Shown here: piece after piece, positions 1-64,000 of the stretch | Position numbering within the stretch: the stretch's first letter is position 1 | Layout: every line of letters begins with the position of its first letter | Source of the DNA: Spirochaetaceae bacterium | GTDB taxonomy: Bacteria; Spirochaetota; Spirochaetia; DSM-2461 | NCBI GenBank assembly: GCA_965224705.1 | Contig: OZ245056.1 | Coordinates: 2,048,001-2,112,000, forward strand | Direction: 5' to 3' | Length of the DNA: 64,000 nt | Made by a program: the position numbers and the translations under genes | The notes under the pieces: model-generated | The model's database searches: none | Seen by the model: the letters and a program-made list of their open reading frames with translations, nothing else | What the model was told of the DNA's origin: nothing

Positions 1-1
1 T

Positions 2-760
2 CCCGTATTTCTTCAATACACAGGGAAGAATAGACTGATGTACAGTTTGAATCTTCAGGATGCCGAACCTGGCTGGTATTCCATATCATTAAAGAATCCA
101 TCGGGTGAGTCCTATGTCAAAAAACGTGCTTTAAAGCTGCAGAAACCACCTGACCCTGATTCCCTGTCCGCTAAAATTTCAAGCGATATAAACCAGATGG
201 AACCCAATCCTGTACCAGAATTCCCCAATTCAATTTCATTGGGGTATACATTTTCCATGCCGGTTACGAGAGGGATATCTTTTTTTGAGTATAAACTATT
301 AGGATTCATGGTTGGTTTTTCCAGGGATATCTCCAATGAAGTATTGAGACGTCTTCCAGCTTTGAATGGATTGGGTTGGGAGATTAGTTTCCTGTTGACA
401 ACTACAGAAAGGCTTCATCTTTTTGTCGATAATGTTGATAGTCTGCATTTCACGCTGATCATGGGAGTACGGTATATTACACCCTGGAGTTTTCCGATTA
501 AGTTCCTTCTTCGTTTTGGTGCAGGTTTTACCAGCTCAATCTACACTTCCACAGTCTATGACCGCACAGCTAATATTGGTGGTCATACTCTTTCAGATCT
601 TGATTCATTGGATTTAACGATGAGAGCCGGTGCGGGGCTGTCTCTGCATATATCTCCGCGTATATTTTTGAATATTGTGTTCAATGCCAGTAGTATATTC
701 TTTTACAATAATACTTATTTCTTTCTCCAGCCTGCTGTTGAAGGTGGATTTCGGTGGTAA
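2..760 (+). CDS. 5'-partial hypothetical protein with a probable C-terminal outer-membrane beta-barrel
   Basis: Frame is open from base 2. C-terminal half has alternating hydrophobic strands and ends in an aromatic residue (GGFRW). Stop overlaps the next start. Confidence 0.6.
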   Translation, partial: PVFLQYTGKNRLMYSLNLQDAEPGWYSISLKNPSGESYVKKRALKLQKPPDPDSLSAKISSDINQMEPNPVPEFPNSISLGYTFSMPVTRGISFFEYKLLGFMVGFSRDISNEVLRRLPALNGLGWEISFLLTTTERLHLFVDNVDSLHFTLIMGVRYITPWSFPIKFLLRFGAGFTSSIYTSTVYDRTANIGGHTLSDLDSLDLTMRAGAGLSLHISPRIFLNIVFNASSIFFYNNTYFFLQPAVEGGFRW

Positions 761-2112
761 GATATTGCTTGATTCTTTTTCTATCCGCAGCAGTTCTCCC
801 TGTATTCGGTCAGGAGTCAATTGACCTGGTCAGTGAAAGTGGAGGTGTTGAATTGTCATGGGAAGCCATCCCGGCTGTTTATCGGGTAGAGATCAGGCAG
901 GATGGACAAATTCTCTATGCAATGGACTTAACTGAGAATAAACTCAAGGTAAAGCTGGAAAGGGGAGTCTATGAGTACCAGGTTAGTTTCCTCGATCCAT
1001 TTGGAAACATTGCAACGAAGACGGGGTGGAAAGAATTAGTCGTTCGATATGATAGTGTCCCCTGGTTCAGGGTGATTAACAGTATTGAGGGATGGGTAGG
1101 TGATGACCTGGTTGAACTGGAAATTGACAGTTCAGCCTTGAAGCAGGATACAACATTTCGGTTGGAGAAAGATGACCTCAAAGTCAGTATAACAGGTGAG
1201 AGAAGTGCTGATAGAATAAAATTCATGATCCGTACGGAAGAACTGTCAGCAGGCAGTTGGGATCTTGTTTCCATCAATTCCGCAGGCAGTACTTACCGGA
1301 GTCCTGGAGTACTTCGACTCAATGAATTCCTGGATCCGAATCCAGACAAGTTTGACACTCTGTACCTCCTCAATGATGGAGGAGCCAATATTGAGGTTCG
1401 TGGTGAGAATTTTGGCAAAAACATAGAGGCCGTTGTGAAGGGAGAAAATGGAGAAATTCCTGTTCAATCAATCACGTATATCTCCAGAAACAAAGCTGAA
1501 CTCAATCTGGAATTAACCGATTCCAAACCTGGAGATTACTCGATAATCCTTACCAGTCTATCCGGCGAAGAAACACATTTGGAGAATGCTCTGGTGATTC
1601 TGGATAAGAACAAACACGGTTCACGCCTGCCGGGATTTGAAATCCAGATGGGGTATTCCCCTATGATATCCTTCGTTCGGAGGGCAGATGATATCCCTCT
1701 TGTTCCCAATTTACTTGTTGTTGAAACATCTTTCATATTTAATTCTGGAATAAACGTACCCTTTCTGCGATCTCTGGGTGTCGGGATACATGGAAGCATT
1801 GGCCTCAATGGTCCTGGTGCCGCTGAGGAATCATTTGACATGATGGGCTCTGTTGATCTCGTTATCAACTGGCGCCCCAGGCTCAAGCGAGATTTATCTC
1901 CTTCCTTTGAGTTGGCAACGGGCAATATGTGGTTCAATTTCATTACGGCATCTGAATTCGAGAACTATCTATATGCTCGTCTTGTTATTGCCGCTGATAT
2001 CATGAATGCCAATAAGTATTTTCAAATAGGCGCATCATTATTGGTGAGCTTTGGTCAGGAAAGTACAATAACAACGATTGGACTGGTATTTCGGCGAGGT
2101 ATGCGGTTTTAG
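754..2112 (+). CDS. Exported protein with Fn3/Ig-like N-terminal domains and a probable C-terminal beta-barrel
   Basis: Signal peptide (LILFLSAAVLPVFG), LSW..YRVEI Fn3-like motif, IPT-like segment (IEVRGENFG), terminal Phe. Confidence 0.6.
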   Translation: MVRYCLILFLSAAVLPVFGQESIDLVSESGGVELSWEAIPAVYRVEIRQDGQILYAMDLTENKLKVKLERGVYEYQVSFLDPFGNIATKTGWKELVVRYDSVPWFRVINSIEGWVGDDLVELEIDSSALKQDTTFRLEKDDLKVSITGERSADRIKFMIRTEELSAGSWDLVSINSAGSTYRSPGVLRLNEFLDPNPDKFDTLYLLNDGGANIEVRGENFGKNIEAVVKGENGEIPVQSITYISRNKAELNLELTDSKPGDYSIILTSLSGEETHLENALVILDKNKHGSRLPGFEIQMGYSPMISFVRRADDIPLVPNLLVVETSFIFNSGINVPFLRSLGVGIHGSIGLNGPGAAEESFDMMGSVDLVINWRPRLKRDLSPSFELATGNMWFNFITASEFENYLYARLVIAADIMNANKYFQIGASLLVSFGQESTITTIGLVFRRGMRF

Positions 2113-2166
2113 TGGCGAAGAGAATCACTTTGTATCGAGACATACAAAGCGATTCATTACATGTAA

Positions 2167-2565
2167 CTAAGGAGAAATCTGTATATAATTTGTATATATA
2201 GACTTATTCAAATTAGCAATCCAGCGGACATAGTTCTTATGAATGACACCTTCTTCGAGATCGGCATCAAGGTTTGAACTGTCGACATAGGATATTACAT
2301 ATCCAGTTTTATCGTATTCAATACGTATATCAGCAACGATAGCACCTTCGGATTTTGAATACCGGGCTTCAATCAATCCTGTTCTATCTTCTTCTATAAC
2401 CCAACCATACTGAACCAGAGAAAGCCTGATGCTTTTTGCTAATAATTCTGTATCCAGGGGTTGGGGTAGACTATGACCTGTACTGACAGGGGTAAATTGA
2501 GTTGTCGTGAAACATGAGGCCAGCAACAATACCAAAACGGCCAGAAAAGTGATTTTAATCTTCAT
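2167..2565 (-). CDS. Putative lipoprotein
   Basis: MKIKITFLAVLVLLLASC lipobox; C-terminal IHKNYVRWIANL motif; GGAG upstream of the second Met. Confidence 0.75.
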   Translation of the reverse strand: MKIKITFLAVLVLLLASCFTTTQFTPVSTGHSLPQPLDTELLAKSIRLSLVQYGWVIEEDRTGLIEARYSKSEGAIVADIRIEYDKTGYVISYVDSSNLDADLEEGVIHKNYVRWIANLNKSIYTNYIQISP

Positions 2566-2751
2566 AGAAGGACTCCTTTCCAATACAGATTTTGACTCGT
2601 CGCCAAAATTTTCGGTAGATTAACAGGAATTCTCGCCACAGGTCAATAGAAAAATCTGAAATACACCATAATTTCTTAAATTCCAAAAAATGGGATCCAG
2701 ATGCTTTGAGACAGGTCGGCATAAAGCCTGGGAATCTTCCTGTGCCAGAAC

Positions 2752-3993
2752 TTACCCGCAGTTACTGTTGAGCCGCCGTTTTTTTATTATCAATGACGTA
2801 TTAATCCCGCCAAAGGCAAAATTATTACACATTATATGCTCAGGATTCATCTCCCGTCCATCTCCGATTATGTAATCGAGATCACCACATTCGGGATCCA
2901 GGTTATTCAGATTGAGATTAGGAGCGATCCACCCTGTATTCATCATCTGTATGGACAACCAGGTTTCGATTGCTCCGCAAGCACCCAGTGTGTGACCTAT
3001 GTAGCTCTTGAGAGTACTGTAGGGTATCGGTCTTCCGAAACAGTTCCTCGTCGCATTGCTTTCCGCAACGTCACCATGCTGTGTTGCCGTACCGTGTCCG
3101 TTTACGTAATCAATCTGTTGGGAATGGATTCCCGCATCATCAATCGCAAGTTCAAGTGCAATTTCCATAGTATTGCTATTCGGTTGTGTAATATGATCCC
3201 CATCCGTATTCGTACCAAAACCTATGACTTCTGCATGGATTTGAGCACCTCTTTCCTTCGCGTGTTCCAGTTCTTCCAGTATAAGAGTACCGGCACCTTC
3301 TCCAACGACAAGACCATCCCGGTCCCTGTCAAATGGACTGGGCGTTACTTTTGGAGTTTCATTTTTCGTACTTGTCGCATATATCGTATCAAAGACAGCC
3401 GATCCTGTTGGATTCAGTTCCTCAGCCCCTCCACAGATCATTATTTTTTGCTTTCCTTCACGAATTGTTTCAAATCCAAGCCCTACGGCATGACTTCCTG
3501 AAGTACAGGCCGTGTTTGTGGTTAAGAGACGCCCTGTCGTTTTAAAGAATACACCGATATTCACAGCACAGGTTTGGGCCATGGACCGAATGTACGTCGT
3601 CGCTGTGATTCCCTGAGCATCATTTTTTTTCAACATTGAAAAGTAGTCCATCATAGCGTCAATATTACCTGTGGAAGAACCATATGAAACACCAGTACTT
3701 CCATCCGTCAATGCCGGATGTTCGAGCAATCCAGCCGCATTAAGAGCCATCTCCGCAGAATGAACGGCTAAAAGAGCAACCTTTCCCATTCCCCGAACTT
3801 TCTTTCTAGGGTATTTCGGTGGAATCCAGTCTGCGGGAGATGCCAGTCTTGTGTTCAGCCTCTGATATCTATCCCATTCATCCATTCGGATAATTTTGTT
3901 CTCTTTTTTACGAAGATTCTCTTCAATGGTTTTCCAATCAGATCCCAGGGGAGATATTGCAGATCCGCCTGTTACAACAACACGTTTTCTCAT
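2752..3993 (-). CDS. Beta-ketoacyl-ACP synthase (FabF-like; ApeR position)
   Basis: RRVVVTG start, catalytic TACTSG, HGTAT, KSYIGHTLGA and NNFAFGG motifs. Confidence 0.95.
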   Translation of the reverse strand: MRKRVVVTGGSAISPLGSDWKTIEENLRKKENKIIRMDEWDRYQRLNTRLASPADWIPPKYPRKKVRGMGKVALLAVHSAEMALNAAGLLEHPALTDGSTGVSYGSSTGNIDAMMDYFSMLKKNDAQGITATTYIRSMAQTCAVNIGVFFKTTGRLLTTNTACTSGSHAVGLGFETIREGKQKIMICGGAEELNPTGSAVFDTIYATSTKNETPKVTPSPFDRDRDGLVVGEGAGTLILEELEHAKERGAQIHAEVIGFGTNTDGDHITQPNSNTMEIALELAIDDAGIHSQQIDYVNGHGTATQHGDVAESNATRNCFGRPIPYSTLKSYIGHTLGACGAIETWLSIQMMNTGWIAPNLNLNNLDPECGDLDYIIGDGREMNPEHIMCNNFAFGGINTSLIIKKRRLNSNCG

Positions 3994-4712
3994 ATCATTC
4001 CTCCGTTAACAGAAATAACCTGTCTTGTGATGTAAGAGGCGCTATCTGACAGAAGAAAAGCAGCAAGTCCGGCCACTTCTTCCGGTTTTCCCATTCTTCT
4101 AAGGGGAATAGCGGATTTTACATGATCCCATGGAACCTCATTGGCCATTTCGCTTTCAATGACACCAGGAGCAATACAGTTAACAGTTATCTCGCGTTTA
4201 CCCATTTCTACAGCCAGGGCTTTAGTCGCGCCGATTATACCCGCTTTGGAGGCACTGTAGTTAACCTGCCCCCTATTTCCCATCAGTCCGGAGACAGAAG
4301 AAAGAGTGATTATACGGCCAGGTTTGCGGCTTCTAACCATGGGCATGATCAGGGGACTCAGGACATTGTAGAATCCGTCGAGATTCGTATGTATGACTCT
4401 ATCCCAGTCCTCCCCGGAAATAGAGGGAAAGGCATTATCCGCAGCTATTCCAGCATTGCAGATAACGCCATAATAGATTCCGCCACTTTCTACATCTTTT
4501 TCAAGAGAAGCTTTACATGCCTCACGATCTGAAATGTCGAAGGTGATAGCATGGGCCGAACCACCGCCATCCCTTATTTGATTCACCGTATCTTCAGCTC
4601 CATTTTTGTCCCGATTGTAATGTACGGCGACTTCATACTCTGCTGCTCCGGCGGCTACGGCTATGGCTTTACCTATACCTTTGCTGGCTCCGGTTACCAA
4701 TACTCTCTTCAT
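3990..4712 (-). CDS. fabG: 3-oxoacyl-ACP reductase (ApeQ-like)
   Basis: TGASKGIG, NAG and YSASKAG SDR motifs. Confidence 0.95.
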   Translation of the reverse strand: MKRVLVTGASKGIGKAIAVAAGAAEYEVAVHYNRDKNGAEDTVNQIRDGGGSAHAITFDISDREACKASLEKDVESGGIYYGVICNAGIAADNAFPSISGEDWDRVIHTNLDGFYNVLSPLIMPMVRSRKPGRIITLSSVSGLMGNRGQVNYSASKAGIIGATKALAVEMGKREITVNCIAPGVIESEMANEVPWDHVKSAIPLRRMGKPEEVAGLAAFLLSDSASYITRQVISVNGGMI

Positions 4713-4728
4713 AAATTATCCTTTATTA

Positions 4729-5202
4729 TCACAATTCGGAAACCCATTTATCAATGATTTCCTTGTTATTTTCTATGACATTGACTACGGCAGTGGAATA
4801 GACTTTACCGTCGACGGAAGCCTCACCTTCAAATACGGCCACTTCACCGTCGCGAAAAATCTGTTTCACAGAAATGGTAACCCTGTCACCGGAAGAAAAA
4901 CCGGCAGCTTCTCCCCTGAAGTTGCGGATTCCCATGATGAATCCGATCTTCGGTTCTTTACCGCCATCGCGATAATTAATACCCGATAGTACGCCAATGC
5001 TCTGAGCCATGTACTCAAAGGAGATCCAGAGGGGAATGATTTCTTCCTCCTTTCGATAAAACTCGCTGGCTGTTGTTACGTCCACCTCTGTTTCTATAGT
5101 CTTGTCCTCCATGCTGTATTCCTTTACCCGATCGAGAAGCAGCATTCTTCCCTGATGGGGGGAGTACTCATATAATTCGGGTTTATTGCAGGGAACTTTC
5201 AT
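4729..5202 (-). CDS. Hotdog-fold dehydratase (ApeP-like)
   Basis: PHQGRMLLLD and EYMAQS motifs; lies between KS and KR as in ape clusters. Confidence 0.85.
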   Translation of the reverse strand: MKVPCNKPELYEYSPHQGRMLLLDRVKEYSMEDKTIETEVDVTTASEFYRKEEEIIPLWISFEYMAQSIGVLSGINYRDGGKEPKIGFIMGIRNFRGEAAGFSSGDRVTISVKQIFRDGEVAVFEGEASVDGKVYSTAVVNVIENNKEIIDKWVSEL

Positions 5203-6380
5203 CCCTCCCCCTCCTCGGCGGTAATGATAAGGCTGACGTTACAACCTCCGAAAGCATAGGAATTGCTCATACAGGTTTTTATTTCAGGCAGAACGGTTCG
5301 GGAACCGGTCATGTTCAATTGAATTTCATCGCTTTCACCATCCCAGAGATGGGGAGGGAGTTGTTTCTCTCGGTTCAGGGGAGAGAGGACAAGCCAGCAG
5401 AACCCCAATTCTACGGCACTGGCCGCTCCCAGAGTATGGCCGGTCATGGTTTTGGTACTCGAAGAATAGGGCAGAACATCAAATACGGCCGCAGTGGCTA
5501 TAGCTTCCATCGCATCGTTCAGCTCTGTTCCCGTTCCATGCAGGTTAATATAGTCTATAGTAGGACTGCCCGCGTCGGCCAGGGCTTCCAGCATTGCTTT
5601 CACGGCACCCCTGCCCTCAGGATCGGGGGCTGTCATATGGTGGGCGTCGGAACACTCACCGCATCCGGTCAGCCGAATGGAACTCTCACCGAGTGACTCG
5701 GAGGTTATCGTGAAGAGGGCGGCCCCCTCCCCCAGGTTGATCCCCTTCCTGTTCCGGCTGAAAGGATTAGTCGGTTTCGAGTCGACGGCCTCCAGGGAAA
5801 CAAATCCCTTTAAGACCGACTCGCTCACGATGTCGGCACCACCGACCACAGCTCCGCCGATGATACCGGATAGTATCATCCTTCTGGCCAGAGCCAGGGC
5901 GCTTCCGCTGGAAGTACATGCTGTCGCGATGGAAGTCCCGAATCCCTTCAGTCCGAAAAACTCCTTTACGTATTCAACGGGGTAATGAGCCTGCTGCTTC
6001 TCCAGGGAGTACTGACGGGGATATTTCCCATTTTCGCGGTATGCTTTCAGTGCTTGAAGAGACTCTTCCGAACCGTTGTCCGTAGAACCTAGAATCACAC
6101 CGATTCTCCTCTCACCGAAGCGCTCCTTCATTTTCCCGACCGATCCGGTGAGTTGAGAACAGGCATGATAAAGAAGCACGTTTATCCTGTTTCCCCTTTC
6201 CCGTACAGCCTCTTCGCTGTAGAGGGAAGAACAGTGTCCCACGGGATATTCCGATTCTCCGGCTGCCTGATAGACAAAGTGGTCCCTCTTTCCCGAGAGG
6301 AGGGAAGCCAGAACAGCTTCTTTACCTGCAGCCTGAGAAGTTATAATTCCAAGATCATTGAGATAGACGCTTTGTGTCAT
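5199..6380 (-). CDS. Beta-ketoacyl-ACP synthase (ApeO-like)
   Basis: TACTSSG, GINLGEGAA, HGTGT and SNSYAFGG motifs. Start moved to the ATG at 6380, just after the upstream stop. Confidence 0.92.
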   Translation of the reverse strand: MTQSVYLNDLGIITSQAAGKEAVLASLLSGKRDHFVYQAAGESEYPVGHCSSLYSEEAVRERGNRINVLLYHACSQLTGSVGKMKERFGERRIGVILGSTDNGSEESLQALKAYRENGKYPRQYSLEKQQAHYPVEYVKEFFGLKGFGTSIATACTSSGSALALARRMILSGIIGGAVVGGADIVSESVLKGFVSLEAVDSKPTNPFSRNRKGINLGEGAALFTITSESLGESSIRLTGCGECSDAHHMTAPDPEGRGAVKAMLEALADAGSPTIDYINLHGTGTELNDAMEAIATAAVFDVLPYSSSTKTMTGHTLGAASAVELGFCWLVLSPLNREKQLPPHLWDGESDEIQLNMTGSRTVLPEIKTCMSNSYAFGGCNVSLIITAEEGEG

Positions 6381-6381
6381 C

Positions 6382-6948
6382 TTACTGTTCCTCAATCAAA
6401 TACTCATAGCTGCGAAGATTATTCACATATTCGAGCCTGTTATTGGATCTGGTAACGATGATGACCGGCTCATCTCCGTTGAAAATGGTTCTTCTCCACC
6501 CCCCTTTAACGGGCTTCTGCTCAAAAGTCAGTCCCGATGCCTCAACCATCGTCTTCACATCCTCCTCAGGATAATAGCAGAACTGTATATCCGCCAGCAT
6601 GTACAGAGCGCTGGAACCAGGGAGATCCATAATGGTCTCGTATCGGGCCTCACCCCCGTGGTACTGGAGATTGTATACTGAATTTCCCAGAGGGGAGAAA
6701 GCGGCTGCTGATATCTCATCGGGACTCAGAATCACGATAGTCTGCATGATGTATTCCGTTCCGCCATAATTTCCTTCAATGAGCTGAAGGATCTCCCTTT
6801 CTTCAGGAAATGATGATGTGGGGAGAAGAGCGGCCGTATGCTCGTCGGTTAGATAGACGGGAGGAGAAATTTCATCAGCCGTTCCGGATGTGCGGCATGA
6901 AGTCACCGGAGAAAGAAGGAACGGCAGCAGAAAAAGAAGATGGCGCAT
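6382..6948 (-). CDS. DUF3261-like lipoprotein (ApeN-like)
   Basis: MRHLLFLLPFLLSPVTSC lipobox; YMLADIQFCYYP resembles the DUF3261 motif; syntenic position. Confidence 0.75.
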   Translation of the reverse strand: MRHLLFLLPFLLSPVTSCRTSGTADEISPPVYLTDEHTAALLPTSSFPEEREILQLIEGNYGGTEYIMQTIVILSPDEISAAAFSPLGNSVYNLQYHGGEARYETIMDLPGSSALYMLADIQFCYYPEEDVKTMVEASGLTFEQKPVKGGWRRTIFNGDEPVIIVTRSNNRLEYVNNLRSYEYLIEEQ

Positions 6949-7039
6949 GTTCAAATACCTCGATAAATCAATAAGGTGTGGTTTCGCCTGCACAGGAGTC
7001 ATCCCAGGAGGTTCCCAGTATAGGGAAAAACGGCTTGTT

Positions 7040-9379
7040 TTACAACTGATGCCGATGCTCCTGGCGGTTCAGCAGCAAGGTGATAAACCATGTGAGAAAA
7101 ATTCCCGATGCAGCAGTGGTTCCGAATACTCCAGCGATGGAAGTGAGTCCCAGAAGTCCGAAAGCGAGAACAGAGGTCATCATGCTCAATGTGATCGATA
7201 GAAGCACGGCATGGTTTCTTTTTTCCGATTCAAAGAGGAGGATGATGTAATCAGTTCCCATACCGGGAATGAGTATGAGCCCAACGATGACAAAGAGGTT
7301 GACTGGCAGATTGAGAAGCGACACAAGGGAAAGCGTGCAGAGACTCGCTGCGGCGGGAATGAGAACAACCATAAGAGCCCGTTTGATACCATATCGGAGA
7401 GCGAGTCCTCCAAGTATGACAGCATAGGATACTAAAATGATCGTCAAGGCGAGTCGGCTCAGATCACCAAGGGTCTGGTTCGTATCGTCGACTTTGTTTA
7501 TGAGATAGACATCCGTATGATTTGCCGCGACAGTTTTCATGGCGTCCATATCTTTGATTCCAAAGAGCATGAGAGATGTGTAATATCCGCCGTTCACCTC
7601 TCCTATGTGGAGAGTATCAGTCAGAGAGCTGAGCGGAAGCGAGAAGAGATCATTTTGATCAATATATTTCTCCTGCAGCAGGGAGAAGGCATCTCGATTG
7701 CTTTCCAGTTCCCCCGGACCGAAGCCCAGAAAATGAAGCTGATTTTCCAGCAGGGGCAGAAGGTGATTCCTCACGAGCTTGAGATTGTTGCTCTGCACCT
7801 TCCGGGAGGGCAGGAGAATGCTCAACCCCAGGCTTGATTCGAGTTTCTCCAGACGGATCAGTTCGTCCAGATCAACGCGAATCGCTTCCTCTTTCCTCAG
7901 ATTGTCTTCCAGGTTCTCACCACGGATCAGCAGGTAAACACCGGAAGAGCCGTGATCAAGTATTTGCGCACTCCTGTGCTCCCAGTCGGAGAGCTGGTCG
8001 CTCATTGTGTAGAGATCGCGGACGTTATTATTCAGCTTCAGATCTTTCAATCCCAGGAAGGAAAAAATCGAAAGTACAGCCAATATGCCTCCCTTCATCG
8101 CAGGCGGGAGGGACGCTGCGCGGCTGAAAAGCGCTCCTGTCAAATACACGGCCCGGTTTGCGCCTGCCTTTGTCCTCTCCGACGGGGGCCTCAGGTTCCC
8201 ATAGAGAAAAAGTACACTGAGGTATGTACTCGTCAGGCCGGCAATAGAGAAAAGAGCCATCTGCTGAAGGAGGGGAAATGACGAGAGGGTAAAAGCGGCA
8301 TAGCTGAGAAGCGTTGTAATGAGACCGGTGGTTATACCGGGAAGTATTTTCCTCACAACGGTACGGCTCCTTCGTCCTTCAGCCCATTCAGTAAAGAAGT
8401 GAAAAGAATAGTCGACGCTGATTCCGATCAGACTGGTTCCAAAAACAACAGTGAAGATATGAATTTCCTGGAACAGAATAACCGTGACGGCCAGCCCCGT
8501 CAGAATCCCCATGACAATAGCCGTCACCGCGGCGGCCAGGGGCTTAAAGGACCGGAAAACGAGAAGGATCATAATGATGATGAAGAGTGTGGACAGGGTG
8601 CTGAGAAGGGAAATTTCCCGCTGCGACTTTTGCGCGCTGTCCCACGAATGAAAGGGGACGCCGGAAAAGATGAATTCTTCTCCATCGAACTGCGCCCCGA
8701 TCCTTTCGGCAGCTTCGTGGACGAGGGGAACGGGATGGCCATCCATCTCCACAGAGACGCCCGAGATACCGGACCGGAAAGTGATGAGTATCCAGTGTTT
8801 ACCTTCCCATTCCCTGGTCAGAAGAAAATCTTTCACTCCCACGGCCATATTGCCCAGAATCCCCGAGCTGGTGAAGTACTGGAGTGCGTCACCAGCAAGT
8901 AGAAAAGGATCCTCGTCAATGTAATCGAGAGCGCCCATGGATACGGGGCTCGATAATGTGAAATAGGCACGTTCCGCAAGGGCGGCCCCATTCCCCGCCG
9001 CGAGGAGATACTGCACCTCCGGCGTGAGGAAGTGATACCGGTATTTGTGGAGATATCGCTGGACATCACCCAGTGAGGAGGTGGTAACCTCGTGCTGTAT
9101 CGATTCGATTCCGTCTGTTCCCTCCAACTCGGCGGCGAATAGGCGGGAGATCTCCTTTGCTTTGGAGAAGTCTTCATGACCGACAAGAGCCGTCATGTTG
9201 GAATTGACCGTATCGCTCAGTTTCCCTTCTACAGGAGAGAGTTCTTTGACGGGATTGGTGTCGGGAAGAATCGAATAGAGGCTCGTTTCTACAACCGGTG
9301 AACCCAGAAGGAAAAAGAAGATCAACACTGTAAGGTGCAAGGCGGCCCATAGAGAGAGGTTGATCTTACGGGAAAACAC
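7040..9379 (-). CDS. MMPL/RND-family exporter (ApeM-like)
   Basis: Two multi-TM halves, FGTSLIGISVDYSFH motif, DPFLL in the periplasmic loop. Confidence 0.9.
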   Translation of the reverse strand: MFSRKINLSLWAALHLTVLIFFFLLGSPVVETSLYSILPDTNPVKELSPVEGKLSDTVNSNMTALVGHEDFSKAKEISRLFAAELEGTDGIESIQHEVTTSSLGDVQRYLHKYRYHFLTPEVQYLLAAGNGAALAERAYFTLSSPVSMGALDYIDEDPFLLAGDALQYFTSSGILGNMAVGVKDFLLTREWEGKHWILITFRSGISGVSVEMDGHPVPLVHEAAERIGAQFDGEEFIFSGVPFHSWDSAQKSQREISLLSTLSTLFIIIMILLVFRSFKPLAAAVTAIVMGILTGLAVTVILFQEIHIFTVVFGTSLIGISVDYSFHFFTEWAEGRRSRTVVRKILPGITTGLITTLLSYAAFTLSSFPLLQQMALFSIAGLTSTYLSVLFLYGNLRPPSERTKAGANRAVYLTGALFSRAASLPPAMKGGILAVLSIFSFLGLKDLKLNNNVRDLYTMSDQLSDWEHRSAQILDHGSSGVYLLIRGENLEDNLRKEEAIRVDLDELIRLEKLESSLGLSILLPSRKVQSNNLKLVRNHLLPLLENQLHFLGFGPGELESNRDAFSLLQEKYIDQNDLFSLPLSSLTDTLHIGEVNGGYYTSLMLFGIKDMDAMKTVAANHTDVYLINKVDDTNQTLGDLSRLALTIILVSYAVILGGLALRYGIKRALMVVLIPAAASLCTLSLVSLLNLPVNLFVIVGLILIPGMGTDYIILLFESEKRNHAVLLSITLSMMTSVLAFGLLGLTSIAGVFGTTAASGIFLTWFITLLLNRQEHRHQL

Positions 9380-10028
9380 TGTTCTCTTCTTCGCTCAGCT
9401 CGTCGGGATAGACATGGTCTGAAAAGCTGTAAGTGATCGTGTCGCCTCCCGACTCAAGTATGAAGAAACTGTCGATAAAGTCAGTCCCTTCAAGTTCAAA
9501 CGCCGACACGATCCCCTTCAAAGTGGAATCTCGGGGAATCAGTCCGATCTTCCAGTGCCCCTCTTCTCCGTCACGGTAGAAGAGTTCGTATTCATTGATA
9601 ATAATGTCGGTTTGCCCGAGAAACAGGGACTGGACTGTCAGAGAGAATCGATGAAACGTTTCGTTTCCCCCGGCACTGAGCACCCTCTCCTGACCGCCGG
9701 AACCCCTCTGAATCATGGCCCTGTCGGTCAGAACTGTCGTCGTGGGAAAGGGCTTTTCTACAATCCAGGCGATCCCTTTTTCCGAATCAAAGAGCATTCG
9801 CCCTGTCGAAGTAAGAGTTCTGTTCAGCCGTTTGATTAACTTGTCCTGCGAAAAGCGGCACTTCACATAGTGATAAGTGGAAATATCCCGGAATATATCC
9901 TCGACCCTTACCCGACTTTCGGCCGTTAGAGGCGATTCAAAGAGATCAGCAGCACCGGCTTCAAAGAGGGAAACCAGCAGCAGAAGGAAGAGGAGTTTTC
10001 TGTGCCAGACGACTCTCATAGAGTCCAC
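9366..10028 (-). CDS. LolA-like lipoprotein carrier (ApeL-like); N-terminal residues come from the thioesterase stub
   Basis: FSQDK..LTSTG..GIAW..KPF LolA pattern after a hydrophobic signal segment. Confidence 0.8.
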   Translation of the reverse strand: MDSMRVVWHRKLLFLLLLVSLFEAGAADLFESPLTAESRVRVEDIFRDISTYHYVKCRFSQDKLIKRLNRTLTSTGRMLFDSEKGIAWIVEKPFPTTTVLTDRAMIQRGSGGQERVLSAGGNETFHRFSLTVQSLFLGQTDIIINEYELFYRDGEEGHWKIGLIPRDSTLKGIVSAFELEGTDFIDSFFILESGGDTITYSFSDHVYPDELSEEENSVFP

Positions 10029-10088
10029 ATCACAGGCTCATAGGATTCAGCCTTCAAAGGAGAAGTCAGCAAAAATCTTGTCATTCAT
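10002..10088 (-). pseudogene. Stub of an acyl-CoA thioesterase (ApeK / 4-hydroxybenzoyl-CoA thioesterase-like)
   Basis: Reads MNDKIFADFSFE...DVDSMRVVWH with frame disruptions. DxDxMxVVWH is the N-terminal motif of this family, and this is the syntenic slot for it. Confidence 0.7.
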
Positions 10089-11622
10089 ATTCATAACTCC
10101 AGTGCCTATCTCTAATCAGGTTGACAGTCTTTCTCAGATCGCTTTCGAGCGGTCTGTCTTCAACGAGGAAATCGAAGTTATCGTGAACCTGTTCCACAGT
10201 TTTTTCAACGGGTTTCAGCCCCTCTTTCAGCAATTCGCCGCTTTTCACTCTTAGATCGAGCGCCTGGGTCATGGCGAGAAGACAGGCGGCAGCAACCTGC
10301 TCGGTCAATTCGATGATTCTAACGCAATCCCGCGCCGCAATGGTGCCCATGCTCACTTTGTCCTGGTTATGGCATTCGGTAGACCTGGAGAACACGCTTG
10401 CGGGCATGGTATTCTTCAGGGCTTCGGCCGTCCAGGCACTGACACCGATCTGAACGGCTTTGAAGCCATGGTTAAGCGAATAGATGCCGTCACTTCCAGA
10501 AAGGTTAGGAGCCAGCCCTCAGTTGAATTTTTCATCGACCAGAACAGCAAGCTGTCTGTCCATGAGATCGGCCAGGTTGGCCACGATATTCTTCAGAGAA
10601 TCCATGGCAAAGGCGATATGGCCGCCATAGAAGTGACCGCCGTGGAGGATCGACTCGCTGTCGGGGTCAACAACAGGGTTGTCGTTGGCACTGTTCAACT
10701 CGTTTTCGATGAGCTGCCTGAGCATGGGGGCTGAGTCGTAGAACACTCCGATGACATGGGGGGCACAGCGGATGGAATAGGGATCCTGCAGCCTTTCGGG
10801 AAGTATTCCTGCTTCGCTGTGCTGGTTCAGGTCTTTTCTAATTCTTTTGGCTACAAGAGACTGACCTGGATGGGGCTTTGCCGCGAAGAGCCTTTCGTCG
10901 AAGTGATAAGCGTTCCCCTTGAGAGCCAGGGAACTCATGGACGTGAGTTTCGTCGCTGTTTCAGCCAGATATTCGGCCCTTTTGAAGGCCAAACAGGCCA
11001 CAGCCGTCATAGCGGCTGTTCCGTTCATGATGGCGAGTCCTTCTCGGGGGCGCAGTTTGATGATGGGGAGATTGAGCTTTTCCAGAACCTCATTGGCGGG
11101 GGCTGTTTCGCCATTGTAGAGAACATCACGTTCTCCGATGAGGGCGGCCGAGACATAGGAAAGAGGCGTCAGATCCCCGCTGGCTCCAACCGATCCCTCC
11201 TGGGGAATGCGGGGGAGAATGTCGTGCTTGATCAGATTTTCCAGACCGGCCATAAGGCCGAAACTCACACCGGAGAATCCGAGGCTGAGGGACTGAAGCC
11301 TGGTGAGAAGAATGGCTCTGGTCGTTTCGTCATCAAACAGTTCGCCGAGACCGCATCCGTGAAACCGTGTCAGGTGGACGGGGAGATCATAGTAGTGTTT
11401 TTCCTGAACTGTTTTCCCACATGAATCGCCAAAACCTGTGGTTACGCCGTATATGTCCCCCTTCTCATTCAATACTTTGTCGAGAAAAGCCGCACCGCGG
11501 TTAATTCTCTCCTGATATGCGTCCGACCTTTCCAGGTGAATCTCGATCCGTTTTTGCGCGGCATTTTCCACGTCTTCAATTGCCAGTCTTCTTCCGTCAA
11601 TACACAGTCTGTCCATCGTCAT
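10081..11622 (-). pseudogene. Aromatic amino-acid (His/Tyr/Phe) ammonia-lyase interrupted by one in-frame TGA at 10519-10521
   Basis: YGVTTGFG, GSVGASGDL (MIO), QDPYSIRC and HNQDKVSMG motifs. ORFs 10519-11622 and 10081-10407 share a frame: DEKFN*GLAPNLSG. Confidence 0.85.
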
Positions 11623-11632
11623 ACTCTCTCAT

Positions 11633-12598
11633 TTATTGTTTGGTTTGCGGCTTATCCCAAAAACCGAAAAAATTGTACCACTGATATGGATGATTGAGAC
11701 AAAGAGCCTCAAGGTGCGAAACGAATTCTTCTGTCAGCTTTTTGATCTTCTCTCTTCTTTCTCTTCGCGATCCGCCAGTATCGATAGAAGACCGGTAGAC
11801 ATGAAATTCATACGGGCTGGTAAAATCTTTATCATTTTCCCGGACGGCAAACATGAAATAGACCGGAGCTTCGAGCAGTGATGCCAGAATAAATGCTCCC
11901 TGGGGGAAATATGCTGTTTCACCAAAAAAGGAAACTTCTGTGTTCTTCATCGTGTTATTCTTCGCAGTACGATCACCCGCGATAACAACAAGATCACCGG
12001 CAATGATGTTTTCCTTTAAGTTGATAATCGTACCGGGATCAATGGATGAGGCATTGACAAGCTGTACCATAGATTGTGGATTCGTCTCTTCCATCAATCT
12101 ATTGAACGTATCAGTTACGGAGAAGTCCACAACTGAGTGCACTCTGAATTGAGGGATACCGTATCCCGAATCATGATTGGCCATAGCCCTGAGCATCTCT
12201 ATGTTGCCGAGATGTGAACAGATAACTACCGCTCCTCTTTTCTCCGAAAGCTGTTTTTTCAAGACGGAAATATCATCAGTCATTTCCAAAAGACTCCCGG
12301 AATGCATGTCTCCCGCCCATGCGGCCAACTTCTCGATTAAAGAATAGGAGAAAGAATAGATATGGCGATAAACGTCCATCAACCCAGGGTTCTTATCTAT
12401 TCCCGACTTTTTGTTGACCCTGGCGAGAAAGGAGCGGCTGACTCTCCGGGACGAAGGGGAAAACAGAAAAAAGAAGAAGGCAACAGGATGGAGAAAGATT
12501 CTCATGCCGCCGAAACCAAGCTTCTTGTAGATGATAAAGAAAAGGCGCATCTGCCATAGCGAGCCGGCTTTTTCCTTTTTTCCCGACCAATGGGCCAC
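11633..12598 (-). CDS. LpxL-like acyltransferase (C-terminal half of ApeJ)
   Basis: HWS..KE start, CSHLGNIE, GDRT and PYQWYNFF motifs. Confidence 0.88.
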   Translation of the reverse strand: MAHWSGKKEKAGSLWQMRLFFIIYKKLGFGGMRIFLHPVAFFFFLFSPSSRRVSRSFLARVNKKSGIDKNPGLMDVYRHIYSFSYSLIEKLAAWAGDMHSGSLLEMTDDISVLKKQLSEKRGAVVICSHLGNIEMLRAMANHDSGYGIPQFRVHSVVDFSVTDTFNRLMEETNPQSMVQLVNASSIDPGTIINLKENIIAGDLVVIAGDRTAKNNTMKNTEVSFFGETAYFPQGAFILASLLEAPVYFMFAVRENDKDFTSPYEFHVYRSSIDTGGSRRERREKIKKLTEEFVSHLEALCLNHPYQWYNFFGFWDKPQTKQ

Positions 12599-13359
12599 TA
12601 GGCAGCCCCCCTGCGGGATAATCCAAATCGCCTCGCCGCGATGAAGGGCAGCCGCAGAATCATTCCTATAACAAGCATAGTATGGGCACCGGTAATGGCG
12701 GCGTTATCATGGAACATACGGAAATTGGAGAGCCCTCCTTCGGGATAAGTCACCTTTACCGGGAAGAATTTCATCTTCATTCCCATCCAGTGGAGCCTGA
12801 CGAGTATTTCTATATCAAATTCCATCCTCTTCTTCAGCTTCTTGCTTCTAATCAGCTTATTCGTTTTATCCAGAGGGTAAACTCGGAATCCGCACATAGC
12901 ATCAACGATATCCCTGGACAGCGTTTCCACAGAGACGAAAAAAGTGGTCAGCTTGCGCCCCGAGACACGGGATTTGGGAACCGATTGGTCATAGACAGGA
13001 TGACCGCATATAAGTGATTCCCTATCCTTACCGGCTTCGCTGATAAAAAGCTCGATATTGTTCAGATCGTGCTGCCCGTCAGCATCGACCTGCAAGGCAT
13101 GGGTGAATCCCATATCATAAGCCTTCTTAAGGCCGTGCATAACGGCACCACCTTTCCCTTGATTGATATCGAGGGTGAAGAGATAGCAGTTATCGTACTT
13201 TCCTTCTATTCGTTTCAGCTCGTTAGCTGTTTCGCTGGAACTCCCATCATCGACCATGATGACAGGCAGATTATTGTCTATAAGGTTTTTTACCACAGCT
13301 TCGGCGGTTGACCCATGATTATACACAGGAACAACAGTGCAGGGCTTAAAATCTGACAA
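12598..13359 (-). CDS. GT2 glycosyltransferase (N-terminal half of ApeJ)
   Basis: VPVYNH, VDDGS, DADGQH and CGFRVYP motifs. Likely start is TTG 13359 with AGGAGG upstream. Confidence 0.9.
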   Translation of the reverse strand: MSDFKPCTVVPVYNHGSTAEAVVKNLIDNNLPVIMVDDGSSSETANELKRIEGKYDNCYLFTLDINQGKGGAVMHGLKKAYDMGFTHALQVDADGQHDLNNIELFISEAGKDRESLICGHPVYDQSVPKSRVSGRKLTTFFVSVETLSRDIVDAMCGFRVYPLDKTNKLIRSKKLKKRMEFDIEILVRLHWMGMKMKFFPVKVTYPEGGLSNFRMFHDNAAITGAHTMLVIGMILRLPFIAARRFGLSRRGAA

Positions 13360-14998
13360 AAATACTTCCTCCTGAAAATTTCCTGGATCCCTCTTCCGAT
13401 GCGTATTCAAATCCGACTTTCCCTTTCCCGGCATCCCAGGTAATTCTAACCTTCACATTGCGGTCGGGAAATATGGGATTCTGGAATTTCATTCTGGGCA
13501 TCCGCTCAATCACCGGGTTGAGGCCAGTTTTCTCTTTAAAAACGGACATGACCCAGTCTAGCTGAACAACGGCAGGGAGAATTTTCATTTCTGGAAAATG
13601 ACCATCGAAGTAACGGTATTCCGGAGGAAAGTTAACGACGAAGTCCCACCCTTTTTCCGATTTTTCTTCAGAGAGAATCGTGGGAAAATCGACCAGCCTT
13701 ATATCGAAGAGAGCCTTTGCCTCGGATCTCATGAGTTTTCCCTGGGAATTGACCGGCATCTTATCGGGATAGCGCCACTTTTTGGGTATGACGACGGGAT
13801 GAAAATGAGCGGCCAGAGATTGACGGAAATACTGATTGATTTCTTTTTTATCCGCGCCGGCAAAGGTTTCCCTTCCCTTCTCGTTTAGCTCGATAGCCGC
13901 GGCGATGAACTGCCGACGTCCCTCAAAAGAGAAAACAGCCGCATCGGTGACAAGTTCATTTTCGAGGAGCTTGTTCTCCAGATCATTGAGAGCCACACGC
14001 TTTTCCTCGATTTTGACTATGGAATCCTTGCGGCCGTACAGTTCGAAAGTTCCATTCTCCTTCATCACTATATGATCTTCGAGAATATACTGCCCATCTC
14101 CCGGTAGAAAGGGAGACTGGATTGTCAGCGCCCCCTCCTTGCCGGAGAGAATCGAAACGGCATCAAATGGCTTCCAGTATGGCTCCTGGGGAGACAGTTT
14201 CCAGGCGATGCCGCCTGTTTCCGTGCTCCCGTATATCTCGCGAACGGAATTGCCAAAAAAATCATAGCTGTATTCTGCCGTACCGGGCGGAAGAAAACCT
14301 CCCGATGAAAAGGGAGTAATCTTCTCCTTCCTGCCGGCTAAGTTTCCCTCAAGCTCAACCATTCTCTTCAGAAATGCAGGACTGGTTATAAGCGAACTTT
14401 TACCTTCTGAAAGGGAAAAAAGCGATTCGGGATAGTGGAGCCTTCGGGGACAGATGGTTCCTCCGGCTGCAAGAGGGAGGAGAATGGAAAAAAGCATACC
14501 GTAAAAATGCTGATGGCTGACTGTCGTGTAAACCGTAGAATCCTTCACGATATCGCCCCAAAGATTCCTGAGTTCCTCGACTTCATTCTCAATCTGAATG
14601 AGTTCCTTGGCCACTTCCTTCGGTTGTCCCGTACTGCCCGAAGTGTGAAAGACGATCCTGTTGTCCCGGCAAACAAGAGAATATTCATCATACATCAATT
14701 GACCAGTGACCCTGACGGCATCCCGGTCAAATGAGAAGTCGGACACCGCTGAATCATCACAAAACAGGGAATGGCCGCTGAGCCCATCATTCGAGGGTGC
14801 CGCGCCAGGGAGATGAATGTCTTTCCCCGCATAGAGAAGAGCAAAAAACGATAAGACGAAATCGCCAGGCTCTTCCCTGTAGAGGAGCCAGGATTTTTCC
14901 TCTGTTTTTGCCAGTTCCACGGACATCCCGGCGATAATGCCGCGTTCTTCTGGTGAGAGCACACAATTCAGCTGCCTCATGTCAAGTATGCTGCTCAT
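13346..14998 (-). CDS. AMP-dependent acyl-ACP synthetase fused to a FabA/Z-like dehydratase (ApeH-ApeI fusion)
   Basis: TSGSTGQPK, YGSTETGG, GRKD and C-terminal FDGHFP..ILPAVVQLDW motifs. Start placed at the ATGA overlap with the upstream stop. Confidence 0.88.
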   Translation of the reverse strand: MSSILDMRQLNCVLSPEERGIIAGMSVELAKTEEKSWLLYREEPGDFVLSFFALLYAGKDIHLPGAAPSNDGLSGHSLFCDDSAVSDFSFDRDAVRVTGQLMYDEYSLVCRDNRIVFHTSGSTGQPKEVAKELIQIENEVEELRNLWGDIVKDSTVYTTVSHQHFYGMLFSILLPLAAGGTICPRRLHYPESLFSLSEGKSSLITSPAFLKRMVELEGNLAGRKEKITPFSSGGFLPPGTAEYSYDFFGNSVREIYGSTETGGIAWKLSPQEPYWKPFDAVSILSGKEGALTIQSPFLPGDGQYILEDHIVMKENGTFELYGRKDSIVKIEEKRVALNDLENKLLENELVTDAAVFSFEGRRQFIAAAIELNEKGRETFAGADKKEINQYFRQSLAAHFHPVVIPKKWRYPDKMPVNSQGKLMRSEAKALFDIRLVDFPTILSEEKSEKGWDFVVNFPPEYRYFDGHFPEMKILPAVVQLDWVMSVFKEKTGLNPVIERMPRMKFQNPIFPDRNVKVRITWDAGKGKVGFEYASEEGSRKFSGGSIFVRF

Positions 14999-15588
14999 TG
15001 TTGAACCCTTACCTTCCGGACAATGAACTCCCCGAGAAAAATCACGCCGATTAAAATATAGGATATCATTCCGTTGTAGAGAGCCCAAAAAAAGTGACTT
15101 GCGAAGAGGGCTGTGAAAACAGCGGTTAAGCCGTTGATAACAAGAAATGCAATCCAGACCATTGTGACCTTCCGGCAATACCTTTCGATCTTTAACCTCT
15201 CCTCCCCCTCACTGCTGCGGACTTTTTCGTCCTGCATGGAGGCCAGGCGGAATATCATGGAAGGAGGGCGCAGCAAAGTGATCCCGAAACTCAGCAGAAG
15301 GAAGATATTGATGGATACGGGATAAAACTTAACATACCCGGCATTTTCAGTAATGAAGGTGATAAGTGCAAGTAAACCCGCTGTGAGAAACATGCCCCAG
15401 AACTGGATCCGCTTAAAAGTTTCTCCCCGCACATTGTCGGTATGGGTGATGAAGTACGCCAAAGCGACAAAAACCAGCAGGGCTGCTAAAACCCTGGGGC
15501 TGGCGTCAAAGCGAGAAAGCATTAAGTAAATGAGTACAGGGTAAAGCACGGCCGAAACTAAAGCCAATGCCTTCAGAAAATACTTCAC
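14995..15588 (-). CDS. Integral membrane protein (ApeG-like)
   Basis: Multiple TM segments; YCRKVT..W and WALYNG..SY motifs. Confidence 0.85.
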   Translation of the reverse strand: MKYFLKALALVSAVLYPVLIYLMLSRFDASPRVLAALLVFVALAYFITHTDNVRGETFKRIQFWGMFLTAGLLALITFITENAGYVKFYPVSINIFLLLSFGITLLRPPSMIFRLASMQDEKVRSSEGEERLKIERYCRKVTMVWIAFLVINGLTAVFTALFASHFFWALYNGMISYILIGVIFLGEFIVRKVRVQQ

Positions 15589-15848
15589 TCCTCAATGAGT
15601 CCGCCGTCGACAGCGATGGCCTCAATGGCATCGACTACGTCTTTGACTGTACGAACCTGTTTGAATTCTTCGGGATCGATGTTCTTTGTCGTGTATTTCT
15701 GCAGATTCACAATCAGATCAACCGCATCAATGCTATCAAGATCGAGGTCTTCCAGCAGATGAGACTCCAGAGAGATATCCTCCACAGGAATTTCAAAAGT
15801 TTCGTCCAGAATCTGTGTTATAGCTTTAAAAATTTCGTCTCTTGTCAT
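15585..15848 (-). CDS. Acyl carrier protein
   Basis: DLDLDSIDAVDL phosphopantetheine-attachment motif. Confidence 0.95.
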   Translation of the reverse strand: MTRDEIFKAITQILDETFEIPVEDISLESHLLEDLDLDSIDAVDLIVNLQKYTTKNIDPEEFKQVRTVKDVVDAIEAIAVDGGLIEE

Positions 15849-15851
15849 AAT

Positions 15852-16112
15852 TTATCCTCTACTTTCTTCAATGAAGTCAATTAAAGTCTTTATGGAGTAA
15901 AAATACTTCCGATTATTTTCATCTTCAGCAGAAAGTGTGACATTGTACTTTTTCTTGATAGCAATCCCCATTTCTAATGCATCAATAGAATCAAGCCCAA
16001 GGGCATCCCCGAAAAGAGGAGCTTCGGTTTTAATATCATCTGGAGAAAAATCTTCAAGATCCAATGCACCTATGAGTAATTCTTTAAGTTCCAGCTCTAA
16101 CTCTGTATTCAT
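15852..16112 (-). CDS. Acyl carrier protein
   Basis: PLFGDALGLDSIDALE motif. Confidence 0.95.
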   Translation of the reverse strand: MNTELELELKELLIGALDLEDFSPDDIKTEAPLFGDALGLDSIDALEMGIAIKKKYNVTLSAEDENNRKYFYSIKTLIDFIEESRG

Positions 16113-16123
16113 TTTTTACCTTT

Positions 16124-16242
16124 CGGAGTGTCAGAAAGCTTGTTAAATTAGAAAAACATTTCTTTATTATGACTGTTTTGGCGACTTAAAACCCTTCAAT
16201 TACTAGAAATAAAGAGAATTCAACAAGCTTACTGACACTCCG
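16124..16242. repeat. Inverted-repeat element, family A (AGTGTCAGAAAGCTTGTT ends)
   Basis: CGGAGTGTCAGAAAGCTTGTT ... AACAAGCTTACTGACACTCCG. Confidence 0.75.
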
Positions 16243-16257
16243 TTTATCTTTCAATCC

Positions 16258-16423
16258 AGGAGCCTGTCGGACTTTAAAGCTTCGAGGCGATTTCTGATGA
16301 TTTTTTCCTGATGCAAGGCGACAAAAACTCAAGCGTAGCTGGGCTACGTGAGTATCTTGGCAACGCAGCAACAGGGAAAAAGGGCAAAAATCGAGCCGTG
16401 AGGCGTAAGTTCGACAGGCTCCT
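16258..16423. mobile_element. MITE-like element with 17-bp terminal inverted repeats
   Basis: AGGAGCCTGTCGGACTT ... AAGTTCGACAGGCTCCT; no convincing coding capacity; abuts the acyltransferase stop. Confidence 0.7.
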
Positions 16424-17219
16424 AATGATTAATAACAGCTTTTATCTCCTCAGTCAACCTTCGGGCAGCCAGGGGCAAAGGTAGTCCCAGGAAGGAGGAA
16501 ACAGCGATTGGATCACCAAACTCCAATTTATATTCAAACCTGTAGTTATCGGGAATGGAGAAAAAACTATCACCTTTCCCCAGCCCTCTGGGAGAATTGA
16601 TCTCTATATGAACAGGAAGAATATCTCTGTTGTTACGAAGTGCAATCTGGGCAGCGCTTCGGTGCAGTTTTATATCGTTCTTTTTGTAATCTGTCCGCGT
16701 TCCCTCAGGAAAGAGGATCAGGTTATGCCCCTTTGCCAGAGACTCTCCACTCTGGCTAATAACTGCCTCGCCGTCAAGCAAGTTCGGAATATATAAGCGG
16801 GAGACGACAGGCATAGTAAAAGGATTCCTCCACAGGGAGGCTTTGACGATGCAGTCAGCCTGTGGAGTAAGTGCTATGAGGAATACGGCATCAAGTAGAG
16901 TTGGGTGATTGGCACAGATGATCATGCTCCGTGCCTGTGACAGATTTTCCCGCCCCTCAACCTCAAGTCGGATTAGTCCGACCGCCACCATGAAATTGGA
17001 AAAAAAACGGAAGGTATGGCTGACGAGAGAGCGAAAAGCATCATTGGATTTCCCATCGCGGCTCACAGCCAGCAGTGCCGCGGGCCCCACGAAGAGAGCA
17101 AAAAATAGTCCCCCTAACCCGAAGAAAAAAAAACTGAGAGATTTGAAAAACAGATGAACAGCGGAGCGGAAAAAGTTAATGATCACTTCTCTCCTGCACG
17201 GAAAATAGTGATCCGACAA
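16422..17219 (-). CDS. PlsC-like acyltransferase (ApeD-like)
   Basis: ANHPTLLD and FPEGTRT motifs. Confidence 0.92.
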   Translation of the reverse strand: MSDHYFPCRREVIINFFRSAVHLFFKSLSFFFFGLGGLFFALFVGPAALLAVSRDGKSNDAFRSLVSHTFRFFSNFMVAVGLIRLEVEGRENLSQARSMIICANHPTLLDAVFLIALTPQADCIVKASLWRNPFTMPVVSRLYIPNLLDGEAVISQSGESLAKGHNLILFPEGTRTDYKKNDIKLHRSAAQIALRNNRDILPVHIEINSPRGLGKGDSFFSIPDNYRFEYKLEFGDPIAVSSFLGLPLPLAARRLTEEIKAVINH

Positions 17220-17920
17220 CCAGAACCACCGACCGAAAATGATTCATTTCCAGCAGTCAGAATCCACCGAAGAAAGTCCAGGGGTTCCGATGGTTTGTCA
17301 TCGTCTTCCGATGTCCCAATATCCAGGTCCAAAGAGATGCCTCGCTTTGAATCCCGGCCGCCCACAACCATGGCAAAAGCATAAGGATGCAATTCGCCAT
17401 CGTAGAGATCTTGGTAATCTTCGGGAATAAGCTCATCGGCAAAGATGATTAGAAAGTCTTTCTCGGGATTAAGCCGCACATCTGAGAGAATGGACATTAG
17501 ACCAGAAGTGAGGTCTCTATCTCCCGAAAGGAGAACAGCCGCCGCTTGCCTGTTATCCTCATGTATGGACAAAAGTGAGACCGGTGTATTGAAAACCGAT
17601 AAGCTGAAGGCTGCGGGTCTAACCTCTCCCGAATCGATCAGTTTTCCCGTAACCCCGTTCTGCTGGGAGATTTCACCAAAACGGCTGTAGAGAACGGTCC
17701 GGCAAGAGCCATTGTGCTCATTGAGTTCATGGCCGACATGAAGCACCATCCTGGTGAGCTGACTCAGACGCCGTCTGGCAATGGGGGAAAGATGTTCCAG
17801 CTTTGGCTTGTCAGTGGTCGGCAGAATCTCAAGATTTCCCACCGCCCAGTCATTCCATTCCTCGCGGCTGGTAACACCGGGAGCCCAGGCGCTCCAATCT
17901 TTTAAAAGGATTCGATCCAA
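17183..17920 (-). CDS. Ketosynthase chain-length factor (ApeC-like)
   Basis: WSAWAPG, RRRLS, SRFGE and P.AFSLSVFN motifs of the KS-like CLF family. Confidence 0.88.
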   Translation of the reverse strand: MDRILLKDWSAWAPGVTSREEWNDWAVGNLEILPTTDKPKLEHLSPIARRRLSQLTRMVLHVGHELNEHNGSCRTVLYSRFGEISQQNGVTGKLIDSGEVRPAAFSLSVFNTPVSLLSIHEDNRQAAAVLLSGDRDLTSGLMSILSDVRLNPEKDFLIIFADELIPEDYQDLYDGELHPYAFAMVVGGRDSKRGISLDLDIGTSEDDDKPSEPLDFLRWILTAGNESFSVGGSGCRITIFRAGEK

Positions 17921-17924
17921 ATCC

Positions 17925-19034
17925 CTACCCCTTTTTAAATCTCAGGATGGAGTAATCATTGGGACCGAGTTCGTGTATTTCATCATCAAGTCGGAATCCT
18001 GCCTTTTCTATAGCCTTGATCAACTCGCCTGATTCGTACATTTTGCTGTTACCATTGGCCATTGCCGTAAAATAAAGAGAAGTGGCATGAAGAGAATAAG
18101 CTGCGGCACGGTATTTCTGTTTATCCCAGAGGGGCTCCATAACATAAACGCAGCAGTTCTCATCAACAGCATTATGAACCTTTCCGAGAATTCCCGTTAC
18201 TTCCTCAAGAGAAAAACAGTCAAGAAACTGACTCATCCAGACGGCATCACACCCTTCAGGGAGAGTCGATTCACTTTTCAGTACATCAGCTTCGTAAACT
18301 GAAATTCTGTTGGAGAATTCGCTGTCATTTATGGTCTTTCTGGCTATTTCCGCCTGACCGGGGAGATCGATGATTGTGACTTTGACATCATCCATGTGAC
18401 GAACACAGGAGAGGGCCCATCTGGCCGTGTTTCCTCCGATATCCATCAGGGATTTATGCCCCTCCGAAAATACATATTTCAACGCAGCAGGAAAAGCACC
18501 ATCAGAATAGAAATGATCGAAAGCAAACCAGCTCTTCTGGACCTGTGGAGGCAGCGATGACAATCCTTCGTATATGGTAGGCCACTGACCGAAAACTTTG
18601 AGTCCTTCAGGTTTGCCCTTTTCCAGAGAATCCTGAAGGAAAAAGCTCCCCTCATAACAGACATCATGCATAAAACTCATATTGGCGATGGTCATGGCAT
18701 CGTGAAGAAGAAAAAATCCTATTTTACCAAGAACGTATTTCCAGGGCCTCTCCTCTGCGGTAATCTTAACGATGTCAGTGCTGAGCCCCATATCGAGAAG
18801 ACAACTTAGAGCATATTCGCTCAGTTCGAGTTCAGCCGAAAGGTCTTCTCGACTGATACCTTCGTCTCCAGCTTCATCAAGTAATTTGAGAATGCCAAGT
18901 TCTCTCATGGACTTAGCTGCCTGAAAAGCAAAGGGAGCAAAGGCAATTTTTTGAGCTTCATATTTGGCATCTACAGCCGAGATTTTGTCGTTAGAGAACA
19001 GTTTTTCTTGATTATATTTTAGTTTATTTCTCAA
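17925..19034 (-). CDS. SAM-dependent O-methyltransferase (ApeB-like)
   Basis: AQKIAFAP, DIGGNTA, WMSQFLDCFS and ANGNSKMY motifs. Confidence 0.9.
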   Translation of the reverse strand: MRNKLKYNQEKLFSNDKISAVDAKYEAQKIAFAPFAFQAAKSMRELGILKLLDEAGDEGISREDLSAELELSEYALSCLLDMGLSTDIVKITAEERPWKYVLGKIGFFLLHDAMTIANMSFMHDVCYEGSFFLQDSLEKGKPEGLKVFGQWPTIYEGLSSLPPQVQKSWFAFDHFYSDGAFPAALKYVFSEGHKSLMDIGGNTARWALSCVRHMDDVKVTIIDLPGQAEIARKTINDSEFSNRISVYEADVLKSESTLPEGCDAVWMSQFLDCFSLEEVTGILGKVHNAVDENCCVYVMEPLWDKQKYRAAAYSLHATSLYFTAMANGNSKMYESGELIKAIEKAGFRLDDEIHELGPNDYSILRFKKG

Positions 19035-19082
19035 GTATCCAACTCCAGAAAGTGAAATAAATTCCGATACAGTACTATACCT

Positions 19083-19188
19083 GAGCTAATTCGAAAACTC
19101 TCTATAAGGTATCAGTCAGAGAAGGGATGCCGCTACTCTTGATGTTGCCTCAGGCTAAATTCTCATTGAAAATGAAGGTTTTGTCAAG
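19083..19188. repeat. Dispersed repeat family B, copy 1
   Basis: GAGCTAATTC.AAAACT..CTATAAG...TTTTGTCAAG aligns with 32038-32129. Confidence 0.7.
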
Positions 19189-19308
19189 GCTTCGGGGTCT
19201 TTCTCTGCATTTCGGTATCTTTCTTCCGATTCACAGGGCGTTCATGGGTTTCTATCGCTGTCGAGTCCCGGCTCACATGTCCCACAAGCTCATCTTTGAC
19301 CGTTTTCG

Positions 19309-19530
19309 AGTGTCAGAAAGCTTGTTGTAACCTGGCTTCATTAGAATCCATCCAGAAGTAGATCCTTGTCCGGTGTAGTCGTTTAATGTTGATTGATGGC
19401 TGTGATTCAGCGAATCACTCTCTGGAACGGTGAGAAACCATGTCGGCGAAGTTTAATGTAATTACTTATTCTATAAAATATTAGTTTTCTGATGAAAGCA
19501 ATCGATTTATTTAACAAGCTTTCTGACACT
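19309..19530. repeat. Inverted-repeat element, family A
   Basis: Perfect 18-bp IR AGTGTCAGAAAGCTTGTT / AACAAGCTTTCTGACACT. Confidence 0.8.
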
Positions 19531-19775
19531 ACATAAGCGTTCCAAAGACCGTGTCCTTATTTTGTCAGCCGCGATTTTGCTGACAGAGCAAAACGAGTGT
19601 TGAACGTAGCTTCGTTCAAACCACTATTGCTCTATCATCCAGGGGTCAACAACATGAAACTGGAAATGCTCCTTTTGTCATGTCTGTTTGGCATAGAGAT
19701 ACAGAGATGTATTGAAGAAAAACAAAAACAATGTCCTGTAACAAATTAACAGTCTATTACAGGGCATGTATGAAT

Positions 19776-19848
19776 TAGTGGCGAAGGGACTTGAACCCCT
19801 GACCGATCGGATATGAGCCGATTGCTCTACCAACTGAGCTACGCCACC
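19776..19848 (-). tRNA. tRNA-Met (CAT), probably elongator
   Basis: GGTGGCGTAGCTCAGTTGGTAGAGC-ATCGG CTCATAT CCGAT-GGGGTTCAAGTCCC-TCGCCACTA cloverleaf; no encoded CCA. Ile2 is not fully excluded. Confidence 0.92.
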
Positions 19849-19925
19849 AATCTTACGACAAATTAATGCTCTTCTTGATGTATGTCAACTGTATGGATGA
19901 GTATCTTGTGGGCTTAACTTCTTCC

Positions 19926-20780
19926 TTACTCGAAAAGCTGCACACGAAACGCAGCGACAGGATGTGTTTCATTGAAAAGAAAAAGATCCTTGTCGATTTG
20001 TACAAATCGTGTGGTTTCCGAAATTCGTTGAACGAAGAGGTTTTCAAAATCACTGGCAGGACCGTTCTTGCGGGTCATCGCTAATGGGTCAGCTTTGAAA
20101 CGATCATTTTTCAAGGTGACTCCTCCTCTGAATCTATTCACTCCCCCATAGCCCAACACCCCATAACCACCATCCATGTCGGGCAGAAGTATCAGGTTTA
20201 CCTCACTGTCTACAGGCCATCTGACTTCATGGCCGCCTGCTAATTCTATGGGTGTCCAATGATTCTCAACAATACTGATATCACCGTCAGCCCGCTCGAA
20301 TATCAATCCAGCGGACTCAGGATTCAATTCTGGCACGAGTTGAACTTTGTCAGGCTGATCTTCACTTGAGTTCTCAGGTTTTCGGGCGAAGAAGGAGCCT
20401 TCAATGGGTAAATCGGCTGTTCCATCAAGAATATCCAACTGGAGTATATTCCCCCTTGAAGTCCAACGGTCGCCCAGGGCCATATCGATATTAATCAATA
20501 ATAACCGACCATCAACTCCCAGATGAAACCCTTTATACCCAGGGAAAGTTTTGGTCTGATTGTCTTCCGGTGTTCTTATGATCCAGGTTGTACCGGCCCA
20601 GTCGGAAACAAACGGGATGGGTTCCCGGGTTTTTATATCTCTGGGAGCCTTATTAATTGTGGATGGTAGAACCTTTTCTTCCGGTACGACAGTTTTTTTC
20701 TGAGTTCTACAGGAAAAAAAAGTAAGAATCAAGGTCGCAGAGAAGAGCAATATGGTAACAAATTTTTTTCGAATCAGCAT
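19926..20780 (-). CDS. Lipoprotein with a C-terminal META (HslJ-like) domain
   Basis: ILTFFSC lipobox; GYGGVNRFRGG..PLAMTR META motif. Confidence 0.8.
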   Translation of the reverse strand: MLIRKKFVTILLFSATLILTFFSCRTQKKTVVPEEKVLPSTINKAPRDIKTREPIPFVSDWAGTTWIIRTPEDNQTKTFPGYKGFHLGVDGRLLLINIDMALGDRWTSRGNILQLDILDGTADLPIEGSFFARKPENSSEDQPDKVQLVPELNPESAGLIFERADGDISIVENHWTPIELAGGHEVRWPVDSEVNLILLPDMDGGYGVLGYGGVNRFRGGVTLKNDRFKADPLAMTRKNGPASDFENLFVQRISETTRFVQIDKDLFLFNETHPVAAFRVQLFE

Positions 20781-20893
20781 GATTTTGAAATGATCGGATA
20801 AAAACCCTTCTATATAACTTATTACGGTACAGTATATTTATCAGAGTTTCATCTGGCAAGTCTGGATACTTCCAATAATGACCATCTTTCACT

Positions 20894-21613
20894 ATGATAA
20901 ACAGCATGCGGGCAATACGATTTGAGCGACATTATATTGAGAATCCACCAGGATCATGCCTGGCTGTCTTTGGAAACACAAAAGTGATCTGTACATGCAC
21001 AATTGAAGAGGGTACTCCGCCATTTATTGGGCAGGGGGCCTGGCTGACTGCCGAATATGCCATGCTGCCAGGAAGCGTTTCCAGGGGGAGAAAACGTCGG
21101 GATGGTGCAAAAAAAGATGGCCGATCAGTGGAAATTCAGCGATTGATTGCCCGTTCCCTGCGTGCGGCAGTCAATCTTGCCAATTTGCCTGATGTTACGC
21201 TGACAGTGGATTGTGATGTACTACAGGCTGATGGAGGGACACGGACAGCTGCAATAAGCGGTGGCTGGCTTGCATTGTACGATGCCCTGGTGTTTCTGGC
21301 TGCTGAATCCAGAGTAAGCATTTCTTCGGGTTTCGCCCTGCCTGAGAACTGGCTTGTCGGCCAGGTTTCCGCGGTGAGTGTCGGCATTGTCAATGGAGAA
21401 ATCATCTGCGATCTTGACTACGATGCCGATTCCAATGCTGATGTTGATATGAATATTGTGAGTCTGAACAACAAGTTCGTTGAAATTCAGGGAACTGGAG
21501 AAAAAGATGTTTTTGATCGGTCTCAACTCAATGCTCTTCTCAATGTGGCCATGGAAGGTCTTTCTCATATTACAGCCGTACAAATTGAGTGCTTGAATGG
21601 ACTTATTCACTGA
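20894..21613 (+). CDS. rph: Ribonuclease PH
   Basis: GNTKVICT, WLTAEYAMLP, GRSVEIQRLI, QADGGTRTA and EIQGTGE motifs. Confidence 0.96.
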   Translation: MINSMRAIRFERHYIENPPGSCLAVFGNTKVICTCTIEEGTPPFIGQGAWLTAEYAMLPGSVSRGRKRRDGAKKDGRSVEIQRLIARSLRAAVNLANLPDVTLTVDCDVLQADGGTRTAAISGGWLALYDALVFLAAESRVSISSGFALPENWLVGQVSAVSVGIVNGEIICDLDYDADSNADVDMNIVSLNNKFVEIQGTGEKDVFDRSQLNALLNVAMEGLSHITAVQIECLNGLIH

Positions 21614-22643
21614 ATGTCAATCTCGAATTGAATCCGTACTGAACAAGGTTCTCCCCAAATCTGTCGATGAACACTGGTTCTCCCGTATCGCAGGTCAATC
21701 GAGTCAGAACATGAATGCCGATGAGGCCGATATGTTTCTTGAACCAGGCCGTGCTCTGCTTGGGCGGGGTGGGAAGCGATGGAGGCCAATGGTCACGATT
21801 TTAACCTGTGAAGCTCTTGGGGGAGGTACAAAGGCGGATATTCTGACAGCCCTGACAGAAATCCCTCATAACGGCTCACTCATTATTGATGATGTTGAAG
21901 ACTCAGCTCTCATGCGGCGAGGAGCCCCAGCCATTCATCTGGATTATGGCCTCGACCTGGCAGTCAACATGGGAAACCTCATGTATTTTCTCCCGGCAAT
22001 AGTATTGGAACAGGCAGATTTTGATGAAGTAACTGTTTCTAAAATGACCCGGGACTGGCTTTGTGTCATGCGCCGTCTTCACCTTGGCCAGGGGTATGAC
22101 ATCGTCTGGCACCGCAATAAATCTCTGTTCCCTGACCGGGATTCATATCTGCTGATGTGTCGATATAAAACCGGAAGTCTCTCCGCACTGGCAGCCCGTC
22201 TGGGCGTTCTGGCTGCCATGCCCACAGAATCCCTTGTTAGCAGCATTGGTGATGTCTGGGAAAAACTGGGAATGGGTTTCCAGGTACTGGATGATGTTCA
22301 GAATCTCAGTACGGGAGTTCCCGGCAAAGATATGGGTGATGATATTGTTGAAGGCAAGAAGAGTCTGCCTGTGATAATTCACCTGGAAAGATGTCCGGAA
22401 GATGATTGCCGATTGGCCGGACTGTTCGAAAGGGCGGCACAAGTTCCACAGAATGGCGACTGGGAACCAGTGATGGAATCGGTTGCTTTGATAAAGGAAT
22501 CAGGAGCCATTGATGAAGCAAGGAAACTGGGCCAGGGTTTTCTGGAATCTGGACGAACAGCAATCAAGTCTTTACTGCCAGATTCAACGGCCCGGGACTT
22601 GCTGGTTGCTTTGGTGGATGGCTTTCAAGAGCGTATGGTGTAA
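21597..22643 (+). CDS. Polyprenyl synthetase (GGPP synthase-like)
   Basis: GGKRWRP, IIDDVED..RRG, GQ, KTG and FQVLDD motifs. Confidence 0.93.
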   Translation: MDLFTECQSRIESVLNKVLPKSVDEHWFSRIAGQSSQNMNADEADMFLEPGRALLGRGGKRWRPMVTILTCEALGGGTKADILTALTEIPHNGSLIIDDVEDSALMRRGAPAIHLDYGLDLAVNMGNLMYFLPAIVLEQADFDEVTVSKMTRDWLCVMRRLHLGQGYDIVWHRNKSLFPDRDSYLLMCRYKTGSLSALAARLGVLAAMPTESLVSSIGDVWEKLGMGFQVLDDVQNLSTGVPGKDMGDDIVEGKKSLPVIIHLERCPEDDCRLAGLFERAAQVPQNGDWEPVMESVALIKESGAIDEARKLGQGFLESGRTAIKSLLPDSTARDLLVALVDGFQERMV

Positions 22644-22671
22644 CTACTGGAAAAAGGAATGTTTGTTTAAC

Positions 22672-23924
22672 TGTCAGAAAGCCTGTAAAACCCCCTTCAA
22701 CCCATCCCGTGAGTCCAATCCCATCCTAAACCTTCACATACAGCGGATCATAACGACCGGATTCCACTCCCGGATTACGCCACTCACACAGCCAGGTTTT
22801 CTTCTCTGCCGCACCCAGATTGACCCTGCTCAGAAAGGCCCTCTTCAACCAGTATTTGCTCACTGCCTTGCGAAGTTTCTTCCTGGTGATCCCGGCCTTC
22901 TCAGCATGAGTTGTGTCCTTCTTCTTCCGGGCCTCCTTCACCCGCCATGGAATCATACAGTTGTGATAGTGACGATAAAGAATGAATCGAATCATCATCG
23001 CAGCGGGAGATTTGGCAAACTTGACCGTCTCCCTGACATGATCTGAAATATCTTTCCTGATCTGACGGTCAATGTAGTTAATAGGAAACATCGAATTATC
23101 CATGGTTCTGGCCGACCTTGAAGATGTCATGACCCGGATGAAGAAGTGGAGAAAATGCTCGGTTTTCGCAAAGGACCGGGTGTATGCCCTGTGCATATCC
23201 GTGAAGAGCAGCTTATGCACAACCTTTTTCTTCATAAGAAATTGAATCAAATCTTCTGTCAGACTTCTCACCGATTTCTCAATGGCCCCGGGATCCGCCC
23301 TGCCCCTGGTCTCCAGCTTTTTTCGGATCAATTTCTGACGGGAAGTCATTCTTCCTTTCCGCCTGAGATTGGCAAACCCGGTCTCATAGATGAACTCGGA
23401 CTCACTCCCGGCAAAGATGTTGATGTGGTTGGGATAGTATTGAGAGAAGGAAAAGGACTCCAGTCCATCGGCGGCCATGGATTCCCTCATGGGGAGTTTT
23501 TTCAACAGCCGGGCATGGATTGCCATGGCGGAACGGGCCAGTCTTTCGCATCGATTCTGCACCGTATCGGAAGAAACCTCCAGGTGACGGCTGATGTCAT
23601 TCACACCGGAAGAGGTCACCAACTGCTGTAGGAGTTCCTCGTAGTCGATGACTTTTTTCGCATAGTAATCGATTGAAAAAGTCTGGGAAGAAAAGGTTCT
23701 TTTGCAGTCATTGCAGATGTATCGCTGGACTGTTCCAAATGCTTCTGTGTGGTAGGAACTGTGTATCGAAAACCAGTTTTTTTGCTTCGGGGCACTGAAA
23801 TGGATACATTTCGGGTTGGGACAGTGAGGGAATAACATGATCAAACTCCTTTATAAATTGTTTTCTTACTATGTTATAACGAGCCTGACAGGGGGGGGGT
23901 GCTACATTAACAAGCTTTCTGACA
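22672..23924. mobile_element. IS-like element bounded by family A inverted repeats
   Basis: TGTCAGAAAGCCTGTAAA ... TTAACAAGCTTTCTGACA enclosing one transposase-like ORF. Confidence 0.7.
22726..23844 (-). CDS. IS1-like transposase (Zn ribbon, HTH, putative DDE domain)
   Basis: CPNPKC...QRYICNDCKRTFS InsA-like ribbon, ISRHLEVSSDTV HTH, and ADGLE / TDMHRAY acidic motifs. Confidence 0.7.
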   Translation of the reverse strand: MIMLFPHCPNPKCIHFSAPKQKNWFSIHSSYHTEAFGTVQRYICNDCKRTFSSQTFSIDYYAKKVIDYEELLQQLVTSSGVNDISRHLEVSSDTVQNRCERLARSAMAIHARLLKKLPMRESMAADGLESFSFSQYYPNHINIFAGSESEFIYETGFANLRRKGRMTSRQKLIRKKLETRGRADPGAIEKSVRSLTEDLIQFLMKKKVVHKLLFTDMHRAYTRSFAKTEHFLHFFIRVMTSSRSARTMDNSMFPINYIDRQIRKDISDHVRETVKFAKSPAAMMIRFILYRHYHNCMIPWRVKEARKKKDTTHAEKAGITRKKLRKAVSKYWLKRAFLSRVNLGAAEKKTWLCEWRNPGVESGRYDPLYVKV

Positions 23925-23937
23925 CTACGGATTATTT

Positions 23938-24140
23938 AAATTCCCGGCGGGCTGAAGAGGATAAGGAGAGGTAATCAAGGAAACTCATGAAAAGAAACCG
24001 GACTAAGAGAGAAAAGCCAGGAGAAATTCCGAAACAATACTCGAAGAAAAGAGTGTTTTTACAGGGTCAATCTGAGTGTAAATGAGCAGAAAACCTGGTT
24101 GTGCGAGTGGAAGAATTCGGGAATTAAATCAAGTTGGTAC
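23938..24140 (+). pseudogene. Degenerate inverted copy of the 3' end of the neighbouring transposase
   Basis: RVNLSVNEQKTWLCEWKNSG aligns with RVNLGAAEKKTWLCEWRNPG. Confidence 0.75.
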
Positions 24141-24252
24141 AGGAGGTCACATTTTTTCTATCAGTACTTATTGTATAGAATTGAGATGGTTACTGGAATG
24201 CTTCTAGCCTATGAAGTCTGTTTACTCTATTATGGCTGTTCAAGGAGTATTC

Positions 24253-25389
24253 ATGAACGTAGAGGACTATCTGGATCAATACAGGGGCTGTTGCTGGGTT
24301 GAGTTTGGATTGCTCGAAGATTTTATGAAGCAGTGTTTCATTGAAATCGGTGTTCCAGAGAATGATGCAGAAATCATAACAGATGTTCTCATTGAGTCGG
24401 AGAAAAGAGGGATTGACTCTCACGGGATTGGCCGGTTCAAACCCATCTATCTGGATCGGATTGATACAGGTGTGCTCAATGTCATCACAAGAATTGATGT
24501 GGTCAAAGACACAGAAACTACAGCAGTTCTGGATGGTAACAACGGTATGGGACATGTGGTCGGTAAAAAAGCCATGGAAATGGCGATTGAGAAAGCCCGT
24601 CACTATGGATTAGGTATGGTGACTGTCCGGAATTCATCCCATTATGGTATTGCCGGATACTACGCTTCCATGGCTATTGAGGCCGGGATGATTGGAGTGA
24701 CAGGAACAAATGCCCGGCCATCCATTGCTCCTACCAACGGTGTTGAAAACATGCTTGGAACCAATCCCCTGGTGTTTGGAATTCCTACAGATGAGGAATT
24801 TCCTTTTATCCTTGATTGTGCCACCAGTGTTACTCAACGGGGGAAAATTGAGGTTTACAGCCGGGCAGGCAGGGAGTTGCCTCCAGGCTGGGTCATCGGC
24901 AAAAATGGTGGAACTCGAACGGACACAGATCAGGTTCTAGATGATCTTACCTGCGGTATGGCTGCCCTTGCTCCCCTGGGTGGTCTGGGTGAATTGACCG
25001 GGGGATACAAGGGATATGGCTTTGCCACTGTTGTGGAGGTGCTTTCAGCTGCCCTTCAGGATGGTTCCTACCTGAAGTCTCTCAGCGGATTTGATGCCGA
25101 TGGGAATATGATCCCCTATCCGCTTGGGCATTTCTTCATTGCCATTGATATTGAACATTTTGTCCCCATATCAACATTCAAACGGATTGCAGGTTCCATA
25201 ATGCGGGATTTGCGCAGATCAGAAAAAGCTCCCGGTGCTGAGCGGATTTACACAGCCGGAGAGAAAGAATTCCTTGCGAGAAAATACCGAATGGAGCATG
25301 GCTGCCCGGTTCCCCCGTCTCTTCAGAAGGAACTCACTCAATGCCGTTCACGGTGGAATCTGGACGTTGAATTTCCATGGGATGAGTAA
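24253..25389 (+). CDS. Ldh_2-family (malate/L-lactate/sulfolactate) dehydrogenase
   Basis: RGIDSHG, VRNSSHYG, GTNP, DCATS and GYKGYG motifs; AAGGAG before ATG 24253. Confidence 0.92.
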   Translation: MNVEDYLDQYRGCCWVEFGLLEDFMKQCFIEIGVPENDAEIITDVLIESEKRGIDSHGIGRFKPIYLDRIDTGVLNVITRIDVVKDTETTAVLDGNNGMGHVVGKKAMEMAIEKARHYGLGMVTVRNSSHYGIAGYYASMAIEAGMIGVTGTNARPSIAPTNGVENMLGTNPLVFGIPTDEEFPFILDCATSVTQRGKIEVYSRAGRELPPGWVIGKNGGTRTDTDQVLDDLTCGMAALAPLGGLGELTGGYKGYGFATVVEVLSAALQDGSYLKSLSGFDADGNMIPYPLGHFFIAIDIEHFVPISTFKRIAGSIMRDLRRSEKAPGAERIYTAGEKEFLARKYRMEHGCPVPPSLQKELTQCRSRWNLDVEFPWDE

Positions 25390-25480
25390 TCACTCATCAT
25401 CAAAACACACTACAGCAGCTTGTCTCTCAGATTAATAACTGCTAAGGTGTCAGTAGATAATTAATCAGGAGTTCACAGAC

Positions 25481-26458
25481 ATGAAAAAAGCGGTGCGTGT
25501 TGCGGTTACTGGAGCTGCAGGTCAGATAAGCTATTCAATTATTTTCAGAATTGCCAGTGGTGATATGCTTGGGCCGGATCAGCCGATAATACTCCAACTA
25601 CTGGAAATCCCTCCGGTCATGAAGGCTCTCGAAGGTGTTGTGATGGAACTCAAGGATGGTGCATTTCCCCTTGTTGCTGGTATCTCAGCTTCGGATGATG
25701 TCAATGCGGTCTTCAAGGATACCGATTATGCCATCCTCATAGGTTCCAGACCTCGTGGTCCGGGAATGGAGCGTGCTGATCTTCTGGAAGGAAACGCCAC
25801 AATTTTTTCAACTCAGGGCAAAGCTCTCAACAGCAATGCAAACCCTGACGTGAAAGTTCTTGTGGTAGGCAATCCAGCCAATACAAATGCCTTAATCACA
25901 TTGAAAAACGCACCGGATCTTAAACCTGAAAACATCACCTGTATGACACGCCTTGATCACAATCGTGCTCTGGCTCTGCTTGCAGAGAAAACTGAATCAC
26001 ATACAACCGAGATTAAAAAACTGTCTGTATGGGGGAACCATTCTCCTACTCAATATCCTGACATCAGTTTTGCGACAATCAATGGGAAAGCGGCTATGTC
26101 CATGGTGAGTGATGATTGGAATACGAAAGAGTTCATCCCGGCTGTTCAGCAGCGTGGAGCTGCCATCATTAAAGCTCGTGGTGCCTCTTCGGCCGCCTCC
26201 GCTGCTTCTGCGGCAGTTGACCACATGAGAAGCTGGATCCTGGGTACCGGAGGAGAGTGGACCAGTATGGGTGTTTACAGTGCCGGTAACCCCTATGGTA
26301 TCGACGAAGGACTGATGTATTCATTCCCGGTAACCTGCGAGAGAGGTGAGTGGAAGGTTGTTGAAAAACTTGAAATCAGTGATTTTAGTCGTGAGCGAAT
26401 TAAAAAAACGGAAGATGAACTGCTGAGTGAGAGAGATATCATCAGACATCTTTTGTAA
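25481..26458 (+). CDS. mdh: Malate dehydrogenase
   Basis: [32 protein letters not shown] and WGNHS motifs. Confidence 0.97.
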
Positions 26459-26476
26459 TGGATGCGATAATATTGA

Positions 26477-26550
26477 CCCCGCACCACCACCCGGACTCCC
26501 TTTGACTCCGGTATCACCTGCACCGCCTGCAGCACTGGAATCTGGTGCCA
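26477..26550. repeat. Diverged 74-bp copy of the 5' part of the prophage scaffold gene (55155-55228)
   Basis: 65/74 identical by manual ungapped alignment. Confidence 0.85.
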
Positions 26551-26589
26551 ATAGAGTCAAAACCACACAAAACACAGGAGTGTTCTGGC

Positions 26590-26833
26590 AGAAGTTTTCG
26601 GAGTGTCAGGAAGCTTGTAAAGGTCTCATTGTATTTAAACCCGATCAGGTGAAATGATCTGTACTGTACAGTAATCCCATACCGTTTTTTGCTGGGATTT
26701 GATGTTTCAAATCCCGTACCGGTGAGAAGCAGCCTCAATATGAAAACCCATAATTATATTCTTTACATTAAATTATGCCACAAGAAAGAAATGCCACCAT
26801 TTCAACATGCTTCCGGACACTCGGAAAAGTTCT
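26590..26833. repeat. Inverted-repeat element, family A (diverged)
   Basis: AGAAGTTTTCGGAGTGTCAGGAAGCTTGT ... ACATGCTTCCGGACACTCGGAAAAGTTCT. Confidence 0.7.
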
Positions 26834-27009
26834 TCATGTGCCGCTGCATTTTATGCCTGACTTCCCCTGAAGAGTAACCAATACATGCTAATGGATCGGG
26901 GGACTGCAAAGTTCTTTGAAACAGGTATAGCCTCTCCCTTTGACTTGCTTCTTATCGGGATGCCCTTAAAGCATCCAATCCACTATGCCCGAACAGACTC
27001 CAGAGCCAC

Positions 27010-27175
27010 TTGACAGTTTCTTATATCTGCGAAGAAGAGTCGCGGAATAAGAGCGAGATTATAGCTGGTTATCCGCACAAAACGAGTCAGAATTACACTT
27101 CTTCCGTGAGGCTCTTCTATATTGCACAGCCTCATCTCTTGCTAATTCCCGTCTGGTTTTCGTTGTCAACCTCAT
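27010..27175 (-). pseudogene. N-terminal remnant of an rve-type transposase/integrase
   Basis: MRLTTKTRRELARDEAVQYRRASRKK / VILTRFVRITSYN / RSYSATLLRR across frameshifts resembles the 'YRRASKKEK..ILDEF...TGYNR.YA..LLR' transposase N-terminus. Confidence 0.6.
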
Positions 27176-27271
27176 AACTCGATCTCTTACTTCAAAGGCC
27201 GTTCGAGTAGATTTTAGTTATGAGGCAACCACATGCTTTCGAGTCGATTAGTTATCAGGCAATTCGCATCG

Positions 27272-27300
27272 TTGCATAAGACCTCTCTCCGCTGTATACT
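27272..27300 (+). promoter_or_regulatory. Sigma70-type promoter of WD40-caspase copy 1
   Basis: TTGCAT-N17-TATACT; AAGGAG RBS further downstream. Confidence 0.65.
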
Positions 27301-27372
27301 GAATGGCGCAAAATGCTTGACAGGGAGCCCACCGCCCCTGATGTTTTCCATCCCCCTTAAAGGAGACCTGCC

Positions 27373-30264
27373 ATGAAACGTTTCTTTTTGCTAGCCCTAT
27401 TGACCGCCGCCGCAGCCGCCCCCCTCCTTGCCGAAGGAGGGAGCGGCCAAACCGGCGGCCCGCCGCCATCCACCGCAGAACCCGCGACCGAGCCCCTGCT
27501 GCGGCTGAACACCCCCATGCACTTCGCCCCGGTTGAAAGCATTAGCGCCGATGCCGCCGGGAAGCTCGTCCTTACCGCCAGCCAAGACAAGACCGCCAGG
27601 CTCTGGGACGGGGAGAGCGGCGAACTGCTGCGCATCCTGCGCCCGCCCGCCGGGGAGGGGGATGAGGGCAGGCTCTACGCCTGCGCCCTCTCCGCCGACG
27701 GCAGGCTGGCCGCCGTCGGCGGATGGACAAAGGCAGGATACAGCGGCTCCGGCAACCACAACATCTACCTCTTCGACACCGCCGCCGGTGGCATGGTCCA
27801 GCGGCTCTCCGGCCTGGGCAATGTGATACTTGATCTGGAATTCCACTCAGGCGGCGCTCTGGCGGCGGCCCTAGGCGGCATAGATGGCATCCGAATCTGG
27901 CGGCCCTCCTCCGGCGGCTACCGCCTGGCCGCCAGGGACAGCGATTACGGCGATTCTTCTTACGACATCACCTTCAGCCATGACGGCAGGCTGGCCTCGG
28001 TCAGCCTTGACGGCCACATTCGGCTCTACGATGATGATTTCCAGCTAGCCGAAAAGCGCCGCGCCCAGGGGGGGAATCATCCCTATTCGGCGGACTTCTC
28101 CCCCAACGGCTCCAGGCTGGCGGTGGCCTATGCTGACTCGCCAAGGGTGGAGGTGCTGGACGGCCATGGCCTGGAACTCCTCTACCGCCCCGACATCGCC
28201 GGTGCCGATGAGCCGGGTCAGAGTATATATCAACTCGCCTTCGCCCCCGGCGGCGCCCTCTACGGCGGCGGCGTTTACCATGATTACATCGACGGCGGCT
28301 GGTGGAAACTCGTGCGCCGCTGGGAGGACGGCGGCCGGGGGGCCTACCGCGACTTCAAGGCCGCAGGCAACACCATCACGGATCTCAAGGTGCTCCGCGA
28401 CGGCTCCCTCCTGACGGCGGGGAGCCAGCCCGACTGGGGCCGCTACGGGCCCGATGGCCAGAAGATAATCTACAAGCGGGGGGAGATCTCCGATTTTAAA
28501 AACAAGGATTTTATTGAGCACTTCACCCTCAGCCGCCAGGGCGACAGGCTCTCCTTTAAGCCCCAGAGCGGAAAGGCCATGGTCTTCAGCCTTGGCGATC
28601 GCAGCCTTGCGGTCTCCGGTGAGACCTTCCATCCCTACCGCGACAGCGGGGGCGGCGTCAGCGCAGCCGACTGGGAGAACTCCTACACCCCCCGCGTCAA
28701 CGGACGGGAGGCCGACTTTCTCGATCAATACGAAAGGAACCGCAGCGTGGATGTGGGGGACGACGGCACCATGCTCTTTGGTGCGGAATGGTCCCTCTAC
28801 GCCCTGGAGCCGTCCGGCAAAACACGGTGGCGGACCGATGTGCCGGGGGTGGCCTGGGCGGTCAAAATCTCCGGCGATGGGCGCGTCGCGGTATCGGCCC
28901 ACAACGGCGGGGAGATCCGCTGGCACCGCATGGCCGACGGGGAGCATCTGCTCTCCCTCTTTGCCCACCCCGACGGCCGCCGCTGGCTGGCCTGGAGTCC
29001 CCTGGGCTACTACGATGCCAGCCCCGGCGCCGACAATCTGGCCGGCTGGCACCTCAACCAGGGGGCCGACGATGCCGCCGCCTTCTATCCCCTTTCCCGC
29101 TTCGCCAGCCGCTTCTACCGGCCCGAGGTGGTGGCCGGCATCATCCGTCACGCCGATGTGGAAACGGCCCTGGCCGAAGCGGGCAAAGGCGGACGCAAAA
29201 TCCTGCCCGATGCGGACATCGCCCAGCTGCTGCCGCCGGAAATCGTCATCATCTCGCCCTCCAACGGCCAGGAGGTCTCCTCCGGCCGGATAAGGGTGCG
29301 CTACCGGGTGAGCGCCCCCCCGGGCGGGGAGGTTACCGCCGTGAGGGCCTTTGTCGATGGCCGTCCAGCGGGGGAGCGCGGCCTTCGACCTGTCGGCACC
29401 GCCGGTGAGATAGAGGTTCCCGTGCCCGAGCGGGACTGCCGAATATCCCTGGTGGCGGAGAACCGCCATGCCGCCAGCGAGCCGGCGGTGGTGAGCGTCC
29501 GCTGGCGGGGAGAGGAGGCCTTTGTCGTCAAGCCCAAACTCTACGTGCTGGCGGTGGGTGTCAGCGGCTACCGGGACGCCGATCTGCGGCTGGACTACGC
29601 CGCCAAGGACGCCCGCGACTTTGTGGACAGCCTTAAGGCCCAGGACGGCGGCCTCTACCGGGGGGTGACGGCGAGGCTGCTCACCGACGGCCAGGCCACT
29701 AAGGGGGATATACTGGACGGCCTGGACTGGATACTGCGGGAGACCACCCAGAAGGACGTGGCCATGGTGTTTCTCGCCGGTCACGGCGTGAACGACGACT
29801 ACGGCGACTACTACTTTTTGCCCCAGGACACCGATCGAGAGCGTCTCAAGCGCACCGGCGTTCCCTACTCCGAGATTCGCAGCACGGTGTCCAACATCGC
29901 CGGCAAGGCCCTGTTCTTCATCGACTCCTGTCACAGCGGCAACGTGCTGGGAACGCGGCGCGGTTCCCTGGACATCAACGGCATCATCAATCAGCTTGCC
30001 AGTGCCGAGAACGGAGTGGTGGTGTTCGCCTCCTCGAGCGGCCGCCAGTTCAGCCTTGAGGACCCTGCCTGGAACAACGGCGCCTTCACCAAGGCCCTGG
30101 TGGAGGGCATCAGGGGAGGGGCGGCCTACCGCGGCGACAGGATTACCGTGAACATGCTGGACCTCTACATATCCGAGCGGGTTAAGGAACTCACCGGAGG
30201 CCGCCAAACTCCCACCACTGCCAGGCCCAGCACGGTTCCTGATTTTCCTATTGCGTTGAAGTAG
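27373..30264 (+). CDS. Secreted WD40-repeat protein with an Ig-like linker and a C-terminal caspase (peptidase C14) domain, copy 1
   Basis: Signal peptide, TASQDKTARLWD-type WD40 repeats, and intact catalytic motifs FLAGHG and FIDSCHSG. Confidence 0.92.
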   Translation: MKRFFLLALLTAAAAAPLLAEGGSGQTGGPPPSTAEPATEPLLRLNTPMHFAPVESISADAAGKLVLTASQDKTARLWDGESGELLRILRPPAGEGDEGRLYACALSADGRLAAVGGWTKAGYSGSGNHNIYLFDTAAGGMVQRLSGLGNVILDLEFHSGGALAAALGGIDGIRIWRPSSGGYRLAARDSDYGDSSYDITFSHDGRLASVSLDGHIRLYDDDFQLAEKRRAQGGNHPYSADFSPNGSRLAVAYADSPRVEVLDGHGLELLYRPDIAGADEPGQSIYQLAFAPGGALYGGGVYHDYIDGGWWKLVRRWEDGGRGAYRDFKAAGNTITDLKVLRDGSLLTAGSQPDWGRYGPDGQKIIYKRGEISDFKNKDFIEHFTLSRQGDRLSFKPQSGKAMVFSLGDRSLAVSGETFHPYRDSGGGVSAADWENSYTPRVNGREADFLDQYERNRSVDVGDDGTMLFGAEWSLYALEPSGKTRWRTDVPGVAWAVKISGDGRVAVSAHNGGEIRWHRMADGEHLLSLFAHPDGRRWLAWSPLGYYDASPGADNLAGWHLNQGADDAAAFYPLSRFASRFYRPEVVAGIIRHADVETALAEAGKGGRKILPDADIAQLLPPEIVIISPSNGQEVSSGRIRVRYRVSAPPGGEVTAVRAFVDGRPAGERGLRPVGTAGEIEVPVPERDCRISLVAENRHAASEPAVVSVRWRGEEAFVVKPKLYVLAVGVSGYRDADLRLDYAAKDARDFVDSLKAQDGGLYRGVTARLLTDGQATKGDILDGLDWILRETTQKDVAMVFLAGHGVNDDYGDYYFLPQDTDRERLKRTGVPYSEIRSTVSNIAGKALFFIDSCHSGNVLGTRRGSLDINGIINQLASAENGVVVFASSSGRQFSLEDPAWNNGAFTKALVEGIRGGAAYRGDRITVNMLDLYISERVKELTGGRQTPTTARPSTVPDFPIALK

Positions 30265-30875
30265 GGGGGTAGGGGGAATAAGGTCTTTTTTTTGCTTAGT
30301 CTTTTCTCTCCGGCCGCTTGCTCCATGTCGGCTCTTCTCTTCGCTGTCGCGCCTGATACAATGCTTGTCCTGAGCTTTCGCGAAGACAGGCTGCGGCCAG
30401 CTGCGCTTTCCCATCGCTGCCCCCCAATCATAGTTGTTCTAATAGGATCTTCAGGAAGACTAACACCCGAAACCCTAAAAAAACCACAATATTCTTTTTT
30501 CTTATTTTTGAACTCATAATCCTTGAAAACAATTATCTGATTCAGCTCTTTCTCCTATTGATTTTCTCCCAATTTACCCATCAATTCTTTTCTGAAGCTA
30601 TCAGGTTTTCCACTGAGTTCTCCCAAAATTAGCGCATCTCCCCCATTCGATTCAAAAAGTAGAAACAAGACTTCTTAATTTGAACATATCGGCTATCAAT
30701 TGAGACATTGTTATCGTTCTATTGGCATTGTGACCACCTGAAGTCTCTCTGTATGAAGGCTAAAAAATGAACCCTTGAAACCTTTCAAACTCTCTCTCGA
30801 CGCCGTCAAACCAAGGTTGAACAGAGTCAGTTAAGTGCCGCGTTCGATACACACGCCCAACAAACCACTCATCCT

Positions 30876-31916
30876 TCATCCTTTAACAAAGTATCCACCG
30901 TTTCTAGGTGCCCCTCGAAACTCAATTGTACTGCCTTCTTTCAGTTGGCTAAGGTAGCGTTGTACGGTTCGCAGGGGAATACTCAGTGCACCGGCTATGG
31001 CATTCGCACGGCATCCCGGATTGGCTTTTATATAAACAATAACCTGGTTTACTACGCCATTTACTACGCCATTTACTGCGCCATTTACTGCGCCATTTGA
31101 AATTTCCCCACTCTGATAGGCCTTGAGTGCCTCATGAATTTCCGTAAGCATAAAATCGATGAAAGCCCGGCTATTTGCGTCCTTTGTACTTTCGTTTATC
31201 GCATCGTAATAGGCCTGCTGATTGTCATGCACCATGGATTCCACTGGCAACACGAGAAAGGCTTCATTCAGTTGTCCAAGGATAAGCGATTGCCACAGAC
31301 GTCCCATACGCCCGTTGCCATTGGCAAAAGGGTGAATAAACTCAAACTCATAGTGAAAAACACAACTGCGAATAAGCAGGTGATCATCAGCACCTTTCAG
31401 CCAGGCAAAGAGATCGTTCATCAAAGCCGGAACCCGATTCGCAGGCGGCGCCATGTGAATGCACTGATTGCCGGTAAAAACACCGACACCCCCTTGCCTG
31501 AAACTTCTCGGACGCTCATCTAAGGCAGACATCAAAACGCTGTGAGCACGCAGTAAATCATTGAGATCAAAGGGATTTAGCTCGGCAATTAAGTCATAAA
31601 CGGCAATCGCGTTTTTCACTTCTTGAATCTGCCGAACTGGAGCGACCACCCGTTTCCCGTCCAGCAGATCCGAGACTTGGCTTTCAGTCAAAGTGTTGCC
31701 TTCAATAGCCAGCGATGAATGAATCGTTTTAACTTTATTCGCTCTTCGGAGGCGCAATGAATCTTGACGTTCCAAGCGGATCGCATAGCGTTCTATCATT
31801 GCCGAAATTCCTGCGACGAATGAAATTGCCTTTGACGAAACCGTGAAAGGCGGAGCGTAACCGTCTGTCGAATCCGGTCCTCCCTGTACCGTTATCTTTT
31901 CTTTCCCATCCCTCAT
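30876..31916 (-). CDS. Fic-family protein with a C-terminal HTH
   Basis: HSSLAIEGN, HPFANGNGRMGR, (AVNG)n linker and terminal HTH. Confidence 0.93.
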   Translation of the reverse strand: MRDGKEKITVQGGPDSTDGYAPPFTVSSKAISFVAGISAMIERYAIRLERQDSLRLRRANKVKTIHSSLAIEGNTLTESQVSDLLDGKRVVAPVRQIQEVKNAIAVYDLIAELNPFDLNDLLRAHSVLMSALDERPRSFRQGGVGVFTGNQCIHMAPPANRVPALMNDLFAWLKGADDHLLIRSCVFHYEFEFIHPFANGNGRMGRLWQSLILGQLNEAFLVLPVESMVHDNQQAYYDAINESTKDANSRAFIDFMLTEIHEALKAYQSGEISNGAVNGAVNGVVNGVVNQVIVYIKANPGCRANAIAGALSIPLRTVQRYLSQLKEGSTIEFRGAPRNGGYFVKG

Positions 31917-32037
31917 CGCTCCACCTCATTCTCCAAATTCGGGGTATGTTTGGGCTGAAGGTTATTGTTGTCAGTAGACCCCTGCGAGCTGACAGCACTG
32001 TTTATATTTTTATCATTGATTTTTTCCCAATTTATCC

Positions 32038-32129
32038 GAGCTAATTCAAAAACTTTCTATAAGTATCAGTCGGAGAAGGAATGTCGCTACCCCAAACAAA
32101 TTCTTATTGAGAATGAGGGTTTTGTCAAG
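32038..32129. repeat. Dispersed repeat family B, copy 2
   Basis: Aligns with 19083-19188. Confidence 0.7.
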
Positions 32130-32261
32130 ATTTCTACACAAAAAGCCATGTTTCTATGTTTCGGACATAGTTCCCCCAAAAAACAGGAATCTCGGCCCAT
32201 TCCTTCTATGCCGCTTCTTTGTTCAGAGTTGGATCTTTTTATCCCCTATTTCTCTGCACAC

Positions 32262-32402
32262 CTCTGCGCCCTCTGCGGTTTACAATTCCCTTCCTTAATC
32301 TTCACAGCCTTATGCATGGTTTTTAACCGCAGAGGACGCAGAGAACGCAGAGTGTTCACGGTAATTATTGACCAATGCGTACCTCTGCGATCTCTGAGGT
32401 TT
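32262..32402. repeat. Cluster of CTCTGCG/CGCAGAG 9-bp-period inverted repeats
   Basis: CTCTGCGCCCTCTGCGGTT, AACCGCAGAGGACGCAGAGAACGCAGAG and CTCTGCGATCTCTGAGGTT. Confidence 0.65.
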
Positions 32403-32537
32403 AGTGCCGCTTTTAGGAGATTCCAAATTTGTTGAGACACTATATAAAAATTCCCTATCGATCACCCCAGAATCAGTGTCTTTATTTTTTTGGGATAGAA
32501 TTAGATGCGATTGTCCTGATGATGATTGGATTCATCG

Positions 32538-32566
32538 TTGCATAAGACCTCTCTCCGCTGTATACT
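32538..32566 (+). promoter_or_regulatory. Sigma70-type promoter of WD40-caspase copy 2
   Basis: Identical TTGCAT-N17-TATACT. Confidence 0.65.
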
Positions 32567-32638
32567 GAATGGCGCAAAATGCTTGACAGGGAGCCCACCG
32601 CCCCTGATGTTTTTCATCCCCCTTAAAGGAGACCTGCC

Positions 32639-35581
32639 ATGAAACGTTTCTTTTCGCTGGCCCTATTGATCGCCGCCGCAGCCGCCCCCCTCCTTGCCGG
32701 AGGCCAGCCCGAAGACAGCCGCGGCGGCCAAACCACCGACCAAACCACCGGCCAGCCCGCATCGCCCCCCACCGACCCCCCGCCGCCCACCGCAAAGCCC
32801 TCGACCGAACCCCTGCTGCGGCTGAACACCCCCATGCACTTCGCCATGGTTAGAAGGATCAGCGCCGATGCCGCCGGGAAGCTCGTCCTTACCGCCAGCG
32901 ACGACAAGACCGCCAGGCTCTGGGACGGGGAGAGCGGCGAACTGCTGCGCATCCTCCGGCCGCCCGCCGGGGAGGGCCACGAGGGCAAACTCTACGCCTG
33001 CGCCCTCTCCGCCGACGGAGGGTTGGCCGCCGTCGGCGGATGGACAAAGGCGGGATACAGCGGCTCCGGCAACCACAACATCTACCTCTTCGACACCGCC
33101 ACCGGCGGCATGGTCCAGCGGCTCTCCGGCCTGGGCAATGTGATTAATGATCTGGAATTCCACTCAGGCGGCGCCCTGGCGGCGGCCCTGGGCGGCACAG
33201 GGGGCATCCGCGTCTGGCGGCCCTCCTCCGGCGGCTACCGCCTGGCCGCCAGGGACAACGATTACGGCGATTCTTCCTACGGCATCGCCTTCAGCCATGA
33301 CGGCAGGCTGGCCTCGGTCAGCTTCGACGGCCACATCCGGCTCTACGATGATGATTTCCAGCTAATCGGAAAGCGCCGCGCTCAAGGGGGGAACCGGCCC
33401 TATTCGGCAGCCTTCTCCCCCGACGGCTCCAGGCTGGCGGTGGGCTATAATGACTCGCCAAGGGTGGAGGTACTGGACGGCCATGGCCTTGAACTCCTCT
33501 ACCGCCCCGACATCGCCGGTGCCGATGAGCCGGGTCAGAGTATATATCAACTCGCCTTCGGCCCCGGCGGCGCCCTCTACGGCGGCGGTTTTTACCGCGA
33601 TTACATCGACGGCGGCTGGTGGCACCTCGTGCGCCGCTGGGAGGACGGCGGCCGGGGGGCCTACCGCGATTTCAAGGCCGCAGACAACACCATCATGGAC
33701 CTCAAGGTGCTTCCCGACGGCTCCCTCCTGGCGGCGGGGAGCCAGCCCGACTGGGGCCGCTACGGGCCCGATGGCCAGAAGATAATCTACAAGCGGGGGG
33801 AGATCGCCGGTTTTATAAACAAGGATCGCTTTGAGTACTTCACCCTCAGCCGCCGGGGCGACAGGCTCTCCTTTAAGCCCCAGGGCGGAAAGGCCATGGT
33901 CTTCAGCCTTGCCGACCGCAGCCTTGCGGCCTCCGCGGAGACCTTCCAGCCCTACCGCGACAGCGGGGGCGGCGTCAGCACAGCCGACTGGGAGAACTCC
34001 TATGTCCCCCGCATCAACGGACGGGAGGCCGATTTTCTCGATCAATACGAGATGAACCGCAGCGTGGATGTGGGGGACGGCGGCACCATGCTTTTTGGTG
34101 CGAGTTGGTCCCTCTACGCCCTGGAGCCCTCCGGCGAAACACGGTGGCGGGCCGCCGTGCCGGGGGCGGCCTGGGCGGTCAAAATCTCCGGCGACGGGCG
34201 CGTCGCGGTATCGGCCCACGACGGCGGGGAGATCCGCTGGCACCGCATGGCCGACGGGGAGCATCTGCTCTCCCTCTTTGCCCACCCCGACGGCAGGCGC
34301 TGGCTGGCCTGGAGCCCCCTGGGCTACTACGATGCCAGCCCCGGCGCCGACAATCTGGCCGGCTGGCATCTCAACCGAGGGGCCGACGATGCCGCCGCCT
34401 TCTATCCCCTTTCCCGTTTCGCCAGCCGCTTCTACCGGCCCGAGGTAGTGGCCGGCATCATCCGTCACGCCGATGTGGAAACGGCCCTGGCCGAAGCAGG
34501 CAAAGGCGGACGCAAAATCCTGCCCGATGCGGACATCGCCCAGCTGCTGCCGCCGGAAATCGTCATCATCTCGCCCTCCAACGGCCAGGAAGTCTCCTCC
34601 GGCCGGATAAGGGTGCGCTACCGGGTGAGCGCCCCCCCGGGCGGAGAGGTTACCGCCGTGAGGGCCTTTGTCGATGGCCGTCCGGCGGGGGAGCGCGGCC
34701 TTCGTCCCGTCGGCACCGCCGGTGAGATAGAGGTTCCCGTGCCCGAGCGGGACTGCCGGATATCCCTGGTGGCGGAGAACCGCCATGCCGCCAGCGAGCC
34801 GGCGGTGGTGAGCGTCCGCTGGCGGGGAGAGGAGGCCTTTGTTGTCAAGCCCAGGCTCTACGTGCTGGCGGTGGGTGTCAGCGGCTACCGGGACGCCGAT
34901 CTGCGGCTGGGATACGCCGCCAAGGATGCCCGCGACTTTGTGGACAGCCTTAAGTCCCAGGACGGCGGCCTCTACCGGAGGGTGACGGCGAGGCTGCTCA
35001 CCGATGCCCAGGCCACTAAGGGGGATATACTGGACGGCCTGGACTGGATACTGCGGGAGACCACCCAGAAGGACGTGGCCATGGTGTTTCTCGCCGGTCA
35101 CGGCGTGAACGACGACTACGGCGACTATTACTTTTTGCCCCAGGACACCGACCGGGAACGTCTCAAGCGCACCGGTGTTCCCTACTCAGAGATTCGCAGC
35201 ACGGTGTCCAACATCGCCGGCAAGGCCCTGTTCTTCATCGACTCCTGTCACAGCGGCAACGTGCTGGGAACGCGGCGCGGTTCCCTGGACATCAACGGCA
35301 TCATCAATCAGCTTGCCAGTGCCGAGAACGGAGTGGTGGTGTTCGCCTCCTCAAGCGGCCGCCAGTTCAGCCTGGAAGACCCCGCCTGGAACAACGGCGC
35401 CTTCACCAAGGCCCTGGTGGAGGGCATCAGGGGAGGGGCGGCCTACCGCGGCGACAAGATTACCGTGAACATGCTGGACCTCTACATATCCGAGCGGGTC
35501 AAGGAACTCACCGGAGGCCGCCAAACTCCCACCACTGCCAAGCCCAGCACGGTTCCCGATTTTCCCATTGCGTTGAAGTAG
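32639..35581 (+). CDS. Secreted WD40-caspase (peptidase C14) protein, copy 2
   Basis: Paralogue of 27373-30264 with the same motifs and an intact His/Cys dyad. Confidence 0.92.
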   Translation: MKRFFSLALLIAAAAAPLLAGGQPEDSRGGQTTDQTTGQPASPPTDPPPPTAKPSTEPLLRLNTPMHFAMVRRISADAAGKLVLTASDDKTARLWDGESGELLRILRPPAGEGHEGKLYACALSADGGLAAVGGWTKAGYSGSGNHNIYLFDTATGGMVQRLSGLGNVINDLEFHSGGALAAALGGTGGIRVWRPSSGGYRLAARDNDYGDSSYGIAFSHDGRLASVSFDGHIRLYDDDFQLIGKRRAQGGNRPYSAAFSPDGSRLAVGYNDSPRVEVLDGHGLELLYRPDIAGADEPGQSIYQLAFGPGGALYGGGFYRDYIDGGWWHLVRRWEDGGRGAYRDFKAADNTIMDLKVLPDGSLLAAGSQPDWGRYGPDGQKIIYKRGEIAGFINKDRFEYFTLSRRGDRLSFKPQGGKAMVFSLADRSLAASAETFQPYRDSGGGVSTADWENSYVPRINGREADFLDQYEMNRSVDVGDGGTMLFGASWSLYALEPSGETRWRAAVPGAAWAVKISGDGRVAVSAHDGGEIRWHRMADGEHLLSLFAHPDGRRWLAWSPLGYYDASPGADNLAGWHLNRGADDAAAFYPLSRFASRFYRPEVVAGIIRHADVETALAEAGKGGRKILPDADIAQLLPPEIVIISPSNGQEVSSGRIRVRYRVSAPPGGEVTAVRAFVDGRPAGERGLRPVGTAGEIEVPVPERDCRISLVAENRHAASEPAVVSVRWRGEEAFVVKPRLYVLAVGVSGYRDADLRLGYAAKDARDFVDSLKSQDGGLYRRVTARLLTDAQATKGDILDGLDWILRETTQKDVAMVFLAGHGVNDDYGDYYFLPQDTDRERLKRTGVPYSEIRSTVSNIAGKALFFIDSCHSGNVLGTRRGSLDINGIINQLASAENGVVVFASSSGRQFSLEDPAWNNGAFTKALVEGIRGGAAYRGDKITVNMLDLYISERVKELTGGRQTPTTAKPSTVPDFPIALK

Positions 35582-35644
35582 GGGGGGCGGGGGGGAATAA
35601 GGCCTTTTTGCCTGGTTCCCTGTCAGAATGTGTGGGTGATCTAA

Positions 35645-35875
35645 GGCTCCGAGACAGAATACAAGAAAACAAAAAGCACCGAAATCTGTTAAACTAAATC
35701 TCTCAAGACAAAGCAAATAAAGGGAATTCGGTGCTAATCAAAACATTACGGAATAAAGTCTATCACTTAAAGGGATTCGTGTACGAAAAAGTACGGTTTG
35801 TAGATGGAGCCTCTGGTACACTGCCTGTTGAAGTTGTCCCGAGGAAGAATAGAAAGCCAGTGTGTCCTACAGCCA
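35645..35875 (+). pseudogene. ISL3-family element remnant (left end and transposase N-terminus)
   Basis: GGCTCC-type end, then MLIKTLRNKVYHLKGFVYEK..VEVVPRKNRKPVCP; truncated just before the att site. Confidence 0.6.
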
Positions 35876-35883
35876 TCAAAAGA

Positions 35884-35939
35884 TGCCTGGAAGAGGACTC
35901 GAACCTCCACGAGCTTGCGCTCACTAGTCCCTGAAACTA
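35884..35939 (-). other. Prophage att site: duplicated 3' part of tRNA-Leu(CAG)
   Basis: Minus strand reads TAGTTTCAGGGACTA-GTGAGCGCAAGCTCGT-GGAGGTTCGAGTCCTCT-TCCAGGCA (anticodon arm, long variable arm, T arm, acceptor 3' strand). The 5' half is absent. Confidence 0.88.
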
Positions 35940-36037
35940 CTAAAACAACCACTCACAACAATTTACAGTGCCAAAAGCACCATTCATGGCAACTACAGCG
36001 TCATAATCTTCATGGATAAGCACAAGAATACAGAAAA

Positions 36038-36071
36038 GCTAGTCATTTTGCTAGTCATTTTGCTAGTCATT
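36038..36071. repeat. 3x GCTAGTCATT(TT) direct repeats; candidate integrase arm-type sites
   Basis: 12-bp period, about 100 bp inside the att core. Confidence 0.65.
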
Positions 36072-36164
36072 CGAAATCCACGATTCCGCCGACATCTTTC
36101 CACCGTGCCTCCCAGGGAGAGGCAAGCAAATCGTAACAACTCATGACTGGATGTTTGCGGCGGT

Positions 36165-36680
36165 TCAGCCTGCGAAAGCAAAAAACAGGGTCAGAATGAG
36201 AAGTACCCCGGAAGAACTTCCCAATGCGATTAGCCCTACGTTCTTTCTGCGAATATCTTTTTCGTAGTCATCGACCAGAGTCAGCATCTTTTGAGAGTGG
36301 GCCGACTTTTGAGTTAGTATTTCCTGTTTCAAGCTGTTCAATGAAACTGAGTGCCTCTCTAATGCCTGTTTCAGCGCCGCTACCTCGGATTCCAATTCGC
36401 CTTGCCGTGCTAAGGCTTTCTCCAAGTGAGATTTCAGCTTCTGCAAGGATTTTTTGCTGACGATCTTGCTCTGCTTGTAAGATTTCAACCTCTCGTTGGC
36501 TATCCTCAAGCTCTCTTTTAAGTTCGGCACCAGACTGTTTAAGATTGTCAATTCTTCCAAGGAGTCGATCAACCTCTGCTTTAGAAGACTCAGCTCGTCT
36601 GGCGAGAGCGTCATAGTCTGCGCGAAGCAGGGTAATGTACTCAGACTCATCAAAATCAGAACTGTGAGAAAAAAGCGCAT
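36165..36680 (-). CDS. Spanin-like protein: signal peptide, coiled coil, C-terminal TM (overprinted on the next gene)
   Basis: MRFFLTVLILMSLSTLPCFA leader, heptad-rich body, terminal VLLILTLFFAFAG. Confidence 0.6.
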   Translation of the reverse strand: MRFFLTVLILMSLSTLPCFAQTMTLSPDELSLLKQRLIDSLEELTILNSLVPNLKESLRIANERLKSYKQSKIVSKKSLQKLKSHLEKALARQGELESEVAALKQALERHSVSLNSLKQEILTQKSAHSQKMLTLVDDYEKDIRRKNVGLIALGSSSGVLLILTLFFAFAG

Positions 36681-36753
36681 AGAATACTCCCAGGGTCACC
36701 AAAATAGCTAAAATGCCAACACAGACGATCTTCCATTTTCGTGTTTTCATCAT
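36268..36753 (-). CDS. i-spanin (Rz)-like protein
   Basis: Basic N-terminus, one TM, long coiled coil; last position in the late operon. Confidence 0.65.
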   Translation of the reverse strand: MMKTRKWKIVCVGILAILVTLGVFYALFSHSSDFDESEYITLLRADYDALARRAESSKAEVDRLLGRIDNLKQSGAELKRELEDSQREVEILQAEQDRQQKILAEAEISLGESLSTARRIGIRGSGAETGIREALSFIEQLETGNTNSKVGPLSKDADSGR

Positions 36754-36777
36754 CAGCCTGTAAACTCAATAAAAAAG

Positions 36778-37425
36778 TCACGCATCGAGGACACTTTTTT
36801 GCACTGTCGCTGTCCCGCGCAAGACCTGCTCTCTGTCCTCTCCCAGCGACCAGAAAACATTATACTTATACCGTGATTGATCCATGTCGGAAGTTACGCT
36901 GCTGTCAAGAGACAGGACAACACCGGTTGAGGTCCGAATTGCGCCGCCGGTGATTGCCGGGCCATAACTCGATTCATCCCGAAGCAAAAATTCAACCGCT
37001 GCACCGGCGGGAATATCAACTTCAACATCCAGGTCCCAGTCCGCACCCTGGACAATAGTAATATCCTGCTCTGTTAAGCCGTCGATAGCCAGAGACTGTG
37101 TCTCTACATCAATGCTAACTTGAGCTCCACCGACTTTCGCCAGCAATGAAGCCCATTGCGATGTATCAAAAATATCTTCAAGGTTACTTCCTGCGAGGTC
37201 CTGAACATCAATCACACGGCTCATTGCCACTGAACCATCGGGACGGATGACCGAAATGAGATGTTCCCCGGAAACCTGAGAGGCCAGATCAACAGACCAC
37301 TTACCATCTCCGGCGGCCTGGCAGTCCCGCAACTCATACAGCACTGTCCCATCAGGTGCATAAAAGGAAATCCTGGGGATAAATGAGGCGAAGACAAGCG
37401 CTGTACTTACGGTTCCGACGAACAT
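36778..37425 (-). CDS. Phage protein with a C-terminal BppU-like Ig fold
   Basis: ITIVQGADW...LSLDSSVT..YKYNV..VLRGTATV pattern. Confidence 0.55.
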   Translation of the reverse strand: MFVGTVSTALVFASFIPRISFYAPDGTVLYELRDCQAAGDGKWSVDLASQVSGEHLISVIRPDGSVAMSRVIDVQDLAGSNLEDIFDTSQWASLLAKVGGAQVSIDVETQSLAIDGLTEQDITIVQGADWDLDVEVDIPAGAAVEFLLRDESSYGPAITGGAIRTSTGVVLSLDSSVTSDMDQSRYKYNVFWSLGEDREQVLRGTATVQKSVLDA

Positions 37426-37432
37426 TTCTCAC

Positions 37433-37840
37433 CTAGACAACAACATGGACTTCCCGAGCCGCTTCGATGTTGTCGACTTTCGTCTTTATGTCCCGTGCGA
37501 TGTCGGCGATGACGGATAACCCATCGTCAGCCGAATCAAAATCAGCGCCGCCAAGGTCATCCCTCGAAATCGGCGCTATAATTAGGGACCTTTTAACTGC
37601 GTTATCCCCGGTACCGATTATGGAATCAGTCGGCGACTCAAAAGTTGCAACATAGGTCCCGACATCTGACAGTGTGACAGATCGGCGATAATACTTTGTA
37701 CTCCCAACCTGAGCCAGATCCAGCGCAGCTCCCTCAACCCCTGTGGCGAGGTTGAGGAATTTGACTGTGACATCGGTTAGACCGGTCGCTCCCCCTTCAA
37801 TTGCGACATCAAACGCTTCATCTGCGTGATGCTTCGTCAT
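37433..37840 (-). CDS. Hypothetical phage protein (beta-rich, C-terminal coiled coil)
   Basis: AAGGAGG before ATG 37840; co-oriented with neighbours. Confidence 0.7.
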   Translation of the reverse strand: MTKHHADEAFDVAIEGGATGLTDVTVKFLNLATGVEGAALDLAQVGSTKYYRRSVTLSDVGTYVATFESPTDSIIGTGDNAVKRSLIIAPISRDDLGGADFDSADDGLSVIADIARDIKTKVDNIEAAREVHVVV

Positions 37841-37862
37841 TTTTACCCTCCTTACTTTTATA

Positions 37863-37930
37863 CCGGTACACCATATGTGGTGTACCGGCCAGCTCACCCA
37901 TACACTATATATGGTGTATAGGTGGGCTGG
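37863..37930. promoter_or_regulatory. Tandem pair of strong hairpins sharing a TACACCAYATATRGTGTA core
   Basis: CCGGTACACCA-tatg-TGGTGTACCGG plus an adjacent 17-bp stem, both intergenic. Confidence 0.6.
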
Positions 37931-37933
37931 GAA

Positions 37934-39649
37934 TCAAATAATAACATGCCCCCTGTTCTGTTGTTCTATCGCCGTCTTAATCTCGGCCTGCCCATTCTCG
38001 ATCCGGGCAAGACTCTGCTCTGTACTTGTCACGAGTACCTCAAACGTATGTCCACCTGAGTCTACGGGGATCGCTATACTGGTGACAATTTCCCCTGCGG
38101 TACCAGACGCTCTAACCCAGAGGGATGTACCGCCTATTGTACTGCTATTGTATCTGAAGGGACTTCCTGAATGCACCGGGTTAATGTTGTTGTCCGCATC
38201 GCTACTGTTCCAGTGAAGCGACACTTCTGTAAATCCGGTGGGAAGGATGAAGGTTCCTGTGCTGTCGCCTATCGAGTCGACGATATTTGCTGTGACCTGC
38301 CCTCCGTTTTCTTCAGTCACAGCGGCTGTTGTTCTAATTTCAGTTACAGTGTCACTGGACGATATTTCAGCCCCGTCGGCGATCAGGGAATAGTTTCCGA
38401 TATCAATGGCGCTGCCATTGAAGCTTAGAAAATTATCAACAGCCATATTGGTAGTTTCGGCCAGCCAGTGCCGGATGTAGTTATAGATATGCTGCAGGTT
38501 TCTGTTCTCCGTAACCCTGATCGTGGTACCCTCTATGGCTATGCCTGAGGAGATAATGCCCATGTCCTTATCATAGCCTTTATCTTCAAGGGCCACGCCG
38601 CCGATAGCCTTGTCTTTGAGATACTCCTGATCGGCAATATCGAAAGATGAAATGGTTTCGTTGAATTCTTCGTATCCTGCACAGCGGATACGGGTTGAGA
38701 GCGGCAGCCTGTTTGTAAGAGTCCACCCAGTGCGCGGAACGGCAATGTCCGCTGAGGGGATAGTGTCTCGGCCCTGATTCGCCCCCCGCTCCTGCTCGAC
38801 CCAGATAACATCTATATCCGGTTCGGAGCCGGGAGTAACTGTGTTATTGTAAAGGTGGTTTCCGCTCCCATCCAGAATTAAGCAATTATAGGCCGTGGGA
38901 ATCCCGATCACAGCAGGCTTAAAGGTCTTCCCAATGGAAAATTTTCGGGTCTCAGCAGGGTCCTGATCGACCCGGAGACCATGAGTAACTACAGTGTTGT
39001 AGGCCGTCAGACCGCAAGGAACTTGCTGAAGACCAAGATAGTCTGAGTGACATTTCCTGATCGTAACATCACCGGCGGCAGCTACAGCGATCCCCATACC
39101 AAAAGCCCCTGTTGATTCAACTGTGAGACCTTCACTATCGGAAGATAGGTTTCCGTTCAGCCAGAATTTGGCACAACCCTTCACCCTAACATTTTTCAAT
39201 ACCGAACCCGGGGCAATCATAGGCTCCCCCTGTCCAAGAGAAACAAAGGTGTTGTCTACGTAATTGTAGAATTCTGAATTTTCGATATGCATTGTTACGT
39301 TGTCCTGGTTCTCTGTAGCCTGGTACGCACCGATAAAGGGCCCGTTCCCGCATGATTTGAGGATAGAATTCTTGATCTCTATTCGGGCATTTCCTTCTGT
39401 ATACAGACTCCCTTCCCGTACTCCCCACCATGACGAAGTAATTGTCTTGACAAGATATCCGTTATCGTCATCACCGATCTTGAGAGTCCCACCTCGAATC
39501 TGTATAAGAGGGACAATCAGATCTTTATCTATCGTACCGGTGTTCCCGAGATTTACAAAGAGAACGCCGGACGTGTGCCGGGCAACCCCTTCAAATTCGT
39601 TGTCCAGGGTGAAGTTTGATAGATTCCCGCTGAGCGAAATATCCGGCAC
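37934..39649 (-). CDS. Putative tail spike/accessory virion protein (beta-helix-like N-terminal half)
   Basis: G/N/I/V-rich strand repeats (IEIKNSIL, MHIENSEF, LKNVRVKG); GGAGG RBS. Confidence 0.55.
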   Translation of the reverse strand: MPDISLSGNLSNFTLDNEFEGVARHTSGVLFVNLGNTGTIDKDLIVPLIQIRGGTLKIGDDDNGYLVKTITSSWWGVREGSLYTEGNARIEIKNSILKSCGNGPFIGAYQATENQDNVTMHIENSEFYNYVDNTFVSLGQGEPMIAPGSVLKNVRVKGCAKFWLNGNLSSDSEGLTVESTGAFGMGIAVAAAGDVTIRKCHSDYLGLQQVPCGLTAYNTVVTHGLRVDQDPAETRKFSIGKTFKPAVIGIPTAYNCLILDGSGNHLYNNTVTPGSEPDIDVIWVEQERGANQGRDTIPSADIAVPRTGWTLTNRLPLSTRIRCAGYEEFNETISSFDIADQEYLKDKAIGGVALEDKGYDKDMGIISSGIAIEGTTIRVTENRNLQHIYNYIRHWLAETTNMAVDNFLSFNGSAIDIGNYSLIADGAEISSSDTVTEIRTTAAVTEENGGQVTANIVDSIGDSTGTFILPTGFTEVSLHWNSSDADNNINPVHSGSPFRYNSSTIGGTSLWVRASGTAGEIVTSIAIPVDSGGHTFEVLVTSTEQSLARIENGQAEIKTAIEQQNRGHVII

Positions 39650-39652
39650 CGG

Positions 39653-40030
39653 TTATCCTCCAAGGATAAGTTTTTCTACGAAAAGGACCAGTGCCACCCC
39701 TATCGCAGAAAGCAGAACCGTAACGACAGTCCTTACTGTCGTCATTCGGGCCGTCTTAGCAGTCTCCTGCTGCCTCAGGAGAGCCTGCTCACCCGGCAGG
39801 CGTTCAAGAGCTTCGAGCCTTTCGTGGATACGTTGTCTGGAAGTTTCTCCTCTTTTCTCTGACTCTGTTATCCTGGCGATTGACGCTTCAACAGCGGCCA
39901 GACGTGTCTCTTGAGATCCAGAAATCACATGCAGTTCATCTTTAAGCTCGATGATTTTTGTTGATAAAGAGTCTATTTTTGATTCAAGTCTTGCAATTAT
40001 TTCCGCACCAGAGATTGTTAGTTCACTCAT
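39653..40030 (-). CDS. Holin-like protein (coiled coil plus C-terminal TM)
   Basis: Single C-terminal TM; lies within the lysis cassette. Confidence 0.55.
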   Translation of the reverse strand: MSELTISGAEIIARLESKIDSLSTKIIELKDELHVISGSQETRLAAVEASIARITESEKRGETSRQRIHERLEALERLPGEQALLRQQETAKTARMTTVRTVVTVLLSAIGVALVLFVEKLILGG

Positions 40031-40299
40031 GGCCCCTCCGTTTTTGCTGATACATCCGCCTTGAAGCTGATGCCTGCGTTAAGTTTAGCGTAACTGTAAT
40101 CCTGAAAGGATTTTATTCCGGCGATGCCAAGATATATCGGAACAAGTACTCCACATGCAAGGAGAGCACGATCCATTCGGTCTGTAAAAAACCCGTAAAT
40201 AATCAGAAAAAAGGCAAAAAATATGGCTATATGGGCAATAACAAATTTGCTCGATTTCCATTTTATAGAAGGACTGTTTTCCGGTTTGTTTTCTTCCAT
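40027..40299 (-). CDS. Putative holin
   Basis: KWKSSKF followed by two TM segments; 90 aa. Confidence 0.65.
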   Translation of the reverse strand: MEENKPENSPSIKWKSSKFVIAHIAIFFAFFLIIYGFFTDRMDRALLACGVLVPIYLGIAGIKSFQDYSYAKLNAGISFKADVSAKTEGP

Positions 40300-40303
40300 A
40301 AAG

Positions 40304-40735
40304 CTAAATCCTCATAAAGACCCTTCTGGACACCAATAAATCGGTATTTAGGCAAGGGTCTGGATTGTATGCCGCAATCGATTGTTCTGGCACCGCAAAA
40401 TGTATCGTTTTGTGTTGGGTTTGATATTCCCCAATGACTAGGGAAGCAAAAAGTGCAGGAGTGGACGGACCGGTCCTTTTATAGTCCCAACGCTCACCTG
40501 AGATTCTATGTGCGATCAGCTTTTTATTAACTATCCAGCATCGATACCATGGTTCGGTTGGAGGTGTTCCACTGTGTAATATGGCCCCTTCTTTTACCAA
40601 AGACACATAGAGCTCCATAATTTCCTTATGCGTTTCGTATGTGCCTGGTTTCCTGAACAGATAAATAAACGACATAAAGAAGCACCCGTAATATCTTATA
40701 TATTTTGGGAATTTATTGTGTGTTTGTAGCAGCAT
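40304..40735 (-). CDS. Papain-fold Cys peptidase (C39-like/DUF261-like), candidate endolysin
   Basis: LLQ..IRYYGCFFMS and IHF..YNPDP motifs; directly upstream of the holins. Confidence 0.55.
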   Translation of the reverse strand: MLLQTHNKFPKYIRYYGCFFMSFIYLFRKPGTYETHKEIMELYVSLVKEGAILHSGTPPTEPWYRCWIVNKKLIAHRISGERWDYKRTGPSTPALFASLVIGEYQTQHKTIHFAVPEQSIAAYNPDPCLNTDLLVSRRVFMRI

Positions 40736-40759
40736 GCCCAATCATGTAATGTGGGCGAT

Positions 40760-40784
40760 GGACAAAACTAGATAAATTATGTCA
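40760..40784 (-). promoter_or_regulatory. Candidate Mor-box late promoter (lysis operon)
   Basis: TGACATAATT-TATCT-AGTTTTGTCC, 13 nt, CATGAT. Confidence 0.7.
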
Positions 40785-40796
40785 TTTTTTACAAAC

Positions 40797-43700
40797 TTAC
40801 TGCTTGTTCCTATTCTCCCAGATGTCCAGTTCCCTGCTGGTGAGGATGGTACCGCCACCACCCACAGCCACCCACAGCCCATTGGCGTAGCGAGCATCAC
40901 GGAGGTACGCTGTCGTCCCACTGGTCCGTGCCGTCCAGCTGGTGCCATCGGTGCTGGTCAAAAGGGTGCCGTAGGAACCCACAACCACCCACAGGCCATT
41001 GCCGTAGCGAGCTTCATAGAGGTACGCCTCCGTCCCGCTGTCTCGAACCGTCCAGGTGATTCCATCAGGGCTGGTCAGGAGGGTACCGGAGTAACCCGCA
41101 ACCACCCACAGCCCATTGGCGTGGCGCACTTCATAGAGGTTCTGCGCCGTCCCGCTAACCCGCACCGTCCAGGTGATGCCATCAGGGCTGGTCAGGATGG
41201 TACCGGAGTAACCCACAATCACCCACAGCCCATTGGCGTGGCGCGCATCCCAAAGGGTCACCGTTGTCCCGCTGGCCCGCGCCGTCCAGCTGGTGCCATC
41301 GGTGCTGGTCAATATGGTGCCGGAGGAACCCACAGCCACCCACAGCCCATTGGCGTAGCGCGCATCCAAAAGGGTCACCGTTGTCCCGCTAACCCGTTTC
41401 GTCCAGCTGATGCCATCGGTACTGGTCAGGAGGGTACCGGAGTCACCGTTTATTACCCACAGCCCATTGGCGTAGCGCGCATCCAAAAGGGTCACCGTCG
41501 TCCCGCTGGCCCGCGCCGTCCAGCTGGTGCCATCGGTGCTGGTCAATATGGTGCCGGAGTCACCGTTTATTACCCACAGCCCATTGGCGTAGCGAGCATC
41601 ACGGAGGTACGCCGTCGTCCCGCTGACCCGTGCCGTCCATGTGATACCATCGGTGCTGGTCAATATGGTACCGGAGTCACCCACGGCCACCCACAGCCCA
41701 TTGCCGTAGCGCACCTCATAGAGATTCTCAATCGTCAACGGCGTAACAGTCTCCCACTCAACCCCCGCCGGGACCTTGCAGCCGCCCAGCGCAGTCAGAG
41801 ACCCCGCAAGAACCAGACTCATAATCCCGTTTTTCAGAGTGCTCTTCATTTGCATCGCTCCTCCACTAAAGATACCCAATTCCAACGCGTCCGTCTCCCC
41901 CTCTGTTATTGGCCATACGCGAAACTCCCAGTCGCCGTGCAAAACGGAGAGGCCTCGCTCCTGGAGCTGTAGGCCGGTCTGGGCACTCTGGGGGGCGTAG
42001 GGTAATTCCCCCTCTTCGATTGTCGTCACACTGGTGAGAATGGTACCGCCACTACCCACAACCACCCAGAGGCCATTGCCGTGGTACGCATCACGGAGGA
42101 CCTGTGTCGTCCCGCTGGCCCTTGCTGTCCAACTGGTGCCATCATTGCTGGTCAGGATGGTACCGTAGTAACCCACAGCCACCCACAGGCCATCGGCGTA
42201 GAGCGCATCCCAAAGGGTCACCGTTGTCCCGCTGGCCCGCGCCGTCCAGCTGGTACCATCAACACTGGTCAATATGGTGCCGGAGGAACCCACAGCCACC
42301 CACAGCCCATTGGCGTAGCGCGCATCCAAAAGGGTCACCGTTGTCCCGCTGGCCCGCGCCGTCCAGCTGGTACCATCAACACTGGTCAATATGGTGCCGG
42401 AGGAACCCACAGCCACCCACAGCCCATTGGCGTAGCGCGCATCCAAAAGGGTCACCGTTGTCCCGCTGGCCCGCGCCGTCCAGCTGGTACCATCAACACT
42501 GGTCAATATGGTGCCGGAGTAACCCACAATCACCCACAGCCCATTGGCGTAGCGCGCATCCAAAAGGGTCACCGTTGTCCCGCTGGCCCGCGCCGTCCAG
42601 CTGGTACCATCAACACTGGTCAATATGGTGCCGGAGGCACCGGTTACCACCCACAGGCCATCGGCATAGCGCACATCCCAAAGGGTCACCGTTGTCCCGC
42701 TGGCCCGCTGCGTCCAGTCAATCCCATCGGTACTGGTCAGGAGGGTACCGGAGTCACCGTTTATTACCCACAGCCCATTGGCGTAGCGCGCATCCAAAAG
42801 GGTCACCGTCGTCCCGCTGGCCCGCGCCGTCCAGCTGGTGCCATCGGTGCTGGTCAATATGGTGCCGGAGTCACCGTTTATTACCCACAGCCCATTGGCG
42901 TAGCGAGCATCACGGAGGTACGCCGTCGTCCCACTGGTCCGTGCCGTCCAGCTGGTGCCATCAAAGGGCAGGGATATCGGCCCGATCCTGCGCTCACCGA
43001 TCATAAGCGCATCGGCCAGGCCAAGGACGCCCCGACCGACGGCCACCCCGTCATCCAGTGCCATGGAATATCTTTTTGTGCCGTCCTGGTACAACTCCAG
43101 AGCCAGATCGTCGCCCCCCAACCGCATGAGCGGCTCCCAGGAACCCCCGCCCCACCTGGAGACCAACAGCTCATCATTATCCAGGTGGACAATCCTATCC
43201 CCCACCTCAGGCGCCGTCACCGATCCAGCGCCCTTGTAAGAGGTGTATCCAGTTGCCTGGCCGACAGTGAGATTATCCTTGATATTCGCGATAAGCGCGT
43301 TCAGCACGGAGACTTCGATTGTATTGGCCGTAACAGCCCCGGTGGCGATCGACCCCGCCTCCACCAGAGTCGTGACTGCTGAAGCCGAAGACATGTCGGA
43401 GACAAAATTATCAGGAGCCGCACGAGCGATGCGGCGCACCCTATAACAAAGAGTCCTGCCCACAGGATCGCCGTCTTCATCGACAGCAGGAAGAATACCT
43501 GGATGAACCAGCGTATCGCCCTGCCATGCCGTCCACTCATCCGCCGCACCCCTCCAGTCCAGACCGTCCATACGCAGAGAATGCCAGGCCGCGTTGTCAT
43601 CTGACACCTGAAGCTCATAGTGCAGGAAATTTGTCAGGTTTTGTTGTCGATTCATTCGCAAAATGATAGAGCCGTATGCCCCCTCCGCCGTCAGTTCAAC

Positions 43701-46058
43701 AGAATCCGGGATGATGGTTGCCTTTGGCACACCTTCCGGGGCATACTCCCAGCCGTCTGCCAGTTCCCTGTAAGTTGGCCTTTGCGCCGCTGATTTCAAT
43801 GCATTCCTCTTCACTGAGGCCATTTGCCGGTCTACAGGATAGGCAGGAGCTGTTATTGTCTCTTTGGGCAGAATAATACCGGGATCCCAGGGAGGGATTT
43901 CCCCGGAATCTGCATCAAAAATCTCCTGGGCATAAGGAACAAGAACAAGCGTTCCTGCATTGTCACTCTGCTGACTGATCGAGACACACTGCACCTTGAG
44001 TGCCTCCTTGCCCCGCTTGCCAATGATATATTGATTGCCTACTTCAATTTTACCAGCCTCTACCGGCGACTCGAAAGCAGCCTCATAGACAACACCGGAT
44101 TCGGCCAGGCCTGTAACTGGAAAAATCTGAACCCCATCTGATTCACCATTCATGCGAACCATAATCGAGTAACTTTCATCAGATTCCAGATAAACCGGCT
44201 CATCCAGACTCACCCCGGTAGAGTTCCCCCCCTCATCTGCGGCGATGCTCTTCACCTTTCCGCTGGACAGCCCATACAGAAACATATCGCTGGCCAGATA
44301 CCCAACGGCACCGGGGAAGGCCGAAAGATGCTCAAAATCCTGAGGAACCGTTATCTGCATAGTGCGCCGGTTGAGTTTGGCCAGCTCGAAAGCCCCGATC
44401 TTCATCGCCTGCCCAGTGCCGGTGATGCCGATCAAGCTCATTTCATCCGTGTCTTTTCCCGGCTCAACGTCAAAGCTGATGACACCATCGCCATCAATCC
44501 CAATTGTCCGGGACACCTCCTGATACCCGCTGTCTCTGTCAATCCATTTTATCGTGAGCGAATCTGGAACATCTTTGAACTTTCGGGTTAAACTCATGCC
44601 GCCTCTGGTGTTACGGGGAGTCAGTTGAAAATCTATTGACCCACTCTTTTCTTCAGTTCTTACTCCAAAGTGACCGTTATATGCATACAGAACTCCGCGG
44701 CCTGCGGCGGCAATCATCGAAGATATCTGCTCGATGGTATAATCGCCAGACACAACCGCATCGAAAGAGAACCCTTTTGCCGTACAAAACACATGCCAGG
44801 CTTCAAAGTCTTCCCAGATTATTTTACTATCTGGAACGGGATTCTTCCCCACATGCTCATCCGTCAAAAGATAAAGCATGGCGGATGCGGGATTCCGGGT
44901 CGGTCTCTTCAGCCAGCTTATCGGCCCAGTCCCGGAACCGCTATAGTCACGGCAGCTCAAACGGGCCATGACGTTGAACTTATCAACAATGCCGCTGAGC
45001 TGACTCGTCGATTTAATCTTGAGTGACACCATTTTGCATTCAGAAAGGAACCCATCAGATACCGGATCTGTATTGCCGTCAAGATCCTGAATACGGCACG
45101 TTAGAACATCCCAGTATGCAGTATCCAGATAATGCACAGCGTCTCTTCCTTCGGTTATCCGCCGCACCGTGACAGTATAAGAAGCCGGGGACAAAGAAAC
45201 CGAAAAGCGTCTGCGGACATAATCGGCATTCGCCGAAATAGAGTAATTATTATCACTGTTGTAGCCAGTTTCTGCTGAGATTTTAATATTGAACAGGACA
45301 GACGCACTGCCCTCATTGGCATCCTCGTCGTAATGGCGGAGACCCGCCGGGAACGTTATCCCTATCTCGATCTCTGTTGTCCCATCCGGCGTTGTGTGCA
45401 CAGCAGACTCGCCGGACTGCAGCTCAGAACCTATCGTCAGCTCACTGACAAGGCGGGGATACTGGAGCGTTCCGTCTGATAGGACAGCCTCATAATGAGA
45501 AAGAGGGTTGTCGCCGATCTCTGGATCGCTGTATTGCACATCCGAATACCCGAGACAGAAGAGCTGATGGTACCACTGCTCATCAGACTGGTAACTCGTG
45601 TAAGGCGTGCCGCATAAATCAGGTACGTGATAGTGCTCGCCAAAGATCAGAGGTACCCGGCCATTGGGCCTGTAGCGGTTGTTTCCTCCCCGGATGCTGG
45701 CCGCCGGATTGGGACGGTCAATCTCGCTAAACTTCTGTGCCTGCTTCTGCGCCCGTTCCGCTTCCCGCCGAAGCTCCTCGTTTTTTGCAATAGCAACACC
45801 GGCGACAACGCCAGATCCCACGGCAAGGATGCCGCCTATAATGGCAACGGCCGCAACGACGGCAGGAGCAGCTGGAACCGACACAATGGTAACAGATACC
45901 GCTGAGTCCGGGATGTCCTCGATCTTTCCGCAGGGCTTGCCATCGATAAAAATCCTATCCCCTTCCTGTGTGCGAATTTCATCTCTTTTCTGCCAGGCGA
46001 CACAGCCCATCGTCCCGGGAACGTCGATATACCTAACCTTTAACACAGTAGACCCCAT
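40797..46058 (-). CDS. Tail tip/host-specificity protein (lambda J-like) with two C-terminal 8x39-aa beta-propeller repeat blocks
   Basis: VPLIFG..H..PD, TRNPA and other J-like motifs; repeats DGTSWTARxSGTTxxLxDARYANGLWVxxGxSGTILTS. Confidence 0.9.
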   Translation of the reverse strand: MGSTVLKVRYIDVPGTMGCVAWQKRDEIRTQEGDRIFIDGKPCGKIEDIPDSAVSVTIVSVPAAPAVVAAVAIIGGILAVGSGVVAGVAIAKNEELRREAERAQKQAQKFSEIDRPNPAASIRGGNNRYRPNGRVPLIFGEHYHVPDLCGTPYTSYQSDEQWYHQLFCLGYSDVQYSDPEIGDNPLSHYEAVLSDGTLQYPRLVSELTIGSELQSGESAVHTTPDGTTEIEIGITFPAGLRHYDEDANEGSASVLFNIKISAETGYNSDNNYSISANADYVRRRFSVSLSPASYTVTVRRITEGRDAVHYLDTAYWDVLTCRIQDLDGNTDPVSDGFLSECKMVSLKIKSTSQLSGIVDKFNVMARLSCRDYSGSGTGPISWLKRPTRNPASAMLYLLTDEHVGKNPVPDSKIIWEDFEAWHVFCTAKGFSFDAVVSGDYTIEQISSMIAAAGRGVLYAYNGHFGVRTEEKSGSIDFQLTPRNTRGGMSLTRKFKDVPDSLTIKWIDRDSGYQEVSRTIGIDGDGVISFDVEPGKDTDEMSLIGITGTGQAMKIGAFELAKLNRRTMQITVPQDFEHLSAFPGAVGYLASDMFLYGLSSGKVKSIAADEGGNSTGVSLDEPVYLESDESYSIMVRMNGESDGVQIFPVTGLAESGVVYEAAFESPVEAGKIEVGNQYIIGKRGKEALKVQCVSISQQSDNAGTLVLVPYAQEIFDADSGEIPPWDPGIILPKETITAPAYPVDRQMASVKRNALKSAAQRPTYRELADGWEYAPEGVPKATIIPDSVELTAEGAYGSIILRMNRQQNLTNFLHYELQVSDDNAAWHSLRMDGLDWRGAADEWTAWQGDTLVHPGILPAVDEDGDPVGRTLCYRVRRIARAAPDNFVSDMSSASAVTTLVEAGSIATGAVTANTIEVSVLNALIANIKDNLTVGQATGYTSYKGAGSVTAPEVGDRIVHLDNDELLVSRWGGGSWEPLMRLGGDDLALELYQDGTKRYSMALDDGVAVGRGVLGLADALMIGERRIGPISLPFDGTSWTARTSGTTAYLRDARYANGLWVINGDSGTILTSTDGTSWTARASGTTVTLLDARYANGLWVINGDSGTLLTSTDGIDWTQRASGTTVTLWDVRYADGLWVVTGASGTILTSVDGTSWTARASGTTVTLLDARYANGLWVIVGYSGTILTSVDGTSWTARASGTTVTLLDARYANGLWVAVGSSGTILTSVDGTSWTARASGTTVTLLDARYANGLWVAVGSSGTILTSVDGTSWTARASGTTVTLWDALYADGLWVAVGYYGTILTSNDGTSWTARASGTTQVLRDAYHGNGLWVVVGSGGTILTSVTTIEEGELPYAPQSAQTGLQLQERGLSVLHGDWEFRVWPITEGETDALELGIFSGGAMQMKSTLKNGIMSLVLAGSLTALGGCKVPAGVEWETVTPLTIENLYEVRYGNGLWVAVGDSGTILTSTDGITWTARVSGTTAYLRDARYANGLWVINGDSGTILTSTDGTSWTARASGTTVTLLDARYANGLWVINGDSGTLLTSTDGISWTKRVSGTTVTLLDARYANGLWVAVGSSGTILTSTDGTSWTARASGTTVTLWDARHANGLWVIVGYSGTILTSPDGITWTVRVSGTAQNLYEVRHANGLWVVAGYSGTLLTSPDGITWTVRDSGTEAYLYEARYGNGLWVVVGSYGTLLTSTDGTSWTARTSGTTAYLRDARYANGLWVAVGGGGTILTSRELDIWENRNKQ
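40829..41764 (-). repeat. 117-bp tandem repeat block B (8 units)
   Basis: 39-aa period, seen directly. Confidence 0.9.
42029..42964 (-). repeat. 117-bp tandem repeat block A (8 units)
   Basis: 39-aa period; units 5 and 6 are identical. Confidence 0.9.
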
Positions 46059-46392
46059 TCACCCGCCCTTTTGCTTTATGCCAAGATAAAGAAACAACCC
46101 CGTCATAAGAGAAATGCCAGAGCAGACCATCAAGATACACGCCAACATGGCCGCGATGGCCCTGCATCGAAAAATAGACCAATGCATAATTTTGCGGAGC
46201 ATCCATCAAGTCCCATTCCGTCAAACGGAATGCCTCTGCTTCCATATCCACCCCCCTATCCAGTTCGGCAAAAAGAGGAAGATGAATATCAACATCAGCC
46301 AGCACAAGGCGGACAAAACCGTAACAATCAAGTCCAGACATATCCCGGCCCCCAAGCTTATAAGGAACCCCCACAAAAGCACTCATGTCCAT
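46033..46392 (-). CDS. NlpC/P60 tail assembly protein (lambda K-like)
   Basis: VGVPYKLGGRD..GLDCYG and HVGVY..LWH motifs. Confidence 0.9.
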   Translation of the reverse strand: MDMSAFVGVPYKLGGRDMSGLDCYGFVRLVLADVDIHLPLFAELDRGVDMEAEAFRLTEWDLMDAPQNYALVYFSMQGHRGHVGVYLDGLLWHFSYDGVVSLSWHKAKGRVNGVYCVKG

Positions 46393-46856
46393 ATAGCCGG
46401 AACTTCTCCGCTTATATACTTCTTTTGTGACGCATAATATTCCAGCGGAGAACTCACATCCAGATCTATTACGATATTTGCGGATGCCGACTCTATGGAC
46501 ACGCCTTTGACGCTGTATTCGTATGGACCGTCCAGATAATCGTCTGGAGTATCGGCAAACACCACAACGTTTCTGACAGAAATATCACTTCCAGGAGGGA
46601 GTGACTGCACCAACTCAATATACTCTCTCTGGACACCGGAAATCTTGAGCGACGCCGAACCCGCACTGCCGCCTTTTGTGGGTTTTTGCACCTCCATACC
46701 GACAGGTGAAAATGTCTCGCCACGACTTAAGACAGCCTGAGCATTGCGGCAAAGACGGATTGTTGGATCGATGGAGGCCCCGAATATCTCCACAAGATCG
46801 ACCGCCGCCCTGTCTGTATCTTGCGCGTATAAAGTTCTCCGGTCCTCTGTTTTCAC
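46383..46856 (-). CDS. Minor tail protein (DUF1833-like)
   Basis: IRLCRN..V.SRGETF and VVFADTPD..DGP motifs; synteny. Confidence 0.75.
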   Translation of the reverse strand: MKTEDRRTLYAQDTDRAAVDLVEIFGASIDPTIRLCRNAQAVLSRGETFSPVGMEVQKPTKGGSAGSASLKISGVQREYIELVQSLPPGSDISVRNVVVFADTPDDYLDGPYEYSVKGVSIESASANIVIDLDVSSPLEYYASQKKYISGEVPAIWT

Positions 46857-47218
46857 GGATCAAGCTCCAGCGTCATCTGGACATGGAAATCCTTCTCACC
46901 AGTCTGCTTGATTGTGTACGCCGAATCTTTCTGCAATTTAATCCTGGCTGTACGATTGGTTCCAGCAACAAAATCATGCCAGACGAATGGAAGGACTCCC
47001 CCGCCCAGGTCGTTGTCCACAAAGTTTCTAAACACGATAATTTGAGAGGCTGTCAGGTGGAGCGTGCCGCTTACAGAATCCGGGCTGACTGTTGATCGCC
47101 GCCGCCTTTTAGACGGCCCAAGCTCCATCTCGCTTTCGATAATGGAAGCGCCCCTTTTCCAGTTCCATGATGTAAGAGAAAAAGACGGCAGCCCATCTGG
47201 CCACATAGCAATGCTCAC
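46853..47218 (-). CDS. Minor tail (distal tail-like) protein
   Basis: WPDGLP..ESEMELGPSKRRRRST..F..F...L.GG..PF.W pattern. Confidence 0.8.
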   Translation of the reverse strand: MSIAMWPDGLPSFSLTSWNWKRGASIIESEMELGPSKRRRRSTVSPDSVSGTLHLTASQIIVFRNFVDNDLGGGVLPFVWHDFVAGTNRTARIKLQKDSAYTIKQTGEKDFHVQMTLELDP

Positions 47219-50200
47219 GGTCTACCTCTTCGAACGATTCCATACCGCTCCACCATTAATCCGTCGAATTGGCCCTCCTGCCATTGCTCCCGCACGGTAT
47301 GACCGACAAAAACACGGAGCTCTACAGCACCATCTGTGTTTTTTGTTTCTTCCGTCTCCACATTTTCATTCGAGTAAATCGACACATAAACCGGCGATGC
47401 TCCGCCCCCCACTGTAGCCTCCCCGGACCGCACGGAGTCAGCGAACGGGGCCGGAAGAATCATTTCTCCCCGGTGGATATCCGCCTGCATATCCTGCGGG
47501 ATATTCCAGGCTCCAGCGTCAAAAGATGGAGGCTGAGGTCTGGAGGCGACCACTGTGGCAACCTGTATGGCACCCAATGCCGCGGCTAACGGCCCCATGA
47601 CTAACCCCAGAGGCCAGGGTGCTGCTGTAAGTCCTGAGAGTGCGGCCATCGCGGCCTGCGCAATAGCGGCCACCACATTCAGCTCCCAGGCTGAAAGGCT
47701 TGCCTGGTACTTCATTCTGGCCTTTTTTTGTTCGTACCGTTCTTCTATTGCCAGACGCTTAGCCTCGTTCGCTTCATCCTGCTGGAGCTTATCCAGTTCT
47801 ATAGCCTTTTCTGCAGCGGCCTTTTCAATTTCATTTTTCTTCTCGATGTTGGCGGCGTTTTTCGCATCTTTTTCAAGATCGGCCAGCTCCTCTTCAGCCC
47901 TTTTTCTTTCTTTGCTATACCTGTTGACCTTTGCATCTTCCACGAGTCCCAGAGCCTGAAGTTCTGCCTGCATCTGAGCATCAACGGCGGCAATCTGCTG
48001 ATCTGCAATAGCGGAAATCAAATTCCCTATACTGGAAAACAAACTGCCCACCTGGCCGATTGCAGATGCCGCATTATTCGCCCAGTCCTGCCAATCCCAT
48101 TCAGCCAATATTTCTTTCAAGGTTTTGGTTCCAGAGCTGGTTTCTTTAAGCTTTTCTATGAGTTTTCTGTAGTAGCTATTAATGGCTTCAAGGTCCTTTT
48201 TTTGTGCACCATTTGCCTTTGCCCGCGTCACTGCCGCATTCCATTCGGCTCTAATCGCTTCTTCCTGCGTCATGGACAGCTGCTCAAGTTTTGACCTGTA
48301 TTCGTCAGTGCCGATGTTTGCCTCACGTTGGTTAGCAATAAGTGTCCTGTAATAGGTATCGATAGTCTCCAGTGTTTCAGGTGTTGCGCCGACAGCTATG
48401 GCCTGCACAATGGCCTGCTCCTTCATTAGCTCCAGCCGTTCTATTTCATCAGCCTTAAGCAACTTAAGTTTTGCCTTATACTCATCGAGCAGTGCAGCGT
48501 TTTGCTCTGCTTGCTCCTGCTTCTCTTTTGCGGCCTCCTCTTCTGTCCTGGCAGTCTCTTCAGTGAGCCTGGCGGCCTCTCTTTTTTGTTTTGCGGCATC
48601 TGCTGCGGCATCTGCTGCGTCTTTTTCTGCCTGCGCTGTTTTTGCTAACTCCTGCGCCTGCCTTGCCACCTCATCAGCAATCCCCCTATCAATTGCCGCA
48701 ATCTCTGACAGCGTAATCAGATTGTCGTTATGTAAACCAGCCAGAGCGTTGATGCTTTCTTTGCGCTGCACCTCAAGGCCAAGAGACTCCTGTTCAAGAC
48801 CAAGAATATTTTGTATCAGCTTTCTTTTCGCATCCAGGCCTTGCTCATCGCCTTTGTGATAGATAGCTGTCGCCCTCGTCAGAACATTGAGCCGTGTAAG
48901 CTCTTCTGTAGAAATTTGCTTTTCAGTTGCAATCTCGTCCCGACGAAAATCTATTTTTCTCTTTAATGCCGTAATTTCCTGCTCTATAGCGTGAATGCTT
49001 ACCCATTCAATTTCTTCAAGGACTTTTAAAACTTCCTTATTTTGTTCTATTTCGGCCCCTGTCCGTTCCTGCTGCTTTCTGAATAAGGCTTCCTCGGCAA
49101 TAAATGCCCGTAAAGCCTGTTTGGTCTCCAGAATGGCGATCTCTTTACGAGTTTTCAGTAATTCTCGCTCTAAATCTGTCAAACCGGAGATATCGCCCGC
49201 CAATTCTTCTGCAACAGCCTGATACTCGCCGGTTGCCTTTTTTAATTGATCGGTTGCCTCTTTAAGCTCATCGCTACGGTCTCGTGCATCACTCATTTTC
49301 AGTGCTATCCCGGCGACTGCCGCCACGGCCACGCCTATCCATCCACCGGTCAGAAAAGAGGCCGCTAAAGCGGCAATCCCAATAGACAATTCCTTCATCG
49401 CCGGGGACAGGTCTTCGGCCCAGCTCAATAAATCCAGGGCGGCACCCAGGAAATCAGAAACATAGGGCAAAAGCACTGTGCCAAAAGAAGCCCCTACATC
49501 TGCAAGGGACTGCTGCATCGCCTTTGTGCGGTTGGCCACTGAATCACTGGTTTTAGCGGCATCACCAAGCCTGTAGTCATAATCACGCCAATCGCTAATT
49601 GTCTGCCCCAGGGCATTAGAGGATTGTTCTACAATACCAGATAGCACCGCCTCTTGTTTTTCCAGATTATCCATTTCCTGCCAGGTTTTACCCAGTGCCG
49701 CTGCGTATTCTCCCTGGTTGATTATGGCCACATTGAGTCCAACGCCCAGCCGGCGCAAAGCCTCAAACTGCCCGGATAGCCCGGATTGGATTGCCGCGCT
49801 TGTCTCCTCAAAGGATGTGTTAGAAAATGAAGATAAATCGTTGGTTATTCCGACAATTGCCTCGGAAAACCTTGCCGCTTCCGGGGCCGTGTCCCCGAAA
49901 CCTGTGCGGATATCTTGTAGAGTAGCCAGGTACTCCCTTGTGGCCATATCTCCACGGCCAACGGCATCGGTGTATTGTTTAATCCAGACATTGGTAGTTT
50001 TCTCGGCACCCTTGAAGACGACCGAAAATTTATTACCAAGCTCCTGGGCATCTGACCCGAGCCCAACGAGTTTTTTCCCAAGAAGAGCCATTGCTCCTGC
50101 CCCGAGAAATCGAGAGATCATAGCCCCTGTGCTCTTTGCCGTCCCAGTGAGCTTGTGCATCCCTTTACTTGATTCGTTGAGTCCCTTTTTTAGGTTTGCG

Positions 50201-50247
50201 CTGTCGGCTGTAATTCTATAGACAAGCTTTCCAGCTTCAGTTTCCAT
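47215..50247 (-). CDS. Tail tape measure protein
   Basis: 1010 aa, Ala-rich helical sequence, N-terminal LVYRITAD, C-terminal IHRGEMILP. Confidence 0.93.
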   Translation of the reverse strand: METEAGKLVYRITADSANLKKGLNESSKGMHKLTGTAKSTGAMISRFLGAGAMALLGKKLVGLGSDAQELGNKFSVVFKGAEKTTNVWIKQYTDAVGRGDMATREYLATLQDIRTGFGDTAPEAARFSEAIVGITNDLSSFSNTSFEETSAAIQSGLSGQFEALRRLGVGLNVAIINQGEYAAALGKTWQEMDNLEKQEAVLSGIVEQSSNALGQTISDWRDYDYRLGDAAKTSDSVANRTKAMQQSLADVGASFGTVLLPYVSDFLGAALDLLSWAEDLSPAMKELSIGIAALAASFLTGGWIGVAVAAVAGIALKMSDARDRSDELKEATDQLKKATGEYQAVAEELAGDISGLTDLERELLKTRKEIAILETKQALRAFIAEEALFRKQQERTGAEIEQNKEVLKVLEEIEWVSIHAIEQEITALKRKIDFRRDEIATEKQISTEELTRLNVLTRATAIYHKGDEQGLDAKRKLIQNILGLEQESLGLEVQRKESINALAGLHNDNLITLSEIAAIDRGIADEVARQAQELAKTAQAEKDAADAAADAAKQKREAARLTEETARTEEEAAKEKQEQAEQNAALLDEYKAKLKLLKADEIERLELMKEQAIVQAIAVGATPETLETIDTYYRTLIANQREANIGTDEYRSKLEQLSMTQEEAIRAEWNAAVTRAKANGAQKKDLEAINSYYRKLIEKLKETSSGTKTLKEILAEWDWQDWANNAASAIGQVGSLFSSIGNLISAIADQQIAAVDAQMQAELQALGLVEDAKVNRYSKERKRAEEELADLEKDAKNAANIEKKNEIEKAAAEKAIELDKLQQDEANEAKRLAIEERYEQKKARMKYQASLSAWELNVVAAIAQAAMAALSGLTAAPWPLGLVMGPLAAALGAIQVATVVASRPQPPSFDAGAWNIPQDMQADIHRGEMILPAPFADSVRSGEATVGGGASPVYVSIYSNENVETEETKNTDGAVELRVFVGHTVREQWQEGQFDGLMVERYGIVRRGRP

Positions 50248-50462
50248 TTGTTTTGATACCTATACCAACACATGACAAATCGATGTAATCATTAGTCTTT
50301 ACCGTTTCTACATCAAAAATCAGCTCCCGTTCTTGTGCAGATAGAAATGGGAGGTAATCCTTAACGTCCAGAAGGTCCATCTCCCTGAAAAAAACTTTCG
50401 GAGTAATGTAACTCCAATGCTTCCCGAGTAGGACAGCCAGTCTAGGGTAGTTTATTGAGTAC
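50237..50462 (-). CDS. -1 frameshift extension of the tail assembly chaperone (gpGT-like)
   Basis: After GAA AAA AAA AG the -1 frame stays open (KYSINYPRLAVLLGKHW...KTNGN*) up to a stop overlapping the tape-measure start. Confidence 0.8.
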
Positions 50463-50877
50463 TTTTTTTTTCAGAGCCTTTAATGTCTGATTTCTTCGGA
50501 GCGTCCTTTGCAAGAGAGGCGTTGATGATTGTTTCAAAATCTGCAGCTTCCGCATGTCGCTCCCACCAGTCCAGGTCATATTCATAGCCATTGACAGTTA
50601 AAAGAAGATGCATAATTTCAGACATAGTCTCGCTGTCCCACCGCCCGAACTCCTCGGCTTCCGCAAACAGAGATGCCTTGCGCTCATCCAGCTCCTGGCC
50701 TGTAATCTCCTCGATACCCTTTAGCGACTCGATTCTTTCGCGGAAACGGTTCAGTCTTTCCGCCTGCAAGCGCCTAACAGCGTTGACAACCTTGACGATT
50801 CGGAATGTCTCCCCGCCAATCTGAATTTCAATAACCTCACGGCCAATGGTCTTGTCCAGGTTAATCTTCTGCACCAT
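50452..50877 (-). CDS. Tail assembly chaperone (gpG-like)
   Basis: Lies between the major tail and tape measure genes and ends in an A9 slippery run. Confidence 0.8.
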   Translation of the reverse strand: MVQKINLDKTIGREVIEIQIGGETFRIVKVVNAVRRLQAERLNRFRERIESLKGIEEITGQELDERKASLFAEAEEFGRWDSETMSEIMHLLLTVNGYEYDLDWWERHAEAADFETIINASLAKDAPKKSDIKGSEKKSTQ

Positions 50878-50883
50878 TACAAA

Positions 50884-51690
50884 TCAGCTCTCATCGATCT
50901 CGTCAACGATCTCCATCAACTGTTCTCCCTCCGGCCTTGTCACATCAAGCCCAGCAGTCATCTCAATCTGCATTGAGCTGGGACGGTCGTTGTTGGCTTG
51001 GGGAAATGCAAAATTGAACCCTGCACGGTTGGTAGCAGAGAACATCGTCGCCTGGAACAGCTTACCTCCTTGAGTCTTTGCAAACCGGACAACTTTCGGC
51101 CCAATCGAGATCGAGGATGACCCGAGTTTGGCCACCCTCCTGGCCGATGGGGTGTAGCTTGCGGTAATCGTTACGCTTTTGGCTGTATCAAGCGAAGAAC
51201 TGCCCGAAGTGTCCAGATAAATCCCCCATGCACCAGACCCGGCCTGCTTGACCAGGAAATAATCATCACCCTCAACCAATGTACTGCCATCGGACATAAC
51301 AGTAACCGTCGGCACACTCCCATCGTGCTGCTGTGCGTCAAGCAAGTAGGTCTGTAGATTGACCCACCCGGCGTTGATAGTTTGCACCTGGCCTGTTATC
51401 GGGGTACCAGCTACCGTCTCCAGACTCATGAGACCGTCTGTCAATTTTGATAACACAGCCAGGTCAATCTGGAGCACGGAAAAGGTTGCGGTTGCCTGGA
51501 TGTTCTTGGCATATCTTAAGACGTCCTCATTTTTGCTCCCCTTGACATCCACCATGTCAAACGAAATATTGATCGTCGCGTCTGCGTCATCTGGTAGGAC
51601 ACCGACAGATTCCAAAGAGTCTTCTGCGTCGCCTATAGACACCGTACATCCGCTGGGGATGTGCACTTTTTTATAGTTGCTATTTACCAT
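50884..51690 (-). CDS. Major tail tube protein
   Basis: Position, beta-rich sequence, AAGGAG RBS, Ig-like insert (TLVEGDDY). Confidence 0.75.
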   Translation of the reverse strand: MVNSNYKKVHIPSGCTVSIGDAEDSLESVGVLPDDADATINISFDMVDVKGSKNEDVLRYAKNIQATATFSVLQIDLAVLSKLTDGLMSLETVAGTPITGQVQTINAGWVNLQTYLLDAQQHDGSVPTVTVMSDGSTLVEGDDYFLVKQAGSGAWGIYLDTSGSSSLDTAKSVTITASYTPSARRVAKLGSSSISIGPKVVRFAKTQGGKLFQATMFSATNRAGFNFAFPQANNDRPSSMQIEMTAGLDVTRPEGEQLMEIVDEIDES

Positions 51691-51692
51691 AA

Positions 51693-52058
51693 TTACTCCT
51701 TGTAATTAAATTTTAATTCGACGGCAGCAAGGTAACTTCCATCATCGTTGCGGATCAGCCCATTGCGGACGGCCCGCATACTATTTGCGTACACCCCTTC
51801 TGTTAAGATACCGGTGTACCTGTCAAGCTCATTGACCACCATGTCGGCCAACTCAATTGCCGCATATTGACTTTCTCCGTAGCAGCTCAGCTGGAACGCG
51901 GGGAAGTAGGCCCCTGTCCCGCTTGCCCTGCCGGGCGTGATGGAATGCACTACGATGTATGGAGCCTGCACCACTGTGTCAGCTTCGGCAAAGTATACCT
52001 TCCCATCGGCCAATCCCGTATTCTTGAGATAATCCCTGGCGGCCTGCTCCGGGCTCAT
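51693..52058 (-). CDS. Tail terminator/completion protein
   Basis: KVYF.EA...APYIV and FQLSCYG..A..LAD.V motifs. Confidence 0.75.
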   Translation of the reverse strand: MSPEQAARDYLKNTGLADGKVYFAEADTVVQAPYIVVHSITPGRASGTGAYFPAFQLSCYGESQYAAIELADMVVNELDRYTGILTEGVYANSMRAVRNGLIRNDDGSYLAAVELKFNYKE

Positions 52059-52432
52059 ACTTTTTGCTCCTCATATCGGACAGAAATTTTTTTCCCTGTT
52101 TCTTCTTTGAAAATCTCGGAAATACCTTTTTCAGCAGCCTTAGCGCCGTCCCTCATATACGGCTGGGGCGCCTGGTTAAATTCCCGGCCCAGAATGTCTT
52201 TGCCTTTAAAACCATATTCAACGCGTAGTGCGTATTCCATGTTAGTACTCACTTCTCCTGTCAACCCATTGAAATCCATTGTAACCGACTCCACCAGGTC
52301 CCCATGATCCTCGGGCGTTATGCTTTGGATCTCACCATGCATCACAACCGTGGATTTAGCGACAGCTCTTGCCAGTGCTCTATCGATCTCCGTCTTCACG
52401 GATTGCGTGCCGTCCAAAAAGGTACTGCTCAT
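52055..52432 (-). CDS. HK97 gp10-like neck protein
   Basis: TPEDHGDL, EYALRVEYG and APQPYMR motifs. Confidence 0.85.
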   Translation of the reverse strand: MSSTFLDGTQSVKTEIDRALARAVAKSTVVMHGEIQSITPEDHGDLVESVTMDFNGLTGEVSTNMEYALRVEYGFKGKDILGREFNQAPQPYMRDGAKAAEKGISEIFKEETGKKISVRYEEQKV

Positions 52433-52740
52433 TCTATTGATTCTCCATCAATTTCGACATGTGAGTCATACCTTCTTATCCCAAGTATTTTTATTGACTC
52501 CCCACTAATAGAAACACGGCCAAGCACGTCAATATCTCCAGGATGGAGCAGCACAAGGTGTTCGCATATACCGACCTGCCGGTCGTCCCGGAAGATTCTT
52601 TTCTGGGACCCAGGCATCAACTTCCCAAAGGTCTTTCGAAGGACTTTTTGGGGTTCATCTCCGGCGCCGGCACCAAAATCTCCGCGAGACGCCCGGCGAT
52701 AAAGCGTCGCCGGGCTGGACATTATCGATTCGATACTCAT
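52429..52740 (-). CDS. Head closure protein
   Basis: Synteny, size, terminal SHVEI. Confidence 0.65.
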   Translation of the reverse strand: MSIESIMSSPATLYRRASRGDFGAGAGDEPQKVLRKTFGKLMPGSQKRIFRDDRQVGICEHLVLLHPGDIDVLGRVSISGESIKILGIRRYDSHVEIDGESIE

Positions 52741-53078
52741 GCTGTTCTCGCGAACCTCCTTATTTTTTTGACGATATAGGCGGGATATCCCATCGTTCTT
52801 TCTGTGTCGTATGTGTGTGAGTAGCTGCCACTACGTTCGGCACTGGTCCCCACATTCCCTGCCAGGCTCTGCATTTTGAAAGAAATCATCTCAGCAAGTG
52901 TCAGCTTAATCCCTTCCGGGTACACCGTCTGTCCATTATCATCAGTATCAAAATCCCGACCGCGAATAGTGAGATAATCAGCTTCAACCAGAGGGATCAA
53001 TGCCTCAATTTGGGCATCGTCCTGGCTGTGCGGGACTTTGCCCAAAACCTTGTACTCAGCCAGCGTCAGTGCTGACAT
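52737..53078 (-). CDS. Head-tail connector protein
   Basis: TLAEYK..DDAQIEALI and SAERSGSYSHTY motifs. Confidence 0.8.
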   Translation of the reverse strand: MSALTLAEYKVLGKVPHSQDDAQIEALIPLVEADYLTIRGRDFDTDDNGQTVYPEGIKLTLAEMISFKMQSLAGNVGTSAERSGSYSHTYDTERTMGYPAYIVKKIRRFARTA

Positions 53079-53361
53079 CTTCTTTCTTCTTCTTTCTCAC
53101 CGAGTGAGTGTTTTCATCGACAGGCTCCGCAGCGGAATCATCTTCGTCAGGCTCCACTGGCGGAGGCGCTGCATCGGATTTCACACGGTGAGCCGGAGAT
53201 ACTGTGGTGAAAAAGCTGTTGGACTTAAGGTGCCGTATCAAGGCATCCTGCTTACGGCCCTTGACACCCGCTGTGTCAAAGACCCCGGACTCATCAGTCC
53301 GATACCTGATGTGCCCATAAGTGAACATCGCTTTGGTTTTGGTGACAGACTGGAATTTCAT
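53056..53361 (-). CDS. Hypothetical phage protein
   Basis: Overlaps both neighbours in the head operon. Confidence 0.65.
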   Translation of the reverse strand: MKFQSVTKTKAMFTYGHIRYRTDESGVFDTAGVKGRKQDALIRHLKSNSFFTTVSPAHRVKSDAAPPPVEPDEDDSAAEPVDENTHSVRKKKKEDVSTDAG

Positions 53362-54506
53362 ACTGTCAGCCCGACGGCCATGCCATGACAGGTTTGTCCA
53401 TTGCGCACCTCTAAAGTGTACTCCCCAAGTATCCTGCGTGCGATATAATCAGCTCCCGGCAAAGTTGCATCCTTGTCACTCATGGCCCCTCCGGCCAACG
53501 GATGCAGAGATATTTTGTCAAGATCAAGGACAAATATCCTGTCTTTCGGCAGATTTGGTTCAACGGCGATAAAAGCTTCATACGGATTGCCGTTGAAGGC
53601 AGGGATGTCACCGTAAAGTTTATTTACAGCAGCACCAGCCGAGGCTGTGGACGCTGTTGCGGGTACTTTGTCCTTGGTCATCAAGGCGGATATCCGCCGC
53701 GCCTGGTTCGGAGCAGCACATATGGCATATCTCTGTGACATCCCGCCGTTGACAAAGACGATCTCAAAAATATTATTGATGATATCCATAGACAAGGTGC
53801 CGCCGGTCGCCTCTATCACTCCGCTTTCCAGGTATTCCATAAGACCGCCAAAACTCCCCGTTGCACCGTTATCCCACGAAACACGCCTACCAAAGATAAG
53901 CTGGTCATTCATTTCGCGGGTAATTTCCATCATCATAATCTTGACCTGGTAATTAAGCATATTGGATATGCCATGGTAGGCGATGCCTTGCGCTGACCGC
54001 GAGACTTTGGCTGTCCTATCAAAGATTTGAGTATAGTTGTACTGCGTAACCGGTTCACGGCCCCAGTCAGCAGATGGATCCGTTGCTTCCGGTCTTGGTC
54101 GTGACAAGGGGATCGCAATTGTATTTGCTGGTATAGTCGCCGGCGTAGTACCGCCATACCCCCTGGAGATCGTCAGATTTTTTGCGCTCTCGTCAACAGC
54201 TGTAACAACTACCTGTTCGGCAAGAGGAGAGCCGTCCGCACCTTCTAGGCGCAATACCACTCCATCTTTAAGCTGAGGCGTTGAATCAACCGTAATAACA
54301 GTATCTGTATCGGATAGTTGGGACTGGACGGTGTATTGTTTTGCGGAGATTTCATCCTCCAGCCATTCGTGCTTCTTTGCGCGCGCCGCGTTTCCTACCC
54401 GCACAAGCCGGATAAGCCGTGGGGACTGTTCAATGACCTGGGTAAAAACACCTCCCAGGTCCCGTTTGATATTTTGAAATTCATAACTTAATATAGGTCC
54501 AGGCAT
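53358..54506 (-). CDS. Major capsid protein (DUF5309/SU10-like)
   Basis: KHEWLEDE, NYTQIF..AKVS.SAQ and ILGEYTLEVRN motifs; GGAGGG RBS. Confidence 0.88.
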   Translation of the reverse strand: MPGPILSYEFQNIKRDLGGVFTQVIEQSPRLIRLVRVGNAARAKKHEWLEDEISAKQYTVQSQLSDTDTVITVDSTPQLKDGVVLRLEGADGSPLAEQVVVTAVDESAKNLTISRGYGGTTPATIPANTIAIPLSRPRPEATDPSADWGREPVTQYNYTQIFDRTAKVSRSAQGIAYHGISNMLNYQVKIMMMEITREMNDQLIFGRRVSWDNGATGSFGGLMEYLESGVIEATGGTLSMDIINNIFEIVFVNGGMSQRYAICAAPNQARRISALMTKDKVPATASTASAGAAVNKLYGDIPAFNGNPYEAFIAVEPNLPKDRIFVLDLDKISLHPLAGGAMSDKDATLPGADYIARRILGEYTLEVRNGQTCHGMAVGLTV

Positions 54507-54545
54507 GATGCCCTCCTTATCCCTGTAATAAAAAAGCTGTTATGG

Positions 54546-55244
54546 TTAGATACCCATAGTCGCTTGCGCGGCAAGATTCAAAGAGTCCTCTATCGTTTTC
54601 CCAAGCTTAACTTCACCTGCGGCACCCGACGCCGATACAGGCGCAGAACCCTTCACAGCATCCCTGGATGCTTTTTCATACCCGCGCTTCTCTGCTTCAG
54701 CAATCAACTCCATCAACCTCTTGCCCTTCTTAAATATTTCATCCTGATCCTTTCCAGCCAGAATGAACCTGTCTTCTTCCTTGATTCCACAGCGTTCAGC
54801 CGCTAAACCCACACATTCACCGAGGAACTTTTCCATACGCTCAGATTCTTCACGCTCCTGTTTTTCAGAACGTTCCGACTCTTCCGCCTTCTTGCGCTCC
54901 TCTTCAGACATATGCTGTTTACGCAATTCCGCCATTTCTTTTTCGATGGCGGATACCCGCCTGGCCTGCCCGTCGCGGTCGGCCTTGAGCTTTTTCAGCT
55001 CCTCTTCCTTTGACTCAAGCTGTTTAGCCAATTCGTCAGGTTTTGGAGCATTGAGCAGCTTCTCTTGCTCTTTGAGCTTTACAAGCTCTTCCTCTTTCGC
55101 CTTCAGCTGTGCTTTCAGTTCCTCCGGTTTCAGCCCTTCGCCGCCACCCTGAGGCCCCGCATTACCATCTGGGCTCCCGTTGTCTCCGGTGTCACCTGCA
55201 CCGCCTGCAGCACCGGAATCTGGTGCCAGCAAAATTTTGAACAT
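54546..55244 (-). CDS. Capsid scaffolding protein
   Basis: Gly-rich leader, Lys/Glu coiled coil, directly upstream of the capsid gene. Confidence 0.8.
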   Translation of the reverse strand: MFKILLAPDSGAAGGAGDTGDNGSPDGNAGPQGGGEGLKPEELKAQLKAKEEELVKLKEQEKLLNAPKPDELAKQLESKEEELKKLKADRDGQARRVSAIEKEMAELRKQHMSEEERKKAEESERSEKQEREESERMEKFLGECVGLAAERCGIKEEDRFILAGKDQDEIFKKGKRLMELIAEAEKRGYEKASRDAVKGSAPVSASGAAGEVKLGKTIEDSLNLAAQATMGI

Positions 55245-55311
55245 TTCTCCTCCCCTGGTTTGCTTAAAAGCACACCCCAGTTGATTTTTTAGAGGGTAGA
55301 AGGATTGCTAT

Positions 55312-55336
55312 GGACAAAACTAGATAAGTTTTGTCA
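55312..55336 (-). promoter_or_regulatory. Candidate Mor-box late promoter (scaffold/capsid operon)
   Basis: TGACAAAACT-TATCT-AGTTTTGTCC, 13 nt, TACCCT. Confidence 0.72.
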
Positions 55337-55352
55337 TTTTGTTAAAATCTGC

Positions 55353-55381
55353 TTGACGTTCTTCCAGAAGGAGGATATATT
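55353..55381 (+). promoter_or_regulatory. Near-consensus sigma70 promoter firing against the late operon
   Basis: TTGACG-N17-TATATT. Confidence 0.7.
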
Positions 55382-55385
55382 CAAA

Positions 55386-55491
55386 GAGGATCGGGGGCTA
55401 CGAAGCTCTTCGGAGTGGATAACCCCGGGCCACCCGTCTTTCAAGCAGGTGCAAGGATTGTGAGCAATTTTCCACATCCACCTTGCACCTG
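55386..55491 (+). ncRNA. Candidate structured small RNA
   Basis: Begins about 5 nt after the -10. Long irregular hairpin capped by c(UUCG)g, then an 11-bp stem CAGGTGCAAGG/CCTTGCACCTG. Confidence 0.5.
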
Positions 55492-55588
55492 GATAATAGC
55501 AGAAATTGAAATATCTCTTAAGGTTTATCGAATCATTGCGTTCAGGCTTACTTGTAATGCCGTGCCGAAAAGGACTTTTCCAGAATCC

Positions 55589-56968
55589 CTATCTTAGAAT
55601 TTCTGTCCTGCTTTTTTTCCAAAGAATATCTTTATTCATAATTACCACCACTTCGTTGATATTTCCTTTTATTTTAACCCTACCGCGAATTGCCCTATCA
55701 ATAATCTCTGAAGGAACTCTGGCCGACATAACTAAAACAACTTTGTTAGCCTGATGCCCAGCCTTTCGGAGATTCCTGCTGATAGAACCATAAGTTCCAG
55801 ATTGATTGGTTTTGAACTCCCATAATTCACCGTCGATAAGCGCATCAGCTGATTTAACACCTTTTTCCATTGACCTTTCCAAAAGCTGCACTCTATACCC
55901 ATTATCCGCCAGGATTTTGGCTGTTTTTAGATTTTGTGCATCTTCCGGTTCCTCGCGGTCACTGTCCTTACGAATCCAACCGCCTGTCTTACTTTTGTAA
56001 ACAAAATTACCTGGCAGTGTCCGGCCAGTGCCAACACTCTTATACCACTTTCCATAGGATATCCAGGGCCGCTTCCCATCACCCCGCACATACCGCATTT
56101 TAGGAGGGTACCCAGGGATTTGAGCCCGCAATCTACAGCGGCACTGGATATCAAAGCTGGCTACACCTGACTGTAACGGGGCCGCAACTTTCCCAACGGC
56201 GGTATCAAAAAAGCCATCCTCGCCGCGCCTTTGTCCGTCTAATGCTCCATGCTCGGGTCTGGTGCGCTTATCTAGAGCTGCATCCCAGATATATTCAAGT
56301 TCAATTCCAAGGGATTCCGCCTTACCATAGACCACCTGCTGCCCTTCCACTGCCGCTCGATGACCTTCTGTCCGTGCGATCCTCATTGAGGCATATGCTG
56401 CCCCTTTTTTTGTGTATTGATTATTATCATCAAATCCAAGCACCGCGCTTATTCGCTTGCTCATCTTGTTGTAAGACTCCCCGCGCACAAGGGACAAGGT
56501 TATTTCATTGCGCACCTTATTGACCTTAACCGCCCTATCCGTTGCTAAAGCTTTAGAGTCAGCAAGTTTTGAAAGGGGAAAAGTTACGACAGAATCAACG
56601 GCATCACCAGGGACCCTGCCCCAATCGAATGCAAACCCTGCGTCTTGATCAATCGCCCAAGCGTGACGATAGGACGAATCCTTGAAAACAGTTATTGTCT
56701 GTTTCTCAATATAAGTATCAACATTCTTCAAGTACTTCCCGAGCGTTTGCTTTACGTTTTTTTCAAGCGCCTGTAAGCGCTTGTAACGGTTCATTTCTGT
56801 CCAGTAGAGTTTTCCATCCTTTGCATATTTACGGTATAGGCCAGCAAGGTCCTGCTGTATTGATTCAAGCGCAACTTTATACGACTTAACAATCTCCTGT
56901 TCCGTCTCGTCAATACGTTTAAGGAGGTCTCCCTGAATATCTTTATATAATTCGTCAAAGAGTTTCAT
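55589..56968 (-). CDS. MuF/SPP1 gp7-like minor head protein with a C-terminal CdiA-C-like PD-(D/E)XK nuclease domain
   Basis: RIARTE, W.A.LDKRTRPEH.ALDG and IQCRC MuF motifs; tip KSADALIDGELWEFKT..I.RNLRKA.HQA. Start placed at the ATGA overlap with the portal stop. Confidence 0.85.
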   Translation of the reverse strand: MKLFDELYKDIQGDLLKRIDETEQEIVKSYKVALESIQQDLAGLYRKYAKDGKLYWTEMNRYKRLQALEKNVKQTLGKYLKNVDTYIEKQTITVFKDSSYRHAWAIDQDAGFAFDWGRVPGDAVDSVVTFPLSKLADSKALATDRAVKVNKVRNEITLSLVRGESYNKMSKRISAVLGFDDNNQYTKKGAAYASMRIARTEGHRAAVEGQQVVYGKAESLGIELEYIWDAALDKRTRPEHGALDGQRRGEDGFFDTAVGKVAAPLQSGVASFDIQCRCRLRAQIPGYPPKMRYVRGDGKRPWISYGKWYKSVGTGRTLPGNFVYKSKTGGWIRKDSDREEPEDAQNLKTAKILADNGYRVQLLERSMEKGVKSADALIDGELWEFKTNQSGTYGSISRNLRKAGHQANKVVLVMSARVPSEIIDRAIRGRVKIKGNINEVVVIMNKDILWKKSRTEILR

Positions 56969-58248
56969 CCAGAGAAGGGCTGCTCCGCCATCGCCTTGAG
57001 CGTCGCTTGTGGATCGTGTACAAATGGTAGTTTGGGAACAAGAGTTTCGGGGGGCAGCATACCCCATAGGGATTGGACAATATTGGCCCACATCACCGAA
57101 TCTTTCGGAAGGTTGCGTGTAAATGAGATGTCAATCTTCGATATATCTGGCGGCTCGCTCGGGAATGCCGTTGCTGTCGCTACCAGCCTCAGCCGCTCAC
57201 GGAGTCCCTGTGTGAAGTACGATTCCTTCACTGCCGCCATCAGCTCAAAGAGGGCAAACAGGTACTGAAAGGCCTCTCCGCTCTTCTGCCCCAACACCGC
57301 CGGATCAGTCATATCCGGGACAAAAGATTGACGATAAATCTCATTACGCAAAAGAGCGATTAGATCGCGCCTGGCAGATTGGGATTCATCTTTTGTGAGA
57401 TATCGCAGGTCATCAGAATCCTTGTCAAGGCCATCAATGACCCGCAGCTTGGCCAGTTTCTCCACAGCGTCATCATCCAGTACCCTGCCAAACATAAGCA
57501 GAACTGCTTCGGCAAATTTCTCTTCATCGTCCGCATAGCTGGACACCAGCGAGTCATAGGCATCAATGAGGCCCTGAATGGGCTCAATGTCTCCTATGGA
57601 GTTTCGATTGTTGCGAAAGATGGCAAGCGGTACCGCTTTGTATGGGTGGAACTGCTCGGTCTCTCGAACTTCCAGACAGCCGTGATTCCAGACGTATTTC
57701 TGGATGACATCCGGGTAATATATGTCAATCAATTTTTGACTGCTCCAGGCGTCCTTGCCCATCACATCATACATTCTGATTGCGGTAATCAGCCGCGGCC
57801 GTACCTCAAAGGAATACACCGGGACAATCTCGGCTGGCGAAACGCGGGCAAAATTTTCCTCCGCATCCTCATCTATCCAGTGAAGCTCATAGGCCTCGCC
57901 ATAGATCGCCTGATCCTGCCCCAACTCAGCGTTGAGCAGTTCCTCACCGTTGTGGGCGAAAGCCTCCTCGATTCGGGAAAAGTCCCCGCCTGCCAAATCT
58001 TCGGCATCGTATTTAATGAGTCCAGGCTTGTAGAGGAAACCGGTTATTATGGTAATCAGACTCCTGGCATACGGAACTACAATCTTCCTGCCGCTCTCCT
58101 TCTCTGCAATCGCCCTGTGACGGCCAAGGTAATAACCCTGGAGTTCTTTGAAGCGGGCCGCCTCTTCCTGTCTTCCCGCCAGTATTTCAAGAATCCGCTT
58201 TTCACTGATTCTGCCGTCCTCCAGATTGGCCTTATACTGCCGCATCAT
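56965..58248 (-). CDS. Portal protein (SPP1 gp6-like)
   Basis: YYLGRH, IYGEAYEL, VPLAIFRNN, LIDAYD and FTRNLP motifs. Confidence 0.93.
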   Translation of the reverse strand: MMRQYKANLEDGRISEKRILEILAGRQEEAARFKELQGYYLGRHRAIAEKESGRKIVVPYARSLITIITGFLYKPGLIKYDAEDLAGGDFSRIEEAFAHNGEELLNAELGQDQAIYGEAYELHWIDEDAEENFARVSPAEIVPVYSFEVRPRLITAIRMYDVMGKDAWSSQKLIDIYYPDVIQKYVWNHGCLEVRETEQFHPYKAVPLAIFRNNRNSIGDIEPIQGLIDAYDSLVSSYADDEEKFAEAVLLMFGRVLDDDAVEKLAKLRVIDGLDKDSDDLRYLTKDESQSARRDLIALLRNEIYRQSFVPDMTDPAVLGQKSGEAFQYLFALFELMAAVKESYFTQGLRERLRLVATATAFPSEPPDISKIDISFTRNLPKDSVMWANIVQSLWGMLPPETLVPKLPFVHDPQATLKAMAEQPFSG

Positions 58249-59492
58249 ATCCTGAGCCTCGCCCTATCCAATGGTTTTGTTGGCTGCTCATCCTTATGCC
58301 AGAGATGTTCCACCGCGTAACGGCAAGCCGCTATAGCATCATCCTTAAAATTCACCGGCTCATCCAAAAGATTGCCCTCCCTGTCTTCAGCCCACTTGCA
58401 GCTTTGCAATTCAGCCAGTAAGCCGGGGCACCTGTCAGGATCAACAAACCACTTCCGGCCTCTTAAAAAGTCAATCCCATAGCGCACCGAGTGTTTCCCC
58501 TTCTTGGCTGCCCGGACCCGGAAACCAGCCTTACGCCACTCCTTGATCCGATCCGGCTCCGCAGAGTCCGCTGTGCACAGCTGGCCCTTATCCAGCGGAC
58601 CATTGTCCTTCACATACTCAATAATCTCGCCATTGGTCATTTGTGAGAGATACAACTCGTCGAAGCTGTAAAGGTTCCCATCCTTCAGACCAATAAGCTC
58701 AATAGCATTCTTGTGGTTGAAACCGAAATCCTGCCCTGCAAGAACCTGGTCAAAATCATCCAGGCTATATGGACAGGAAACAGATTCCCAGTTGCCGAAG
58801 ACAAGACCGCTCAATACGCCCCACTCCCCAAGGGCGTACACATCGTGCAGGGCGCGATCAATATCCTTTAAGCCAATAAGGGTTTGATGATATCCTGAGT
58901 CGACCCACTTGTTATCCTTGTAGGTTGTCTTGAGTATCGTTGTGTCCGTCTGCTCCCTGTCGAAAAACCTTGACTTAATCCAGTGAGCAGCCGAGATAGG
59001 GTTAAAGGACAGAGTTATCTGAAACGGCACACGGGCCTTGCCGCGAAGCCGCAGAGACAACTGATTATAGTCGGCCTCAGTAATTTCCGTTGCTTCCTCA
59101 ACCCAGATATCCGTGACCGGCCCCCGTTCAAAGGTGACACTCTTGATTTTTTCGACATCGTCCAGTCCGGCAAAGCGGATGCCATTGCCGTTGCTGCACG
59201 TTATCTCAAGGTCACTCTTGTTGACCTTAAAAAGACCAATAAGCCCCCACTGGCCGATAACCGACAAAATCTGCGGGAAGGTCGATATCCGATTTGTCCG
59301 GCCAACCTTGCGGATTACAAGCAGGTTATGCCCCGGCTCGGCCACTGCCCGGAACACCGCGCGCTGAGCGGTAAACACCGACTTCCCGGAACCGGCACCG
59401 CCATAGATAATATTCAGCCGCTGTTTGTCCCACAACAGAGGATAGTACGCCTTGTTGATCCACGCGGGCAGCCTGGAAAAATCAACTTTCAT
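58245..59492 (-). CDS. terL: Terminase large subunit (PBSX family)
   Basis: YGGAGSGKS, WVEEATE, SFNP, ADSAEP and DDAIAACRYA motifs. Confidence 0.96.
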   Translation of the reverse strand: MKVDFSRLPAWINKAYYPLLWDKQRLNIIYGGAGSGKSVFTAQRAVFRAVAEPGHNLLVIRKVGRTNRISTFPQILSVIGQWGLIGLFKVNKSDLEITCSNGNGIRFAGLDDVEKIKSVTFERGPVTDIWVEEATEITEADYNQLSLRLRGKARVPFQITLSFNPISAAHWIKSRFFDREQTDTTILKTTYKDNKWVDSGYHQTLIGLKDIDRALHDVYALGEWGVLSGLVFGNWESVSCPYSLDDFDQVLAGQDFGFNHKNAIELIGLKDGNLYSFDELYLSQMTNGEIIEYVKDNGPLDKGQLCTADSAEPDRIKEWRKAGFRVRAAKKGKHSVRYGIDFLRGRKWFVDPDRCPGLLAELQSCKWAEDREGNLLDEPVNFKDDAIAACRYAVEHLWHKDEQPTKPLDRARLRI

Positions 59493-59922
59493 CGCCAGAA
59501 TAGTCCTTTGGCGGCATCCCTATTGCAATCGTATCGCTTGTAGTATGAACTTCTTGCTTATCCCTCCAGCGATCGGGGCGACGATTTTTGAGCCAGAAGA
59601 TCATTGATGTGGGATCGGGAGGATAATGTTTGATAACCTCCTTTGTCACGATATCCCCATCGTGGAGAAAGACCTTGGTGTCCGGGGCCTCATAGCCGAT
59701 CGCACGCAGAAAAATGGCTCGCTCCACCCGTTCATCAGGATACTCCCGGCCTGTTTTCAGCGCTTCGGCAAATTCAGGATATCTGGCCTGCCAATTGTGC
59801 AGGGTCCGTTTCGAGATACCCATTTTCGCGGCAATGTCCTCGGCCACCAGTCCAAGCCTGGCAAGACTCTCGGCAATGAGAGGATGGTATTTACTACTGT
59901 ACTTTGATGGTCGTCCGGCCAT
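59482..59922 (-). CDS. terS: Terminase small subunit
   Basis: MAGRPSKY, HTH, PPDPTSMIFWLKNRRPDRWRDK. Confidence 0.9.
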   Translation of the reverse strand: MAGRPSKYSSKYHPLIAESLARLGLVAEDIAAKMGISKRTLHNWQARYPEFAEALKTGREYPDERVERAIFLRAIGYEAPDTKVFLHDGDIVTKEVIKHYPPDPTSMIFWLKNRRPDRWRDKQEVHTTSDTIAIGMPPKDYSGDES

Positions 59923-59950
59923 GTCGGAACGACTGTATCACAGCTATTAT

Positions 59951-59975
59951 TGACAAATCTAATTAAGATTTGTCA
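59951..59975 (-). promoter_or_regulatory. Candidate Mor-box late promoter (packaging operon)
   Basis: Perfect TGACAAATCT-TAATT-AGATTTGTCA, 13 nt, TACAGT with TGn extension. Confidence 0.75.
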
Positions 59976-60246
59976 TTTTTTTCACAACCCTACGGATGGT
60001 TCTTGTTGATAGGTGGAATCTTGATGCGATAATTTTATACGCGTTTTCGGAGAGCACATTATTATAGAGTAGATGATTGTATGCCTTGAGAATATCCTTA
60101 TTCCGCCATTCGTACAGCCTGGACCTCGGTATGTAAATTGATCGTCCGCCAAAAATCTCAATAAAATCTCTGTACTTTTCTTCTCCGAGCAATCGCTTGA
60201 TTTCGGCTTCATCAGGATCGAATATATTTTCATTTTTGGCGTGCAT
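59959..60246 (-). CDS. Mor/C-family transcription activator
   Basis: LGEE..FIEIFGGRSIYIP..RNKDI and C-terminal HTH IASRFHLSTRTIRRVV. Confidence 0.88.
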   Translation of the reverse strand: MHAKNENIFDPDEAEIKRLLGEEKYRDFIEIFGGRSIYIPRSRLYEWRNKDILKAYNHLLYNNVLSENAYKIIASRFHLSTRTIRRVVKKMTNLN

Positions 60247-60257
60247 TTATTCGTCCT

Positions 60258-60632
60258 CTATGTTTCGATGAACTCAACATCTTTCCCAAGATTTGATAGA
60301 AACAGGTGCCGCTTGAGGCTGTACAGCTGTGTGCGGTACCCCTTCACATCTTCTACCACCACACGTTTTTTTGTCTCATCGAAGTACCGGAAGTCGGCCA
60401 CATACACCTTCTCTCGATACTTCAGGCCATTGCGGGAAAATCCCGCGGCAATGACAAACCTGGGCTGCCGTTCCAGGTCTCTGATTTGCCCGGCTTTCTG
60501 AAGCAGCAGGAGATCAGCATACCGCCAGGCCTCTTTACGGCTATGGAAAGTGATGCCATCCAGCTGTGTCAGTACTGCTTTATACTTGTTCGCGGCTCTT
60601 TTCCAGACCTCTTTCCCTTTAGATTCGTTCAT
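60258..60632 (-). CDS. DUF1064-family putative nuclease
   Basis: NKYKA..DGITFHSRKEA, LERQPRF, YVADFRY and VVEDVKG motifs. Confidence 0.9.
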   Translation of the reverse strand: MNESKGKEVWKRAANKYKAVLTQLDGITFHSRKEAWRYADLLLLQKAGQIRDLERQPRFVIAAGFSRNGLKYREKVYVADFRYFDETKKRVVVEDVKGYRTQLYSLKRHLFLSNLGKDVEFIET

Positions 60633-60660
60633 TTCCCCCCCTTTTCCGTTCTATTTTATG

Positions 60661-61061
60661 CTCCGTGTTCCACACTGTTCCACACTGTTCCACATTGTGG
60701 AACAAATAAATATTTACTATATATAGAATTAAAAATAAGTGTTCCACACTGTGGAACACTCTTAATTTTTTTTCCCATAATAATTTACAGCGTAATTTTA
60801 AGGGTTTTTCGAATAATTTTTCGCAATATATACGCATGTGCGCGCGCATGCGCGTACATGCGCGTACGCGCGCGCATACGTATATATATATTTTTTTAGT
60901 AAATATAGTTATAATATTGAGGAATAAATCTTTACCGGGCAAATATTTAAAAGTGTTCCACAGTGTGGAACAGTGTGGAACACTCAAAATTAATTTCTTT
61001 CTATAAAAAGACTTATTTTTGGAAAAGTGTTCCACAGTGTGGAACAGTGTGGAACACGGAG
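60661..61061. repeat. Large palindromic iteron region; candidate replication origin
   Basis: Many TGTTCCACA/TGTGGAACA units, 27-bp terminal IR, AT-rich spacers, central alternating purine-pyrimidine tract. Confidence 0.75.
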
Positions 61062-61078
61062 GAACACCCGAAAAGATT

Positions 61079-63610
61079 CTATTCACCTTCTTTCCATCTT
61101 AAAACCACACAGCGGTCAGTTTTACCGGCCATTCTCACATTACGGAACTTCGTTCGGTCACTGCCTTTATTAACAGTAAACTGCGGATGTCTCATCAGAA
61201 CCTTTTGATAGACCTCATACCCCTGCTCACGCATGTACTGCTTTAACTCCGGGTTACTGGTCGATATGGCCAGGAGGAGCTGCTCATCCTCCATGAACAG
61301 CCGCAGGCCGCGCCGTCTGAGAATCCTGTCAATCCCCTCCACATCATGATTTCCGTAAGGGTCTGAAGTGAGGCCCCATTGGTTCGTGTTCTTTGCCACA
61401 ATCTCCAGTGCCTCGGCGGCCGACAGTTCAAGAGAAGGGCTGACTCGGAGGGGCCAATGGAGGAGGGCCTCAAGGGCCGTATCCTCATCGGTCTTTCCGG
61501 CCTCGTATAAATGCGGTTCCAGATCCGCATAGTAGTCCTGCAGGCGGTCTCTTATCTTCCTGTCCGCTTTTGAGTAGGGTTTAGGGGAAATAAGGAGAAA
61601 GGCCCCGGCGAAGATTGGCGCCCAGGTATCGGCCGCCCGGCCCGGCACATGACAGATTTTCATATGGTCTCTGATGCCCTTTTCAGCTTCCACTAAATCA
61701 TGCAGTCTGCTGAATGCCAGGCCCCGTATTCCGGCCATATCCAGGCTTCCCTTAAAACTACCCTTTGGCTTGGAGAGTTCGACAGAGACAATCCTCGAAG
61801 CGTTGGCGGCGTTTTTTAAAATTGGCTGCACACTGGCAAAGCAGAAGCTCATCCGCGTTTTGAACCGAACAGCCCCGTGGCCCGCTGAGCCCTTGATGAT
61901 TTCCGATCCCCCATAGGCGGAGCGGGCCAATGTTAAAATACCCTCCACCATGGTGGCGGATTTCGCACTGTCGGCTTCAAACTCGTCGAGCAGCACCGGG
62001 CGGCAATCCTGACCGATGGCCTGCCGCAGGCCTGCCTCGCTGGTTCGGCCCTCGGCCCGGATGATGGCCCTGCCCAGGGCCGGTGCAATGACTGAATCAA
62101 GCAGCATGGTCTTGCCCGTGCCGGAGGAGCCTGTTATCCACAGGTGGGGAGATCGGGCGAACAAGCTTGACCAGGGCGCAATCACACACCAGCCGGCGAC
62201 GGCCAGGCACTCCAGCTCTGTCGCAAAGCCGAATGTGCCCAGTTCTTCCCAGAACCTGCTGATCTCCTGTAAGGTCCATGTTTTCTTCGGAATTTCCAGA
62301 TGGAAAGCTCCCCGGCAAAAAGTCAGTTCTCCCCGGTAGTCCTCGTAGCTTAAGGGCTCACCTCCCCATGGAATCAGTTCTCGTCCCGTATTGAGGATAA
62401 TCCGCCCATTGTCCATGTGGGGCCCCACGCCCAGCACAGCGGAATGATCAAACACTCCCTTCTTAAGGCAGATTGAACGCAGATATTCAATGGCCTGAGT
62501 TTTAGCGAAGCGGCCGTTGGATTGAAACCTGCTCTGCCACCAGCTGATGGGAGCAACGTTGCCCAGATCACCGGCAATTCCCGTGTCACTCCTGGAGAGG
62601 CTGAGGGGTATCTTCTGACGGCCCGGCAGTACCCAATAGTGCCTCTCATCAAACCCCAGGGGAATGAACGGCAGAGATTCATCGGCTTCAAGGGATTCGT
62701 CTTTTTCACCTGCCAGAAGAGTTTTTTTCAGCACATTAAGGGCGGCCTCCACGCCGCGATCTTCAATCATATCGGCGATGTCATAGCCCCTGGACTGGCT
62801 GTCATCAGGTTCCACCAGCAGCACCCTGGCCCCATGCGAACGGAGCTTTGATGCAATTCTCCTGGCGGCCTTCATTCCTTCCTCATCGTTGTCCGGCCAG
62901 ATAACGGCTTCCCGGCCATAGACCGTTGACCAATCGGATTGGTTGGCGGCACTGCAGCCGCCATGCCAGCTCACCGGCCGCCATCCATCAAGCTGTGCCG
63001 CGGCATCCGCGCACTTCTCCCCTTCGACAACCAGTAACCGTTCCCCGCCATCCGGCTTTCCGCTATGGTACAGAGGCATTTTTCCCGGAGGACGCCCCGT
63101 CACCCATCCGGTTTCGGTGTGGCAGAAAGGTATAATATTCTTTTTGCCTTCAAAATTCACATAGCGGACCGTTCCCATTATCAGGGCCCCTGCTTTATCA
63201 AAGAATTGGTAGACCGCCTTCACCTGCCCCCATCTTTTCCGCCTGTACTGCTGCATTGCGGACTCTTTCAGACCCGTGAGCGTTCCTCCCGGAGCGGGAG
63301 GCAGTTTTTTCTTGTTTTTCTGCCGGATTGGCGCAGAAGAGGCCCCTGAGGCGCGCTCAATAATGGATTGGGCCGCCTGACGGGGCTCCATGCTGCGAAC
63401 CTGTGCCACAAGATCAATGAAACTCCCCCCCCTATTTGCATCCCCATAATCTACCCACAGTCCTTGCTCGTTAATGGCCAGGGAGGGAGTTCTTTCGGAA
63501 CGGAATGGGGAGGGAATAAAATATTCCTTCCCATTCCATTTTCCTTGCGGAAAATACTCTGAAATAAGGGCGGGTGAGACCAATTTTTTTGCTTCATCGA
63601 ATATGTTCAA
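61079..63610 (-). CDS. Primase-helicase (CHC2-like domain, Toprim, P-loop ATPase)
   Basis: SPFRSERTPS, VVEGEKCADA, WPDND, GSSGTGKT and LLDEFE motifs. Confidence 0.88.
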   Translation of the reverse strand: MNIFDEAKKLVSPALISEYFPQGKWNGKEYFIPSPFRSERTPSLAINEQGLWVDYGDANRGGSFIDLVAQVRSMEPRQAAQSIIERASGASSAPIRQKNKKKLPPAPGGTLTGLKESAMQQYRRKRWGQVKAVYQFFDKAGALIMGTVRYVNFEGKKNIIPFCHTETGWVTGRPPGKMPLYHSGKPDGGERLLVVEGEKCADAAAQLDGWRPVSWHGGCSAANQSDWSTVYGREAVIWPDNDEEGMKAARRIASKLRSHGARVLLVEPDDSQSRGYDIADMIEDRGVEAALNVLKKTLLAGEKDESLEADESLPFIPLGFDERHYWVLPGRQKIPLSLSRSDTGIAGDLGNVAPISWWQSRFQSNGRFAKTQAIEYLRSICLKKGVFDHSAVLGVGPHMDNGRIILNTGRELIPWGGEPLSYEDYRGELTFCRGAFHLEIPKKTWTLQEISRFWEELGTFGFATELECLAVAGWCVIAPWSSLFARSPHLWITGSSGTGKTMLLDSVIAPALGRAIIRAEGRTSEAGLRQAIGQDCRPVLLDEFEADSAKSATMVEGILTLARSAYGGSEIIKGSAGHGAVRFKTRMSFCFASVQPILKNAANASRIVSVELSKPKGSFKGSLDMAGIRGLAFSRLHDLVEAEKGIRDHMKICHVPGRAADTWAPIFAGAFLLISPKPYSKADRKIRDRLQDYYADLEPHLYEAGKTDEDTALEALLHWPLRVSPSLELSAAEALEIVAKNTNQWGLTSDPYGNHDVEGIDRILRRRGLRLFMEDEQLLLAISTSNPELKQYMREQGYEVYQKVLMRHPQFTVNKGSDRTKFRNVRMAGKTDRCVVLRWKEGE

Positions 63611-63651
63611 CTTTCCCCTTCCCTTGTTTTAACATCGTATTTTCCATGACT

Positions 63652-63999
63652 TCACACCCACACATAGCAAAAGTCTCTCGGAGGACTTTTAACTCCATAA
63701 GCCGAGAGAGGGCGGTCATGTTTATAGCGTGTGCTCGACTTCACTTCTATCGCGTAACCAATCGTCCTTCCCCAAAAATATTTTCGGAAGAACGGCCAAA
63801 CGTCCATATCGGTCATGCTAAAAAACGAACAATTGTTTCTCTTTCCGAAGCGCATATACAAGAGATATGGATTGTCTTTCCAGATTTTTCCAATTTCGAA
63901 TTCTCCTATGACTTTCTGCACCGGCGAAGATGCATAAATGAGCACTTTTGTGACACTCTTGTCGTGAAAAACTCTCCGCCTGAACTCGTACTTTTTGCT
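63652..63999 (-). CDS. ASCH-domain protein, 5'-partial
   Basis: Frame open to the window edge: SKKYEFRRR..VLIYASSPVQKVIGEF. Confidence 0.8.
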   Translation of the reverse strand, partial: SKKYEFRRRVFHDKSVTKVLIYASSPVQKVIGEFEIGKIWKDNPYLLYMRFGKRNNCSFFSMTDMDVWPFFRKYFWGRTIGYAIEVKSSTRYKHDRPLSAYGVKSPPRDFCYVWV

Positions 64000-64000
64000 T

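Follow-up and report, generated by a model that had tools for sequence, protein, structure and literature searches.

MuF-nuclease locus of the prophage

The window (the whole stretch of 64,000 nucleotides that was analysed) carries on its minus strand the late operon of a prophage, which comprises mor, small and large terminase, portal, MuF, scaffold, capsid and tail genes. The genes and domains at the locus of interest are as follows.

55589..56968, minus strand: MuF minor head protein with a C-terminal CdiA_C nuclease, 459 aa, between the portal and scaffold genes
56129..56521, minus strand: Phage_Mu_F domain (PF04233), 58.4 bits
55631..55855, minus strand: CdiA_C (PF18451), the PD-(D/E)XK nuclease core, 34.8 bits against a cut-off of 26.6
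54546..55244, minus strand: probable scaffold gene, on the grounds of its location and coiled-coil composition (no Pfam family over its cut-off)

The MuF protein does end in a nuclease domain, as the preliminary description had it: Phage_Mu_F and CdiA_C both scored above their Pfam cut-offs. The protein thus has the build of a MuF toxin, i.e. a MuF domain with a C-terminal toxin domain, encoded in the head module. The CdiA_C catalytic residues D, E, K and Q are conserved in 76, 72, 75 and 77 of 77 aligned relatives, respectively, and D, E and K of the PD-(D/E)XK core were all found in the window's domain. The structure of this domain was predicted with a pLDDT of 94, and the best fold match of the model was 4G6V (CdiA-CT 1026b; Z 13.4, rmsd 3.0, 119 aligned), with the next row at 7.5. 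The CdiA_C family profile also matched 4G6V (E 1.7e-9). According to the available text of PMC9086364, CdiA-CT 1026b cuts tRNA-Ala in its acceptor stem, and a protein that binds the active site inhibits it. By analogy, the CdiA_C domain of the window would be a toxic RNase, most likely a tRNase.

A protein search with the domain only returned seven candidates, none of them significant, a search for the locus among viral contigs and a plasmid search gave no match, and CdiA_C was not found in the 37 same-family genomes searched. PADLOC matched one of 77 family members, weakly, to an unrelated system. A near-identical allele (55361-56100, with one differing letter and one gap) was present on a DNA contig from a second study; altogether, the allele occurs on DNA contigs of two studies, one of which may have supplied the window itself. 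None of the eight sequencing runs listed was an RNA run, which speaks neither for nor against the RNA. A lone piece of the scaffold gene 5' end is found outside the prophage head module (window 26477-26555).

Gap downstream of the MuF gene

The 344-bp gap 3' of the MuF gene contains no same-strand ORF of at least 60 aa in the ORF listing, as originally described, and only a 47-codon frame; the small downstream immunity ORF that characterizes MuF toxins is missing from the window locus. Four features were recognized in the gap.

55334-55477, minus strand: 47-codon frame, starting within the MITE fragment; in-frame stop in the paralogous locus L001
55353..55381, plus strand: convergent sigma70-type promoter, TTGACG-17-TATATT, 10/12; identical hexamers in L001, enriched in the family
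55386..55437, plus strand: candidate small RNA core, an interrupted hairpin of about 50 nt; class known from two sequences
55436..55588, no strand: decayed fragment of a 262-bp MITE-like repeat, aligning to the right part of the repeat, its right end abutting the nuclease stop codon

A 47-aa peptide as antitoxin was rejected, the frame being judged spurious in view of the stop that breaks it in L001. The near-consensus promoter reported on the opposite strand was recovered, with 10/12 positions matching, as the best of five sites within 2.6 kb. Since shuffled versions of these 2.6 kb contained 2.9 +/- 2.1 promoter-like sites, the window promoter is weak by itself, and its weight derives from the comparison within the family (see below).

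In the RNA core, the outer stem is formed by pairing of 55391-55396 with 55423-55428 and the inner one by pairing of 55405-55408 with 55413-55416 around a UUCG loop, the two being separated by an internal loop. The UUCG-capped hairpin noted earlier is thus present and gains support from its paralogous copy, although its folding alone is no better than that of shuffled sequences (z -0.34 and -0.21). The core matched neither of the two covariance models built for RNA classes A and C, and an Rfam search of the window returned four weak matches (E 0.95 or worse), none of them relevant. The pattern of the window RNA had no match in viral contigs and six in metagenomes, none adjoining a CdiA_C gene and all apparently due to chance; hence neither set yielded a third member of this class. 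The RNA starts with a G-run resembling that of host tRNA-Ala, yet the pairing register differs, and we regard mimicry of this tRNA as a weak idea.

The MITE-like repeat has terminal inverted repeats, is represented by 40 matching pieces in a genome of the same genus (G012) and has further copies in the genome studied here. Two structures that had been counted with the RNA fall within its decayed fragment and are missing from L001. One is the 11-bp stem at 55446-55491, which is real (z -4.36) but belongs to the MITE rather than to the conserved RNA and was discarded as a part of the antitoxin; the other, the pairing near the toxin stop, did not stand out in folding (z -0.44). We read the decayed MITE as having taken the place of a terminator, which is retained at the corresponding position of L001. 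If the window terminator was lost by MITE insertion and deletion, the 3' end of the RNA is uncertain; the core is intact in spite of this event.

Other repetitive sequences were seen as well. Short REP- or MITE-like repeats at window positions 16120-16430 and 32030-32520 have more than 100 matches genome-wide, and a 1255-bp element (window 22672-23926), probably an insertion sequence, has at least six other full copies. Two 3-kb genes, 94% identical, form a tandem pair (window 27267-30290 and 32533-35609), and a tandem duplication of about 2.6 kb with a methylase-like ORF and two other ORFs lies at G000:C1:2117134-2122015.

Paralogous locus in the same genome

The same genome contains a second CdiA_C locus, L001 (L001:1459-2836, i.e. 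G000:C1:1040494-1041871). MuF and CdiA_C are separate ORFs there, with a 17-bp overlap, in a small prophage remnant among host genes; its neighbours are presumably AAA-ATPase-like genes on one side and a CRISPR-cas-like gene cluster on the other. The CdiA_C ORF encodes 135 aa with 34% identity to the window's domain. Downstream of CdiA_C we found a promoter as in the window, the core hairpin, a terminator, and a scaffold gene as in the window. The T-run of the terminator meets the CdiA_C stop codon, so the RNA overlaps coding sequence by only a few bases.

All ten base pairs of the core (10/10) are kept between window and L001. Five of them differ in sequence, two by changes in both partners, and the internal loop is unchanged. 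Based on a pair of sequences, the test of these pairs does not reach significance (127 of 500 shuffles). The two RNAs are the sole known members of their class, come from one genome and share recent ancestry.

Late-activator boxes

A Mor-type box lies close to the promoter of the RNA, and similar boxes occur elsewhere in the prophage.

55313..55335, no strand: Mor-type inverted-repeat box, with a -10-like hexamer 14 nt on, minus strand (55293-55298), toward the scaffold gene
59952..59974, no strand: second late box, preceding the gene of the small terminase
40761..40783, no strand: third late box, after the tail-fibre gene
59959..60246, minus strand: Mor-family activator gene (PF08765, 32.4 bits)

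Allowing up to two mismatches, the box has five matches genome-wide, three in this prophage and one at L001, and each of these four precedes a -10-like hexamer on the minus strand by 14 nt. Dyad boxes recurring ahead of late genes at constant spacing, along with a mor gene, are as expected of Mor/C-type late promoters. From the repetition of the box and its spacing to the minus-strand -10 hexamer, the box in the gap can be read as the late-promoter box of the scaffold gene. The box beside the RNA promoter is therefore real, although it lies 17 bp from the -35 hexamer and not 16 bp as given before. Switching-off of the RNA by the late activator, which had been suggested as well, is unsupported, as the box faces the scaffold promoter. 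The juxtaposition of box and RNA promoter was seen only at two related loci of this genome. The tail-fibre gene (window 40797-46058) contains many tandem repeats, and beyond the window there is a second, partial copy of its repeat domain (G000:C1:2114654-2116585).

Promoters and RNA classes beside CdiA_C genes

Loci were gathered by family, alignment and pattern searches, resulting in 211 loci, 193 of which had a CdiA_C match. The latter formed 140 clusters at 85% identity; 41 were dropped owing to short flanks or long tails, leaving 99 scorable clusters. The family was seen in Actinomycetota, Bacillota, Saccharimonadota, Elusimicrobiota, Pseudomonadota and the phylum of the genome studied here.

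A promoter (score at least 10, either strand, at the gene 3' end) was present in 63 of 99 CdiA_C clusters, compared with 9 of 62 other ORFs taken from these loci as controls and a genome background of 138 of 1818 ORF ends. Many of the 36 clusters below the threshold are GC-rich. The promoter was convergent in 21 of 24 own-phylum loci (presumably spirochaetal; 23 from genomes, one viral), while the other 75 loci had it convergent in four cases and on the strand of the gene in 37. By a loose test, the -35 hexamer is often located within the last codons of the gene (41 of these 75 loci). In stand-alone CdiA_C genes (L069-L146), the DNA encoding a recurring C-terminal 'IDIK' can be read as a -35 box, and the end of the peptide may thus be constrained by the RNA promoter.

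The promoter is followed by an interrupted hairpin that is 40-110 nt long and carries a T-run. Altogether, 81 of the 99 clusters were put in classes, namely 28 in A, 18 in B, 14 in C (these three assigned by eye) and 21 in a convergent group defined by promoter score. In class A (25 sequences), both partners have changed in 14 of 16 pairs, which none of 500 shuffles reached, and pairing amounts to 86% as against 40-51% in slid controls; class C (10 sequences) shows such two-sided changes in 8 of its 19 pairs; as both structures were drawn from the tested sequences themselves, these tests lean in their favour. The class B alignment has just four consensus pairs. Covariation, which the preliminary description had proposed to look for at homologous loci, was thus found in classes A and C. 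The own-phylum RNA group has a median folding z of -1.89. Inner hairpins differ in sequence inside classes.

The class A model found the RNA in many held-out loci. In L073, the class A RNA is located upstream of the gene, and in L109 it occurs in three copies. A reciprocal search with the class C DNA pattern gave 41 viral matches, of which eight had a CdiA_C stop codon 12-28 nt upstream. These eight were exactly those with the highest covariance model scores (at least 25 bits, the others scoring 24.1 or lower), and four of them were outside the training set. RNA class tracks protein clade across phyla, as judged from a quick protein tree (137 columns, 42 of 96 forks open). No relevant Rfam match was obtained for 40 loci. 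At the level of the family, the toxin gene is thus accompanied by a structured non-coding RNA, an arrangement shared with type III toxin-antitoxin systems; the window copy is represented by two sequences. The same-strand RNAs end as a hairpin with a T-run and could also be plain terminators.

RNA and coupled ORFs

Of the 18 clusters that received no class, five have a coupled ORF of at least 100 aa. Four such loci (L067, L077, L138 and L203) form one clade, in which the coupled downstream ORFs are homologous in two groups, one of them in common with gene 10 of phage MalagasyRose. In this ORF-bearing clade, the class C model, the sole model run there, detected no RNA; long genes hide the upstream DNA in these loci. 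Gene 10 of MalagasyRose (L343:1449-1760), annotated as scaffolding protein, is coupled to a MuF-CdiA_C gene and homologous to the ORF of L203. From these relationships, we regard gene 10 as a probable immunity protein and gene 11 as the likely true scaffold.

As a control, 69 MuF loci of the own phylum without CdiA_C were collected, of which 55 were scored, six dropped as too short and eight removed as duplicates. Convergent promoters accompanied 2 of 13 MuF proteins with short extensions. Among the 42 with long extensions, 12 had a promoter without an ORF, 26 an ORF without a promoter, one both and three neither; the ORF cut of 55 aa was picked after viewing this table, and Fisher p-values calculated from it overstate, as the loci are kin. 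Nine of 40 scanned extensions matched PBECR2, PBECR3 or LPD3 (five below cut-off); all nine lacked an ORF and seven had a convergent promoter. Individual loci with PBECR2, PBECR3, LPD3 or unknown extensions (L273, L277, L278, L281, L285, L323 and L342) have no immunity ORF but a convergent promoter and an RNA-like stretch, and L287, L293, L306 and L316 are alike; none of these RNA-like stretches had an Rfam match.

The proposal that an RNA replaces the immunity protein thus receives comparative support, the RNA being family-wide, covarying and undetected, by the class C model, beside the conserved ORF, with the 11-bp stem excluded from it. RNA and coupled ORF appear to replace each other, which points to a role in inhibition or immunity rather than to that of a cofactor.

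Possible roles of the RNA

From these comparisons, we consider it fairly probable that the small RNA is a trans-acting, type III-like antitoxin that binds the CdiA_C nuclease. Transcription of the RNA would start at a host sigma70 promoter, both in the lysogen and at an early stage of infection, and the RNA would bind and block the nuclease in trans, as RNAs of type III systems do. As a fusion to MuF, the nuclease would be packed into the virion and reach the next cell together with the DNA. An RNA antidote requires transcription only, and could therefore be produced while the toxin damages translation.

The two modes of action put forward earlier for such an RNA fared less well. Antisense action is disfavoured, since the RNA can lie on either strand and once lies upstream of the gene. 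A tRNA decoy held in one of the four RNA groups: an unpaired NCC(A/G) follows the helix in 8 of 10 class C RNAs (shuffle mean 1.9), but in none of 25 class A RNAs, 2 of 20 of class B and 4 of 23 remaining ones, mostly convergent RNAs. Mimicry of tRNA ends was therefore rejected for the family as a whole.

Alternatively, the RNA could bind the nuclease without inhibiting it, serving a ribonucleoprotein as cofactor, guide or sensor, a possibility also left open for the DUF3800-associated RNAs. Its co-occurrence with the nuclease, the covariation and the match to protein clades would fit any dedicated partner, and the variable sequence of the inner hairpins within classes is compatible with this as well. 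Nevertheless, we regard such a role as unlikely, given that RNA and coupled downstream ORF seem to replace each other and that the closest relative, CdiA-CT 1026b, acts without an RNA partner as far as the available text of PMC9086364 describes it.

Control in cis, similar to type I systems, appears improbable too. Here, the convergent transcript would damp the MuF message through antisense pairing or polymerase collision, and same-strand units would be terminators or attenuators. The convergent arrangement of nearly all own-phylum loci agrees with this, as does the possibility that transcription of the window RNA, without its terminator, reads through into the toxin gene. On the other hand, the own-strand promoters of about half of the other loci, the upstream RNA of L073 and the triple copy of L109 are difficult to reconcile with control in cis; at L001, the terminator at the stop codon restricts the overlap to a few coding bases, and conserved internal loops are left unexplained by antisense action.

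We find it quite improbable that the window unit is a decaying relic, i.e. that the RNA of the family is real while this copy was disabled by the MITE or its domain is non-toxic. The terminator has been lost, the end of the MITE touches the stop codon so that the last residues may be altered, and the paralogous locus is itself a small remnant; but the promoter, the core pairs and the catalytic residues are all intact, and almost the same allele is carried by the contig from the second study. Finally, a chance promoter followed by ordinary hairpins, with no dedicated RNA, is very improbable: promoter-like sites are common at ORF ends and the window hairpin alone gives no folding signal, but promoter enrichment, covariation and the reciprocal search all speak against chance.

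Returning to the RNA as an antitoxin, a broader picture can be sketched, which we offer as a tentative possibility. Phage polymorphic toxins might have two interchangeable modes of immunity, protein or RNA, with RNase warheads (CdiA_C and apparently PBECR2, PBECR3 and LPD3, both MuF-borne and stand-alone) using many unrelated RNA antitoxins of 40-110 nt, and the virion-delivered tRNase might act as an entry trap. The toxin would arrive with the DNA, and silencing it would require that the phage genome persist long enough for the RNA to be transcribed; a cell destroying the incoming DNA would consequently stay poisoned, while lysogens would be pre-immune. To our knowledge, it is generally taken for granted that immunity to polymorphic toxins requires a protein, and families of RNA antitoxins are few. 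If correct, the proposal would add a widespread RNA antitoxin family with a new toxin fold and explain MuF toxins without an immunity gene. With a protein of 130 aa and an RNA of 50 nt, the system is small, which makes the claim cheap to test.

Comparison with known systems

ToxIN, CptIN and TenpIN are type III systems which we take to share with the locus the plan of a nuclease gene with an adjacent neutralizing RNA, on prophages. CdiA_C differs in its toxin fold and is sometimes fused to a virion protein, and its RNA is mostly single-copy, downstream, provided with its own promoter, located on either strand and divided among many unrelated classes. Membership in ToxIN, CptIN, TenpIN or AbiF was rejected, as Pfam gave CdiA_C only and Rfam no relevant match. 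AbiF/RCd22 resembles the locus in having a nuclease gene and an adjacent structured RNA, proposed in the available text to neutralize by direct binding, on prophages (PMC12373285).

The MuF polymorphic toxins (Jamet 2017, PMC5576092), as far as the available text describes them, are likewise MuF-nuclease fusions in the head module of temperate-type phages; the window has a candidate promoter-driven RNA where their immunity gene sits. With CdiA-CT/CdiI 1026b (4G6V; PMC9086364, available text), the locus has the Pfam family, fold and PD-(D/E)XK core in common. That toxin is delivered in a contact-dependent manner and has a protein inhibitor, whereas CdiA_C is here MuF-fused or stand-alone and accompanied by no CdiI-like gene.

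No description of an RNA partner of CdiA_C or MuF toxins was found in the literature searched, with most subscription papers and some supplements outside it, nor by term look-up in the available text of PMC5512222, PMC10690425 and the preprints 10.64898/2026.08.28.747851 and 10.64898/2026.09.22.753630. The supplement of Fremin and Bhatt 2021 (PMC8040213) lists three candidate structured RNAs with CdiA_C within 5 kb, namely HMP2_5706 (17 CdiA_C per 24 instances), HMP2_938 (3 per 12) and HMP2_1267 (18 per 193). They are given uninterpreted there, 'CdiA' being absent from the main text, and are possible counterparts of the classes described here.

The closest published pattern, in the available text, is that of the DUF3800, drum and skipping-rope motifs (Weinberg 2017, PMC5737381), in which many dissimilar RNAs, often with terminators, also accompany a protein family on either side and strand. 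The protein family is a different one, function was left open there, and the RNAs reported here are shorter. If our reading of the CdiA_C RNAs is right, it would suggest a function for such orphan RNA sets, for example the DUF3800 motifs.
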